A stretch of DNA of 64,000 bases, from assembly GCA_036172245.1 (NCBI GenBank), contig JAYWIR010000012.1:1736001-1800000 (forward strand), given 5' to 3'. The notes under the pieces were generated by a model that was not told the DNA's origin, did not search any database, and saw nothing but the letters and a program-made list of their open reading frames with translations. The DNA is from Raillietiella orientalis. Its lineage: Eukaryota. Below, one piece after another: positions 1-64,000 of the stretch (the first letter of the stretch is position 1; the number at the start of each line of letters is the position of its first letter). The position numbers and the translations under genes were made by a program.

Positions 1-1998
1 CGTCGGGCACATGCAGGCAAATGAATGTCTCCTAATTTTTTCGCAGAATGCTGCTTGCAGTCAGCATCTTGCAACCTAGGAGATGCTGACTGTTTCTCAC
101 AGGTCGAATCACTTTCTTTGGTTTTTTTTTGAGATTTAGGCACTTTCACAATACTTTGTTTCCAAGTTGACTCCAACGTCCTTTGTTTCCCGTCTGGGTG
201 TAACTTGGACTGCATCTTCTTTTCTGAAGATACTGCTTTGCAGACCTTAGTGGAAACTACTGATTTTTTGGCCTTCTTGGTGGTAGCATCTAATTTAAAT
301 GGTTTCTTCTTTTCTAAATCACTTGGATTCTTTCGCTTTCGATTTTTCCCATTCCGACAATCTGTACTGTAGCTATGGTCAGCTATGTTGTTTTCCTCAA
401 CATTTTCAGGCTGCAGCACACAGTAATTATGTTCATCCTTTGAAGGTGAGCTACGTTGGGCTGCATACTCTTTGCTCTGACCATGGGAGCTGTAATTATG
501 GTCTTTCAGCCTAACAACGGGAAGACAGAAGTTTTCAAGACATCTGGCCATCTCTTCTATTGCTTCAGAACTCCCATTCAATTTCAACAAACTGTAACTG
601 TGATCACTGGCCGTTTTACTGTTACAAGCACCTTTTGGCTTTTTGGAGGAACTATAACTATGGTCACCGGAATCATTTGGTTCCTTTCTCTGGAAACAAT
701 TTAAGAAGCTCATGTACTCAAGAGTTTTGCATACCTTATCTGAAAGGGAAAATCTTTTGGCAATGTCTTGGTTTACAAGCCAACAACCCAAATCCTTTCT
801 TTGAGTTGCAAACTCGGGAATCAAAGAATACAGTTCCGAAGTTGATGGGAGAACGTCTTTTCTTCTATTGCATGAAAATGGCATGAATAAAAAACACGTA
901 TTTACTTGCAAATCTTTTTACCTAATTACATTTTCAAAATTAGTAGTATGATTATATAAAGTTTTACAAACAAAATTATGCAAAAAATGTTAGACATGCA
1001 TCTCATAAATTATGCAAACTAGATATACTGATATGTAATTAACTAGGTAAACAAAAATATACAGTATGGTAAAATAATTTCTGGAAAATTGAATGCATGA
1101 TTTCTATGATACCTAATTTCAGACAAGGGCACAAAATTTAACAATTTATTTTCTTCTGGAAGAAGAATGGAATAAGTATTTGGAGCTGCATTATTGCTGT
1201 TTTCTTTATTTCCTTCACCACAATCCACAATTTCACCACATATTCTACATATTGATATTTTGTACTCATATCTATTTAAAGCATACTTACCTTTTACCTG
1301 ATTTGTTGATAGGCAATTCTACTATTTCACCATTATAAAAGTGATTCTCTAGATGTGATGTAATTTTTTTTGTAAGAGCTTTTAAATTATCACGACCTAT
1401 AAGAAGAAAACGAACTTGAGTTATCTGCATTTCAAAAGGAACTATCCACAACAAAAAAAACCAGATGATGGGGAGAAAAAAAAAAAAACACACACACATA
1501 ACATGACAATAAATCTGCAAAATCTGAAAAGTGGAAAACTTGGTGACTGGCATATGAACACAGTGAGGCAATCACGATACGGCTTTACTGGCACGATTTC
1601 GAAATCTAAATGCACATTACAATAATAACTGGGTGCATTCTAAAGTCTCCTGATAGACGCAGACATTTGCAGGCACACGCAAAAGATCTCAAACCCGGAA
1701 TTTCAACTGTTCATCATGAAACGTTAACTCGTCTGCACAAAGGCAAAATCAAATGATATGAGCCACAAGAAAAACACTGAAGGCACCCTCCGATTCTTGC
1801 TACATTACTTAAAATGAGCTTCAACGAAAACGTATCACGACAATGCTACAAAGAACACGGTACTTGGTTTCAACATTTCAACTTTCCGTGCCACGGATGG
1901 CAAAGCATCATAGGAAACAATCTCTTACTATGATGAATGATTTCTAAAATCGGCCGTTTAAGTTCTTCGGATAGTGCGAGCCTCTGGAAATATTCCAT
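1..1998 (-). CDS. BAZ1B: WSTF/BAZ1B (ACF1/BAZ1 family)-like chromatin-remodelling subunit, 5' part; gene continues beyond base 1
   Basis: GT-AG exons with consistent phases: 1998(ATG) or 1983 to 1929, 1396-1291, 1244-1113, 864-735, 689-1 (open to the edge). Peptide: LSEELKRPILEIIHHSRDNLKALTKKITSHLENHFYNGEIVE...PNTYSILLPEENKLLNFVPLSEIRRK...WLVNQDIAKRFSLSDK...HLPACAR. It resembles in order the remembered human WSTF segments KLVLEMVHHN, PHKYDVKLQNEDKIISNVP, WVVEDELVKKYSLPSK and HLPPAA. Start is uncertain. Confidence 0.72.
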
Positions 1999-4900
1999 TG
2001 AATTCTTTTCAGTAAAATTCGAAAATATTCAACATAGCACCTGATCCACCACACTTTACGAATCAACATTACTTGGTTGGAAAAGAATGAAGTCCTCTTG
2101 ATTACATGGCGGGAACAATCAGCTGTTGCAGACACGCGGAATGGGATTCGGATTGCACAAAGAGTGGTTAGGGGGGGGATTTCTGCACAAAAATCCGGGA
2201 TCTTCCCGACGGCTGGAGGGACGAAAGAAGCAAACACAGAGCTCGAAACCGAGTCGATTCGTTGAATAATTTGCCGTGGTCAGAATGCGGGGGAGCACGG
2301 TTCTTTGCAGATGGGAACGGGAAACTCCGATTCCGTTCACCAGTACACCTTGAAATACACATGCATGAAAGCACATTAAATAGCAAAACACTCGACACCG
2401 AGCCCATTGGATATAGATATAGGCTTGCAAATATATCTGAATCGATGCAATGCACCACAAATTACATCATGGAGCTTGCTGCTGCGGTGTAATAAATATT
2501 ATAAAAGTAATCGATTCAAAGTAACAGCCACAACCAACAAAGATGACATAATAGGAATCACGATAATACATCTACTAAAAGGTTTGGAATAGGATACTAG
2601 CTAATGTCTGATCTCCATGCTGGAGATCAGCTAATAAACGATTGCATTGGAAAATAGACAACATTCGGTTCATAGCTTCAAATTCATGAACCAACATAAC
2701 CGAGTCTCCATAAACGTTTTCGGAACGATATCTAAAGTTTGAAGATTTTGCCAAGTGAAGTTCTAAATCTCGACCACATTACTAATAGGATTGGTGTTCT
2801 CTTGAGATGTCGGACAACAACAAACTTTCAGAGAGCTCTTATGCTACAAGAGATTGAAGTGTTCTAGGCAGAGAAACAAATGAGCACATGAATCCCAAGG
2901 ATCGATATGTATAAAGGGAGTAGTCTTCTTGATCCTCTTAAAGCCGCCCACTGACTGATTTCAAAACAAATGATTTGTGGCTCAAGCATCTATAACTCTA
3001 CCTGAATTGATTCACACCTCCATACTGTATTTTCTTGGGGTTAGAATGCTAGCATAAATGCTGGACAATACCATTTGACCTTTTCAAAACATTGCTTTTG
3101 AATATATTTTCTTTCTGCGACCATCTTCAAAACATCATGCTATAAGAAAACGTTTTTTTTTCTTCCACTTCTTCTTTTGGATCCTAAGCTTGCCGAGATC
3201 AACATTCAGAATTCTGCGGAGAAACCAAGCAAACAGTTGGACATCTCCAAAGGATAGCTGTGAAAAATCAAAGAATAAGATCAGAACATCCATGGATTAT
3301 GTTTCGGGAGGACATAATGCTTCTACGTTTCACCAGCTTGACAAAGGACTCGACAATTTCAATGTACAAATTACTTTTCCTGTTGCTATCGACGCTGATT
3401 CACTAGCCGTCGCTTGTACCAGAGTTCATTTGCATGCTTCCCGTTATTACAAGTGTATTTGACAGAGATTTCTGAACCACCTACACCAGAGTTGAAAGTC
3501 AGGTTCCATGCAACTAAATCGGAACGCTCTTTCCAAGACTTACATTTACAAGAACAATTTGTCATTCGAGTCCATTCTTTAATGAAGACAGAAAAATTCC
3601 TTGGCACTGATTATTTATAACAAAAGAAACAAATGCAAGATGTCTTTAGTGAATCTGGAAGGAATGATTTAATAAGTAAAATACCGCTGGTGGAAAACAG
3701 CTAAATGAGCTCATGCATCTGCCAAACTGTTCTAATGCAAAGCATAGGAATCCGACTTTCACGGTCAGTAATGTAACAGTTGATGATTTAAAATGGTTAA
3801 TTTATGAAAGGTGTCACAAAAATATGTACCCAATTGCAAAAAAATCTTGTATATGCATGCAAAGCCTGAATATCTGCCACACAGTTTCATAATAACTTGT
3901 CACAATCTTGTATAATAACGTTTGCTTGGTTGATAGCCTTTTTTGCTTTCTTGTTCAACATAGGTTCTGTCGAAATAATAGCCAATCTCCAAAATATTTT
4001 GTCAATCACGGGCATTCGAAATGAATTTCCAAATCTCAGCTTCATTATTCCTTTTTTGAAAGCTAGAATTCCTCTACTTCATGTGCTACTTTCTGTATCA
4101 CATTTAGGAAGACAGGAAGAGAACTTGTTTTTAGATCTTTTCAGATAGTGTAGATTTTGGCAATGCTCCACAATGCATTAAGCTTCCTTAAGTTGACAAA
4201 GCTGTGAATCTGAGCTATGAAGAGGCGAAAGCGATCTCAAAAATTCTGCTTCGCAGAATAAAAAAAAAAAAAAACTTTATTTGTCAGCAACAGAAAAGTT
4301 TTCATTTTGAAAATGGCTGCCCTTACGGAAGAAGCGCATGCATTTATATCTGCTGCTGTTCATGTCACCCTATGCATGTCCCAAGTGTTTGAGTTTCGGG
4401 GGGACGCCATGGTAAGGTGACTTCACAGTACACTTCTGAAACGCTTGTGACCAGTTCGTCTTCCGAATCAGGTATTCAAGACTGCTAAGTGCATAATTCC
4501 TGGCCGACCATACAGTTGTCGAACTCAAAATACAGTGCAGCTCGACTTTTGCTCCAGACTCTACACGCACGTGGTAAATCACGCGGAAGGAATTCCTGAG
4601 AATGGTACAGACTAGCCATGTAGCTTTAGGTTCCTACAGACGGAACGGGAAAGTTTCTTTGCAAACTCTTTAGAGAAAGGTCGGGGACGGACATCGACTG
4701 CAAGAGTCGATTCTTGCATAGGACATTCAACACAGAGAAGCACGGCTGGATAACCAAAGGGAACTGCGCCGTTCCTCCGGCCGGATTTCAGTCCAAATTG
4801 CAGATATTAGAAACGCTTACGTAACGTAATGGAAGGATGATCAACACGCGCATACTTCTAAGACTTTCACGCCGCAATCAGCTCTTTCCCACGGGTATGG

Positions 4901-5787
4901 AAACGAAGTGACCACACAAAAATGGGAAACATGAAAATGAAGCTGGGTAGATTTCCGCATCTTATTTGCGAAACTTGTACATGCTTGTTTGTATTTTATT
5001 ACAAGGGAAACATTCCTTCCGAAAACGGAAATCTGTCTTTGCAACGAGCATAATACTTTGCAACAGTTTTCAGGGGGGAACTGGCAGGTTTTTCGTGTTC
5101 ACTTATTGACGCGCCCCATGTTGCACAGACGTTCAATTTTCGTGCGATGCAGCGTGACCTGTGCATGCATACACTCGAATCCTCTTCTGGGAAGCTGACA
5201 GGCAAACGACATCCCACTTGGCTGTACCCAGATTATGACTTTTCAAATAAGCACTGCTAACAAAATCTGATCTTCACACATTCAATTATCCACGCTTAAA
5301 GCAAATTCGATAGATACCAAGCATCTGAATTGCGTTTTATCTTGTGCATTACAAATTACTATGTTCTCTGTTCAGACAAGCTAAATACCACTGGCATAAC
5401 AACTTCCATATTGCCTTCTCTAACAGCAGTGTGCACAGGTAGTGAGTGTGATCCCTAGTATCAAAAATCAAAAACAGAAATTTCAGTTGTGCTGAATTGG
5501 CATGATTGGACACCTGAATTGGAAGGAAAACTGGAGGACACAGATACTTTCATTAAAAAAAGTCTCATCAAACTTGATTAATTCCTTAAATTTGCCATCA
5601 CTTTGGAATTTGCGGCATGTTTGCTAAATTTTATTACAGCTAAAATCTGCAACTCGGAAATAAAACTTCAATCTATTTTGCAATGTTACAAATGATCTTA
5701 GCATAAGAATGATTGCAATTTATCACCTTGTAATTGTTTCTACAACTACAATAGATATGTTAAAAGGCAGCTGTCTTTTTTGATGCT

Positions 5788-8195
5788 TTATGATTTAGAA
5801 TACCTAGAAGAAACAGCTGGATTCACATTGGGTTTCAGTTGCCTTCTGGCTGTCAAAATGCGATTCCTAGTAGTGGCAGGATCATCTACAGCATCACAGT
5901 CTGAATTTATTGAAAATCACAAGTATCCACTACCTGGTGGACAATCAGCAAGATATTTGTCAAGTGCATTCAAATGTTCATCTTCTAATTCTTGATCAGA
6001 TTTGGTGATAATAAGAAATTGAGGGAATCTCAATCTGACTAAATGAAGACCACCACTGACAAGATACACATTCTCATAACCATGCTGTACAAGCACTGTC
6101 AAGAATCGACTGGCCAATATCTCATCCTCATCATATACAAAGATCACTTTTTGTGGGTGATTCTTCTATGAATGATAAGGAAGCAAAAAATAAACACCTA
6201 ATAAAACAAATTATCAAGCAAAGGATACATAATGCAAAAGAAGGGATGACTCAGAATTGATGGCTCGGTTTAGCCAGGCCATTGGATAATTGTATGCAGT
6301 GGCAATATGACCAGCATGAAACTCAGAGGGGTTTCGCACATCAAGCAACAAATAAGGCGAATCATTGTCAGAATTGGCATCTGAAATTCACAAAGATCTC
6401 ATTTCTTTGTTTGTTTTTTTCTCATTTGTTGGATAATGAAAACATTTATTACGATATGGAAATATTTCTTTTCAAATCCTTTCTTTTGATGTTTACCCTC
6501 TGTTAAAGAAAACTGGAAGATAGTACTTGGCACAGAAGCTCAACAGCAAAGTGCTCATTCATAGATAAATTTTTAATGGATGAAAAATTGCTGCTGCAAT
6601 GTACTGTTGATCCCTGATGCATCATGATCCCTTTGCTGTGAACTACTCTGAACACACTAACAAATGTGTTAATTTTTGGATAGTTTTCAACAAATAACAT
6701 CTACAGCAATCTACCAACATGAGAATGAGGAATCTAACAATAGAGCTCTCAATAACATATGCCTAAGCAAAACTAATGAACTCAAATACTCAAAACTTTA
6801 AACTGACACACAATACCATCGTATATCAAGGAGATGAAGTATATCCTTACTGCTCTTGCATTTTACCTTTGAAAAGGAGGCAAAGTGGTTTATCTAATTA
6901 AAATACTACTAGCTAAGAAGTTTTTCTTACAAAAGGGATGAAATGCTTTTACCATGAAATGAAGATTCTTCTCCTTTCAATTCTGAGCTCATAACTGCAT
7001 CTTTCAAAATCCTCTTCTCTAAAAAGGAATCACTTTGCTCATTAAAAAAAAAAAAAAACATACCTTTGCACATCCGACAAAATTCTAGAATCAATGACAC
7101 AAGACATCTTAATGTCGCCCTTTGGAATATTTCATCTGGTTGAATGTGAAAATGTTTTTGAAGTTCACTAGCTAAATTCACTATTTTTCCAATGTTATTT
7201 CCTGAAAGAAAATGGATCATGTCCTATTATTATTGCAAGAAAAGCTTCTGCTTCATTACTGTCACTGCCTTGTTATGTTTAGATAGTTATAATTTATGTT
7301 TAGCAATGAACCTGCATTTATAAAGGCTTACTCATTAACATTATGCTTTTGTATTTTTGCACAACTGAAGAGGCAGTAATAAGAAAATCAGTGATCATTT
7401 AATAGAAGCACTTTACCAATTTCTCTTAACATTTAAGATTTCAGAAATTTGGCATATTCTACAACATTGCACAAACCACAAACAGAAGCTTTAGTTTATG
7501 AAGTGAGAAAGAAAATAAGGCCTACAGACTAAGTACAAACCTGAATCCACAACAGGTTTTACATGTGCATATTTGGAACGAACTTTTGGAAGTCCTGACC
7601 TTCTCTATGAAATATAAATGTAAATGACACATACTATTTGTATTTAACTAACATTTAAACTATTTGATGGGGACTCATTCAAAACATTTAATGTATCTTG
7701 AATAGTGACACATTTGCGCAATAGTATGTTTAAAGTGCACGAACATGGCACAACTGAGATGGCATTTTCATTTGTTCATCTTCGTGCATTACAAAACTGT
7801 AATTGCTTAAATGCATTTCTAACATTTTACTCTGCCAACATACATTTGGTGTTACAAAAATGTTGAGCATTCCTTTAATGGATATTCGGAAATGTTTAGA
7901 GTTATTGGCACTTTTTAGAGCACAACTGCCGTTTCAATATTTTCAAGGATGGGCAACTTTTCTTAAATCAAGTCACAACATTACACCACTACGGACTCAA
8001 CATTCCGTGGAAATCTGTTTTGCATGCCTTACCGCATTACCGTATGCAAGTCAAGATTCACTCACAAATATTAAAAGAAAACATGTGCACATTGATATGT
8101 CAGGCATATGGTGGAAAACGTTTGCAACAAACCCACTGCTGTTACCCAACACTCCAGTTTGGTAACCATGCTTACGGAAGGTGAGTGTCCATCAT
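5788..8195 (-). CDS. CEP41: Centrosomal protein CEP41 (rhodanese-like domain, ciliary)
   Basis: Exons: ~7604-7541 (PKVRSKYAHVKPVVDSG), 7201-7064 (NNIGKIVNLASELQKHFHIQPDEIFQRATL), ~7019-6953, 6380-6229 (SPYLLLDVRNPSEFHAGHIATAYNYPMAWLNRAIN), 6165-5934 (KNHPQKVIFVYDEDEILASRF...GYENVYLVSGGL). These match the CEP41 N-terminal motif and rhodanese domain. The first exon (8195-8176), small exons between 6.5-6.9 kb and the last exon (5900-5788, or read-through stop at 5917) are tentative. Confidence 0.88.
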
Positions 8196-11100
8196 CGTTT
8201 TCCCATTTAACGATTTACGATGCCTGTTGCAAATCGAACGGCCACCGATGACCCAAACATCAGCTGGAAGCCAAGCAAAAGTGCAACGCGCCGGCGAAAT
8301 AGCTTTAGGCTTTGCAACGGGGGAACTTTAGACCAAAGGATGCTTACATTTGCGGAATTCTGATTCATCTATCAATTGCGACCTGCTCACCAACACACAT
8401 TTTCGTGGGAACCTCCACGTCTTCGCAAACACTTCCAACGGCGGAAAGACCTAAGCGAGCTGTTCAGTCCGACATGATGTTTGCGGATTTTCCAAAGCTC
8501 AAACAGGAATTTCTGATCTTCTTTGAAAACGGACGTGTTATGGGACGCTGGCACGGCGACACGTGCTGAAGGATGATGGATGGCCTTAGGGCGAAAGACG
8601 TGCGCGGTGTGCAGAAGTCGAGTTTCCCCACCCCTACGACACCATCGCCTCGGATCTCCCACTCCGAAAAACCGATCGCGGGATTCGAATCGAGATAGCC
8701 GGGCTTCAGCTACTCGTAACGATGGATCCCCCCTAAAAATCTTCTTTCGACGTCTGTTTTGCTGGTAACAAGTCGAGTGTAGGACGTTCGTCGTTGTTCG
8801 TGGAGAGTGCCTTGAGGAGGCTGCGCGGTTTCGTTGGAGACCTAACAAGCCTCCCTGAAGTCGAACGCAAGAAATCTTGCAGCTGTGTTCCCGCCCGTCA
8901 TGACTCGTGGCTGAAGAGCAAATTGTCACTAGAAGCAAGCGGCGCCAATGACGAATCGCGAATCTGCGCCAACGGACTGGTGCCGTTCGGACGATCAATT
9001 TTGATCCTCTACGGCGTCGCAAGAACTCTTTGCGTACAACGGGGCGTTTACAACGGTAACGGTACAACGGGCGGAGATCCATTCACTGGACTTCGGGAAA
9101 TGCAGCTTTTCATTTGAAGGAAGACGTCAGGATTCCAGGTTGAGTGCCCGCTAAACCTGGTGCGGCCTCTTGGGATTCCAACAGTCTGCAGTGAGACAAC
9201 CGATTGAAGCTTTCCTGGCAACTTGCACTCCTCTCCGGAATAATTCACTGGAGGAAGATAACAGTCAACTACATCACGACAGAATTGGCTTGATTTTGGG
9301 GGTTTTGGGGAAACCTGGGTTTAGAGCTGAAATCGACCCAACTTCGATTTTTGTTCACTTTCACTTTACTTTTGATATGCTTTGGTAAATCACGTGGATG
9401 CCTTTTCCCGTAAGCACAATCAAGGAATATGTAAAAGCGAATCAATCAGCCATTGGTGAATACACTTATCGTGGCATCTTCTGCACTCTGTGAAAGCCAT
9501 TGCGATGCCCACCAGATTGCTACACAGGAAATCAACTTTTAGGGACAGTATGTAATGCATTGGATAGTTATTTAAAACATTTGAGTTACGTGGCGTTTTC
9601 AGGCTTAGGTATGAGTTTTCTCAATTTCTCCCATTGAAATCCCAATGAACACTGTTTTCTAAGATGAAAGGCATGGGGGAGATGACCGTTTCATTGGTTC
9701 TCTTTTGCATTGACTAATTTGTATAAGCAAAAGCATATTAGTATTTTAGAACTTTTCGTTGTATTTCCCCGAAACCAGCAGTTTTCTCCCAGCCTTTGCT
9801 CCTGCGATTTCCTTTGCGCCTAAAAATTTCGACGATCGAAATCCAATCTTTGTAAGTCACTCTTTGTCTCTGTTATCCCCCTCTGCCTTTTAATTAATCA
9901 GGTCTTTCTAATTTTGCCATTTTCCAATTTACACAGCCTTCAGTGCTTTGAACGAAGGCTCTGTCTGGGTTTCCAGTCTGCTACAAATTTTACTTTGAGG
10001 CCTGATTTTTTTTTTTTGTTCCTTTTAGAACATCGCAGTTCAGTAAATGGGTGCACAATGACAGCTTTTTCTATTTTGTGGTTATCTCCTTTTTCCTTCA
10101 AATTTTAGATATCTGCTGGAGTGAGAAATACAAACAGAAATCAATTGAAGGAGGAAAAAAAAAAAACATGTTGATATTATGAACACGGAGTTGCTGTTGT
10201 GATTCCACTTAGAAGCGCACTTTCTTCGTCCCCCCCCCCCCCCCACACACACAAAATGGTTAAAGGGAAGGTCATAATTTGCTTCTGACTTAAGTACTTT
10301 GTTATCAATCCAATGAATTCGGACGGGTTCCTTCGGGTCACAGTTTCCGTCGGCGTTCACGACAGCGGTTTCCACTGAATGGTGTCGGTTGCACACACAA
10401 AGATACGAAAACTGCTTTTCTTGCTATCTCATAAATTTTTCCAATGGATTGGTGAAGATTTTTCTCTCTGATTCACTTTCCGGGCGAAGCGGACATGAGT
10501 TTCTTCTTGGACGAAAACTTGTCCCCTTTGTGGGGATTCTGTTCCTGCTGCATTCGATCCAAGGCTATCCTTTCCTTTAGAATTCGTTTTGTTCCGAATG
10601 GCTGTGGTATACCATGGTTCTTGGATTGCTTTTAGAAATAAATTTTTTGACAGAATTTGTCTGACAACCGTGTTTTGTTTACACAGTTGGAAGGATAGTG
10701 TTTCGTGCAAACATTTAGAGATCCCTCTGAAAAGTCGGCAATTCATCCTCGAATGCAGTGCCGGTTTGATACTTTGGCGAATCCAACGATGAACAATTCT
10801 GTGCACTTCGCAAGGTTTGCTTTTAGATGCCGAGAATGAAAGCATTCAGCACTACAGAGCGTTTTGGGAAAAAAAAATGGAACCGAACCATTGCAGTGTG
10901 GTTCCATTTTCGGTTCTTGAGAGAGGGCGATGCCTAACTTTGGATTATTGTTTTTCCATGGCCACCAGTGGAAGCGACTGAAAGCTTTGGGATGACCGCT
11001 TGCTCCTCTCCCAAAAAAGTAATTCGTGGTCACTCTACCAGGTGTAAGGAAGCTGATGGTTGCACAGTGGCTTCGGGAAGGCAAGTCTTGGAAGCACTCA

Positions 11101-11705
11101 ACAATTTTTTTTTTCTCCGACTACCCTCGACACAAACCAAGTTCCAATTGAAAGCCTTGGCGCTCTGGAAAGAGCACGTTGCCACGAGAAGCTGGATGAA
11201 ACGCGTACTGTATCCGTAGAGCCGCTAGAGGTAAAACACAGCATCTTTCAAATCAACATGAAATCGGTCAGGTGAAAGAACTATTGAGCATGGGTCTGAG
11301 AGCTCAGCTTCGATGTCTTCTGTGAAAGCATCTCGCTTTCTATCGTTTCTACTTGGCAGAAGCTATGAGATGGGCAAGCATAGCTAAATTCCACTAGCAA
11401 TCGCTGGAAACAAATCTCTTCGGCGGTGGCTTCGAAGGGGTGCACCTTAGAAGAGGAGACAATGCGTGCAGCGATTGCGACTCAATGCTGGGGTCGCCTT
11501 ACTACTGACCTCCATTTTTCACCTCAACAATCCGCTTGAAGGAAGCCACCAATGCGACTAGCAGGCACCGTCACACGAGTCAAAAGTGTCTCCCATTTTG
11601 AGGGGATTTCATCCGCTCCCTTCGCCGAGCATCGACCCAGGAACCTGGAAGGCCAAGAATTGATGAACCGCATCGGCGGCTGTCTGACTGCAGCTGACTC
11701 CGCGC

Positions 11706-11738
11706 GTGAGTTCGAATCCCGCCCGGGGAAGGACCGCC
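11706..11738 (+). other. tRNA 3'-half / B-box fragment abutting the outer end of the left arm
   Basis: GTGAG-TTCGAAT-CCCGC-CCGGGGA-AGGACCGCC; 11710-11738 matches 13408-13436 at 28/29 nt. No recognisable tRNA 5' half. Confidence 0.6.
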
Positions 11739-13307
11739 AGCTGCCCCGCCCTTCCGACGCGCAAGGGCAAGCGCCAAATCGATGGGCGTCAATTCGATCC
11801 GGGGATCCCGGTCTTCCCAGGCAAAAGCGCGCACGGCGCGTCACCTCCAGGCCACGGTCCCGAGGGAAAGGGGGCAAGCCGGCGGACGCCGTGGGGCGCA
11901 GAGCGTGCCCTGGCCCACCGGCCCACAAGTTCAAGGGGGGATGAAAGGTACCGGGTGAAAAAGAGAAGGCACGCCTTTCGGTCTACGATGCGGGGAGTCG
12001 CGGGAGGGCCGAGTTCCTTCCTGCGACGCGTTTCAGGAACGGGAGGGAAGGGATCGTCCGGTAGAGGCAGGAGGCGAATTTCGGCGGGATCCCCATTGCT
12101 CCCAAGGCGCAGCGGGAGCATGGGTGGTTCCCTCCCGGATCGCCTCGTTGGAGTCTGGCGCTTCGCCGCCCGGACTGTTGGCTTCCTCAGGCGCCACAGT
12201 GGAGGAGAGGAAGGATGATCTTCCTTCAAGGACTCCCTCCTTCTCCTCTCCGCTCCCGGACCGCTCCCAGATCGAGGACGCCTCCCATCTCTTCGACGCG
12301 GCGCCTTCCGAACGGGTGGGCGAGGGGAAGCATCCGCTCCTGAGAAGCCGAGGCGCCCGGCCCAAAGCCCCACAAAACTCGGGGCAAAAACATCAAGGAT
12401 GGTGACGGCTCTGAAAGGTCAAAGAATGTGGTCCTGTGCTCACTGAGAGGCCACCATCTCCGCTCGACTCCGGACCTCTCCCTGCCTGAACACATAGGTC
12501 GGCTCCCTTCACTCCGACCTCCCTCCTGAGAAAACACCAGCGATTCTTCCCTTGAGGCAGGATGGCCGGCGCAGTGGTCTGGGAGTACCGGGGCGCAGCC
12601 GACCCGCCTGCGGCGGTGTCTCACGGGTGTCTCGGAGAGAGAACTTCGGGGTCAGATGTGCAGGCTTGAGTAGGGGAGTCGCTTACCTTTGGCGCAGTCG
12701 AGCCTTCTAGGGGCTTCCCTGCCAATCCTCCTCCCCATCCCCTCGTTGCTCCGGCCGCCGGCGATGTCCGACGCTTACTCTTTCCTGCCGGCCCGGTCGC
12801 TCCCCGTTTGGTCACCTTTCTTCCCGCTTTCCCTTCCTCCTCAGCATTCCGGATCTGTTTCCTCCCTCGGACCTTTTGACCTTTCCGTCCTCTGGTGCTC
12901 CCATCCTAGCAACCGTTTCCGTGCACCGTCAGGGAGCGCGCGAGTTTTCCTTCGACCTTTCCGGATGCTGAGGGGATCTTGGCAGTCAGACCACGGGTTG
13001 CTGAATAGCGCGTGCTATCTCCAAAGTAACGGGAATCAGCAGAACACTCTCTGGCTCGAAGAAACGGAAGGAGTCAGGAGAAAAACAACAATCGCATTGC
13101 CAAAACAGCTGGGGAAGGTGGATGCTGGGAAGTCTGCGGGCACCGAACTTCGCCCCTGGAAAGGTCTTCTGAGATCCCCTTCCCGTTCGAATTCCGCCTT
13201 TTGCTCGAGGTCCCTCTTCACCTCGCCTCCCGAAGGAGGTCCACAGCCATCACCCGGTCGACTTTCACAGCGGGTTATGGCAAGCGGCATGGCGATTCGA
13301 GGTGCAA

Positions 13308-13380
13308 GGGGGCGTAGCTCAGGTGGTAGAGCGCTCGCTTAGCATGCGAGAGGTTCCAGGATCGATGCCTGGCGCCTCCA
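13308..13380 (+). tRNA. tRNA-Ala-AGC: tRNA-Ala(AGC)
   Basis: 73 nt cloverleaf. Acceptor stem GGGGGCG/CGCCTCC with the G3:U70 Ala identity pair; anticodon arm CTCGC-TTAGCAT-GCGAG; T arm CCAGG-ATCGATG-CCTGG; TTTT terminator at 13387-13390. Confidence 0.97.
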
Positions 13381-13403
13381 TGGTTATTTTGCTCGCGGGC
13401 ATC

Positions 13404-13436
13404 GCGGGTTCGAGTCCCGCCCGGGGAAGGACCGCC
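13404..13436 (+). other. tRNA 3'-half / B-box fragment 23 nt downstream of tRNA-Ala (mirror copy at 22127-22159, minus)
   Basis: Perfect T arm GCGGG-TTCGAGT-CCCGC followed by an acceptor-like CCGGGGA; no D or anticodon arm. Confidence 0.65.
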
Positions 13437-13743
13437 TCCGAGAACAGGGGATGCGTCGTGGTTTTCCAGTCCGTCCGCCAGTTGGTCTGCAGGCTTCGCG
13501 TGCGTCGGTTGACACCCGATCGCGTTGGGGCGTTTATTTATAAAATAAACACACACGTCTGTGGCAGAACGTTTGATCCTGCCACGTTACTTATGAATAC
13601 GGGAAGGAACCTGCTGGGATCTGGCACGCAGGCCAGCGGGGTTCGCCTCGGCAGCACAGGGAAAGGGGAGAGACAAACAAAAAGAAGAAAACACAACGAA
13701 AAATGTAGTCCAAAAAATGGGAGAATGGGAGTTCGGGAAGGGA

Positions 13744-14333
13744 TTACTGTGTGCTGGTGGGTGTCCTCTGCATCCTTGTAAGGATGCCGGCAAGTTCCTG
13801 TTTTATGGTTCCCAGATGGTGCCATCTCGATGCTGTCCTCATGAAGAGGACAGCAAAATAGATGGCGTCCCTGTCGTTCTGGCTTTCTCTGGCGTTGCTC
13901 CATGCGACCTCGATCCCGCGTAGGCAGCAAAGTGCTGCTAGGTAGGGAATGCGGCCTGCCGGCGAGGGGGCGTGGCGCAGGAAGAGGCGCTTAACAACGT
14001 CTCTGGCCTTGCCGCCGGAGGTTCCAAGGGTCGCGGCAAAGAGTCCTTAAAGGGATCGGAGGGCAACACAGTCCACTAGGAGATGCGGGAAGGATTCCCG
14101 CTCCCCGCACCTTGCACAGTTTGGGTTCACGCACACCCTGTGTCCAGAGATGCCGGCATGCGTTGCACAGGAGGCTCCAGTGCAGCAGCATCAATGCGGT
14201 CTCCTGCCACTCTACGATGAGGGTGCAGGTGTTCATGAGCGCCGGGGCCCACTGCAGGTCTTCCTCCGTAATACTCGTAATACAGTAGCACTCCCCAGCT
14301 CAAAGGTCCATGAGGTCGAGCAATCGGGGTCGC
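13744..14333 (-). pseudogene. Decayed copy of unassigned ORF family A (left-arm duplicate)
   Basis: Mirror of 21230-21819. Confidence 0.6.
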
Positions 14334-14759
14334 AGCGTCGGTGAGCTGATCCGTCGTTCACTCGCCCAGTCTTTTCCTCCTTCCGGAGATCTGCACAGTA
14401 ACCTTCCATCTAGCCGTAAAGCTGCTTCCGATGTGCTCCCTAAGGGAGGGTAGCGCATTGGTGGTAGTCGAAAACTGCCGGATGCCTTTGCTGACTAGCC
14501 GGCATGGAAGTGGACCCTCCGGGGTCTTTCCAGATCATCAAGGAGCCCTTCAGTGTTCCCTGCGGTTGTGAAAATGGAGCGTATCTTTCGGTCCATGGCC
14601 TTTTCCTCCCCTTCCTTCTTTTACTCCTACTTCCTCCTCTCTCCGCTTTCCTGCACCTCCTTCGTCTCCTTCTTCCCCAGAGCGAACCGTTCTTCAGCTG
14701 GGCGAGAGAACCGTTCCTCGCTTCATCAGACTTTCCCCCTTCCTCCTTGACTCATCCTC

Positions 14760-15160
14760 AGGCACCAGTGTGGCGGCTGTCCCGACCTCCCTCGATGGCT
14801 CCTGGGCCGCGTCTGCGAATCCAGGTCTGCACTGAAAGGCAACGGAAGCAGCCTCCGGCATCTGCCAGGGAAACCCTTCTCTTTCGCAGGAAGGCATCCC
14901 ACCGGGTGAGGGTGCGGCTCTCCAGCCGATGGGCCCGCATCGATCGGACCAGTGAACCTCCCAGAGTCCCACGGAGAGGCCCTCCGGCTCTTCGAAGCCT
15001 CCTGACCTCGTGCGCCGACTCAGTTTCCGTAGCCTTTTCTTAAGTGATGGGAACAGGAAAGGGGAAGAGAAGGGCGCGTGCACCTACACAAAGCTCCCCT
15101 CGAAGGCTGCGCCCCACCTGCCGGGAAGTGCCGGGAGCATGGCTCTGGGGAGGGCTCTCG
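14760..15160 (-). pseudogene. Diverged repeat, probable decayed family A copy
   Basis: Colinear nucleotide similarity to 17655-18020, including an identical 23-mer CGGGAGCATGGCTCTGGGGAGGG (15132-15154 / 17994-18016). Minus-strand peptides PLRGTLG and HRLESRTL versus PLRGILE and HRLENRAL, with synonymous differences. Confidence 0.55.
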
Positions 15161-17654
15161 GACCTCCCTCCCTCTGAAAGGAGGCTGCGGCTGCTTTCGG
15201 GAGCTGCTCCTATGGGAGCAAAGAGGGGAAGAGGTTGTAGGGCTTGGCGAAGGTCCCCCCTCCTCTTTTGGACAGGGAGGACACCCTCTTCCCAACAACG
15301 GCCACGGCGGGAAGAGCAGAGACGGCTGGCGCTCCCCTCCCGAGGGTTCATGTCCAAGGCCACCTCCAAGGGGCAACTTCGGAAACCGAGGGGTCCTTAC
15401 GTGGGAGGCGAGGGCTAGCGACCCTGCGACCGGGGAGCGAGCTGTTAGGCCACGCCCTGATTGACCTCGGGACGAGTGGGCAGCCAGTGGAGAGACAGGG
15501 CGTCCCGGAGCCTCAGGCTCTGTGGGGGAGAGGAAGGGCGACGTTTTTGGAGCCACGCGTGCTGAAGGAGCAACGGCCACCTTCTCAGGAAGGTGGATCG
15601 TCCGTGAGCCAGTGGCGAACGCAGGCCACAGCCAACAGCAAGGAGGGAGGGTCCTTCCATCCACCCCCTATCAGGGATCCAAACCGGAATAAAACCTGAG
15701 GTTCTCTCGGTACCCCAGGGGTCTCTGTGACCAGCTTTGCAGGACCCTCGGAAAGGCAGAACTCCCTCGCCGGCAAAAGCCTCCCGGCAACGGGCGTGAT
15801 GTCGCCATGGCAAGCGAGGAGTCCTCTTTCTAGAGGAAGGGGTGCGGAACCGCTCTTTTTTACCCTCTGGAGTCTTCTGGACCGAGTGGAGCAGCCAGGA
15901 GGGGGAGGAGGGAAGGGGAGAAGGAGGGGAGGATTTTCCGGGATGAGTTCGTCCCGGGCGTCTTTCCGTCCCCTCCTTTCTCTTCTATCGCTCCCTTCTC
16001 GGGGGCGGGGTTTTCGCCACTCGTCCCCTTCTCCCTCGCGAAGGGCGCTCCCCAGCTGCAGCTGCGATCGCCGAAGGCCATGAGGGTGGAAAGGGCTGCT
16101 CCTGGAGGACCCTTCCTCGCTAAGGAAGAAACTGCCACCTCGCTCCCCAAAATAGGGGCGAAGTTCCGTGGCCGCCTGAAGTTGTCTTTCATTCGCGGGT
16201 CCTCTCCTGTCCCTGCAGCCCTCTTGACTGCAGTGGGCAGTTCGCCACCCCAGGCCAGCAGGGGTCGCACAACAGCTCTCTCAAATTGGTGGACGTCGAG
16301 GACGATGTTTTTTTTGGCTTCGCCCCCCACAGCTCCCAAGATTGAGGCTGCCAATTCAACGAAGACTCCATAAGTCCCCACCCTCCTATCCAGAGCATTC
16401 CAACCGGAAGGGAGCCTGTTCGATCACGGACCTTCCCAGGAGGGATCCGTCACCTTGCACACGGGCAGTATCGCGGCCGCTGAACGAAAGGGAGGAGCGA
16501 TTATTGCTAGTTGAAAACTTTCACGAGGGATCCTTGGGGACGTTCCCCACTTACCGCCCCAGACCCACGGCCGAAGGCTGAGTTGTCTCTCCCGAAACCA
16601 CCACCTCCAGGTAGTGCAGAGGATCCAGCAGACAGACCAGTGTCCAGGAGTGAGGTGGGGCTTCAGGGTGAAGGGGGTCCACTGAAACGTTAGAATGGAG
16701 TCGAAATTCTCCTCCCTTCTTCCGGAGCCCTCGAGGACCGACTGATCTGTTCCTCGAGGAAGAACAGGATACCGTGCCGCGCCCCTTTCGCTCCCAGGAC
16801 TACATGATGCCCTCCGGCATCATATAGTTTTGCAGGCGAGGTTCAACCGACGGAGGGGTCATCGTTTTGGAAGAGCCGGTCCAGTGAGGAGACAAGCCCT
16901 TCCTGCCCCTCCCTTCTTTCCTTCTGGACGTAGGGAAAGAGGTGTGTGAAATTCCCTGGAGGGTTCCCGTTCTCTCCTCCTCCCTCCTCCCTATCTTTCC
17001 ATCTTGTCCATCTGGATAGCCAGAAGTGAGGATGCCTCCACATCCTTGGCGCTCCTTCCCTTCACCCTCTCCCGCCCTCACCAGATGCTCGGACGGACGC
17101 ACGGGAGCCGGGAGCGCAGAAAGGGCGCGCGTAGGGATTCGCCCGCTCTTCCGGTCCTCCCACACCCTGAGGGCTAGGATTCCCCGAACGTTCCAGGAAA
17201 ATCGAATGCGTGTCGTCTTCTTCCCCCTCACCTCCTTAGAGTTTTTCCCCTTCAATGCGGAAAGTGAAAGGAAGAAAGGAAGGAGAAGGAGGAAGAGGAG
17301 GAGTATGAGGAAAGGGAATCTAGCGACGAACGGAAGGGAGGAATGGAGGCGCTTGGAAACGCTGAGCGTTCCCCCAAGTCAGCTCCGAGAATGCACCCTA
17401 TGTGACTTCTTTACTACCCGAAATCGCCCGCCAGTGGCGGGCATTCTCTCCCTTTCCCGAGGCGCAGCAGCGAGTGGCGCAGGTCGCGAGAGATTCTCTT
17501 CCGCACCCTCCCGTCAGCACCTTGGCCTGTGTGCGCAGCCCGCGTGGAGCACCCTGGCGCGCCGCCACAGGAGGAAAAAGGTTTCTTGACCGTTGAGCCG
17601 CGGGAACCCGTCTTTTCCCTGCCGGTTTCTCTCCCGTCCCTCTCCCGCACTCTT

Positions 17655-18020
17655 GACCAGTGGGCAGTTATCCGCCCCAGGCCACCTGAGAGGGGCGCGC
17701 CGACTCCAAGCGGCCTGGCGGCTTCCCTTGCTCACCGGCGTTACCGGTGAGGGGGTGGAACGACGCTAACTGCGGCTGGACCTCCGGATGAGTGCACGAT
17801 TCTCCAGCCGGTGGATGCTTCGGTCGGGCCTGTGGACTTTCTAGGATCCCGCGGAGCGGCCTCCCACCCTCGAGCGCCATCTCGATCCTCGTATCCTTTT
17901 CTTAAATCACGTGAGGACAGGAAAGGAAAAGATGGGGTCTCCAGCACCCTCAAGGTCAGAGCTTTTCCCGATGGCTCATCCACCGGGGAGTGACGGGAGC
18001 ATGGCTCTGGGGAGGGTGGA
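17655..18020 (-). pseudogene. Diverged repeat, probable decayed family A copy
   Basis: Paralogue of 14760-15160. Minus strand GACCCCATCTTTTCCTTTCCTGTCCTC...ATCGAGATGGC...CTCCGCGGGATCCTA aligns with arm copy GACGCCATCTATTTTGCTGTCCTC...ATCGAGATGGC...CTTGCCGGCATCCTT. Stops and frameshifts present. Confidence 0.55.
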
Positions 18021-19859
18021 CCACTCCAAGAGGCCCGGTCGCTTCCCTTGCCTCAAGGTAGTCGAAGGGCATGATGCAACCTCGCGTGCTCTTCTGATGT
18101 CAGTAGCAAAGCAGGGAGAGCAAGGGGGAGGCAAACTCTGTTTTGCAGGTCAGGTGACGGGGAGATTGCGTGTAGAGGAGCAACACGGCAACTCCTTGAG
18201 GCAGGGCCAAGAAAGGGACCTCCGGAGGAAGGAATCATCTCGGAGTTCCCTTCTTTTTCTATCACCCCAACCTCCAGCACCAGCACCAGCAGAAAGATCG
18301 GAGTCTCGAGGAGCAGGGGCCAAAAGGATGAAGACCCGTGGTGACTGTGACTCGTAGGGTTCCCCAGGGCCGAAGAGAATTCCCGTTCCGGCTCTCGAGA
18401 CCACGCGCGGGGCAAATCCAGGAGGGGGAAGGGATAAGAGTAGGGATGGTTCCGGTGACAGGAAGATCGGGTCTCCTTGTGGCAGCTCTGGACCCAAGAA
18501 GGGCTTCCCATGCTAGATCTGCAGGCCAACTCCTGGATCCACGTTGACGAAGCCCGGCGAAGACAGCCCAATCCGCTCCGAAGCCCCGGCAATAGCGTTG
18601 GGAAGCGGCCGCGGCGTCCGAGGGAGGAACATCGCGTCTCGAGGAGATGACCGACAGAAGGCGCCACCGGGGACCCTTGCCCACGAGTCCGCCCTTCCGA
18701 CCGGCGGCGGCTCCATCTGGCTACGGCGACCCCTGCCCCGAAAGGGAGCGAGGCGATTCTGCGTGCGTGCGAAGGTCGAGGACGAATCTTTTCGGTTCGG
18801 GAATAGGAACCGCCGCGGGACCTGGGAGTATAGCGCGAACCATTGCCACGAGCCAGCTGCGAGGAGCGCCTTGCCGCTGGACTTCCGCCCCAGAACGAAG
18901 AAACTGGTCGCTTGCTCCCGGGACGCGTTCCCCCCGGGAAGAGAGCATCAAGGCGAAGGAGGGAGGGGGGAGTAAAAGGCGCTCGCCGAATTCAGGATCT
19001 CGCTCCTCCGAAACGCTCTCGAGCGTTCCCCATACTTGACTTGGAGAGCAGGGTTGACACCGCCTCCTGTGACCCACGAAGCGAGGCCGAAAGCCGAGCA
19101 TGCGGCGGCAGGAGGCAGCGCCGCGGCGACACAGGCCCCGGAGAGAAGAGGAATGGGATCCGAGGTTCCTGCGGTGCATGTGTGCCTCCCCTGCCCTCCC
19201 CGCTAATGGGCTGGAAACGGACGCACGTACGACCGCAACAGGAGACTGTCTCTGCCCGGGATCAACTCGGTTCCCTTCCCTCTTGTGCTCAGTGCAGACA
19301 GCCGCCCCCGATAGGACGGGCAGAGAGTCTCCGCGGGTCGCCGCGGGCAGCGACCTCCCCGTGTGTTGAGGACCAAGCGACGGCAGTGGGATGGCCACCC
19401 CGTGTGGGGAAAGAAAGGAAATCCGTCGAGGGGAACGCGCGCATGCGCACAGAGGCGGCGACGGCTTCGTAGGCTGGCAGCCCTGGAGGAAGGGAACTAC
19501 TGGATCCCTCCCAAGCTCGGGACACCGCAGTGCCTGGTTACAGGTAGCAGCTGGAACGTGGGCGAAGATCAATTCGGAGGGACCGCGCTGCCTGTGATGC
19601 TCCCGATGCGTTCGCTGCCCGCTGCGGGAGGTCCCAGCCGGAAGCCCCAGCTAGAGCATTCCCCCTTGCCGCAGCACTGCCCTCCCTAAGGGAGAGCGAA
19701 ATGAAAAATTGCCTGCGGGTGATGTGGGAAGTCAGCTGCGAAATAGGTTGCAGGAAGAAACCGCTTGGTGGATAGACAGCTGGGCGACCCATTGACCCCA
19801 AGTGCCGCACCGAAAGGACTGCTCCGCTGGGCAGAGATTCTCGGCATCTCCCCCTTCCT

Positions 19860-20340
19860 ATGAGAAACCCCAGTTTCCTGCGGTACTGATGGACAGCTCC
19901 ACTCTCCCTCTACAGTGGCAGGAGCCGGCAATGCTGATGTCTCACGAGGACCTCCCACGCTATACCCTCCAGGGAGAGTCTTGGGGAAAGGGAAACCCTC
20001 CCGCACCCGCCTGTTGACTGCGCTATCCTCCGGCTCCTTTGGGAACGTCCTCAGAGACGGACATCCTCAGATGGCGGACAGCCTCAGAGACGTTATAAGT
20101 GCTTCTTCCTGCGGGATGCCCTGTCGCCAGCCGCATCCTGCCTGCGCGGGATAGCGGGCGGCGGCCTGGAGCCCTCTTGCAAGAGGCCGGTACGACAGGG
20201 ACGCCATACACTCTCAGGAAATTGAGATGAGGTGGCTTCATCCGGGGACTGCACAGGTGGAACTTGAGGTCATCTTTCAGGGTATGCAAAGAACACTCCC
20301 CAATGGACTGGGGTCACTTTCTGATCCCCCCATCAATAGG
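19860..20340 (+). pseudogene. Decayed copy of unassigned ORF family A
   Basis: Frameshifted peptides QFPAVLMDSSTLPLQWQEPAMLMSH, VDCAILRLLW, LRGI..AWS, YDRDAI, MRWLHPGTAQVELEVIFQGMQRTLP are colinear with 21230-21819; identical 16-mer ACGACAGGGACGCCAT at 20192 and 21686. Confidence 0.65.
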
Positions 20341-20619
20341 TTTGTTTATTTTTTATATATGTATTTATTTTTAGATTGTTTTCCTTCCAGTAGCAACCTC
20401 ACGGGAAGGTCGTTACCATTGATCTGCGATGTTGGGAATCTTCTATGCTTTTCCCTGTTTCGTTGTTTTTCTTCCAGAGGTTTTTTTTGATTCTCAAAGA
20501 GTGCTGATAACGTTCGCCCACTTGGGGGGAGTGGGAGCTTACGAAGCTCTTTAGCACTGTTGACGTCACTCGAGGGTGCGTATGACTTTTCAAGTTCGAA
20601 GGTAATCCCGGGGGAACCA

Positions 20620-21110
20620 CCCCATGAATCCAGGAAGACTTCGGAGGAAGAAGCACGTTCCTCTTACGATTGGGAAGGAACCCTTTCCCTGGTTGTCTCC
20701 GAAGGAAACCCCGAAGGGATCCTCTTCCTTGTTCTTTCCGGAGGTACTTCCCAAACCGGCCTAATCCTCGTTTCTTCTCCGGAGAGGACCCAGAAGAATC
20801 CGTTCCTGGAATTTCTTCTCCAGAGGTCACCCTTAATGGAACCGAAACTTTTTTGTTTCCTCCTCTGAAGAGAACCCCGAAAGGACTCTTCCCAATTTCT
20901 GTGAAGGACGCTCCTCAAAGGGAGCGGCACAGTTCTTGACATTCTGGAGTGGTCAACCCCCCGAGGGGGTTTCAAAGATCCCCAAGGCATGCGATAGAAA
21001 GGAAAAACGCTGAAGGGCTCCTTGATGATCTGGAAGGACCCCGGAGGGTCCACTTCCATGCCGGCTAGTCAGCAAAGGCATCCGGCAGTTTTCGACTACC
21101 ACCAATGCGC
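20620..21110. repeat. Dispersed diverged repeat (family B), copy 1; straddles the inner end of the right arm
   Basis: Colinear with 48620-49050, e.g. TGAATCCAGGAAG, CGTTCCTCTTACG, TCCTCTGAAGAGA, TTCCCAATTTC, CCTTGATG..GAAGGA.CCCGGA.GGTC.ACTTC, GCATCCGG. Confidence 0.8.
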
Positions 21111-21229
21111 TACCCTCCCTTAGGGAGCACATCGGAAGCAGCTTTACGGCTAGATGGAAGGTTACTGTGCAGATCTCCGGAAGGAGGAAAAGACTGGGCG
21201 AGTGAACGACGGATCAGCTCACCGACGCT

Positions 21230-21819
21230 GCGACCCCGATTGCTCGACCTCATGGACCTTTGAGCTGGGGAGTGCTACTGTATTACGAGTATTACGGAGG
21301 AAGACCTGCAGTGGGCCCCGGCGCTCATGAACACCTGCACCCTCATCGTAGAGTGGCAGGAGACCGCATTGATGCTGCTGCACTGGAGCCTCCTGTGCAA
21401 CGCATGCCGGCATCTCTGGACACAGGGTGTGCGTGAACCCAAACTGTGCAAGGTGCGGGGAGCGGGAATCCTTCCCGCATCTCCTAGTGGACTGTGTTGC
21501 CCTCCGATCCCTTTAAGGACTCTTTGCCGCGACCCTTGGAACCTCCGGCGGCAAGGCCAGAGACGTTGTTAAGCGCCTCTTCCTGCGCCACGCCCCCTCG
21601 CCGGCAGGCCGCATTCCCTACCTAGCAGCACTTTGCTGCCTACGCGGGATCGAGGTCGCATGGAGCAACGCCAGAGAAAGCCAGAACGACAGGGACGCCA
21701 TCTATTTTGCTGTCCTCTTCATGAGGACAGCATCGAGATGGCACCATCTGGGAACCATAAAACAGGAACTTGCCGGCATCCTTACAAGGATGCAGAGGAC
21801 ACCCACCAGCACACAGTAA
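21230..21819 (+). pseudogene. Decayed copy of unassigned ORF family A (right arm)
   Basis: EEDLQWAPALMNTCTLIVEWQETALMLLH, then after a frameshift VDCVALRSL*GLFAATLGTSGGKARDVVKRLFLRHAP...LRGIEVAWSNARESQNDRDAIYFAVLFMRTASRWHHLGTIKQELAGILTRMQRT...*. Internal stop and frameshifts. Confidence 0.65.
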
Positions 21820-22182
21820 TCCCTTCCCGAACTCCCATTCTCCCATTTTTTGGACTACATTTTTCGTTGTGTTTTCTTCTTTTTGTTTGTCTCTCCCCTT
21901 TCCCTGTGCTGCCGAGGCGAACCCCGCTGGCCTGCGTGCCAGATCCCAGCAGGTTCCTTCCCGTATTCATAAGTAACGTGGCAGGATCAAACGTTCTGCC
22001 ACAGACGTGTGTGTTTATTTTATAAATAAACGCCCCAACGCGATCGGGTGTCAACCGACGCACGCGAAGCCTGCAGACCAACTGGCGGACGGACTGGAAA
22101 ACCACGACGCATCCCCTGTTCTCGGAGGCGGTCCTTCCCCGGGCGGGACTCGAACCCGCGATGCCCGCGAGCAAAATAACCA

Positions 22183-22255
22183 TGGAGGCGCCAGGCATCG
22201 ATCCTGGAACCTCTCGCATGCTAAGCGAGCGCTCTACCACCTGAGCTACGCCCCC
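22183..22255 (-). tRNA. tRNA-Ala-AGC: tRNA-Ala(AGC), identical copy in the right arm
   Basis: Exact reverse complement of 13308-13380. Confidence 0.97.
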
Positions 22256-25196
22256 TTGCACCTCGAATCGCCATGCCGCTTGTCATAACCCGCTGTGAAA
22301 GTCGACCGGGTGATGGCTGTGGACCTCCTTCGGGAGGCGAGGTGAAGAGGGACCTCGAGCAAAAGGCGGAATTCGAACGGGAAGGGGATCTCAGAAGACC
22401 TTTCCAGGGGCGAAGTTCGGTGCCCGCAGACTTCCCAGCATCCACCTTCCCCAGCTGTTTTGGCAATGCGATTGTTGTTTTTCTCCTGACTCCTTCCGTT
22501 TCTTCGAGCCAGAGAGTGTTCTGCTGATTCCCGTTACTTTGGAGATAGCACGCGCTATTCAGCAACCCGTGGTCTGACTGCCAAGATCCCCTCAGCATCC
22601 GGAAAGGTCGAAGGAAAACTCGCGCGCTCCCTGACGGTGCACGGAAACGGTTGCTAGGATGGGAGCACCAGAGGACGGAAAGGTCAAAAGGTCCGAGGGA
22701 GGAAACAGATCCGGAATGCTGAGGAGGAAGGGAAAGCGGGAAGAAAGGTGACCAAACGGGGAGCGACCGGGCCGGCAGGAAAGAGTAAGCGTCGGACATC
22801 GCCGGCGGCCGGAGCAACGAGGGGATGGGGAGGAGGATTGGCAGGGAAGCCCCTAGAAGGCTCGACTGCGCCAAAGGTAAGCGACTCCCCTACTCAAGCC
22901 TGCACATCTGACCCCGAAGTTCTCTCTCCGAGACACCCGTGAGACACCGCCGCAGGCGGGTCGGCTGCGCCCCGGTACTCCCAGACCACTGCGCCGGCCA
23001 TCCTGCCTCAAGGGAAGAATCGCTGGTGTTTTCTCAGGAGGGAGGTCGGAGTGAAGGGAGCCGACCTATGTGTTCAGGCAGGGAGAGGTCCGGAGTCGAG
23101 CGGAGATGGTGGCCTCTCAGTGAGCACAGGACCACATTCTTTGACCTTTCAGAGCCGTCACCATCCTTGATGTTTTTGCCCCGAGTTTTGTGGGGCTTTG
23201 GGCCGGGCGCCTCGGCTTCTCAGGAGCGGATGCTTCCCCTCGCCCACCCGTTCGGAAGGCGCCGCGTCGAAGAGATGGGAGGCGTCCTCGATCTGGGAGC
23301 GGTCCGGGAGCGGAGAGGAGAAGGAGGGAGTCCTTGAAGGAAGATCATCCTTCCTCTCCTCCACTGTGGCGCCTGAGGAAGCCAACAGTCCGGGCGGCGA
23401 AGCGCCAGACTCCAACGAGGCGATCCGGGAGGGAACCACCCATGCTCCCGCTGCGCCTTGGGAGCAATGGGGATCCCGCCGAAATTCGCCTCCTGCCTCT
23501 ACCGGACGATCCCTTCCCTCCCGTTCCTGAAACGCGTCGCAGGAAGGAACTCGGCCCTCCCGCGACTCCCCGCATCGTAGACCGAAAGGCGTGCCTTCTC
23601 TTTTTCACCCGGTACCTTTCATCCCCCCTTGAACTTGTGGGCCGGTGGGCCAGGGCACGCTCTGCGCCCCACGGCGTCCGCCGGCTTGCCCCCTTTCCCT
23701 CGGGACCGTGGCCTGGAGGTGACGCGCCGTGCGCGCTTTTGCCTGGGAAGACCGGGATCCCCGGATCGAATTGACGCCCATCGATTTGGCGCTTGCCCTT
23801 GCGCGTCGGAAGGGCGGGGCAGCTTGCAGGGAAAACTAAGCCAGAAGGGAAGACTCTCTGGCTGGCACCACGGACGACCCCGACTTGCCTGTGGGGCTGG
23901 AGCGGGGGCAGGCAACCGGGAGGAATCTCCAAGGATGGTCCGATGGCTAAGTTCATCGGGCAGGTCAAACGGGAGGCGGTGGTGATGGGATGCGAGGTGC
24001 GAAGCGGCAACTTCCCCTTCCCCTTCCTTTCTTGGGCCACGCTGTGGAGCCTCCTTGGAGGAGGGGCCACTCCGAGAAGAGTGACGTCACGCTGGGGATC
24101 ACGCTGGGCGACTTTTTCGGAGACAGGTGGAGGTTCATCCCCTGCCCGCTGCCCGCTGGTCTGTAGAAAAGAGGAGAAAGCGCATTAAGAGCCACCTGGA
24201 ACCGGCCTCCCTCGCTTTCCCGCGCAGGAAGGAAGGGCGTAGCTCTCTCCATCCACTCTCGTAGTCCGCCAGCGTGCTCCTTTGGTCGCGCAGCTGCGTG
24301 GCTGCTGCCACGTGGCTGTGCAGCACGGGAGAGGTGGAACGCCCTACGGAGACGCCTACTGCCGGCAGCGAATGCCCAGAGCCGCCCGTCAAGGTCGCGG
24401 ACTGACCGAGGGAAGCGCTTCCTCTTTCCCTCCTCAGCCATCCAGCCGTGGGGTCGGGAGACCGCCCTGCTCGAGACTCTGGAGCGGGCAGGAGGAGGGC
24501 GGGGCTGCGGGTAGCTGGTTCGGAGCTTCGAGACGTGTCTCATCCCGGTCGAGCGCTCGGGAGGTTGGGGGTAAAGGGGAGCAGGGAACCGAAGGAACCT
24601 CCGTCAATGCTTGTCGTAGTCCATGGCTGAGGACGTGGCTGCGAGCGATGCGCCATCCCTTCTTCCGGGGATGAAGAGACCGGTGCTCCTCCCTCCTTCT
24701 CCTCCTCCCCGTCTCCCTTCTCTGAGAGTGCGCGCCTCGAGTCCCGGATCCCGGATTTTCCCTCTCTGGCAATGCTGCAAAGAGCTACCGGGAGGCTCCC
24801 TCAGGTGCGAGAAGAGCTCTCCGGGAAGGAGGGAGGCTTCCGGGAAAAAGAAGCGGGCTGCGCTCTCCGATGTGCTGGCAGGAGTGGGACGCGGGGAGTG
24901 GGAATGGGTGGCGTGGAGCAAGGAAGAAAACAAGGAGTGCTGTGGGAAGAGTCCCGGGTCGAATTTCTCCGCTGTCCTCTTCCAGACTCCTGCCAGACGG
25001 GTGTCAAGCCAACCGTCTCTGTCATCTCTCCATGCCGGTGCAGCATCCGCAACTCCCGGCGTTCGATGAGATCCTGGAACCCGGCAGTCTCCGAATAGCC
25101 AGCCAAGCTTCGTCCCGTGACCTCCCCTCCTCCTCCATGGCCATCTCCTCAAGGGAGTTCGTGCAAATCGTTCTAGTTGAAAGAAGCAGGCTTTTT

Positions 25197-25201
<5 letters not shown>

Positions 25202-25228
<27 letters not shown>
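25202..25228. repeat. Poly(A) homopolymer, 27 nt
   Basis: Directly visible; the longest of many A/T runs in the window. Confidence 0.9.
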
Positions 25229-25231
<3 letters not shown>

Positions 25232-26543
25232 GAGAAGAAATCGTCCAAGAGATCCATCCTTTTTCTACGGTCATGCTCACAATCCATGCGAGCAGCCAAA
25301 CAAACCCTAAGAGCCTCCCCATCCTCCTCCTCGCGCAGCACGATTACGGAAACCGTGGGTGCTTTGCACGGAGCCAACAAGCCGCGCCAATTTCAAGCCT
25401 TACCTTCTGGAATCTGCAGTCTGCTTCCAACAGGACGACCGGAAAGCCCCAGAGAACTCCTGTCTGTGCCATTCCGAGCTAAAAGTGAATCGAATTCCGC
25501 GACGATCTCCCCTTCAGTGGGGGGAATCTTGTGCCCAGAGCTTGTCGCATGCTCGCAGCTATGTCTTCGGACCAGCCGAGAAAACCCAAGTCACGCACCG
25601 AACCCGATCCAAATGGTTTGCGCAGAGCATCCGTTCGAAATCTCCCGTTCGGTGGCTCTCGTGAGCTTCCGCGCTGCCTCCTCCTTGTGCACCCCTGCGG
25701 AGGACGGACGGATTTTGCGCGCGACCTTATTTTTCCTTTTGTTTCGAGACGCGCCTTCGAACGCGTTCCTCTGCGCCACGCTTTGCTGCGCGTTGCTTCT
25801 TCCCCCGCGTCACACTGCCTCGAATACTGCAGATGCTGGATGCTGAGTAAGCTTTCTCCGCACCTTTCTCCCTGCGGCGTGCTTCCTGACGTTTCCACCG
25901 CCGGCGTGGCTCGCAAATGCACCCATCAGCCACTCCCGATGGGATGAGCGTGAGAGACGAGCATCCGCAAACGGCCGGCCCGAGTCCTGGCGGCGGCACC
26001 GGGACGTTTCGGAAGGAGAGTCCGCTGCCAGGCGTCTCGCGAGCGCCGCGGGTCAGCTGCGCGGTGGGTGGAAACGTGTCGAAATCCTGCGGCTGGCCGA
26101 AGAAGACGTCCGGGTCTTCCTCAGGGGTGTTGCAATCGGCCGCCGCTCCGCGCGCAGCGCTCGCTCTCGCTCGTGCGCGCGCGCCCCGCTAGAGTGCGCG
26201 CTGCCCGAGCTGCTAACAGCTGTGCGTTCAGCTGCAGTCGAGTGTCGGTTGGTGTTTTGCAAAGTACCGTACAAGAATCAATATAATTCAATTTTGTGCG
26301 CAGAAATCGAGCAGTCTTGAAATTCACATCCGACCGAACATTTATCAGTAAATTCTACTCTCACTTGTTTTGTTTCCTTGTTATCGATTTGCAGCTTACC
26401 ACATACGGATGTGCCACGGAATAAAATTATTACTACCGAATTGATTGTTTTGCATGCGTTTTTTTTTTTTTTTTTTTTCTATTAATGCTTTAGAGAAACC
26501 AGAATTTGCCATTCTCAGGAAGTGAATTTGAGAAAAGGAAAAC

Positions 26544-28374
26544 ATGAATGTAAAGAAAATTGTCGGAGATGCAGGGACGTTTCTCAGCAGAGCTGTGCAG
26601 GTATAACGAAGCATTTTCATTTTATCCGTTGTATTTCACACGATCATATGTCATAAAGTAAAGCAGTGATTTTTTCTTGATTGCTTATTTGAAATTTTCA
26701 CCCTGACTTACATTTAAAAAAAAAAAAAAAAACTGCGTTGTAGTATACGGAAGAAAAATTGGGAACAAGTGAAAAAACGGAGCTTGATACCCATTTTGAA
26801 ACCCTGTCTTTGAAATGTGAAGTTATGAGAAAATGGACAGAAAAGCTTGTGAATGGTACTAAGGCAGCATTAGTACCGAATCCTGGTAGTAAAATTAATG
26901 CATCTATTTTGAATGTCTTGTGATCATGCTGAGATAGTAGTAATCAATGAACAATAAGTATGAGTATTTCATGTTGCATGTTTATTTTGTAAGACGTGGC
27001 ATGCCCATGTTATGTTGAACATTTGGAAATGGCAGTTATGAACTACACAATTCTTTGTTTCTAGAACAAGATTTCAAAGTTTCAGTCACGAATTTTCTTT
27101 AAAGATTACTTATGTGTTCACCATTTAGAAGGTTCCCTTTTATTGTGTACACATACGAGCACCCCAACTGTTGTTTATTCATAACTTAATGATTTCCTTT
27201 CCTTCGAATTTCTCAATTTTTCCATATCAACATATTTCCTTAGCCCTTCTTAAAGACTCTGTTTGTCTATCAGAACTACGAACTGTCCAGAGCTGTCCAA
27301 TTTGTGTGTTTTTATTTATTTAAAATTCTTTGCCCTAAAGTGTAGACTGAATGATTGAATTTTTTTTTTTTTTTGTTGTCAGTGATGCCTGCCCTCAAGT
27401 TATTTATTTCAAAGTTATATAATGGTCTGTAATGGGTGTGAAATTTCAATTTGTTTTTAATGCTTTATGCAGGATATCGTTTGGAGGAATACGTGATGGA
27501 GAAGATAGACAAACCACGGCCCTCACGGCTGAGCCACTGGGAATATTTAGGAAGTGATATGTTGGATGCAGGACATGAATTTGGTCAAAGTACAGCATAT
27601 GGTATGCGATCATTTACAGCACACTCTTTCATCAAAACATGCTACTCTTGACAGGCATGGCACTCATCAAGATTGGAATGTTAGAGAAAAAGTTGGGGCA
27701 TGAGGAACGTGAATTTATTCAGAATGTAGCTCAGTGTTACGTGCAGCCATTAACAAAATTTCTGGATGGAGAAGTGAAAACAATTTTGAAGGAAAAAAAG
27801 CTTTTGGAGAACAAGCGGTGAGAATGGCAGCACTATGTACTGATGTAACATTCTCCAGCCTTGATCTTGATGCCTGCAAAAATCGATTGCGTAAGGCAAA
27901 GAACTTGGAAAGTCAACATCAGGTAGGAAAAATAAGTATTAACATGTGGGTGGGTGGGATAATTGGTTACCTTCCTACATGCTGCATAGCTCAAGGATAA
28001 GGTAAATCAGAGAGAGCTTTTAGAACAGGTGTGGGTTGAAGTTTCTCGTGTTGGATAAGTTGAATTGAAAGTCTTGTAGGCGGAGACAGAAGTAAGGGTG
28101 GCTCAAGAAGAATTTGACAAACAGACAGAAGTGACTCGATTATTGCTAGAGAATGTAAGCAGTGCCCAGAGCTCTCACTTACGCCATCTGCATGATTTGG
28201 TGGAATGTCAAGCTCGTTTTTATAACCAGTGTTCCCAACTGACCCAGGAGCTTCAGAAGGAGCTTGCCAGGTACTTTTGCTTTTAGAGATTGCCTTAGGA
28301 CCCCTTGTTTCAGTCTTTCGTTGGGTTCCAATGTTTCTGGAGCATTTTCCCAGCAGCTTCACATCACTCCCTGA
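26544..28374 (+). CDS. SH3GLB1: Endophilin-B (SH3GLB1/2, C. elegans erp-1 family) N-BAR protein
   Basis: Exons: 26544-26600 (MNVKKIVGDAGTFLSRAVQ), 26744-26885 (YTEEKLGTSEKTELDTHFE...VPNP), 27473-27601, 27655-27817, 27859-27922 (LDLDACKNRLRKAK), probable 27990-28028 (LKDKVNQRELLEQ), 28080-28270 (AETEVRVAQEEFDKQTEVTRLLLE...ELQKELA), 28314-28374 (stop). All GT-AG and in phase. The last exon is less certain. Confidence 0.93.
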
Positions 28375-31300
28375 TCAAGTTAATGCCTTCTCTCACTGAG
28401 TTTTTGAGATGACCCTTTGTACACCATGATCTTTTCTATTGCTAAATTTTTTATGGGTCTCGAAAGTATAGGGTATTGTTTCTTGTTCATTTGTTGAGAG
28501 TGATGAATTGTTGGTCTTGTATGGAGTCTTCCATGCTAATAACTTGTAGTTGGAATTTAAAGATTCAGTACAGAAGAAAACCAAAATTTTGATAGGATGC
28601 AGCAGAAAAATGAAGAAAGAGAAGGATAAAGTGTTGGAAGTGTGCTGGCTGACTTCAGAATACGTTAACAGATGTCTTTGCTGAATATGAATTGTGCAGT
28701 TTCCTAGAAAAAGTTTGTTGTGTTGTATACAAGAAGTTTGTTGTGGGGAAGGGATGCTGTTTATGAACTGGAGAGAAGGGAATGTTTAAGTGTATTAGGA
28801 AATGTGGAGAGAAACAAAACAATAAAAGATGCAGTCGCTGTGGCTTGCTTGCAGCACGCATGTGCTGCACCCAAAACTGGTTTCGGGTGGTGTATCCGTG
28901 GTTGCAGCTATAACGATGAATGTAGGAGGAGCGTGTTTCTGGCGCCCTTCGCACCACCGGTGACATTACGCTAGCAGAGTTTCGTACGTAATCACGGAAA
29001 CCATTGAGGAAAAGATAATAAAAGCGTAACGGAATGTCGAATCGTGTACGCAGAGACGTATGTATCCATCTGTTTCCCGACCTTGCTGCTCCTTCGCTTC
29101 ACGAGTGTATCGGTGCGATGTCACGCAAAACGCGCGGGGCCGCACCACGGTTGCGCCTCACAATGGGATTCCGATGAGCTGGCTTTGCTCTTTGTCTCCC
29201 GGTTGTTTTCGACGGTTCCGGCACTCGGCCCCCAGGAATGTTGGTGTGTCGGGAGCGGCAAACAGTCTTGAAACTCGAGGTCCCTCATGAAATTTTTGCC
29301 TTTGGCCAGGACTGTGCCAGCCAAAAGTTTCGCGGAAAAATGTTGGGGTTGTTGAGTGTTTGCTGTCGCGGTCATTACCCGGGTGGGAGACGTGGCTCAC
29401 GGGTTGCGTACCTTCCGGGGATTCTTTGGATGCGTATTGGAGCCAGAGTTCACGCTGGGTGTCCGCAAAGCTGTTTTTCGGCACCGTTTGGTGGGCCGCT
29501 ATTCGCGGTGCCCCTTTTACTGGGTCACCAGGTGGATCACTTGTCCCGGATCTGAGGCAAGTGGCTCATTTGGTGGGCCTGAATCACTAGGTAGGCCCCG
29601 AATCGCCGAATAAGTGGCCATCGTTTGTAATAAGATGTTTTCTTATGTCACCTTGGTTTCGAAGTGTTCTGCCATTCCGCAAAGTTTTCTTGCAAACCTT
29701 GCGGCGTTGGGGTGCAGTAGGGTGAATGGTTGAAAGCTATGGACAGGTGTGGTACCATTATGAACACGAAATTCGCCATCAAATGCACTCAACATTATGG
29801 AGGTTTCTGTTACTTCCACGGAGGGTGGCCACACTTGAGAAAGTCGGCGCGGAGCATTTTGTGGATCACCAAGCCAGCGGAATGACCATGCTGAGGTTTT
29901 CTTCTTACCTCACGCCTTAACAGTTTACGTCGAGCCGAATGGAATTAAATATGTCGGGGTGGATCCGAGCTGCTGTTTGCCAAGGCATGTGCTTTTATGA
30001 GCGGAGCATTTTGATCACTGCAACAACTTCCGGCTCGGATGGTGTTCGAGCGTTTTTTTTTTTTTTTTGCATCCCAAAGTGGATTCGAGCGCGAAGTCAG
30101 TTCCCTCTCCCCATTTTTCGAAGATCACTCACCGAGGTGCGAATTCAGCTCGGAGTATAAAAAGTTTCGTCCTACCGAATCGAGCTCAAATTCCCGAAGA
30201 TCTTGCCATGACTTTGAATCAACCTTGGAGTCTACTCTAGTCCTTTTTTTTTTTTTTTTTGAACACAGTTTCGAATTATTTTCGGATTGGAGCTTGGATT
30301 TTCGATATCTTTCTTGGCGAAAAAAAAAAAAAAAAAACATTCTTCAAGACGGTTCACTAGCACAAAGGGGATGAAGTGGGTATCACTTAGTAAAGAGTTG
30401 AAATCCTTCCTTGCGTGTTTTCTAAAAGGACAAAAGCCAGGCTTCTTAAAGTCCGAGGCGCCTCTTTGTTCCCTTGCTTTCAGGTTTCTTGACTACCACC
30501 CATTTCAGCATGGGCCATGCAAACCACGTGTGGAGATAGCGTGCGTCCCTTTTCAGGAAAATTTACCCCATAAGAGAACTCCTCGTGCCGACGTGTTTTG
30601 GAATGGCTCCCCATCGGAAACATTGCCGCCCTACACAATTGATCCACCAAAAATTCATTATTTATTTTTCCCTTTTTCGATCCGCTCAGTGTTCAAGGAC
30701 TTTCGTCCAGCACCCAAGAACACCATGAAACACCATTTTGAGACCTCCACGATTTCGTTGACCCTGCCATGCCCTGCTCAAAGAATGCTGCTGGCAGTTA
30801 TCATTTCTTTTCAAAAAAAAAAAAATCAGTGTTTGACGATTTGCTGCAAATACGGTGATAACACGGGTCGGGTGTTCCGTGTGCACGCTGCTTTCGGATG
30901 ACGCACGTGCTGCGGAGGACGCCGCGCCCCACCCGCGCGTAGCAGCAGCAGCAGCCCGTGTGAACTCTTCAGCTTTCCAGGAGTCAGCCGAGCTGTTTCG
31001 AGCCAATGCAGCAGTTTCACTCTGAGGCAAATGGTCCAAGGCAGTCGCCCATCAAGTTGGGAACAAGGGAACAATCAAGTCGGAAAGGAATTGGAGCCAC
31101 CGATCCCGCTCGAGTGCGAAATGCGTTTTTGCCCGAAGGTTTCGCGCTCGTGCTGTGTTAGTGCACCTTTGTTCTGCACAGTGCCGATGATACAATCCGT
31201 CTTGGCTTATGGAGATTGTCTTCTCATTTACCAGCTCACTCGGCATTGAAAGTTCGTTTTCAGGCAGACAAGATTAATTGCCTATTAAGAGAATTAGGAT

Positions 31301-34300
31301 CGACATCATTGCCAAGGAGCTGAACTTCATCCAGGAGCAACCCTGCACGACCCTGCTTAGTGGTCTTTGCCCGTCGAAACGGAAAGAATCGATCCTTCTA
31401 CTCTAACAAAAGGAAACTGTATGCCGGAACATGTGATGCAGCTGGCGTAACCAAAAACAAAATACACGATAAGTTATTTTTAGTTGGATTTAATTTATTA
31501 TGCAAACAAGGTAGTGATGCCCGCTGAGAGCGAACTCTGAAATAACGAGTAGTTGGAGGCCAGCACGAGCCATTTCGAACTATTTTCGAGCGTTTCCATC
31601 CTTCGTCAAACAATCCCAAGTGCGTAATGGTGGTAGAATTCTGAAGATGGTTGAAAGCTTCAAGGGATGGTGCACACATCATGTAATCGTGCAAAGGGTA
31701 ACCGGCACTTTGTAGAGCCCCTTCCTATTTTCCCAGCCTGGAAAAGTATCCATGGAATTTATGCTGCCTAGTTTGGAAACGAATCACCCAGTTTTCTCTG
31801 AAAAATTGTCCAGAAGCTTCGGCACAGTAGCTGCTTCGCTGCTGTACAACGCAGCAACACAGCAAATAAAGATGGCTGTGAAAGAAGCTGAACGCCCAAC
31901 AAATTGGAGAGCTTGCGCTATGGTTGCAACATGACCTAACGCGGCTGATACTCATTACATGGAGCTACAGGGTGAGCCACTCGAAACCGGATCCGCCTAG
32001 AGCCACGCCATGTTCCGCCACTTGGAGAGGACCGGTGTCGACTCGCTCACCCTACTTCACTACACTCTTGTTTTGGGTGCTTCCGTGGAGACTGCATGCA
32101 TGTCAACGAATCAGCCCGTATCGAAGGTTCTCGTAAAGTTTTAAGATGATGGCTGCCGCACTCGTTTGGGAGTGGCACGATCTTCTTTTATGGACACCAT
32201 AAATCCATGATGTTTACAAGGCCCCGTTGGTGAGCATTTCGTGCTGGACTCTCTTGCGAGTCCGTAGGCATTCGCACTCAGTGGCACTCGTGACTGGATG
32301 AACTGTCCCAGCTCCACTGTCCAACGGCGCAGACATTCATCTAATTAAATTTCATCCCTTAATAAATTCTCCCTCTTGTTCGTTCATCATTTCCCTCCCG
32401 GAGCGCACATCGCATCCATCGGTTTCTACCCTTTGGTTTCTGCAACTGTACATTAGAGGAGGAAGTAATGACGCGACCAGACAGAAATGCAAAAAGCACA
32501 GAACATCAGGAAGGATCCAGAATGCATCGATTGCTTCGGATCTTCCCCGTCGACTCTTGAAGATTTTCATCCCGTGTTTAGGAAGCCGTCGAGGGATGTC
32601 GAAATCTTGTTTTCAAAAGCAGAGGATGCCTGCTTCCCGAATTTCATCTCTGCTGCTGCGTGACTCAAGTTAGTGAAATGGGAAGAAACATTTGTGAATC
32701 GGAACCTGAAAGTAAAAAGATGGAAACCGCCTCCGGTACAAAAAAAAAAAAAAGCAAAAGAAGCAGTGTCCAGCACTGTCTGGAAGACTCGAGTGCGCTG
32801 AGATGTGCTCTGCAGCAACATGGCGCCGTTTTGGCTACAGGTGAGCGGGAACCCCACGAACTTTGCCGAGTGCTTGGAAATGTTACACCACGGAGCGCCT
32901 TCGACCCTCTGACCCTGAACGTCGAGGCTGACGACGCCAAGCACCATGGCAGAACGGGAGCAGATCAGCGTCTCCGTCGTTTCCGATGAAGGGAGGTTCA
33001 GTAGAAGTACCAGTTCTTCCGGAATTCTGGAGGAAGATAGGAAGAAGAGGGCGTCCCCACGCAAGCTGCTGTGGGAGGCCGGCGCTGGGGTTTTTGTGCG
33101 GCTCACCTCTTTTTTGGGCTGCGTCCTGACTTCCTGCGAAAATCGAATCTCGCTATCGATGGGGAGGAAGCAATATATCTGGGGTTCCCGTCCCATTCGA
33201 CACTGACGATCGGGATGCTTCTGGGCGTAATGCTCGAGTGCACTTCCTGTTTGGAAATTGCACTTGGCAGTGCTCACGATACTTGATGATTTCCGGATCG
33301 ATCAGTAAAACCCAGGAGCAGGAGCGCGTAATGACCGTCGTCGGGAGTTCATGGTTTGCCAGCAACGATGACATCTGGAATCCACTTGCGTCTCTTTGCG
33401 GTTTCCTGGCCTTGAAAGCTCAGCAGCTTCCCATGCGCTGCCCTCTTTTGAAGCCGAAGCGGCTGTCCGTGCGCCGGCGCAGAGTCGCAGATTCCGCCCG
33501 TGCCTCCCTCACGCAGGGGATGCGATCCAGGAAGCGCGGGAGGAGTCGGAAAAATCCTCTCCGAGTGGTTCTGCCGGAGCCTCTGGCGGGGTCGGTCCGC
33601 TTCCCACGCTGCTCTCCTGCTTCGCCGCTGCCGCTCTCGAGGAGCTGCGGCCTCGAGGTTCAGCGTTGCTCCGTCCACTCTACCGCCGGGCACGTGCAGG
33701 ATGAGTGGCTCCAAAAAGAGCCGCGGAATTCTGGCGCCCAGATCGTCGACGGCAGCTTCTCTTTAGCCAGAACGGTCCGAAAGACGATGCAGCCGGTCCT
33801 AGTTCCGGAGGCGCCGGGACGCGTGGCCCCGCAGACCGCATTGCCGCCCGTGGCGCTACATCCTCGAGGTGTCTGCGTCACCTCAGCTACTTCTTGAACT
33901 CTTCGACGCCGACCCGAGGGACACGGTCCATGTTCGGCCGCTGCTCTCCTGGGGCGGCGAATTTTCTGTTCTTTTCGTGTGTCCGTAACGCCCTCCGCGG
34001 TTCGGAAGCCCATGGCCGGGAAGAGGCGGCAGTCTCTGGGGACCCGAGGTCGAGTAGCTGGGCTTCCATGAAAGAAGAAACCGCGACTCAGTGGTCTGCG
34101 CAGGTGAGGTCCGCAGGATCGGACGCGCTCCCGGCCGAGGGGAAGAGGAGAGAGAAGAGGGACTCTCGGTTCGCCTTCCTGCCTAGTGTTGACCTGGGCG
34201 TTTCTGCCTCTGCATGCTCTGCGGGATGGGCGCGAATCTCTCCCGTCCCTCGTACGACCAAAACGAAACCCCGATTCCCCGATACTGGCGCGGGGGTAGT

Positions 34301-37300
34301 ACATGGCCGTTCACCAGAGAAAAAGGCAAGAGGCCGTAGGGCGACTCCCCTATGACTCCTGCGTTCCTTTGAACCGGTATTTTGAAGCCGCGACGGAAGC
34401 GACGGAAGCAGGATTGCCAGTTGCTCCGGCTTTCTGCTGCAAGGGTGGGCAGCACGGCCCGAAGGAACACACCCGGGACACTCAGAGAGGAGGCCCACCG
34501 GCTGCGAGTCGAGCGTTTCGGCTCTACGCGCTCTCCTGCGACACGCGCGACCCATCGTGGCTCTCACAATGCCCGTCCTAGTTCCAGACCCTCCACTTGA
34601 AAGAACGTCCCTAAAGATCACGTCCTGTGCACCCTTCTCATGAGCGAAAGGGAAAAATGGACCTGGACTCCCAGACCCACCGGGAGTCCAGGTCACGCCT
34701 TCACTAGTAGGGTGACTCTTGCACACGCGATGGACGTCTGCCCTGGAGCGCTTGGCGTCTCAGTGGCTCCTGGAGTTGGCGAAAACACCTGTGGAGTGAT
34801 TGCTAAACGTAACGGCCCTCTGCACACCGACGAGCCGTAGTGGATGAATGAGAATCGGCGCCACAGTGGGAAGAAAGGAAGATCTTAGAGCCGGAGAGAA
34901 CGACGAAGAAACGTCCCAAAGTCCAACTGTTTCGAGCCACATCACGCAGGATCGGTCTGTGGCTAGCTCCTGTTTCCTACTCTCGCGTAGGATCGGTCCG
35001 GTCGGATAACGTCTGTTTCCCACCCTAAGAATGGATCGACCTGTGGCTAGTGTTTGCCATGCACTCCCACGCTCATTTGGAGTGGGGAGCCACCTACCGT
35101 CTGGTCCATAGAGCAAACGCGCGATGGTCGGTGCCCCCTCATAGAAGAATCCGGAAAGGTTTGTAGGAGACGTGCAAAAAGAACAACAACAATTCCATTT
35201 TTTTTTTTTTTTTGCGAGAAGTTCTTACGAAGGTCTGATCCTCCGATCCATCTTTGAGGATCCTTTGCTGATGCTTCCGCACGAGGGTATGCATTCGTCA
35301 TCCCGTTGCTTCAGGCAACGACGTCCTGGCTGAGGAGTGGCACTCCTGCACTGCGAGGAAGGACCAACGGAGAGCCTACCACGGCCATGGAGCTCAGGAG
35401 GAGCAGACGAGTGCGCAGGAGGAGGCACTCTGCGTTAGTGGTCGACCGACCTGGAGGGCGCTCCTAGCACCCCGAATGTGACCGGAGCGTGAAGCCCGAC
35501 GGCGAGACAACGGTGCCCAGGAGCAGAGGGCAGCAGCGGAACGAGGAGGAGAAAAATCGGTCCGGGAAGATGTCAGGGCAAGAGCTGGAGCATCGATTGC
35601 TGCAGCAGCAAGCTCCCTGGTCCTCAGGATATTTCCTTCCAGCTCATAGCCCGCGTTGCAGTCGCGCGTCCCCCTGAACGAGTGACTCTGCATCCACCCT
35701 CGGAGTTTCTTGACCTTCAGACCCGGCAACCTCGTGGGGCCGTTCCATTTCTCCTCCCTTCTGTGGGTAGTCTCACGCCCTCCACAGGAAGGCAGCCTTG
35801 GGCCGGCTCCCAAAGGTCAGAGGTTGGAGACTCTCACCTAGGAAGCCTCAAACAAGTTCCGGGGCGCCGACGGAGGAACCGGAGATGGGGGGAACCCGGG
35901 GTTTCGACTTGATCCGCGGATCTCTCCTTGAGGTGAGAACCGGTCAGAAGACTGCCGTCTGCTTGAGATAGGTGCGCGGCCATTTGGCTCGGCGAGCCCT
36001 GCGGTCTCCGCGCTCCGCCCAGAAAGCTGCTGCTCCCTTCCATCTCCGCCTCTTCCTTAGCTCCACAGCTACCGTCGCTCCCTCGGAAGGGACCCTGGAA
36101 TCCCGTGTTTCCGAGGAGGAGAAAGCCAGAGGTATTGCAGACGACGTCCCGCCGCAGGTGTCATCCCTGCGGCCTCCCGAAGAACGCAGCCCTCTCCGAG
36201 GGGGCCCCTTGAGCAACGATCGTCTTGCTCCCCTCCCCCTCGGTATCTTTTCAACCTCCACCACGAGGGGTAGAGTTTTCTTCTGTACTTGCGGTGCGGA
36301 GAGAGACGTCCCTCCCTCAGGGCATGTGAACCTGCGCCCAGGAAGACGGTCAGCCCATCCGGGAATTAGACGCAGAGGGTCCAGAGACCCTCTGAGATCA
36401 CTAATCCAGGAAGGCGGATCTGCTAAGGAGGCAGCAGGGAAAGTTCAGCGATCTGAGGGCCCCTCAGCAACTGGGCCAGAGCGAAGTTACCAGAGGGGGC
36501 GTGCAAGCCCCGAAAGGTCTACGGCTGCTGCTCCGTGCCCCGGGCACCAGGACGAAATCACTCGGGGCGGAGAGGCAGAGATTGCTTTCTGCTTTACACC
36601 AGGGGATGCTGAGCTTGGATCCTTTCCGAGTTCCGAAAAGGATTAAAGTGGGAGGGGAGCACCTGCCTCTGGGCTGAGCGGCGAGGCTCGGTGGCCCTCA
36701 CCCCATCCCATCCTCTCCTTCCCAGGTCCCTTTCTCTGGCGACCGGTTTCGGAGGAAGCGGGCAGAGGACTCGCGTCGCAGGGAGGATCGGCGCAGCCTC
36801 TCCCGCTCCGGCCCATTCCGAAGGCGTCCGTCGGGCCGCCTTCTGAAGTCACCTGCCGCTGCTGCTACGGCGGATTCACCCTCTCAAGTGGCGCGGCGGT
36901 TCCTCTGGGCGCCCCTGATCCTCTCTTTTCCTTCTAGTTGCAGGGACCCCCCGTCGCTTAGTATCCACGGAGTCTCGGTGGGACGTGGCGAATCTCAACC
37001 ACGCCCCACCCACTTCTCGTACTCGCTCTGCAGGAGTTTCTGTGGTGAACCTTCGGTCCACCGATGCCGGAGGGTCGCCATGGTTCCGGGGCCCCCTGAC
37101 CAGGAGGGCAAGGAGGGGATGCTCTAGGTGCTTTCAATTCGGCGGGAAAAAACAGGGAGTGGGAAGTGGGTCCGCTCCTCCTGACTTGCCCGGAGGGTTC
37201 TCCCGCCGGGAGGAGCGGAGACGCAGGGGGAGGCGGTCGCGCCTAAATGGCGGTCATGTGGGTCGGGCCAGTCGGCCCTTCGAGGGATGGGAGAGGCTGC

Positions 37301-37770
37301 CCGTTGTCCCCGCCGTGACCCCGGAGAGTCGGCTTCAGTGCGTCTCTTCTCCCTCTTCTCCCTCTCCCGAAGGGTTCTATCTCGCCCGAGGCACAGACGG
37401 GGCTCTAAGGGGGTCGCTGAGGAGGTGGACTCATTCCGTTCCCCCGGGTCGCCTTTCCCGACCCCCTCCGCATCACCTAGGAAACCACGTGGGCCGCTTT
37501 TATTCCTCGGGAGGATCCCTGGGGCGTCGTTTCGGGGGGGAAGCGTCCTCGGCTGCCTCCCTGCCCCATCCGGCGGTCAGACAGGCGAAGGAGTCCTTCC
37601 GCCTCCGGGTGGTCCTTTCGGAGCGCGGCGCGGGAGCTGCGCGCCAGGGAGCGAGAAGGAGAATGGCACGGAGTTTGGCCTTGGCGCGGCCGCAAGGGCG
37701 CGGCAGTGGGCGGGCAGGCCCTCGTGATGGTAGGTGAGGGGAGGGGAGGGGCAGTGGTTTAGATCCTCGC

Positions 37771-40700
37771 TCATCCGTCGCTCGTCAAAAAGTATTTCAC
37801 GAAGTCTATCGGCAGGGGGAAGATGATGGTGGAGTTCTTCTCCGCCGAGATGGAGTTCAGCGTCTGGAAGAGAAGAGACAGGAGGACCGGAGGAACAGCA
37901 GCAAGAGGAACCTATCTCCCCCAGTGCACGGCCCCGGAGGGGACTGCGGTGGAGGAGAAGGGAAAGGGGGAGCAGCCTGGAACCCGGGTAGGAGACGGTC
38001 CCATCACCATTGCCGTAACGGGACCCTGCCTTTCCCCTCCCCTTCTCCCCTCCTCAACCCTACTCGGTCTCGGGAGAGAAGGAGGCGGCGCCACCATTGG
38101 CGCCGCGCGCCGATGGCCCTGCCTCGTCGAAGAGGGCCGTGTGAATCCCCTGTCCCTCCATTAACCCTGCCTTGATCTTGGACCCCTTTCGGATCCGAAG
38201 GGTCACTGCGGTCACGGCGCGGGTGCCATCGTCCCTCCTACGGCGGCGGCGGTGGCTCCTTCGTCTTCTCAGGACTGGGGGCCTCGCAGAGGTAGAACCA
38301 GCTTCGGAACGACCGCCCTCGAGGGCTCACAGGAACCACCGATGCACGACGTTTCCATGGAGACGCGGATCCTTCCTGGGCAGGACGATCTCGCCCTGGC
38401 ACCGCACGTCGTCCTGCTGCGCTCTCTGAAGCGAAAGTCCGGGGTGCCGACCCCACGAGGCCACTGACCCGTTAGGCACGCTATCCCCACCCTCGAGAGT
38501 CCTCGTGGGATGAGCGTGCTCCTGCCGCCGGCACGACCGCGCCGTCGCCGCCACCCTCCTCGACCTGCATCCGGGATTTCCGAAAATCTGCGCTCCTCTT
38601 CCTCACTGCTCGTCTCTGTGAGGGAGTTCCTCCCTCGATGATCCCGACGGCGCCCTTTTCCTCCCACCCCCGTTCCTCCCTACACATCGCTATGGCGGCG
38701 ACTTCCGCGGGAGCACGCGCGCCGCTACCCTCCCTGCACTGCGCCCGACACCTCCCTGGGGCTTCCGTGTCGAGCTGCTCGTGGTCCGGGCCGCCAAGAG
38801 GACCGCGCACGACTCCCTCCCGGAGTCCCTCGACATCCGGCATCTTCTTCCCCTGAGAGGGAAGGAGAGAGGAAACAAACGGGGAACCACCAGCGCTTCT
38901 CCTCTCCGGGCTCTGGCGGCGCATACGCGCCCTGAAGGAAACAGGGGGATCGGAAACTTGGCGAAGTATCCGCCTCAGAGGGTCAAGGCCGAGGACTCTG
39001 ATCTCTCCCCCCCCCCAGGTCCTCTCTGTGAACTTTGCTGCGAGAGCGTCACCGGCGGCCGAACTCCCGTGTGCGCTAGCCGCTGCCGGATGACCAGATA
39101 CAGTCTCTCCTCTTCGGTGGCTTCCCGGACTGGGGCTCCCGGATTCCTCAGGGAGACCTCGGCCCATACCTTCCCCCTCACCCCCCGTTTCCGTGCCTGG
39201 GAGGCGGTCGCTCTGGTGCTGCTGCGCCGGGGATTCCAAGCAGCAAAGCCACCACCTTCGCCTCCCGTTTTCTGCTCCCTCCCTCCTTCCCTGTGAGTTT
39301 TCCGAGGATGGACCGCCCCCAGAGACGACGGCGGCGGCGCTATCCGTGTCCCGTTTCGGGACGCCACTCTGACGCCCGTGAGCGAACCTCACCTGCAAAT
39401 ATCGCAGCTGCATTGCCCACGGGGACTGCGAGATGATCTCCGACGCTGCCCTCAAGGAACCCGCTGCTTTGTATTCTCCTTCTGCTGCGATTTCTTTGGC
39501 GCGGGCTTCACGAGTAGCTTCCGCTTCAGCCGCCATCGCCCTTTGCAGCTGTACGGGAAGCCGCACGTCTTTTCTGCGGATGCAGCCAAAAGCAAAATGG
39601 TCATGGAACACAAGACAAATCCAAGTAACCGGTGCGACCTTGCAGGGACGGATGTGGGGAAGGATGCCTCCACAAGCCCTCTAGACCCGCAAAGAATTTC
39701 GGAGGGAACCAGTGAAGAGCATCTTTGCGCGCCCACATAGCGGGTGCAGACGACGGCACAGGGTCCTGCGTGATGGTGTGGAGAACGCTACCAGGTGGTT
39801 TCTGGGAGGCCCCCCCTCCCAGTTAGGACGGCCTTCGATCGGTGCGGCGCGCCGCTCGGGGCGAGACGTGCGGAGCTCGCGGGAAGTGCGCGGTCACGAG
39901 GCATGCCGTCGACGGCTCACCGAAAGGCAGGCCGCCATCCCTTTCCTTTCCTTTCCCTGTCCCTCGAGAGATGGCGCTGCCGTTCGCCGGCTGGCACGCC
40001 GGAAAGCAGCCGGGCGGCAGACGAGTGCACACGCAGATGTAGTGTCGTGGGGGAAACCGGTCGGGAAGGCGATCCGCGTCGACCGGAGGCCAAGGACATC
40101 GCCGCATCCATCCGCACGCCCGCACGCACTCACGCGGGCGTGCGGATGCGACGCCACCGCCGGGAAGCTGGATTGGGGAGCTCGGAACGACGCGGGGAGG
40201 CTGGCGCCAAGGAGCGCTCGGTGCTTGGCCGGACACGACGGCGCCGCAGAGCACCCCATGGAAAGTCAGGCCTCATGCAGCAAGAAGGAAGGGAGTGGTG
40301 CGGGGTTCGAGCTGGCGCCTGCTCAAACTCGGGCGAGGGCGACGGGAGCGTGCGACGGTTGGCCGCGTGGTTCCGGCGCGTGCGCGTCGTGGAAACCTTC
40401 TGGCGGCATGGTATGGCTGGAGACAGCCCCGAGCGGTCCACGGGAATGCTCCCTCTTGCGCGTCGAGGATCACGAAGGGAACTCCTCCCGGGGTTTCGTC
40501 GTGACATTCAGTCGACGGACTTTCGGCAAGCGGAGGGGCCGCACTGAGCGGGGAAAGGAGGACGAGGAAGGGGGGGGGGGGGAGTGAATTTCGAAGGCGC
40601 TCGGAGCAACGGGATTCTGCATGCGCGTGAGAGGGTATATCCATGGACAGGAGGACACTGTCCGAAAGCTGGAGCCGACGCGCGAGCGGGCAACGCAGGG

Positions 40701-43700
40701 AGCGGCCGGCTCCCGCTGCCGGAACGCGGGTTGAGCCGGTCGTTCTAAAAATAGTTCCGGAGGGAAAGGGAGGATCAATGCGAGCGAAAGTGTCCGGGAG
40801 TCTGGTGGAAGGCCTCTGCCGCAGTGACCAGCGAGCACAACCCCTAAGGGGCGGGGGATGAGGACAGTGTCGCGGAACAGTAAGGGAACGGGAGCAGAAG
40901 TTGAGCCCCTGGTTCGTGAGGGATTGACGGACGCGACCGGAGAGTTCGCGCCACCTGGGCGGGGAGGTGGGCGTCCGGACAACCAGAATGCACACGCGCG
41001 CGCCCCTCGGCAGTCACGGGAAGGGCACACCGCACCGCGAGGGGGGAACCTCGGTCAGTCTCCCATCGCGTTTCCTCGGGCGACGTTCCGTCCCCCCCGG
41101 CAAAGCGTGGGCGCTGGTCTCCTGGGACCCCGGGAGGAGGCCGGGAGAGGCAAAGACGTGGGCGGAAGACGTACATTTCTACTCGTTCCACCATGATCCC
41201 CCAGGATTCCGTGGCTTCGTCTAGGCTGCTCTGGAAAGGAGACAGACGCTGTGTGAGGGGGTCTTAGATCCCCTGCGGGGCTGCTCGGGCTGCGAGGACG
41301 CGGAGGGCACCCTGTCCGCGCTAGCCGGCCCGCGTTTCTCCCCCGTCCGCGGGCTCGCGGAGAAAAACTCAGGCCCTTCCTCGAGACCTTCCGAGAGCCC
41401 GCAGCCCTACCTGCCCATGCCCCTACCTGCATGGTGGTGGAGATGTTTCCCCTCTCGCTAAGGATCTCGTGCAGGTAGCGCGTGCCCAGGGTGTTGCGGA
41501 GGGTCGTCTGTGCCAGCAGCTTCGTCGAGTGGTGGGCATTCTCGACGTTGGCGACCGAGATGGTGGCGCTGGACACCCGGTAGTAGACCACGGCGTCCAC
41601 GCTCACTGTGACGCTGTCCTTAGTGAGCACCTGCGGGCGGAAAGGAGAGGAGCGACTTCGGGGCCCGGGAAGGGGGGGGGGAAGGCAGAGGCCCCTCCTG
41701 GCGCTCGGGCGCGTGCGCGATGGGGGCGCGCGGGAAGCACAAGGGTGGGGGCGTCGCCACCGCCCAGGGAGTCCCGCGGTGAAGGAAGGGTGAGAGCGCG
41801 AAAGAGGTCACCCCCCCTCCCGAGCGGAAGCGGGGCCTACCCTGGCGTGTGGGAGTTGATCGAATCCTTCTCGTTCACCTGGAGTGTCTGCACCTTCCCG
41901 TATCCGGCGGCTTTGATGAGAGGAAACAAGACAGGAAGGCGATCCGCGTCTATCGGGGGTCAAGGAGGGCGGTGCCCGAGTACGGCCCACTCGATTCGTC
42001 CACATGGGTCCGGGAGGATCGGACGCCCTTGTCCTCCCCTACAAGCCTTCCAGACCGACCCTGGTGAGCGGAGGATCGTAGGTCCCGGAATCTTCCGGGG
42101 TGGCGGCCTTCTGGGGAAGAGGGTGGGTGAGGGAGTGGCCTCCTTCCTGCTACATCCCTCCTGTTTAATAGGCTCTCGGGAATTTGCCTCTGACGGCACG
42201 GGGGACTTCGGAGACTCGCGCTAAGGCATGCAGGTGAGGGCGGCTGGCCCTCAAGGCTTCGGCCATCGGCTGCATGGCGCGGGGACGTCCCCCTCCGCGT
42301 GGCAACTCCTAGAGTCAAGCCTTCCTGGATTTGGGGGGCAGAGGGGAGGAGAGCTCGCGCGCACGTTCGTCGGGTCTTCCAACCGGATCAGTCAGAGACC
42401 TGCAGGCCGGCCCGTCGAGTACACTCTGGGAAGAATAGAGCAGGGACGCGCAAGGGAGGAGGATTTCCTCGCGGGACCGGTTCGTACCCCGGGAGAAGGG
42501 GAAGGCCTGACGAGCAACCGACTCACAGGGCCGGGAAGCAGGAGGAGGATCAAAGGTGCCCATGGGAGGCGTTTGTCGTCCGGGGCCGACAAAGAGGACC
42601 AGCAGAGGCTCGATGAAGGGCTGCTCCTGGCGCTGCACCCCCTTCGCCCCAGCCATCGGACTCACCTCCTGCGGGGGGACGTCAAAGGACACCGTCCGGA
42701 GGTCCACCTTGATGTACTGCTCGATGCACGGCAGCACGAAGAAGATCCCTGGGGGAAAAAGCCCTTTGCTGAGGGGGGCTGAAGGGCGGGCTTCCCTCTC
42801 GAGACCGGCCCTTCCCTTCCTGTCCGGAGGAGAGAGACACGGGCAGGACGGGATGCAAACGGCTTCTAGTGATACTCCCTCCTTCTCCTTTCGCCGTCGC
42901 GTCTCCTCGTCCTCCCCCTTGCAGTCTCATCCTGGTGCAGAGGCTGTGGGCCTTCCCTCCTCCTCTCCCCGATTTCGCACGCGGGAAGGAAGCCCAAACC
43001 CCAGAGATGCCTTCCTCGTTCCTCAGAGAGACGCTTGGGGGCGTCCTCTCTGAGGAACGAGGGAGGAGGTGAGGGGGCGACCTTTTCCCACCTGGCCCTT
43101 TGGCTCCTCCGGACAGCAGCCTTCCCAGACGGAAGATGACAGCCCTCTCGTACTCCTGGACCACCTGAAAGCAGACGGTGAGGTGACAAGCAAGCTGGGG
43201 TTTGTCCCTGCTCTCTCAGTTCTTTGACCTCAGGTCGCGGGCGTCCTCCGTGTCTCCCGGGGAGGCGGCCGCACACATGCGTGCTTTCCTCCCCTCCCTC
43301 CCTTCTTTTCCATCCTATACGGGAGCTCCCTATTGCAGGAAGAGGAGGGGAAGGTGGAGAAAAGAAACCTAGGGGAGTGGCAGTTCTGAAGAGCGCCGCT
43401 GGAGGCATCCCCTTTGCCGCATCGAGAAAGCGACGTCGCGGAGACAGCGAGCCTCACAGGCGCGCGCACGTCAGTGGAGCGAGGTGGTGGTCACCCCCAC
43501 GCGTGCAGGGTGGGGGTGGGGGATGGGATTGGTGCCGAGGGATCCTTTGGAACTCCTAATCCGGAAGCGTGGTGTTCCAGGGACTCCACCCATACTTCCC
43601 CCCTCCCTGCTGCAGTCCCAGAGGCAGAAGAAAAAATCCTTCCCAGAGGAGGTTCCGTTCGGTAAGCGGAACCGCCTTCCGGCAAGCTCGCGTGAGGATC

Positions 43701-45690
43701 CTCCGGAAATGGGAAAGGAGACGTCGTTTGCCCCCCACCCCACACACATACAAGACTCACAGAAGCTCGTTTGCTCCCCAGCTGGGTCTGGGATGGCTCA
43801 CTGCCTGCTTCCTGTTGCCGTAGTACCGAGGGTTCCTCTCCCACCCTTCAAGAGACTGGGCGCGCCTTCCCTCCTACCCGGGCGAGGACGCGCGCCCCCA
43901 CATGTCTTATCGGGGGCGACTGCTGGAAGTGGTGGACCGGGTCTGTGCCGGCTTCCACCTGCCGGCGAGTGCGGGAAGCGAAAGGTGGGGCGAAAAGAGG
44001 TCGCGCTGCTCCACCGGAGAAGGAGGGGTCTTGCCCTGCGGCTCAGGGCCCTGCGAGGTGCTCCGGCCGCCGTCATGGACAGCAGGCGAACCGCGGACTC
44101 CTCTGCGTCCACAGTTAGCGCTCCTAACTCCACGACAGCGCCTGCGCAAAGGGGAATCACCCGCAGGTGCCCCGCGGACGCTCGGAAGGAGCGCTGCCAA
44201 TGCACCGAGGGAGGAAAGAGGTCGATCGGAAGGCTGCAGAGTGGAAAGGAGGGGTGGAAAATTGCGAGGGGAGGAATGCGCGGCGTCCCTGTGACGCTAA
44301 GCAGACGGCTGTGCCTCCCGGATGCTGGGGCGGCTCCGTCCACGGAAGCGAGAAGGATACCGCGTGGGTGGCCGGCCCTGAGCTTGGGAATGGGGAAGAG
44401 TGGCGACCATACCTCAAGGCTCAGCTGAAAGAAGAGGAGGCGGGAGGACATGTGACCCCAGAGCCTCCCCTTCGGAGCTGTGACCTGTGAAGGGACAGCT
44501 CCACATAATCCACAAGACCTGCAAAGCTGCTCTGGCGCCCGGAGATCCTTCCCTTCCTGCGCAGCTCCTGGTAAGTCCGTGCTGGTTTCCCGAGGAACCG
44601 AGGAGAAGATAGCGCCCACGATGTCTTTCCTATTGCTCAAGTGACAAGAAGACCCCCTCCGGGATTTCTAGGATCTGGTCCGGCGAGTGCCCTCGAGCAC
44701 CGGCATCCGATCTCTTCCACGCTTCACTCCAGATGAGTGCTTGGAAACATCTATAGCACCAAGATGCTCCCGTGGTCACTCCACCCCGCGAGCAGCCCCA
44801 CCCGGCTCAGGAGATGCGTGACGCTCGATCCCGCGTTTCCCGGAGTTCTCAGGAAAGACGTGCGGATTTTTTTGTCCTGGAAACCGCGAGCACGCCTTCT
44901 TCGCCGGAAGGTAGTCTCCTCCTTGTGGCTTCCGCACGACTCTCCCATGTTCCCGGAAAAGAACAGGAGTCGTGAGAGGAGGAAGGTGGTGAGCTCACTG
45001 TGGACACCTGACGTAAGCAGCTGGCGGCAAGAAGGCATCCTACGTCTTCCCGTCTCTCAGAGAGGCAGCAGGTAGGCCAACCTTCTAGTGACGATCTCGT
45101 GTTCCTCCCCCTGTCCTCTCACCCCTTTCGCCTCCGCGGAGTCCCCAGTGCGTGAGTGAGTAGCAGCGGCGTCCCCCTTGTGGCTTGTGCAGAAGAGGCT
45201 GCCTCTGCTTCTACCGGCGGCCACGCTGCTCTCCGCCGAATTCCTGTTGCTCCCTTCTGCCCAGGGGAGGACTGAGCTGCCCCATCTCTTGCGGGCGAAA
45301 GCGGCCGAGATGATAAGAAAAAGAAAGGAGGAAAAGACACAAACAGAGATAGTGGCAGAGTTTCTTCCCCCTAAAGCTCAGCCACCGCCTCAGTCTTTCG
45401 GAGGAGAGCACGGCGGGTCACGTATGGAGGACCCCCAGTGAGCTGATGAGGTGGCAGTTGAGGCGTAGCTTCACTAGAGCTCAGGCAGCAACCGCTCCTG
45501 GATCCCCGGGAGGGAGACGCCGTCAGTCGGCACTCCAGGACGCGGGAGAGGCGATGCAGGGACCTCCGAGGGGCGCTCTTTACCTTGATGCAGATGCACA
45601 GGGAGAAGGGGAAGGTGATTACCACGAGGATCCAGCAGAAGACGGTCAGGATCCAACCGCAGACTCCGAGCTCTGCGTCCAGGGAGTGCG
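37771..45690 (-). CDS. sto-2: Stomatin/band-7 (SPFH) protein, sto-2/mec-2 family; conserved core
   Basis: Exons 45690-45584 ([30 protein letters not shown]), 43164-43092 ([24 protein letters not shown]), 42748-42666, 41630-41427 ([21 protein letters not shown]), 41230-41175, 39573-39393 ([26 protein letters not shown]...QLRYLQ), 37863-37771 ([21 protein letters not shown]...*). All GT-AG and in phase. The family call is firm; the exact orthologue name is less so. Confidence 0.95.
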
Positions 45691-45827
45691 CTGGAAGAGA
45701 CAAAGCGATGGGGTGAGAGAGGCTTGTAACGGCTTCCAGTGACATCCGGGCGAGCGCGTCTCGAGCTCGACGTTTCTTTGGAGACGCCTGCAATGGGTTG
45801 TCAGTACCACCCTCCTTACGTGAAGGA

Positions 45828-46025
45828 AAGTCACAAGAAAGAATTCAAAAAGACTCCGGAAAGACTTCAGAAAAACTTTAGAAAGATTCCTCAAAGACTC
45901 CAGAAAAACACCAGAAAGTTTCCAGAAAAACGCCAAAAAGACGCCAGAAGAAGTCCAGAAAAACACCGTAAAGAATTCAAAAAGACGCCGAAAAGACGTC
46001 GGAAAGACTCCAGAAATACTTCGGC
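45828..46025. repeat. Degenerate 11 bp minisatellite, ~18 units, consensus AAGACTCCAGA
   Basis: Units in register: AAGAATTCAAA, AAGACTCCGGA, AAGACTTCAGA, AAAACTTTAGA, AAGATTCCTCA, AAGACTCCAGA, AAAACACCAGA, and so on. Confidence 0.9.
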
Positions 46026-46629
46026 CGTACGGAGTTCCCCCGCCCAGTCTGCATTTCGGCAGGAGTCCCGATGCCCGTGGGCGGCGAACCGTGCAGGTGA
46101 CCACCCTTCTCTTCCCCTCTTCCGTCTTCCAATCCCTTTTCCGGGATTTGGCAGCATCCGCAAAAAAATTCCATTGGTCTGCACGACAACCTTCCGATCT
46201 CCTTGCACCCGCCCATCCACTCATGTCCGCCGCGGAGTGGCTGCGTCGGCGGTCTTTCCGAGATTCTCTCGAGGAGGCTGCCGATGTCGGCCGCACCTCC
46301 GGGAAGCTCTTCATCCGGACCGCATCTTCAGGGAGCCCTTCAGCAAGTTGAACGTTTAACCCCCCTCCCTATTCTCCGAGTGTGGATGGCTCGCGGGCAA
46401 ACCAATGAGATCGAAGGGAACTCCCAAAGATCCCTCGATCAGAGCGCCTCGCTTCGGGACCCATTGAAAGTCCTTGATTGCTGATTTCGGCCGAGTCCTA
46501 CGGGAGCTCTGGTTTCTCGGGTTGCGCGTACCCGTTCGTCTTACATCCGCGTGTTCGCCACTTGAGCGGCGCCACCCGAGATGGTCCCTGACCTCCTCCG
46601 AGTCAGCCGCTGCGCTCTCTCTGAAAGAC

Positions 46630-46737
46630 AACTCCTCTTCTGCCTCCTTATCTTCTTCCTCCTCTTCCTCGTCCTCCTCTCTCGTCTTTGTCCTCCTCCT
46701 TTTCCTCCTTCTCTTGCTCTTCCTCTTCCTCCTCCTC
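46630..46737. repeat. Polypyrimidine (TCC/TCT) low-complexity tract
   Basis: Run of TCC/TCT triplets, directly visible. Confidence 0.8.
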
Positions 46738-47637
46738 GTGACGGTGAAGAACGCGCTCTCAGAGGCGATCATCCAAGGAGAGGGATATTCCCGCGTTCCC
46801 GTATTTCTCGTCCACTCCTCGCTACCTCAACTGACTATCTCCCCTGAGCGTCCGCGAGACCTTTGAACACCTTAGAGAGCGTCTTCTGCTAAAGAGTCTC
46901 TGAGCATCCCGGAGTGTTCCCTCGCTCTCCTTTCCGGTCCCTACGCCCTTCCCAGGTTTTGTCTCCCCCGGAGTTGAGCCGAAGGCTGTAGATCTGCTCG
47001 CCCCACCGCCCGGCTGCAGAAGCAGGTCATGGCAGAGGACCCGACTATCCTCATCTGCCGATGCACGCGCATCATCTCCGACGCCCAACTCTCGTGTCCC
47101 CCTGTTTGTAGGGCACCTACCTGCGTCACTCCTCCTCCCTTTCCCTTCCCCTGCTTCTCTACCCTCGATGTTCTGTACCTCCACCCTTCGCCACCGGGTG
47201 CTCTGTCTACGCACGCGCGCGAGGACGAGCGACGCCGCCACGATGGCGCTCGGTGCTGCCCTCACTCCTCACGGAAGAGAGGAGATCTCTCCGCATCACA
47301 TATCCCACTCTTGAAAGTATCAGGAAGGAAATCCAAGCAGCGCGAACACGGGAGCGCTCTTTCAGCGCGCGCGCGCCACCTGTCGGGATAGGAAACCGCG
47401 AAAGCAGCGGGCGCCTTCCGAGTGAAGCGCTGCTGGGAAGCGGAGCGGCGCGCTCCCGGCAAACGCGTTTACCCTCCTCGCGCGTGCAAGGGTGGCCCGC
47501 TCGTGCATATGCACGGGAGGAGCCAGAAGACCGCGTGGGCATGGTGGCGACGGCACCGTCGTGGGATACGGAATAGAGGAGATCCAGGGACGAGTGGGAC
47601 GAGTCACGGGAGAGACGAAGGCCGACACCAGACTGAC

Positions 47638-47683
47638 CTGTCGCCCGCTTCGGTGAGGGCGGCAAGAGCTCCCCTTCTTCCAT
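47638..47683 (-). CDS. Candidate proximal first coding exon of the stomatin gene (MEEGELLPPSPKRAT; may extend further 5')
   Basis: Strong donor CAG|GTCAGT in phase 1, matching the phase-1 acceptor at 45690. No homology support. Confidence 0.4.
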
Positions 47684-48619
47684 AGAGGAGGAGGAAGAAG
47701 GAAGCAACACTACTGGCCTACGGATCTTCAGCGGCGGAGCCTCAGGAGGAGGGAGGCTCCGGGGATCACCAGCAGCTGCGCGCCGCGCTCTGCAGGGCTG
47801 CTGGCTTGCGTTCGGGATCGTACCTTTCTGAGCCTGATCACAGAGTTTCGACCACTCGTGCCACATGCTCCTCGAGGGGTCTTGCATCCCTCTTTCTACG
47901 GCATCTTTGGGGACAGGGTCGCCTTATGGTGCACGTGCGGCGCCAGTTTTTCATCAGAGAAAAATCCTGGCGCTTCTGGGAGCCCTGTCCCACTCTGGCA
48001 GCCTACGGGCACCCTTTCAATCTCCTTCCCTTCCTCCCTTCCTGGTAGTACAGGCAGAGCAGTCCTTTGGGTCGGCCGAGAACGGGTGGCCCATTCTCCT
48101 CCTCCATCAGCCACGTACACGGCGCACCATGTCCCCGCGTGTGCTGCTACCTTGGAGACGCGAGTGTGTTGCTCAACGTATCCATGGGTCTTCCATGCTT
48201 CGGGAACCTCCGTTCTGGCAGACAACTCAAAGCTCCCACGAAAACGATGGGAGGGAAAGACAGTCTTTGGGCCGGAGAGATCAAGAAACACGGAGGAAGG
48301 GATCCATGGTCGAGGATGCAGTCACGCCGTGCTGCGGATCTTGCACGCGAGGACCACGCAGGCGTCGACGGTTATCACCTCGGTTGTCAGCATCACATTG
48401 CCTCTTAGGGAGCGAAGATCTCAAAACAGCTAGGAGGAGAGCGCTGGCTTGGCGTTCTGAAGAAGATGATGGGTTTTCTTTTTTTGCTTTGGTTCTCAAG
48501 AGGTGCTGAAGAACCGTCTGCTTTCTTAGCGGGGACTCGCGAAGCTCTTGAACGCTGTCCATGCAGCCAGAGAGTGCGCGTGACTCTTCAAGCTATACGA
48601 GGTCACTACAGAGGGACCG

Positions 48620-49050
48620 TGAATCCAGGAAGGCTCCGGAGGAAGGAGTCCGTTCCTCTTACGCTTGGGAGGTTGTCTCCGGAGGGAGTCGCAAAGGGAA
48701 GAACATCTTCCTTATTCTTCTCGGAGGGATCCCTAGATTTGTGGGGGACCGCTCTTCGTTTCTTTTTCAGAAAGAACCGGCAAGGGAACCGCTCCTTCTT
48801 TACTCCTCTGAAGAGAGCCCCATAGAGATGTTTCCCAATTTCCCTGAAGGGTGCTCCCCTAAGGGAGCAGGGCCCTTCTTACACCGCAAAGGCAACCCCT
48901 GAGGAGGTATCAACCAGCTCGTGGCACGTGGAGGAGGACCCCGAAGGGAACCGGCACCTTGATGTCTTTGAAGGATCCCGGAAGGTCAACTTCACATATC
49001 GGTCGATCGAGAGCATCCGGTTTTCAGCTTACATCAATGTCGCCGCACAT
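48620..49050. repeat. Dispersed diverged repeat (family B), copy 2
   Basis: Same orientation as and colinear with 20620-21110. Confidence 0.8.
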
Positions 49051-50829
49051 GAAGCCTACCAGCGTCATCTCACGGGGGGACTCGAAACCCACGACTCAAC
49101 CCCCCGTGCTCGGTACCGATCTTCCACGTGGAGATTCGAACCCGCAACGCTTGGTGCCACAAACGGAGACAGCAGACACGCGGGCCAGGATGGGAAGATG
49201 GCGTTTCGCGAGTTTTCCATTCCAAGGGACTCTGGCGGTGTCTCCAGATGCAGCGAAGCCCTGCAGAAGGAAGCGAGCGGGAGGGAGGCAGCCGCGAGCC
49301 ATGTGCTCCCTTGATTCCAAGCGCCAGAGAGGTCGCTCCGTTCCAGGAGGCGATCTCCTGGAGAGGCAGAGGTCGATCCTGGCGAGGGTGAACGGAGCGA
49401 CCTATTTCCCTGCCCCTAGGCAGAGAAGCGGCCTCTGCCAGGATAAGGACCTCCAGCCACGTTTTGAGGAGCGCAAGCGCGAGACGGGAAGTGCAGAATG
49501 AAGCGATGATGAGCTCCCGGGGAGAGGCGAATTGGATTCCGCAAGGGTCACGGGTCACCGACGGGCAGCTGGAACGCCGAGGAAGGTCAACTTCCCGGAA
49601 GACGGAGGAGGGCCACGTCCAGCTGGAGCTGAACTCTGTCTCCAAAGCAGGTCGCCATTCTCCGACCTCCGGCAAGGGGTAGGACACCTGCATTCTCAAA
49701 CCCCTTGGGGCGACCGGCTCCGTGACAGTCCACAAGCCGGAAGCTTCCCTCCATCCACTTCTGAACGAAGGAGCACTGTCAGAGCAGGCACCTTCCAAGA
49801 GGAAGAAGATAGATCAAAATAACCGTTCCAGCTGAATGCTGCAGGAACATTTTCAGAGTGTCCTCTCGCGGCAGAGTTTCCCGATGTGGGGAGGGGGGGG
49901 AAGGTAGTGGGGTTCTTTGGTGTTTGCGAGAGCTTTCTCAGAGTCCTTGCCCCTGACTCTCGAAAGGAAGGCGTTCCACTTCCACGAGCCCCCGTGCGAT
50001 GGAGCAAACGAATGGAATGAAATTAATTGGCGGTCGTGAAGATTCTGGGAAGCCCGCAGAGGGTTCTAGGGGGAGCTCAGGAAGAGTCGGGAGGAAGGGG
50101 AACCAGATCGGACTCATGGACACGCGGGCGATGACCCCGGGGATACGAAACGAGCGTTCCTTCCGGTCACGATCATCGGATTCTGCGGCGAACAAGCGAA
50201 AAGGAGAAATGCCGTCACGTGACGTCCGCGCGCCAACATCGTCACGCATCGCACGTGCCGAGTCTCGCGTGCCGTTTTTTCCTTGCGGGCTCGATCCCTG
50301 TGGCACCTTTGCTCTTAAACTGTGGTCAGTGGAAACCATTCGCCATTCCCTACTCTTATCGATACGTTCTGGTAACCCTGACCCAAGCAAGGAGCCAAAT
50401 GCATCGCTTCGATTACTTCGAGATGAGCTCTGGAAGTTCTGGAAGAAAGCGGAAAAGAAACTTCTGATAAAATAAGTGGGTAAATAAAATAAGTGTCGAT
50501 GGTTGGTCGCATCCATTATTTTCTACATCACTTTTTCGGGAGAAGTACATCGTCAAAACTCTCGTTATCCATTTGGAGTCTAAGGATATTCTTTGCTCGA
50601 AGCAGCTGCGTATTTACCATGCAAAAAGCAAATAGAAATTCGTAATCGTATGTGATTTGCGCTTTTTTTATCCCCAGCTACATGATGATAAAATTCCCAG
50701 ATACTGTTGATAATTATTGATCCCTTGGTCAAGACAGATGGAGAACTTTTGGCAGCGCACAATGCACCGATACCGCTCGAGTTTGTCTCCCTTCCCATAT
50801 ATGCAAAGTAAGGGAAATACGGTACTGTG

Positions 50830-50902
50830 GCCTCGGTAGCGCAGTAGGTAGCGCGTAAGTCTCATAATCTTAAGGTCGTGAGTTCGATCCTCACCCGGGG
50901 CA
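50830..50902 (+). tRNA. tRNA-Met-CAT: tRNA-Met(CAT), elongator type
   Basis: 73 nt. Acceptor GCCTCGG/CCGGGGC (G1:C72, so not initiator); anticodon loop CTCATAA; T arm GTGAG-TTCGATC-CTCAC; TTTT runs downstream; AT-rich upstream flank. Confidence 0.97.
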
Positions 50903-52582
50903 TTGTATTTTGTGTATTTTGCAAACACGATGAGGGAAGGGGGCTTTTTCCTCCCTTCTACTACGTTACGTTCTCATTGGTCCCGTTCTCAGTAGGTCAT
51001 CCGCGAGTCAAAACCGTTCGCCGTGAAGGGAACCCAATCCCCCCCTCTCGTGAGCTTCGGGCACGGGCGTGACCCGGAAACCGGCATTCGGAACTCCCGC
51101 TTAGGGAGTGTTCCCCAGACCCCGTGCTTGCACAGTAGCCGCCAGGCACGATGTGGAGAGGGAGGGGATCTCGCTGCCTCGTTGGGGGTCCTGGTGCCTC
51201 CTCGGCACGCGACGCACGAAGGGGAGGGATCCTGCTGTCTTGGACACCGCTATCGCGAGATGCGTTCCCACCCGTCGCTTGGCAGTCTTGGCTATGCGGC
51301 AGGGGCCTCCCTTCCGATGCCTTCGGGCCGTTCCGCTTCGTTCCACGTCTGGGGGAAAGGGTAGAGGCCTTTCGCTCTCGCCGCCGGGCGAGAGAGGGAA
51401 CGCCGAACCCCGGGAGTGAGCGAAGGAGTGCCCTCGCGACCCCGTGAAGGAGGAACTCTGGAGGGCTCGCGGAACGAGAAAGAGGAGCAGGAAACTTGAT
51501 CCAGCGCAGGAGGGCATTTCGGCCTCCGGGCGCCATCCTCTGGAAGGACCGCCCTGCATCTCGAGGTCCTGCGGGCGGTCATCCCAGGGTCGCGCGCAAA
51601 AGCGCAGGCCGGAGACCTCCAGGAGCTGGTGTCTCCAGAGGAGATGCGGAAACCGAAGCTTCCGCGACCAGGACCAGGAGGCGACAAGAAACGGACCGGA
51701 AGGCAGAGAAGGAATGCAGAGGCCGCGAGACGAGGGTGAGACCGCCCGGGTCGCTGCTGGTTCTGTTGTTGCCTAGGCGGGCGTTGAGGCGACAGCGCTA
51801 GAGAGTCAGAAGCTCTTCCCCGGTTCCGCACCTCGAAGCCTTCACCTCACAGGACCCGTTTCCCAGCGTTCTCTCGTCCCTCTCTTGTTCCGTGTCTGAA
51901 GAGGGGGATCGGGACCCGCCGCCCCCATTCCTGCGGGAGCTGTGCTGGCGCTCTCTGACCTGTTGTCCCGCTCCCTCTTGACTTGGGAGCCCCCAGACTA
52001 ACCGGTCCGCGCAGGGTCACCCGGACGAGGTGGACGAGCACTCTCGATCTCTGATCCCGTTCCCCTCCCCTCTCCCCCAAGGCTGGCGGGGAAAGGGGTG
52101 AGCCGATTCGATTTTCACTTCCTCCCCTCCCCTTCCTCCCTCCCGCGCACGCGGAGCAGCAGCGGTGCAAGGGAAACTGTCCCCCGTCGCCCGCGGCAAT
52201 TCACTTGGCCCACAGGAGGGGGGATCCGCTCCCGCGAATGTCTCGCTGACTCGCTCTGGGTGGTTCTCCCCCGCCTTGCGCGGGGATTGAGGGAAGGAGG
52301 CGGGAAAGAAGCTCCGAGACTCCCCAGGATCGTGAGAAAGGCGGTCGCTCGGCTCTCCGGGCCGCCCGATCGATCCGGGAGTCCCCCTCGAGCTGCGGCG
52401 GCAATAATCTCCCCCCCCTTCCTCGCCCCTCCCTCCAGGAAGAGAAGATGATTGCCACCGCAGCCTCCCGCTCCTCTCCCTCAGCCGGCTGCTGCTGTCC
52501 CCTCTCCTCCTGAATCCTCTCCGGGCAGACGGGTGGGGGAGACGGAGCTTCTCCCCTCCTCCCCCTCGCTCACAGATGGGGC

Positions 52583-52590
52583 TATTTATA
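52583..52590 (-). promoter_or_regulatory. Candidate TATA box (TATAAATA) oriented towards the stomatin exons
   Basis: Consensus TATAWAW isolated in very GC-rich DNA; motif match only. Confidence 0.3.
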
Positions 52591-53090
52591 GATGGGAAGA
52601 GAGCGGGGCGAGGAGCGAAGATGGCGCCCCGCGAGAGCGGCTCGGAGAGAAAGGCAGGGGAGGGGGAGGCGTGTTGTTTTCGAGAGCGGGGAGGGAAGGG
52701 GTCCAGGGCGGGGACAATCCGCGTGCGCTGCCCGTGACTCGTCGTTCCGCGGTCCCTCTTGCTCGCTAGGTCAGATCCGCGCAGGCCCTCGGTGCACGCC
52801 CGCCTTCCCGAGGTGCTCCGTCGGATGCCTCCTGCGGCGGTCCCTTCTGCCCTACCGGACCGCAGCCTGGAGAGGTACGGGTCCCACAGCGAAAGAGCCG
52901 GACCTTCCCGCCTGCCCCCTGTGAGTCCTTCCCGATCACCCTAGCACGCCCCGAAGGAGTTCCAGACGCACTCCGAGGACTCTAGGACGTCGGTGTGCCT
53001 GCAATCGGCCTCCCGCGAAGGACGGGGGGGGAGGAGGAAGAGGCAATTGCTACCCCGACGTCCGCAGCTCGCTCTCGAGTGGTGAAGCTC

Positions 53091-53104
53091 GTTACCTTGG
53101 CAAC
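53091..53104. promoter_or_regulatory. Candidate RFX/DAF-19 X-box GTTACCTTGGCAAC
   Basis: Fits the consensus RTHNYYWTRRNRAC with strong half-sites; ~500 bp upstream of the TATA candidate; motif match only. Confidence 0.35.
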
Positions 53105-55334
53105 GGGCCAATCCTTCTCAGATTGCGGCCATCTTTCTTTTTATTTTAGCGTTTCTCCCGATCCAGGAACGCCGGCTGGCAAGAGCGGCGCATCAGCTGC
53201 AGGGATCAGGCTGCTGCAGATAAACATCCGTCCTTGAGCAGCGCCGTCTCCCAGGAAACCGCCCCAGCGGCTCGCGCCGCGCGCTCAGGGGGTTTTCCGC
53301 CGTCTGGGCAGGGGAGGCTGAGAGCGAGTCCGCGCAGCTGCCTCGGCGCCACTAGGAGGAAGGGGTCGCCGCGACCTCCCTGCAGGCTGCAGAGCTCTAG
53401 ACTGAGGACCCCACCTCCAGGCCACGCTTCCAAGGTGATCGCGAGAGACCTCCGCTGGCTTCCCGGAATGTTAGGAGAAAAGGGGGTAATTCGGGAAGAG
53501 GTGGGACGGGCGTCTCCCCCTGGACGAGGAGCGCGGTATGGAATGCCCGAGGGGAGAGAGGACCTCTGCGCCCCCCAGTCCCAATGACTACGAGGGCGGC
53601 AGGAGTCCCGGATGGGTGTTCAGGACGTCCGAGACCCCTACCGGAGGCAGAGCTCCCACGCTTCCACGCTTAGGGAGCCGGCTGCGCTCCCTGGAAGGCC
53701 ACGCGCACGTCTCCGCTCGGATCGAGCGGAAGGGCATGGAGAGCTCATCACGTCCTCCTCCCCCCCAGGAGGACTACCCCGACGGATTTCGGCCTTCCAG
53801 GATGACCAGCGAATTTCCCCTCCCCCGAAGGAGCCCTCCCAGGGGGGACACTGTGACGGCAAGCCAGGTCCGCGAGCCCACCGCTGTCCTTTGTTGCCGG
53901 CAGGGGTCCGGGAATTCGCCCGAGGAGGAAGGAAACAAAGAGGACGAAAATGGGATCATGGGGTCTTTTGAGATCTCTCCCATGCGATGGGGAGGGACGC
54001 GTCGTTGTGATGCTGGCTGAATCGACCACGAGATGACCGTTCCTTGGGCTGCCGATCGTGAAGGCGCCGGGTCTCTCGATAGACGCCGCGGATAAGGGCG
54101 GGAAGGGGCCAAAAGGGTCGTGCCGGAAGCAGGTTGCTGTTTCTAGAGGCGAAGGACTCGCATCCCCTCCTTTCAGGAATTGCACGGGGTGGAAAGTGAG
54201 GAGCCTTACGGCTGCAGGGAACTCCGAATTTCTCACCCGGAATTCGTGGAGGGAAGGGGTAAACGAAGAGACAGGGGAGACGTCAGAACCGGGAGCTGCT
54301 CGGCCACCTGCCCTTTTTCGCGCTTCGCTCGGGATGCTCGGAAAGGTATCCTCCCTTTCTCCGGTTCATCTCCCTACGAGCGATCCCGGGGGCATAAGGA
54401 GCTCTCAGGAGGATGGGGGAGGGAAGGGAGGATCCTTGCCCTCTCACGCGGCAGGGGGCCTCCCTTGTAATCCTTCTCCTCATACTGACCCTTGTGGAAA
54501 GGCAGAGGAAGGCAATCCCGTCTTCCTCTTCACCAACCTCCACTCCCCGGGGATGCAGGAGGAGACGCGGGATCGGAAGGAAATGGGGGCAGGTGGCGCC
54601 TCTCTCGAGCAGATCCGTCCGAGGAAGAAGAGGCCGGTTTGGGCCGTCCTCGCAGCACCGGCGCACCCCTCGTTCCTTTTCCGTGGGCGAAACTCCCCTG
54701 GAGGGGCTCGGAGAAAGGGGGAGGGCAAATGGCACTACTCCTGAACTTCACCCCTCTCTCCAGAGGAGCGTTCTGGGACGCGCGCGCTAGCACATCCTCG
54801 GGGACCAGGAAGGGGAGACAAGGAACCTCGCTGCCCCTCCGCCCTCCAGAAGAAGGGGGGCTAGTTCGATCCCCAGCAGGAGACCCTCTGGGTTCAGGAT
54901 CCGAAAAGGCCAGCCGAGGAGGGAGCGAGTTCAGGAAGAGAGGCCCTCCACACGCGGGGAGAGCTGCCGTGGGAAGCACACAGCTATCCGAGGTCATCCA
55001 GGGGGACCCTTCAGTCCGCTTCCCTCCCCGGCGAGCCTCACGCGTTCCGCGGTCAGGGCTAAGGGGACCGCGAGTCTGCCCCCCACGCAAGGGAGGGGCG
55101 GAGGAGAAGGTGAAGTGATGTCGTTCTCTCTCTTCCTTCCCCTCACCTTCGGCAGTCCTCGGGAGGAACTGCGCGCCCTCCCGGTCGCTCTCCGCCGGAA
55201 AGCAACCGTGATGGGCGCGCTGGGGGAGGCGGACGTAGGAGGAACGGGCTCTCGGCAGCGCGGAGAAAAGAGGCGGCACTGAGGCAGTGGCAGAGCCCTC
55301 GTCGGGAAGGTGGACGGGAAGGAGAGGCACCTAC

Positions 55335-55437
55335 CCCCGATGATGTCAGTCCTGGAAGCGAGCGCCGCCCTCCGCGGCGCGTCCTCGGCAGCGCCGTCCT
55401 CCGCCGCTGTAGTGTCCCCGTCGCTGCTGCGCTCCAT
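55335..55437 (-). CDS. Candidate distal first coding exon of the stomatin gene (MERSSDGDTTAAEDGAAEDAPRRAALASRTDIIG)
   Basis: ATG in ACGATGG context, 34 codons + 1 nt, donor G|GTAGGT in phase 1 compatible with 45690; preceded by a CG/GCGT-rich promoter-like stretch at 55450-55850. Confidence 0.45.
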
Positions 55438-56629
55438 CGTCGTCCCCCGTCCGCTCTCTTCGACCGCCCCGGTGGCACCCGGCGCGCGCCGAGCCGCGAC
55501 TTCCCCGCTCCCGCACGAGGCGCCTGCCTCGCACGCTCCTGCACGCACGCTCCCGCACGCACGCACGCGCGCGCGCCTGCGTGGCGCGGGACGGGGCGCC
55601 TTGCATCTCCTCCGAGACGACGACGCGGCATCCGGGCGAGCGCGCATCCCCCTCCTGGCCGCTTTCCCGGCTCCCACAGGAACGTCCGCCGCCGCTCGGG
55701 ACCTCAGGCGGAGGCAGTACCCCGCTGGGGAGCGCACTGTCATGACATCTCGGCGGGCTCCCCTCCGGAGTGTCGCAACGGTTGTCGCGAGCCGCCGCCG
55801 CCGCCGCGCATGCGAGTGACGCAACGCAGGGGGTGGCGCTGGCAACCGAGAGGGGGTGGCGGACGGGTGTTCACGGAGGGCAGACTTCGCGGAGTGGGAG
55901 GAACAGACGGGACGAGGTTGGGCAGCGCCGCCTCCGGGCTCCTCCACCCTCTTTCTCGAGGTCGCCTGAGGGCGTGCTGCTGCTGCCCTAAACCTTCCTC
56001 CCGGTATCCACTCGAACGAATGGCATTTTCTGGCCCGGCGATCCCTGGGCGTTTCTCCCGGCCGCAGACGTTCCCTGGTAGCACCAGATGAGGGGCGAAG
56101 AGCTCCACCTCGCTCTCGCACGGGCGCAGGGAGCGCTCTGCAGTTCCCCTGGAGCGCTCCTGGCAGAGCGCCTTCTCAGAGTCATTCTGTCCCTGTCCCC
56201 AAGACAGTCGACAGGGTCTAGCTAGCGACCCCAGAGGGCATCCGTCTCAGGGTTACGCAGTGGAGACCCCTCGAGCGATTCCCGTCTCCAGGGCAGACCT
56301 GCATTTCAAACCTCAGGGGTCTACCTAGAGTGACACTCAAGGGCGGTTCCCTCTCCTCACCGAAATGACCTTCGATGACCTTATTGACCAGCCTGCCAGA
56401 GTCCTCCCGTGCTCCACCACGCGCACCATTCCAGTGGTTCCGCGAAGAAGAGGCGCCGAGGGTCAGCGAAGAGTGGTCGTGAGCGACCTCCTCCGGAACG
56501 GAGCCGCCACCTCCCTCCTCTGAGCCCTGCCCGTCCTTTGCGGGACCAATAAAAAAGCAACAAGACGAGACGGACCGAGGTGCTCCACATAGTCCCGGCG
56601 TCTGACTACGGGTTCACCTCCTCGACCAC

Positions 56630-57030
56630 CCCCTTCCGAGATTCTTCGCTCTGCCGGCTCCGCTGGAAGGGGTTGGACAGTCCCCCGTGGGAATAAGGCG
56701 GGTGAAAAGGGGAGGGTCGTGGGAGGGTCAGTCGGAGAGGGGAGAAGCTACGGACCGACGGCGCGTTGGGCCTGCAATCCGAGGGAAAGGCGCGCGCGAT
56801 CCTCTCGGATTTCGCGTATCCCGAGACCACCACCGGCATGGAGATCGCTGTCTCCGCGGCAACGTGCCCCCAGCGCACGACTCCCCGGAAGCTCGTGCAG
56901 GGAGCATCCTGCCCCCTGTTCTTCCCGCTGAAAGCCGAGAGGTGCCACACGTGGTAGGGCGTTGCCTCCAGGCAACGACGCGTTCGTCACGGCTTCTTGC
57001 TGCTAGGGACGCTCCCGTCCTCCTCTCTGC
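56630..57030 (+). pseudogene. Probable highly diverged family A copy
   Basis: FRDSSLCRLRWKG, EGKARAIL, TGMEIAVSAA, LFFPLKAERCHTW* and GTLP occur in the same order as family A motifs MDSSTLPLQWQE, GGKARDVV, RGIEVAWSNA, VLFMRTASRWH and RTLP. Confidence 0.4.
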
Positions 57031-59692
57031 GGGTCTTGCAGACCCAAACCACATCGGGGCGTTCCTCCTCGCCCCACTCCGCCTCGTCCTCTTGCCGCTC
57101 CCCGCAAGCGCCCGTCGCTTTTGACCTTCCTCGGACACTTGACGCAGACCTCGTTGTCTCGGTAGGCGGACTCCGGCTGCTTCTCTCCTTAGGAGGGCAG
57201 GACGCGATCCCATGATGCTTACCGCTGCCCTTCGCTGCGGTGGCGCGACGCGCGTTATCCCACTGGAGGACAGAACGGCGAATGACCAGCGTCTTCCAGA
57301 TTAAGGAACGGGGAAGGGACCTCCTCGGAATGCGACCGATGGAGGGAAGGGAGAGAGGAGGGAGGGGGAAGAACTGGGAAGAATCAGAGAGCGAAAGCGA
57401 TGGGTTCGAGCTCTCCCCTGACTCGCGAACCCGTTGCCGCGGCAACTTCCAGGCACGGGCGGAGACACCGCGCGAGAGCACCCCAGTAGTTTCGCGACCG
57501 CACGCATGGGTAGTGCGTGTCGCTGAGACGCGACCTTCGCTTCCGGATCTCGGAGACGGGGCTGGACATGCTCCGAGCAGGTGTCCCAGAAGCTGCCAGC
57601 GGCTATGGAGCGCTCCCTCCCAGGCTTTTCTTCCGCCTTCCCCTCTGAGTCATCCGTGCCCCGCCGACTTTCCCACTACTCGTGCCCTTCGCTGTAACCT
57701 CCCACCTCCTTGGTCTCGTCGCCCTGGCTACCGCGTTACGAGCTGCGGAGTGACCTCCTAGACCTCGCCGTCGTTGAATTCCGCAGTCCACAGGGGAGAA
57801 TTCCCCTTCCGTCCACGCGGCACGCTGCGGGACCCTTCCAAGGCGTTCGCATCTCGGCGCTCATTGGTCCCGGACGAGTCTGGCGCCCGTATTCCCCCAG
57901 GAGTAGTACTTCACGACTGGGGTCAGGCGCCTCCAGAGCCAACACAACGCCCTATAGGCACGGGCCGGGGACCTTTGAAAGCAGCCTCATGGGTGCATGC
58001 GTTGCCAGGGAGACGCTCTTTCGAAGCTGGCGAAGCTACGGCGTTGCCCGTCCGCTTCAGCGAGGACCCCCGGGAGAGCGCCTTCTCAACCCACGGGCTG
58101 TTAAAATGAATCTATAAAATTCACACAGCAGGGAGGAAGGGAAACGTCCCGGAGCGAGAGGGACCACGCCTCGGTGGGGACAGGAGATGAGGAGGGAGCA
58201 GAGGGGAGGGAGAGCGGTCAAAGGGCAGATAAGTCAGTAAAGGTGGGAACGGTTCCTGAGCAGAGCCAGGAGGGGAGGAGCGAATGGGTAGTGTCGTCAC
58301 CGGTTTCGAGACCGCCTGACCACCCTTGCGCTTCGCGTCCCGGTTCTGCCCGTTCCATCGCAACCCCACGCCGGGAACTGGCGACTGCCGACGGTACGTC
58401 CTCCGCTTGCTCGGGAGACCGCCGCTTCCCTCGCGCGCGTGGGAAAAGGCAGCCGGGAAACTCACGCGGAGTGAGGTCAGCGCTGATCATTGCAGGTTCG
58501 GCACCATCCCACGGGGGGAGGGGACCTCCCCGCCCATACGCGGTGACGTCATCCCTTCCTGCGGAGATCCCCAAGCCGCAGCAGCAGCAGCACGGCGATG
58601 CGCCGCCGGTGGCTAGCGGAAAATGGCGGAAGAGTCTACCAGGAATCTGCGAGCTTCCTCAGGGAATTTTCCGAGCCCGTGAGGGGATCCCTGGGCGCGA
58701 TCTCGCGCACCACCCGTGGCCTCTTCCGCTCAGCTCCGGCGGAGCGCCGGATGCACAGGACCGTCTGGACGGCACCCCGCCCGGCTAAGCCGATGAACCG
58801 GCAACGGGAATGAAGGGGAAAGGGTCACGGGGGCACAGCTCCTGAGCACCCTCTGGCTACCGGGGGAAGCGGCATCTCACCGACCCTACACTGCTCCTCT
58901 GCTGCGTGTGCTGCAACTCGCAGACGCGCCTGCCTCGGAAGATCGCATCCGGAAGCTTCATGGAGGCTGGCTCGTCTGGAGCCTCCTTCTAGTGGGGTTT
59001 CCTCCCCTCTACTCTTCGAGACGGGCGTGACCCGCCTAATGCTTGCGCCGGGGAGCAAGTTTTGCACGCTCGCCGTTTCTTCCCGGCAAGTCAAGAAGAG
59101 GAGCATCCGCGGGAGCTGCTATCCCCCATAACCCGGAGCGGTCCGCGCATGAGGACACGGCAGGGGACTCACCTTCCCTCTCTCACTCACTCTCGTGCTG
59201 CACTTGCGGCCCTCACGCGCAAGCGCGCGCGTGCGCGTGGGTGCCCCCCATCCTCTCCCCTTCAGCTCTTTGCTCGCTGAACCGGGTGCGCTTCACGGTA
59301 GCCTCCAGGAAGCACGAGAAGGAGGGGTATCTGGAGCGCGGAACGAGGCACTTTCTCGGATCTCCATGGCGACGAGGCGCACGCGTCCCCGGGGGAGAGA
59401 GCGTGCGATCCTGCGGTCCTGTAGTGGAGGCGGTTTCTTCCCTTGGTTTTCTCTTCCCAGGACTCCCGCTTTTCTCCTTCTCCTTGATCCACCTCTCGCG
59501 TTGAGAGCTTGCCAGAACGCGTGCTGTCCTGAGTAGTCAGGGTCAGGTCAGGAGCTCTTTTGGAGAGAACAGAAGAGCAGGAGGGACCGTTTGTTTTTTT
59601 TTCTTTGTTCGCTCGGAGTAGCCTCCTTCATGAGAGAGAGGGGGCCGGCTTCAGCGCCGGAAGGCCGCACCCAACGTGACCTCCCTTGATCC

Positions 59693-59891
59693 ATAGATAG
59701 ATAAGAGAGAGTTTATTAATTTGGAAGATTAGGTTGGTGTTGAATAAATCTTATAATACCTCCAAATCCACGCAATCCAATAATCTATTGCTAAACAACA
59801 TGACCAAATTCAACTCTATTTCCACACATCTATTTCCACACATTTTATTTAACCCATCAACATTCAGTATTAATATCAATTTCACCCTAAT
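59693..59891 (-). other. Sharply bounded AT-rich island, possibly the 3' end of a truncated retroposed element
   Basis: On the minus strand: a short frame ending LEVL*, then AATAAA, then a CTCTCTCTTATCTATCTAT tail; internal 14 bp tandem duplication CTATTTCCACACAT. No TSD seen. Confidence 0.35.
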
Positions 59892-62800
59892 ACGGAGGGT
59901 CGGCCAATGAGGGGAGGGAGGCCGCCCTCGTCGGCCGCTCTTTCCAGTTGCCACGTCAACAGCGGGGTCCAGGCGGGAAAGAGGCATCGAGCGAGCTCCC
60001 TTCCCGTTCCGCCCTCTTCATCCCTCCTGCGGACTCCCGAAGGTGCCCCCGAGGCGGCTCATGCCTCGCTTCAGGCCGGATCGGTCTCCGCCAAACCGGG
60101 GAGACGCGGGGGCAGCCGCGAACACGCGAGGGGAGCTTCGCGGGGCATGCATCGGCGTGCGAAGAGCAGGGACGGGGGGCAAGGAAGGGTGGGAGCTGTC
60201 AGAAAGCGCGAGCGGCCACCTGGAGTTCCGCCGCGCAGGGGAGGTGACCCTGTCCAATCCCCGCCAGGGGCGCTCTTTCCCTCCACTTCCCAGGGGAGCC
60301 ACCGCGTCAGCTGTGGCCAACGCCGCGGATTGCTCCCGCCGCGAGGAGCCCTGAGACTGCCCTTGGACGGCCGGTCGGCTGCCCTCTGCTATGCTGGCGG
60401 CTTTTCCTGCTGCTCCGACGGCTCGGGAAGTGATGTCACGCGGAGCGCTCCCGCCTCGTGCGGCGCCTTCCCGTTTCCGAGGACGCAAAGAGAGAAAAGG
60501 GGTGGGAAAAGGATGGAGGAAGAAGCCCTGAGGGAATGAACAGGCGCCCGTTCACACGACGGGGGAAACCAAGAGAAAATTTCCAGGTCTCACCCTTCGG
60601 GATGATGCGCTGGGATGAGAGGCTTCGACCTTCAGCGCGAGGAACTTCCGGAGTCATGCCCGAGACGTCTCGGGAACGGACGGCGGGTCGGTGGGTCTAT
60701 CCCCAAAGAGCCGCTCCTGGGGAGAACCCCGAATGTGGCGCCCTGGAAGGAACTCGCCCTTTCCGAAGCATCGGTCACACTTCCCGAGAACAGTAAGTCT
60801 GGGGACTTTTCGCCGTGTGGGATGCAGCGCGCATTACGGAAAAAGGGCAGTTTCTTACACCCTCCCCCTCCGGGAGCCCGCTCCCTGATCGGAAGGACGA
60901 GGGATCGGCCCCGAGATCTGCCCTCGGGGCGCGCCTTGAAGCGCTCCGAGTTTTCTTTCCAGCGGGAGAAGAGGCAGCCAGGGAGGAGGACAAAAAGCTA
61001 CCGAGAAGGAAGGCCCGCACGTCCCTTGAGAGCGGGGGGAGGGGAAGGAGTTGCCTTCCACAAGGGGAGGCGTTCAATTGTCCTGAGCCCCTGGAGGCTT
61101 AGCGAGGAGATCGGGGGACCTTCGGAAGGGCGGTAGATCTGGGAGAGAGGGATGAAGGGTCACGGGAGAGAAGCCACCCTTCAGGATGAGGGGTGCGGTG
61201 CCTGAGCAGCGCATGCGCTCAAGACGCCGAGCGGACAGGAGGTCCTCCCTTCGTTTCCATCCCGAACGATCGGCGGAGGAAGCTGGCGGGACAGGGCCGC
61301 GCTCTCCCTCTTGGCTCGGGTCCTTCGCAGCAAGCTTCCCGGATTCCTTCTCGAAGATTTCGGGCGTTCGAGAAGGGCCTCCTGGTTTCCCGGAAGTCCA
61401 TCAGTCAGGCAGCTCCATAGAAGGGGGTAACTCGCCTATCTTCCTCCGGTGGTCCACTTCCTTCTCTGCGTGACCGGCATGCTTTGTGTGGTTATCCTGG
61501 TGACCGTAAGCTCACGGTCATCCATGCAACCCCGGGGAGCTATTCAAGACGTTCTCCCCAGCTGCGAAGCTGTCATGTGTCTTTTTAGGTACTCCGAGGG
61601 ACGAGGAACAAGAGCGGGTATAGCCACCGAGTAAAGGTCACGAGGATCATCTGATGGTGCTCTTCTGGCCGGATCTACTGCGATTCCCTACTCTCTCTCT
61701 CTCTTTTTTTGCGAGGTCTCTCCACAGTGCTCCTAAGATGCCTCAAGGGACTCGCCAAGCGACCCGCCCATTATCCACGGCCAACATGCCCTACCTTTAT
61801 CGGTGCGCTGCCTTCCTTCCCCCTCCTTCCCGCTCGACCAGAACCGCTTCTGAGCATGGCCCACAGCAGGGGTTCTGTCCGCGTTCCACCAGCTCCTTCG
61901 GACCACGCACCCTCTCTTCTCCGTCCGTCTGTCCATGCTCCAGGTTCCCCCACCAGCGCACCACCGCGAAGCGGTTGGACCGCCGACTCTTCCGAGAACC
62001 CTGGGCGCGAAACTTCCCGTTGCCGCTCCGGACGGAATCGCGCGCGGCTCAGCACGCCTCGCGCATTCTGCAAGCTGCTAAGCAACGGACTCGCGTTGTC
62101 CTCCTCGGAGTTCCGCCCGAAAGGGAGCTTCCTCTTGAGTTGAATTCCCGCCACGCTGCCGGGCATCCTCTGCAGCAAGGAAGACGAGCACTCACCCTTC
62201 CGAGGTCGAGGTGGTGGAGTTCTCCAAGGTCGACGCCAGATGCGGCTCTCCATTTCTCCCGACCTCTCTTCGATTTCCCCTTTCCTATCTGATTTCCATC
62301 TTTTCTCCCCTTTCGAGCTGTCGGGATTCTCATCCCCTGTGGAGGAGATTCCTCCCCCCCCCCTCTCTTTTCCCAAAGGATGTTGATGGAAGATCGGGAG
62401 AAGAGGATGCGACGGCAATTCCTTCCGCTCCCCTTTCGTGTTTTTTCAGGTGCCAGGAGCGGAAGGAGGAGAAAGTCTTTCGAGATGACGGGCGCCCACC
62501 CGCACGCCCACCTGTTTAGCCGGACGGCGGACAGGACGGTGCGGCTGCTTTGCTCCCACCCATCTTCGTACCTGACTCACGAACGAGTGCGAACAGGCGC
62601 TTCTTCGGTTCGCTGGCGGGGACGATGCCTTAACAGGTGCTGGGAACGCGAGAGGGCCTTGACGTGCGAAAAACATCCTGAGGGACAGCATATGGATCGG
62701 AAAAGTGAGATTTTCTGCTTTGGCGTTTCCGGTTTTCTCTTGAGAGAGCAGCAGGAGGGGAGAATTGCGCTCCCCCTCACGGTAGGGAATAATAAAAGTA

Positions 62801-64000
62801 TTATTTCGGGGATTGCATGAACGAATGCGAAGGAGGAAGGGGGAGGGGATTTTCCACAGCTTCTACCGTTCCCCCAGCTCGCCCTGCTCCTCGTTGCGGG
62901 CGAGGGTCTGGTTCGCCACCGGAGATCGGATAAGGGATGAGGGCCTCTGCGTACTCCGGGACTCGATCCCCCAAGCCTTACTCTCGGCACGGATGGGGAG
63001 ATGAGGCCTTTCGGTGCACACCTTTTACCTGCTCAAACTGGCGCCGCAACGGGCTTTAGCCTCAAGCAAGACTGCGGCTCGAACAAGGGGGGCTTCGGGA
63101 GAAATTTCCCGGTGCCGAGCAGATAACGGAAGCTCCGCAATCCCTGCGTGAGTCTTGCATTGCTGAGACGAGGACTTTTCTCTGAGGATGCACCGCCGGG
63201 GTTTGAACCCTTGACCACCCTCTCGCTCGGTAGGGGCATCTCGCCCTTCTTCGACAAGGGTCTTCTTGAGTTACTTTCGGTGATGCGTTGGAGCTGAAGG
63301 CTGACCTTAACTTTCTTCAGCTTCTGCAGGTCTGTTCTCAGTCGGTGGAAGGTTATCCTAGTTGTCCTAGCTCGTGCGTCCAACAGATGAATGTCCTTCG
63401 ACTACGCTGGATGATGGGCGATGAAAGGCCATCAGCGTGATGAGCTGGTCCTCGCAAGTGCCCCAGATTTCCAGCTCCTGGTGTGTGAATGCATAGCCAT
63501 GCTTACGAAACCTCCCCTCCGTGATCTCGCCATCTCCACCGAAACTCTTCCCAAGGATGCCCTGATCTCTGATTCCGATACGGGCTTAGCTAAGACAAGG
63601 GACGGCAAGGTTTCTGGAAAGGCATTCTGATGGCATTTGCTGCCTGCAAGAATCTGCTCAGAATGTGTTACACTCTGGTCAAACCCCATCCATGCACTCT
63701 CTTACAAATCCACGGTGGGAGGAGGATCTCCCACAGTTTCCTAGACTTTTTTTTTTTTTTTTTTTACTACTATTGCTCTCAAATGTGAGATCCAAATCAT
63801 TCTTTTCAATCCCAGAAGGCATTTACTATCGAATTCCCTGATAGGACATCTGTCGGGATACTTCCCTCGCGTGAGAGATCCTCTCGATGTGGCCGTATCG
63901 CCCCGCAGCCTGCATAAACGCTCTTTGGGGCCTCCATAAATATCCCTTGCTGTTCCTTCTCAGCCGTCAAGGATAGTCCACGGCTTGTGACGCACTTCGC

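What the first reader, a model, noticed from the sequence alone, without database searches (positions are those of the whole stretch)
11739..23824. 12 kb cassette bounded by 2.8 kb near-identical inverted arms, each carrying tRNA-Ala
Seen: arms of 2815 bp with two mismatches noticed, around a 6456 bp spacer. There is no TSD and no recognisable transposase, integrase or RT. Each arm has an intact tRNA-Ala(AGC), a tRNA 3'-half fragment and a decayed family A ORF; the two tRNAs point inward. Inference: a very recent inverted duplication, a palindrome homogenised by arm-to-arm conversion, or a non-autonomous foldback-type element carrying a tRNA. Recombination between arms would flip the spacer, and read-through transcription would give long dsRNA able to target family A.
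Basis: partly seen in the sequence, partly recalled or inferred. Interest (0 to 1): 0.75.

Follow-up and report, generated by a model that had tools for sequence, protein, structure and literature searches.

The report
Young inverted duplication carrying tRNA-Ala
A 2.8-kb stretch of non-coding DNA holding a tRNA-Ala gene is present twice, back to back around 6.5 kb of unique DNA, and looks like the scar of a recent small chromosomal rearrangement (probably a mini-inversion), not like a jumping gene: an ordinary kind of structure.

Summary
Arms 11739-14553 and 21010-23824 (2815 bp) differ at 2 sites, around a 6456-bp spacer. Each arm carries a full-length tRNA-Ala(AGC), and the two genes point inward.

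It is not a mobile element. No ORF of 60 aa or more in the arms, spacer or near flanks hits Pfam. I found no TSD, no terminal or tandem sub-repeats, and no other copy in the window. "Family A" is an old 948-bp non-coding repeat, not an ORF.

New here:
- An old paralog at 48.5-49.2 kb is collinear across the spacer/right-arm junction, so that junction is ancestral and the left-arm/spacer junction is new.
- An 8-bp inverted micro-duplication sits just after the left arm's inner end and just after the right arm's outer end (16 of 20000 random position pairs do as well). This is the layout predicted for an inversion made by staggered breaks (dupINVdup).

Best reading (0.45): a very young ~9.3-kb micro-inversion that duplicated 2.8 kb at one break and 8 bp at the other. 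The main rival is an inverted copy inserted by template switching. No genome or reads were available, so an assembly artefact is not excluded. Earlier notes of this scan report many similar inverted duplications on other DNA of this genome.

The parts
11739..14553 (+). Left arm of the inverted duplication (2815 bp). Its inner junction with the spacer (J2, 14553/14554) is a new junction.
   Evidence: J2 is new because the old paralog follows the right arm into the spacer, not the left.
21010..23824 (-). Right arm, the reverse complement of the left arm. Its inner junction with the spacer (J3, 21009/21010) is ancestral.
   Evidence: 20481-21107 aligns as one block with 48483-49039 (62.6% of 642 columns, E 2.9e-39). 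Alignment A1 shows homology on both sides of J3.
14554..21009 (.). 6456-bp single-copy spacer. It is non-coding and holds old direct repeats (14899-15154 ~ 17781-18016) and the old repeat copy Y' (19673-20382).
   Evidence: 0 Pfam hits for its ORFs of 60 aa or more.
13308..13380 (+). tRNA-Ala(AGC) gene, left copy. TTTT at 13387-13390.
22183..22255 (-). tRNA-Ala(AGC) gene, right copy, identical to the left copy.
14556..14563 (+). TTCCCTGC: inverted copy of the 8-bp micro-duplication, 2 nt after the left arm's inner end.
23826..23833 (+). GCAGGGAA: the 8-bp micro-duplication, 1 nt after the right arm's outer end.
   Evidence: a match of 8 or more in 12-nt windows at 16 of 20000 random position pairs
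11705..11738 (+). tRNA-Met-like 3' fragment just outside the left arm, ending exactly at the outer junction J1. 31 of 34 identical to the arm-internal copy.
13403..13436 (+). tRNA-Met-like 3' fragment inside the left arm, 22 nt downstream of tRNA-Ala. Its twin in the right arm is at 22127-22160 (-).
21108..22055 (+). It is absent from the 48-kb paralog. Its twin in the left arm is at 13508-14455 (-), and an older copy lies at 19673-20382 (+) in the spacer.
48476..49154 (+). Old paralog of the spacer-end/right-arm region, with a weak trace of a decayed tRNA-Ala just beyond it. It serves as an internal outgroup.
13280..13280 (.). Arm difference 1 (partner base 22283), 28 nt upstream of tRNA-Ala.
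14527..14527 (.). Arm difference 2 (partner base 21036), 27 nt from J2. The old paralog agrees with the right arm, so the left arm carries the derived base.

Best explanation
This is a real, very young local rearrangement of non-coding intergenic DNA. It is not a mobile element.

Most likely a segment of about 9.3 kb (arm + spacer + 8 bp) was inverted after two pairs of staggered breaks. One pair was 2.8 kb apart and the other 8 bp apart. Fill-in and end joining then left the sequence between each pair of breaks duplicated, in inverted orientation, at the two ends of the inverted segment. The predicted product is L - A - rc(b) - rc(M) - rc(A) - b - R, where L and R are the left and right flanks, A is the 2.8-kb arm sequence, M the segment between the breaks, b the 8-bp word and rc the reverse complement. 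This is the 'staggered-break' or dupINVdup type of inversion.

A by-product is a second, identical copy of a tRNA-Ala(AGC) gene.

Shown: the duplication; its sharp ends; the ancestral state of the spacer/right-arm junction; the 8-bp inverted pair at the predicted places; the absence of element features.

Inferred: that the spacer is inverted relative to the ancestor; that the left flank/left-arm junction is ancestral; the break-and-fill-in mechanism.
For: (1) Arms of 2815 bp differ by 2 substitutions and no indel.

(2) Identity falls at once to background at all four ends. No inverted homology is found between the outer flanks (best E 0.032 over 25 nt) or between the spacer ends (best inverted E 1.7). 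The same method does detect 62%-identical old paralogs.

(3) The old paralog 48483-49039 is collinear with 20481-21107 across J3. The spacer part and the arm part are each significant alone (20853-20925 ~ 48796-48868 at 80%; 21016-21107 ~ 48953-49039, E 1.4e-6), and their offsets agree within 6 nt. J3 is therefore ancestral and J2 new, as the model requires.

(4) TTCCCTGC at 14556-14563 and its reverse complement at 23826-23833 lie 2 nt and 1 nt from the two junctions that the model makes new (J2 and J4), in the predicted orientation. A match this long in 12-nt windows occurred at 16 of 20000 random position pairs from the same GC-rich blocks.

(5) The derived base at 14527 is on the left arm, 27 nt from J2.

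(6) The first 200 nt of the spacer are strongly pyrimidine-rich on the + strand (skew -0.5, -0.4), and the first 100 nt of the right flank are purine-rich (+0.26). The bias would be continuous if the spacer were turned back (weak).

(7) The model and its product are described by Ranz et al. 2007 (PMC1885836, passages read): 17 of 29 Drosophila inversions have such duplications, and 6 have them at both breakpoints. The same layout is the human dupINVdup class (PMC6286558, passages read).

(8) No Pfam hit in 0 of 104 ORFs of 60-129 aa from 11.0-21.3 and 23.7-26.6 kb, and none in that region among the 150 of 164 ORFs of 130 aa or more that were scanned.
Against: - No outgroup, genome or reads were available. 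The inversion of the spacer and the ancestral state of J1 are untested.
- I noticed the 8-bp match before I tested it, and it was one of 8 end-pair comparisons. With that correction p is about 0.006.
- GC content steps up at J1 (0.54 to 0.68) but is smooth across J4 (0.66 to 0.62). This fits J4 being the old junction, which is the rival's prediction (weak).
- A tRNA-like fragment ends exactly at J1, and the model leaves this as a coincidence.
- In Drosophila such duplications reached at most about 1.9 kb and flanked far larger inversions, so 2.8 kb around 6.5 kb lies outside that sample.
Confidence: 0.45

Rival explanations
1. An inverted duplicative insertion. The right arm is the original. 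A copy of it was made in reverse orientation and set down 6.5 kb upstream, between the left flank and the spacer, by replication template switching (FoSTeS/MMBIR) or by capture at a break. The spacer was never inverted. J1 and J2 are the new junctions.
For: - J3 is ancestral and J2 new, as this model also needs.
- There are 0-3 nt of possible microhomology at J1 (GC) and J2 (GTT).
- GC content is continuous across J4 but steps at J1.
- The homology of the flank's tRNA-like fragment to the arm-internal copy stops exactly at J1, as it would if a breakpoint cut an older element.
- One of the two arm differences, derived on the left arm, lies 27 nt from J2. This fits error-prone copying.
- Newborn duplicates lying adjacent in inverted orientation are common in C. 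elegans (PMC2728529, one passage read).
Against: - This model leaves the 8-bp inverted pair at J2/J4 to chance (16 of 20000).
- The flank fragment is not a fresh templated copy of the arm-internal one. It differs at 3 of 34 bases, and the two differences in the T-stem strand (of the 3) are the bases of the window's tRNA-Met.
- The start of the spacer shows no homology to the sequence that follows the internal fragment (1618 of 2000 shuffles score as well), so no old continuity between left flank and spacer can be shown.
- The short inverted microhomology at the two spacer ends expected for simple fold-back priming is absent (longest match 4 nt).
Confidence: 0.27
2. An assembly artefact. One arm does not exist in the organism and was created by chimeric or fold-back reads, by gap filling, or by misplaced haplotype sequence.
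For: - No read data or independent assembly could be consulted.
- Earlier notes of this scan describe many near-identical inverted duplications elsewhere in this genome. That could reflect a systematic assembly problem as well as biology.
Against: - The window has no N. The structure lies inside continuous sequence with unique DNA on both sides and in the middle, so two independent false junctions would be needed.
- The arms differ by two transitions and no indel, unlike a copy built from the same reads.
- One difference is polarised by an internal outgroup.
- The 8-bp micro-duplication with 1-2 nt of filler looks like a repaired break.
Confidence: 0.12
3. An older palindrome whose arms are kept alike by arm-to-arm gene conversion. 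The low divergence would then understate its age. This is compatible with either origin above.
For: Near-identical arms around a unique spacer are what conversion-maintained palindromes look like. Earlier notes on this genome favoured this reading for other loci (not tested here).
Against: - There is no gradient or residual homology beyond the arm ends.
- The 8-bp word is still perfect in both copies although it lies outside the arms, where conversion would not protect it.
- The arms are not GC-enriched over the spacer (0.602 against 0.598), so there is no sign of long-term GC-biased conversion.
Confidence: 0.08
4. A non-autonomous foldback or TIR transposon that carries a tRNA gene, or two insertions of one 2.8-kb element.
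For: Long inverted arms. The outer arm boundary coincides with the end of a tRNA-like fragment.
Against: - No TSD around the 12-kb unit: the longest direct match between left-flank end and right-flank start is 4 nt and does not abut.
- No TSD around the left arm (2 nt) or the right arm (6 nt, not abutting).
- No transposase, RT or integrase.
- No tandem sub-repeats or terminal repeats in the arms.
- No further copy in 64 kb, or among indexed findings of the scan.
- The right arm's inner end is continuous with its flank in an old paralog.
Confidence: 0.03

Closest known systems
Inversions with inverted duplications at both breakpoints, made by staggered breaks (Drosophila melanogaster group; Ranz et al. 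2007, PMC1885836, passages read)
   Same: Ancestrally unique, non-repetitive sequence is duplicated in inverted orientation at the two ends of a segment. Sequence from both breakpoints is duplicated (here 2815 bp and 8 bp). The polarity can be read from the junctions. No transposon is involved.
   Different: The segment between the copies is only 6.5 kb, against chromosomal-scale inversions. The large duplication (2.8 kb) exceeds the ~1.9 kb maximum of that sample. Inversion relative to an outgroup is not shown here. The copies are 99.93% alike, against about 88% there.
dupINVdup complex structural variants of human genomes (Collins et al. 2017, cited in PMC6286558; PMC6286558 passages read)
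   Same: The same order of segments: flank, dup 1, inverted dup 2, inverted middle, inverted dup 1, dup 2, flank. Short fillers or microhomology sit at the junctions.
   Different: The human cases are usually ascribed to replication template switching and have duplications of kilobases to hundreds of kilobases on both sides. Here one side is 8 bp.
Fold-back or template-switch inverted duplications with a single-copy spacer, and adjacent inverted newborn duplicates of C. elegans
   Same: Two near-identical inverted copies separated by a few kilobases of unique DNA. Young age.
   Different: Fold-back priming predicts short inverted microhomology at the spacer borders, which is not found. It does not predict the 8-bp pair seen at J2/J4.
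Conversion-maintained palindromes of primate X and Y chromosomes
   Same: Near-identical inverted arms with a unique spacer. Potential for spacer inversion by arm-arm recombination.
   Different: Those arms are tens of kilobases to megabases, carry protein-coding (often testis) genes and are conserved between species. Here the arms are 2.8 kb of non-coding DNA with a tRNA gene, and there is no evidence of age.
Foldback / Galileo-type transposons (recalled)
   Same: Long inverted arms around a middle segment.
   Different: No TSD, no sub-repeat structure in the arms, no other copies seen, and one arm is in its ancestral context.

Membership tests
Staggered-break inversion / dupINVdup | Inverted duplication of otherwise single-copy sequence at the two ends of a segment | tested here: met
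   2815-bp arms at 99.93% identity. They are the only copies in the window.
Staggered-break inversion / dupINVdup | One copy keeps its ancestral neighbour on the inner side, and the other copy's inner junction is new | tested here: met
   The old paralog is collinear across J3 (20481-21107 ~ 48483-49039). The left copy departs at 14553/14554.
Staggered-break inversion / dupINVdup | Sequence of the second breakpoint duplicated in inverted orientation, next to the inner end of one copy and the outer end of the other | tested here: met
   TTCCCTGC at 14556-14563 and GCAGGGAA at 23826-23833. 16 of 20000 random pairs do as well. The test was post hoc, one of 8 comparisons.
Staggered-break inversion / dupINVdup | The other copy keeps its ancestral neighbour on the outer side (J1 old, J4 new) | tested here: inconclusive
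   No paralog spans J1 or J4. GC continuity favours J4 as old. Purine skew favours J4 as new.
Staggered-break inversion / dupINVdup | The middle segment is inverted relative to an outgroup or other haplotype | not testable with these tools
   No genome held, no runs listed, and no hit in metagenome contigs.
Foldback / TIR DNA transposon | Target-site duplication flanking the element | tested here: not met
   The longest direct matches in 12-nt windows are 4 nt (whole unit), 2 nt (left arm) and 6 nt, not abutting (right arm).
Foldback / TIR DNA transposon | Arms built of tandem sub-repeats or ending in terminal repeats; a transposase in autonomous copies | tested here: not met
   TRF finds arrays only in the spacer. 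The arms have no terminal repeats. No Pfam hits.
Foldback / TIR DNA transposon | Several copies at unrelated sites in the genome | not testable with these tools
   No genome is held. No copy elsewhere in the window. No look-alike among indexed findings.
Fold-back (hairpin-primed) inverted duplication | Short inverted microhomology at the two borders of the spacer | tested here: not met
   The longest inverted match between spacer start and spacer end is 4 nt.
Conversion-maintained palindrome | Arms older than their mutual divergence (present in related species) | not testable with these tools
   No related genome is available. The sharp ends and the lack of GC enrichment over the spacer give no support.
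Functional eukaryotic tRNA-Ala gene | Full cloverleaf, AGC anticodon, G3:U70 pair, downstream T run | tested here: met
   Rfam 58.5 bits over model positions 1-71 with standard pairs. G3 is opposite U70 in the printed alignment. ARAGORN calls the gene. TTTT at 13387-13390. Position 54 of the T loop is A, not the usual U. Expression was not tested.
Hairpin-RNA (endo-siRNA) locus | Transcription through both arms and small RNAs mapping to them | not testable with these tools
   No RNA run was listed.

The most novel reading that the evidence does not exclude
This locus is one clean, freshly made example of an unusually active process in this genome. The process would be small (kilobase-scale) inversions formed by staggered breaks or paired template switches, each leaving a long duplication at one end and a few base pairs at the other. 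It would continually create inverted duplicate pairs, including new tRNA gene copies.

If so, the many near-identical inverted duplications noted elsewhere in this genome (among them a U2 pseudogene reported as split by a small inversion with a 7-base overlap) would share one origin. The short second duplication would be a diagnostic mark that could be looked for at every one of them.
Probability: 0.25. Interest if true: 0.5.

Novelty: new member of a known kind. Interest (0 to 1): 0.25.

Why it matters
Taken alone, this is a routine young structural rearrangement in intergenic DNA. It adds one tRNA-Ala gene copy and an inverted repeat that could allow the 6.5 kb between the arms to flip.

Its value is as a well-preserved case. 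Because it is so young, all four junctions can still be read, and an older paralog in the same window acts as a built-in outgroup that polarises one junction. The 8-bp mark offers a simple test for telling 'inversion with duplication' from 'inverted copy inserted'. That test could be applied to the many similar structures reported in this genome.

Tried and rejected
Reads and genome:
- No whole genome is held.
- The look-up of sequencing runs on 11006-21005 listed no run: 'none was listed', and no RNA holder was listed (one search had failed on length).

Independent assemblies:
- One exact-word scan of metagenome contigs with the tRNA-Ala 3' end plus the fragment found 0 loci.

Other copies:
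- The search of earlier findings by sequence with 11739-12600 and 20481-22300 found nothing. That index holds only earlier findings, not the genome.

Templated insertion at J1:
- Rejected as a fresh copy, because the flank fragment differs at 3 of 34 bases from the arm-internal one. At the two differences in the T-stem strand (of the 3) it carries the bases of the window's tRNA-Met.

Old continuity of left flank with spacer start, of arm start, or of right flank with the sequence after the internal fragment:
- None found. 1618, 1638 and 1242 of 2000 shuffles scored as well. The positive control with the 49-kb paralog gave 0 of 2000.

Idea that the 49-kb paralog's tRNA-Met, about 1.6 kb from the decayed tRNA-Ala, mirrors the flank fragment:
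- The distance is similar, but the orientation is opposite.
- No homology beyond the T-arm piece was found, and the arm's outer 1.57 kb is not alignable to 49237-50830 (50 of 100 shuffles as good). Dropped.

Hairpins as break sites:
- DNA folds of 81-nt windows at J1-J4 and at the internal fragment gave z-scores from -1.41 to +1.52, nothing unusual.

Exchanged TSDs from recombination between two transposon copies:
- Only one of the two expected pairs exists (left-flank end against spacer end: 2 nt).

GC-biased conversion:
- Arms are at 0.602 GC and the spacer at 0.598.

Protein searches:
- Only Pfam was run. The 6 right-arm twins and the last 8 ORFs (60.6-63.0 kb) of the 164 ORFs of 130 aa or more were left out.
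- No search of the large protein databases was made for the arm or spacer ORFs, which look like translations of GC-rich non-coding DNA.

Full report
**Observation**

The window holds one long inverted repeat. The repeat finder reports arms 11736-14557 and 21006-23827. A base-by-base comparison places mismatches at 11738, 13280, 14527 and 14554. The clean arms are therefore 11739-14553 and 21010-23824: 2815 bp, two substitutions, no indel, around a 6456-bp spacer.

Self-BLASTN gives 99.894% over 2819 bp and no further copy in 64 kb. ARAGORN and Rfam find tRNA-Ala(AGC) at 13308-13380 (+) and 22183-22255 (-), pointing inward. The Rfam alignment covers the whole model with standard pairs, includes G3 opposite U70, and has A at T-loop position 54. 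A TTTT run follows 7 nt downstream.

**Setting**

The sequence is eukaryotic and, according to earlier notes of this scan, arthropod-like. I did not test the taxon.

- An exon at 5920-6165 (-) matches the rhodanese domain of CEP41 (PDB 11yj, E 5.6e-9).
- An endophilin-B-like gene starts at 26544 (+). Exon 1 is 26544-26600 and is followed by GT. Exon 2 starts at 26744 after AG. A BAR exon lies at 27579-27818 (PDB 6up6, E 4.4e-11; Pfam BAR 41.6 bits).

The repeat therefore lies in a GC-rich (about 0.60), CpG-undepleted block between two divergently oriented, AT-richer genes. It ends 2.7 kb upstream of the endophilin-B-like start codon.

**No mobile-element features**

- Of 164 stop-to-stop ORFs of 130 aa or more, 150 were scanned against Pfam. 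Left out were the six right-arm twins and the last eight ORFs, beyond 60.6 kb. None between 11.5 and 26.3 kb had a hit.
- All 104 ORFs of 60-129 aa from 11.0-21.3 and 23.7-26.6 kb also had none.
- The translations look like GC-rich non-coding DNA.
- TRF finds tandem arrays only in the spacer. The arms have no terminal repeats of their own.
- No direct repeat abuts the 12-kb unit or either arm.

**What the arms are made of**

Region 21106-21893 matches 19673-20382 in the spacer (E 2e-40, about 62% identity, same orientation). It is the main part of a 948-bp block (21108-22055) that is an insertion relative to an older paralog of the whole neighbourhood at 48.5-49.2 kb. In that paralog the flanking sequences abut at 49039/49041.

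The 'tRNA 3' half' is a 29-nt word present three times against 0 expected. It resembles the T-arm and acceptor end of the window's tRNA-Met (20 of 24, 0 of 2000 shuffles as good). Rfam does not call it tRNA at E<=10. Two copies are the arm twins. The third lies at 11705-11738 and ends exactly at the left arm's outer boundary.

**Polarity**

The paralog at 48.5 kb works as an internal outgroup. Region 20481-21107 aligns with 48483-49039 as one block (62.6% of 642 columns, E 2.9e-39). The spacer part and the arm part are each significant alone, and their offsets agree within 6 nt. Alignment A1 shows the paralog following the right-hand sequence on both sides of 21009/21010, while the left copy departs at 14553/14554.

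So the spacer/right-arm junction (J3) is ancestral and the left-arm/spacer junction (J2) is new. At the arm difference 14527/21036 the paralog agrees with the right arm, so the derived base is on the left arm, 27 nt from J2.

Because an arm end has only one ancestral neighbour, exactly one of J1 and J4 is old. There are two possibilities:
- J1 and J2 are new: an inverted copy was inserted.
- J2 and J4 are new: an inversion with duplication.

**The 8-bp mark**

Directly after the left arm's inner end comes TG, then TTCCCTGC (14556-14563). Directly after the right arm's outer end comes T, then GCAGGGAA (23826-23833).

An inversion made by two pairs of staggered breaks gives L - A - rc(b) - rc(M) - rc(A) - b - R (Ranz et al. 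2007, legend of their Figure 2 and text). Here L and R are the flanks, A the arm, M the middle segment, b the short word and rc the reverse complement. The same order defines human dupINVdup variants. With A as the arm and b as the 8-bp word, the observed layout is exactly this, with 1-2 nt of filler at the two new junctions.

A match of 8 or more in 12-nt windows occurred at 16 of 20000 random position pairs from the same GC-rich blocks (41 of 20000 with 15-nt windows and 86 with 20-nt windows). I saw the match before testing it, and I looked at eight end-pairings, so a fair corrected figure is about 0.006. None of the other seven pairings stands out (2-6 nt).

**Weaker clues point both ways**

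- Purine skew favours the inversion. The spacer's first 200 nt are strongly pyrimidine-rich on the + strand, and the right flank starts purine-rich.
- GC content favours the rival. There is a step at J1 and a smooth passage at J4.
- The tRNA-like fragment ending at J1 remains a coincidence under both readings. It is not a fresh templated copy, since it differs at 3 of 34 bases and two of those differences are tRNA-Met-like states. No continuation of it can be found at the spacer start, the arm start or the right flank.
- DNA folding shows no unusual hairpin at any junction.

**Age and maintenance**

Two differences in 2815 bp is 0.07%. Beyond the arms there is no residual inverted homology, although the same searches detect 62% paralogs. 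The arms are not GC-enriched over the spacer. Nothing requires long-term conversion, but it cannot be excluded without a relative.

**The dsRNA idea**

The only word of 21 nt or more that an arm shares with the rest of the window is 22 nt of the tRNA-like fragment (two 21-mers). Arm-derived small RNAs could therefore not target the 'family A' copies seen here. Whether the arms are transcribed at all is unknown.

**Limits**

No genome, reads or related locus were available, so neither the reality of the structure in the organism nor the orientation of the spacer in the ancestor could be checked.

Earlier notes of this scan describe many near-identical inverted duplications in other parts of this genome, and one small inversion with a 7-base overlap. 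I treat these as leads only. They fit either an active inversion/duplication process or a systematic assembly problem.

**Verdict**

This is an ordinary, very young inverted duplication of non-coding DNA that happens to carry a tRNA-Ala gene. It is most likely the scar of a small staggered-break (dupINVdup-type) inversion (0.45). Otherwise it is an inserted inverted copy (0.27). It is not a foldback element.

Noticed in passing
window 48476-49330: An old (about 62-71% identical) paralog of the spacer-end/arm region. It lacks the 948-bp insertion and carries a weak trace of a decayed tRNA-Ala next to the fragment-like piece (4 of 2000 shuffles as good). The ancient duplicated unit therefore seems to have included a tRNA-Ala gene.
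   Followed up: partly
It starts with a short palindrome (CTCCCTTAGGGAG), has an AT-rich stretch near its other end, and is inserted cleanly between sequences that abut in the 49-kb paralog. It is possibly an ancient non-autonomous element. No protein-family hit.
   Followed up: partly
window 11705-11738, 13403-13436, 22127-22160 and tRNA-Met 50830-50902: The repeated tRNA-like fragment matches the T-arm and acceptor end of the window's elongator-type tRNA-Met(CAT) plus 9 further shared bases. The copy in the left flank has a T-stem strand like tRNA-Met, whereas the arm copies have a compensated, different stem.
   Followed up: partly
window 14899-15168 and 17781-18026: An old direct repeat inside the spacer (about 65% identity, E 1e-23 / 2.4e-21).
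   Followed up: no
window 5920-6165 (-) and 26544-27997 (+): The flanking genes are a CEP41-like gene and an endophilin-B-like gene (exon 1 at 26544-26600, exon 2 from 26744, BAR exon 27579-27818) in divergent orientation. The inverted repeat lies in the GC-rich intergenic block between them.
   Followed up: partly
window 11700-26300 and 32000-64000: Long GC-rich blocks (0.55-0.67 GC, CpG observed/expected 0.75-0.86 across the 10.7-24.8 kb segments measured) alternate with AT-rich gene regions where CpG is depleted (0.3-0.5 at 9.9-10.2 and 26.9-28.1 kb). Almost no Pfam domain is found in the GC-rich parts; one Band_7 exon lies at 41058-41807 (-).
   Followed up: no
window 13962-13981: A 20-nt stretch 85% identical to the 5' start of the tRNA-Ala gene (13304-13323) lies inside the old repeat. 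It may be chance.
   Followed up: no
window 25202-25228: A 27-nt A run 1.4 kb right of the right arm. Several other A or T runs of 12-20 nt are scattered through the AT-rich parts.
   Followed up: no

Follow-up and report, generated by a model that had tools for sequence, protein, structure and literature searches.

Family A, a repeated, colinear and frame-broken ORF found in the 64-kb window analyzed here (the whole 64,000-nt stretch of DNA), probably represents dead, 5′-truncated 3′-terminal fragments, about 0.7 kb each, of the ORF2 of a non-LTR (LINE-type) retrotransposon. The family consists of three physical copies, two of them independent. An earlier, sequence-only reading of this DNA had it fill an 8.1-kb cassette, of which it actually occupies roughly 1.7 kb. 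That reading proposed either an undescribed gene family specific to the lineage or the ORF of a mobile element, and the evidence presented below favours the second alternative. Family A is most likely ordinary genome debris and not a new kind of gene; the region should be masked as repeat debris instead of being treated as a candidate gene family, and it has little import beyond annotation.

Copies of family A and their decay

The supported copies of family A, placed by that reading at 13744-14333(-), ~19860-20340(+) and 21230-21819(+), are referred to here as copies 1, 4 and 5 (Table 1), while claimed copies 2 and 3 denote the stretches at ~14760-15160(-) and ~17655-18020(-), respectively. 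The sequence-only reading counted at least five colinear copies; three physical copies stand, which would derive from only two independent insertions, while claimed copies 2 and 3 do not belong to the family. The shared motifs proposed in that reading were recovered by a six-frame scan of the 64-kb window, in which LM[DN]..TL..[QE]WQE.A, VDC..LR.L, DRDAI, RW.H.GT and EL..I...MQRT each have exactly three sites, located at about 13.76-14.24 kb(-), 19.89-20.30 kb(+) and 21.32-21.80 kb(+). Likewise, the stops or frameshifts ascribed to every copy were found in all three supported copies.

Table 1. Positions of family A copies, the zinc knuckle and the inverted repeat arms in the window.
Feature	Position	Strand	Evidence or content
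Family A copy 1, best preserved	13727..14457	(-)	Translations; DNA alignment to copy 4; P0001 end
Family A copy 4, older and more decayed	19673..20330	(+)	tblastn, DNA alignment, motif scan, shuffles
Family A copy 5, mirror image of copy 1, inside right arm	21106..21836	(+)	Inverted repeat; tblastn
CCHC zinc knuckle of copy 1, C-x2-C-x7-H-x4-C, CARCGERESFPHLLVDC	14068..14118	(-)	Pfam PF13966; mirror at 21445-21495(+)
Inverted repeat, left arm	11736..14557		Carries tRNA-Ala(AGC) 13308-13380(+) and family A copy 1
Inverted repeat, right arm	21006..23827		Carries family A copy 5 and tRNA-Ala(AGC) 22183-22255(-)

The ORF of copy 1 is divided into three pieces, at 14135-14299, 14050-14187 and 13747-14046 (all on the (-) strand), by a +1 frameshift somewhere within 14135-14187 and an in-frame TAA at 14047-14049; a further break, a TGA, lies upstream at 14300-14302. 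The TAA at 13744-13746 is the natural stop of family A, as present in copy 1. The limit at 13727 corresponds to the end of the local DNA alignment with copy 4, while at the opposite limit, 14457, a 21-nt upstream match is found at an equal offset in copies 1 and 4 (z=3.1; score reached by 3 of 200 shuffles). Over its entire extent, copy 5 equals copy 1 exactly, and tblastn recovers all three ORF pieces in it with 100% identity.

Copy 4 is spread over three reading frames, at about 19826-19954, 19938-20153 and 20155-20295 (+). It has lost the family stop and, in comparison with copy 1, segments of 36, 24 and 12 nt; a 17-nt tandem repeat was detected inside it by Tandem Repeats Finder (20048-20092). 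The copy 1 pieces gave colinear tblastn matches at 19826-20295(+), with E-values of 5.7e-5, 1.9e-4 and 2.5e-6, the next best match of these pieces elsewhere in the window having an E-value of at least 0.16. In DNA Smith-Waterman alignments evaluated against dinucleotide shuffles, copy 4 matched copy 1 with z=26.4 (0 of 100 shuffles reached the score), and with z=28.5 when only the ORF part was considered (0 of 200).

Shuffled controls, a check that the sequence-only reading had itself suggested, uphold copy 4 in this way but not the other two candidates: against copy 1, 14760-15160(-) obtained z=-0.7, with 90 of 100 shuffles reaching its score, and 17655-18020(-) obtained z=1.1, with 23 of 100. 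No tblastn match of the family A pieces falls within either claimed copy; the lowest E-value in the 14.4-19.8 kb interior, 0.001, corresponds to 15708-15794, a site outside both of them that was matched by a query piece outside the family A frame. The three ORF pieces, searched as profile HMMs, matched only their own building sequences in the window, the best non-member score being E=0.061 at 17366-17593(+), with E=9.4 for 14697-15083(-). In the six-frame motif scan, no motif coincidences were observed at 14.76-15.16 kb, and those at 17.8 kb are limited to 3-4 letters in the wrong order (DRD and IEM, read from one set of bases in two frames, plus LRGI and AWS). At the same time, 14997-15154 and 17859-18016 align with each other at 69.5% over 164 nt (E about 1e-11 to 1e-12, z=38). 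Judged by these alignments, claimed copies 2 and 3 belong to a repeat distinct from family A, in which each has the other as its sole relative.

Inverted repeat and tRNA genes

The arms of the inverted repeat are 99.86% identical and are separated by a spacer of 6,448 nt. They differ at 4 of 2,822 sites (11738, 13280, 14527 and 14554), none of which lies within family A. Because copies 1 and 5 are identical and are located in the arms of a near-identical inverted repeat, they would represent one insertion, recently duplicated. The apparently symmetric array is the product of one recent inverted duplication that also doubled the tRNA-Ala gene. The array had been described as symmetric beyond the recent arms; nevertheless, the sole inverted similarity within the spacer is that of copy 4 to copy 1, and additional inverted symmetry is ruled out, as the other spacer repeats are direct.

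A position next to tRNA genes, also attributed to the whole family, applies to just one of the two independent copies, with a tRNA gene less than 0.4 kb away: the distance from the stop codon of copy 1 to tRNA-Ala is 364 nt, while copy 4 is about 1.9 kb from the nearest tRNA. The window has a third tRNA, tRNA-Met (50830-50902), with no family A copy nearby. TRE and Dewa are LINEs that target tRNA genes. Such targeting is not supported for family A, as the copies keep no constant position or distance to tRNA genes, although with two independent copies this is a weak test. Within 10 kb, the region contains tRNA-Ala twice, tRNA-like half-molecule fragments and the 5′ half of a U4 snRNA.

The zinc knuckle and the C-terminal tail

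The statement that family A carries no known domain has to be revised. The knuckle-bearing piece of copy 1 matches the Pfam family PF13966, zf-RVT, with E=0.0033 and 18.5 bits, below the 27.5-bit gathering cut-off; residues 6-42 of the piece align to positions 43-80 of the 85 in the profile. The three ORF pieces matched no other Pfam family. When the breaks were read through as X, the zf-RVT match had E=0.033. Reading through the frameshift with its four-letter step as X gave E=0.0098 and 0.056 in two variants and no match in the third, and in no case raised the score. As controls, none of the 85 other long ORFs of the window and none of nine read-through frames of flanking DNA or copy 4 matched zf-RVT. 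In copy 4, both N-terminal cysteines of the knuckle are gone, while E-T-x2-H-x4-C is retained.

When the 46-residue piece that holds the knuckle was compared with the ESM-Atlas, 21 of its 30 nearest neighbours were zf-RVT clusters, the best of them with a score of 0.91. The same family applies to all ten of its best family-bearing matches, and the recognition score was 2469. The top match (0.93) is an unnamed cluster, and the Atlas outcome describes itself as a lead.

Between the knuckle and the stop, copy 1 encodes a tail of ~105 residues. An exhaustive phmmer search of this tail against 1.84 billion representative proteins retrieved a single match, P0001, an unnamed predicted protein of 87 residues from a metagenome (a 2,870-nt JGI/IMG contig). 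Along 84 residues of the copy 1 tail it is 64% identical (E=2.3e-22), and both terminate at the identical alignment column. P0001 has neither annotation nor a Pfam domain, and the knuckle falls outside its coverage. Among word-sharing candidates for longer relatives, 0 of 274 for the tail and 0 of 844 for the knuckle plus tail were significant, and a profile search at near lengths returned only P0001, itself part of the profile. Searches for the DNA context of relatives produced 267 and 598 (metagenome contigs), 98 (genome) and 59 (viral) pattern matches, none of which was confirmed. The 100-residue tail reached a best ESM-Atlas score of 0.89 with unnamed bacterial clusters, which is uninformative, and the knuckle plus tail had no match below E=0.5 in a PDB sequence search. 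The 147-residue read-through, modeled by AlphaFold2 without alignment depth, had a mean pLDDT of 44.7. Since very large protein collections contain almost nothing like this tail, its parent element probably comes from a poorly sampled lineage.

Possible past selection on the ORF

Synonymous changes between copies had been interpreted as the result of past purifying selection. Different codons are used at 22 of 63 identical residues, and the NG86 dN/dS is 0.48 over 141 protein-guided codons. Over 112 codons, dN/dS is 0.52; neutral simulations with substitutions only (n=150) averaged 0.86, and two of them gave values equal to or lower than that observed. In a frame-blind DNA alignment, the mismatches per codon position are 57/158, 59/157 and 69/158, with no third-position excess (p=0.52). 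The proposed selection is favoured by dN/dS values of 0.48-0.52, below neutral, but not by the codon-position test, and we consider the comparison of these sequences as no more than suggestive of past purifying selection on family A. Based on its P0001 relative and the protein-guided dN/dS, family A was once real coding sequence.

Origin of family A

The homology between copies is restricted to the ORF end and stops about 20 nt past the stop codon. At this point, about 13 nt past the stop of copy 1, there is an 8-nt repeat (13716-13731) composed of two units of CTCCCATT on the coding strand. The flanks of copies 4 and 1 are not alignable (downstream, z=1.7; 18 of 200 shuffles reach the score). 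Their non-homologous flanks indicate that these two copies would be separate insertions and not the result of a tandem segmental duplication, and their unequal decay is expected for insertions that differ in age.

According to the mechanism that we propose, target-primed reverse transcription would begin at the 3′ terminus of the element's RNA and halt early, in such a way that only the ORF2 tail would be left, i.e., the C-terminal zinc knuckle located downstream of the RT, the ~105-residue tail and the ORF stop, which would then decay neutrally. Two insertions of different age may have occurred in this manner, copy 4 being the older one and copy 1 the other. Later, the 2.8-kb block with copy 1 and the tRNA-Ala gene would have been duplicated in inverted orientation, producing copy 5 and the apparent symmetry. 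The birth-and-death process formerly invoked would be a fair description only in the sense of dead insertions of different ages lying side by side.

A Pfam search for RT domains gave no match in any of the three read-through frames of the 1.7 kb upstream of copy 1, 14186-15900(-), or of the 2 kb upstream of copy 4, 17800-19832(+), and no endonuclease, either AP-type or restriction-like, was found in either of these regions or in the 85 long ORFs of the window. A missing RT/endonuclease remnant is what 5′ truncation predicts, which does not in itself demonstrate LINE membership. Neither a poly(A) tail nor a recognizable target-site duplication was found, the 5′ ends being undefined.

These absences, with no copy linked to an RT or endonuclease, would also fit the pseudogenised last exons of host genes from a lineage-specific family, maybe one domesticated with a zf-RVT-like knuckle, copied by local segmental duplication in place of retrotransposition. 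This origin agrees as well with the presence of all copies within 8 kb, with the demonstrable derivation of one pair from an inverted segmental duplication, and with the lack of annotation of the tail's single database relative. Nevertheless, we regard it as unlikely, since the sole domain signal is typical of LINE ORF2, the flanks of copies 4 and 1 differ, and the homology ends shortly past the stop codon, where a small tandem repeat is located.

Slightly less likely still is a mobile element of another class, such as an LTR retroelement, a Penelope-like element or a DNA transposon with a C-terminal zinc knuckle. Short CCHC knuckles are found in several element classes, the zf-RVT match is sub-threshold, and placement in a clade needs an RT domain. 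Against this possibility, the C-x2-C-x7-H-x4-C knuckle with its E-[ST]-x2-H fits the zf-RVT profile and does not fit the gag-type spacing, CX2CX4HX4C. Additionally, the flanks showed no integrase, RNase H, gag or transposase domain, and the 2.8-kb arms were the only terminal repeats found.

We find it improbable, more so than the two preceding alternatives, that family A represents the C-terminal module of a non-LTR retrotransposon lineage not yet catalogued, from an animal clade that is poorly sampled, and that the element prefers to insert into a Pol III/small-RNA gene cluster. Chance similarity in GC-rich DNA, with no family at all, explains claimed copies 2 and 3 (low z values, no profile match and 3-4-letter coincidences) but has virtually no likelihood for the three real copies, where it is refuted by z values of 26-28 that no shuffle reached, three colinear tblastn matches and an external relative.

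Elsewhere in the window, a stomatin-type exon is present at about 41.4-41.6 kb(-), with E=1.6e-22 to solved stomatin chains. This exon, together with the absence of long ORFs, points to an animal host, and LINE debris is abundant in animals.

Comparison with known elements

Among published elements, zf-RVT is reported in ORF2 of a TRAS-like LINE from insects (PMC5563155), and Grem-LINE1 of Mucor is described with AP endonuclease, RVT and zf-RVT (bioRxiv 10.1101/706580). Family A differs from these elements in that its match is below the cut-off, no RT or endonuclease is attached to it, and its tail has one relative, P0001. It resembles the zf-RVT region of non-LTR ORF2 proteins in its CCHC knuckle with an E-[ST]-x2-H-x4-C core, near the C-terminus of a long ORF.

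The repetitive tail of CR1 is given as ATTCTRTG(n) in the review PMC5381603. A CR1 octamer tail was discarded for family A, whose unit, CTCCCATT, does not match ATTCTRTG; this unit is present twice and lies close to the stop codon. Nevertheless, family A is similar to the 5′-truncated CR1 LINEs of vertebrates in consisting of short dead copies that include only the 3′ end of ORF2 and that seem to end in an 8-nt repeat instead of poly(A).

Family A loci and the inverted repeat

Family A, a repeated and frame-broken ORF, probably represents the dead tails of two independent LINE-type insertions, to which two false copies had been added. The sequence-only reading counted five colinear copies; three of these loci (copies 1, 4 and 5) are real and two are independent, whereas the two at 14760-15160(-) and 17655-18020(-) give scores like those of shuffled DNA. 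When the whole window was scanned, each of the long shared motifs was found at the three real loci only.

One inverted repeat dominates the region, with a 6,448-nt spacer between its arms. The arms differ by 4 mismatches in 2,822 nt (11738, 13280, 14527 and 14554; 99.86% identity), three of them at most 31 nt from the arm ends. Copies 1 and 5, one in each arm, have the same sequence and therefore count as one copy; one of the two dead tails would thus have been doubled through a recent inverted duplication. This duplication, which also doubled a tRNA-Ala(AGC) gene, could be either a genuine palindrome of recent origin or an error of the assembly.

Based on sequence comparison, the copy at ~19.8-20.3 kb(+), copy 4, is a true relative of copy 1. 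Three copy 1 ORF pieces matched it colinearly in tblastn searches (E=5.7e-5, 1.9e-4 and 2.5e-6), the next best match elsewhere in the window having an E-value of at least 0.16. The local DNA alignment of the two copies reached z=26.4 (0/100 dinucleotide shuffles as high), and that of the ORF part alone z=28.5 (0/200).

The claimed copies 2 and 3 aligned to copy 1 with z=-0.7 and z=1.1, scores reached by 90/100 and 23/100 shuffles, respectively; plus-strand and unrelated control regions were similarly shuffle-like. When tblastn queries were taken from copy 1, from copy 4 and from P0001, an unnamed metagenome protein resembling the family A tail, zero matches fell inside either interval. The lowest tblastn E-value in the 5.4-kb interior (0.001, at 15708-15794) fell outside both claimed copies and came from a query piece out of the family A frame. 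Profile HMMs of the three ORF pieces matched their own members only, with a top non-member E-value of 0.061 at 17366-17593(+) and E=9.4 at 14697-15083(-). A motif scan at 17.8 kb retrieved just LRGI, AWS and, from one set of bases read in two frames, DRD and IEM; their order is unlike that of family A. The segments 14997-15154 and 17859-18016 were rejected as copies 2 and 3; they form a separate direct low-copy repeat (69.5% over 164 nt, z=38) unrelated to family A, and the proposed symmetry of the array beyond the arms is therefore lost.

A second direct repeat in the spacer, 16196-16257 versus 17623-17684 (79.7% over 64 nt), is likewise unrelated to family A. Pfam scans of 14186-15900(-) and of the 17800-19832 plus frames yielded no domain.

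Coordinates of the features discussed in the text
Feature	Position	Strand	Remark
Left arm	11736-14557
Right arm	21006-23827
Copy 1	13744-14333	-
Copy 1 piece 1	14299-14135	-	contains LMNTCTLIVEWQETALMLLHWSL
Copy 1 piece 2	14187-14050	-	ends GISGHRVCVNPNCARCGERESFPHLLVDCVALRSL; entered after +1 frameshift
Copy 1 in-frame TAA	14047-14049	-	between pieces 2 and 3
Copy 1 piece 3	14046-13747	-	100-residue tail, end ...MQRTPTSTQ
Copy 1 stop	13744-13746	-	directly after the tail
Copy 5	21230-21819	+
tRNA-Ala(AGC)	13308-13380	+
tRNA-Ala(AGC)	22183-22255	-
tRNA-Met	50830-50902
26-nt motif GTTCGARTCCCGCCCGGGGAAGGACC	11710-11735	+	adjoins outer edge of left arm
26-nt motif GTTCGARTCCCGCCCGGGGAAGGACC	13408-13433	+	28 nt downstream of tRNA-Ala
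26-nt motif GTTCGARTCCCGCCCGGGGAAGGACC	22130-22155	-	28 nt downstream of tRNA-Ala
U4 snRNA fragment	16451-16527	+	in spacer
A27 run	25202-25228
T20 run	26459-26478
A17 run	26716-26732
Stomatin-family exon	~41418-41639	-

Anatomy and coding history

Copy 1 is read in three pieces on the minus strand, with its +1 frameshift located somewhere within 14187-14135. Copy 4 has decayed further: three frames are needed to read it, stretches of 36, 24 and 12 nt present in copy 1 are deleted from it, it contains a 17-nt tandem repeat (20048-20092), and it lacks the first two knuckle cysteines and the family stop. The local DNA homology between the two copies reaches 13727/20330, ~20 nt beyond the stop, and its end coincides with an 8-nt x2 repeat, CTCCCATT (coding strand), at 13716-13731. 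The downstream flanks could not be aligned (z=1.7, 18/200 shuffles), and upstream there is a single 21-nt match at equal offset (14457/19673; z=3.1, 3/200 shuffles).

In a set of 1.84 billion representative proteins, P0001 is the only relative of the tail. This 87-residue protein without a Pfam domain comes from a 2,870-nt JGI/IMG contig; it shares 64% identity over 84 residues with the tail (E=2.3e-22), and the two sequences finish at one and the same alignment column. Searches for longer relatives and for the DNA context of relatives were empty, and the structure model was unusably poor (pLDDT 44.7).

The earlier proposal of past purifying selection is favoured by one test and not by another. 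Over 141 protein-guided codons, copies 1 and 4 encode the same residue at 63, using different codons at 22 of them, and the NG86 dN/dS is 0.48. Through the simulation pipeline the pair gave 0.52 (112 codons), compared with a neutral mean of 0.86 (sd 0.19), and 2/150 simulations were as low; these were substitution-only, with divergence and pipeline as for the real pair, and ignored transition and CpG bias. By contrast, mismatches in the frame-blind DNA alignment did not differ among codon positions (57/158, 59/157 and 69/158; p=0.52). Given this flat distribution and the biases that the simulation ignores, past purifying selection on family A is no more than plausible from the copy 1/copy 4 pair alone.

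Genomic surroundings

Three tRNA genes are present in the window. Copy 1 and tRNA-Ala are arranged tail to tail, with 364 nt between the end of the copy and the gene; copy 4 lies ~1.9 kb from the nearest tRNA, and no family A copy was found near tRNA-Met. These distances do not bear out the suggested proximity to tRNA genes, and with two independent copies only, no tRNA targeting can be claimed. The 26-nt motif, which resembles a tRNA T-arm plus acceptor 3′ half, occurs three times versus 0 expected by chance; it could be the head of a tRNA-derived SINE or part of a tRNA pseudogene.

The U4 spliceosomal snRNA match covers the 5′ half (~73 nt), the 3′ 65 model positions being absent. It scored 43.6 bits, slightly below the 46-bit Rfam cut-off (E=9.8e-9 in a 401-base search and 3.3e-7 in a 13.5-kb search), and is probably a truncated U4 pseudogene. 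A dispersed repeat in the same orientation joins 20542-20744 and 20853-20925 to 48540-48727 and 48796-48868 (68% over 209 nt; 78% over 73 nt), one site lying between copies 4 and 5 and the other ~2 kb upstream of tRNA-Met; the single long ORF scanned (20402-20914, -) had no Pfam match.

The 64-kb window contains no long ORFs, and its G+C content ranges from 0.33 to 0.67. The A27, T20 and A17 homopolymers sit at the edge of a G+C drop from 0.60 to 0.40 and may be tails of other retroposed elements. At ~41.4-41.6 kb(-), one ORF piece matches Band_7 (Pfam E=2.4e-9) and is an exon from a gene of the stomatin family (Band_7/SPFH); 74 of its residues align with animal stomatin chains of solved structure (E=1.6e-22). 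Because of this exon, the window was treated as animal genomic DNA.

Identity of the element

The sole Pfam family found in the three copy 1 pieces was zf-RVT (PF13966), a C-terminal zinc knuckle, matched over profile positions 43-80 of 85 with E=0.0033 and 18.5 bits, under the 27.5-bit cut-off. The match was kept when breaks were read through as X (E=0.033) and in two of three frameshift variants (E=0.0098 and 0.056); the third variant lost it, and the score rose in none of the frameshift read-throughs. As controls, 0/85 other long ORFs of the window and 0/9 read-through frames of neighbouring DNA or copy 4 matched zf-RVT. In ESM-Atlas, 21 of 30 neighbours of the 46-residue knuckle piece belonged to the zf-RVT set (best score 0.91); the first hit (0.93) was unnamed, and the ten best family-bearing hits were all zf-RVT.

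No RT or endonuclease remnant was found in the sequence upstream of copy 1 (1.7 kb) or of copy 4 (2 kb). The position of the knuckle close to the end of the ORF, the restriction of homology to that end, flanks that bear no relation to each other, differing degrees of decay and the absence of 5′ portions make it fairly probable, on sequence grounds, that family A represents 5′-truncated LINE insertions.

We regard family A as ordinary repeat debris, at most another example of a known element type. In the part of PMC5563155 that concerns them, TRAS-like LINEs are described with zf-RVT in ORF2, and a figure legend in bioRxiv 10.1101/706580 gives AP endonuclease, RVT and zf-RVT for Grem-LINE1.
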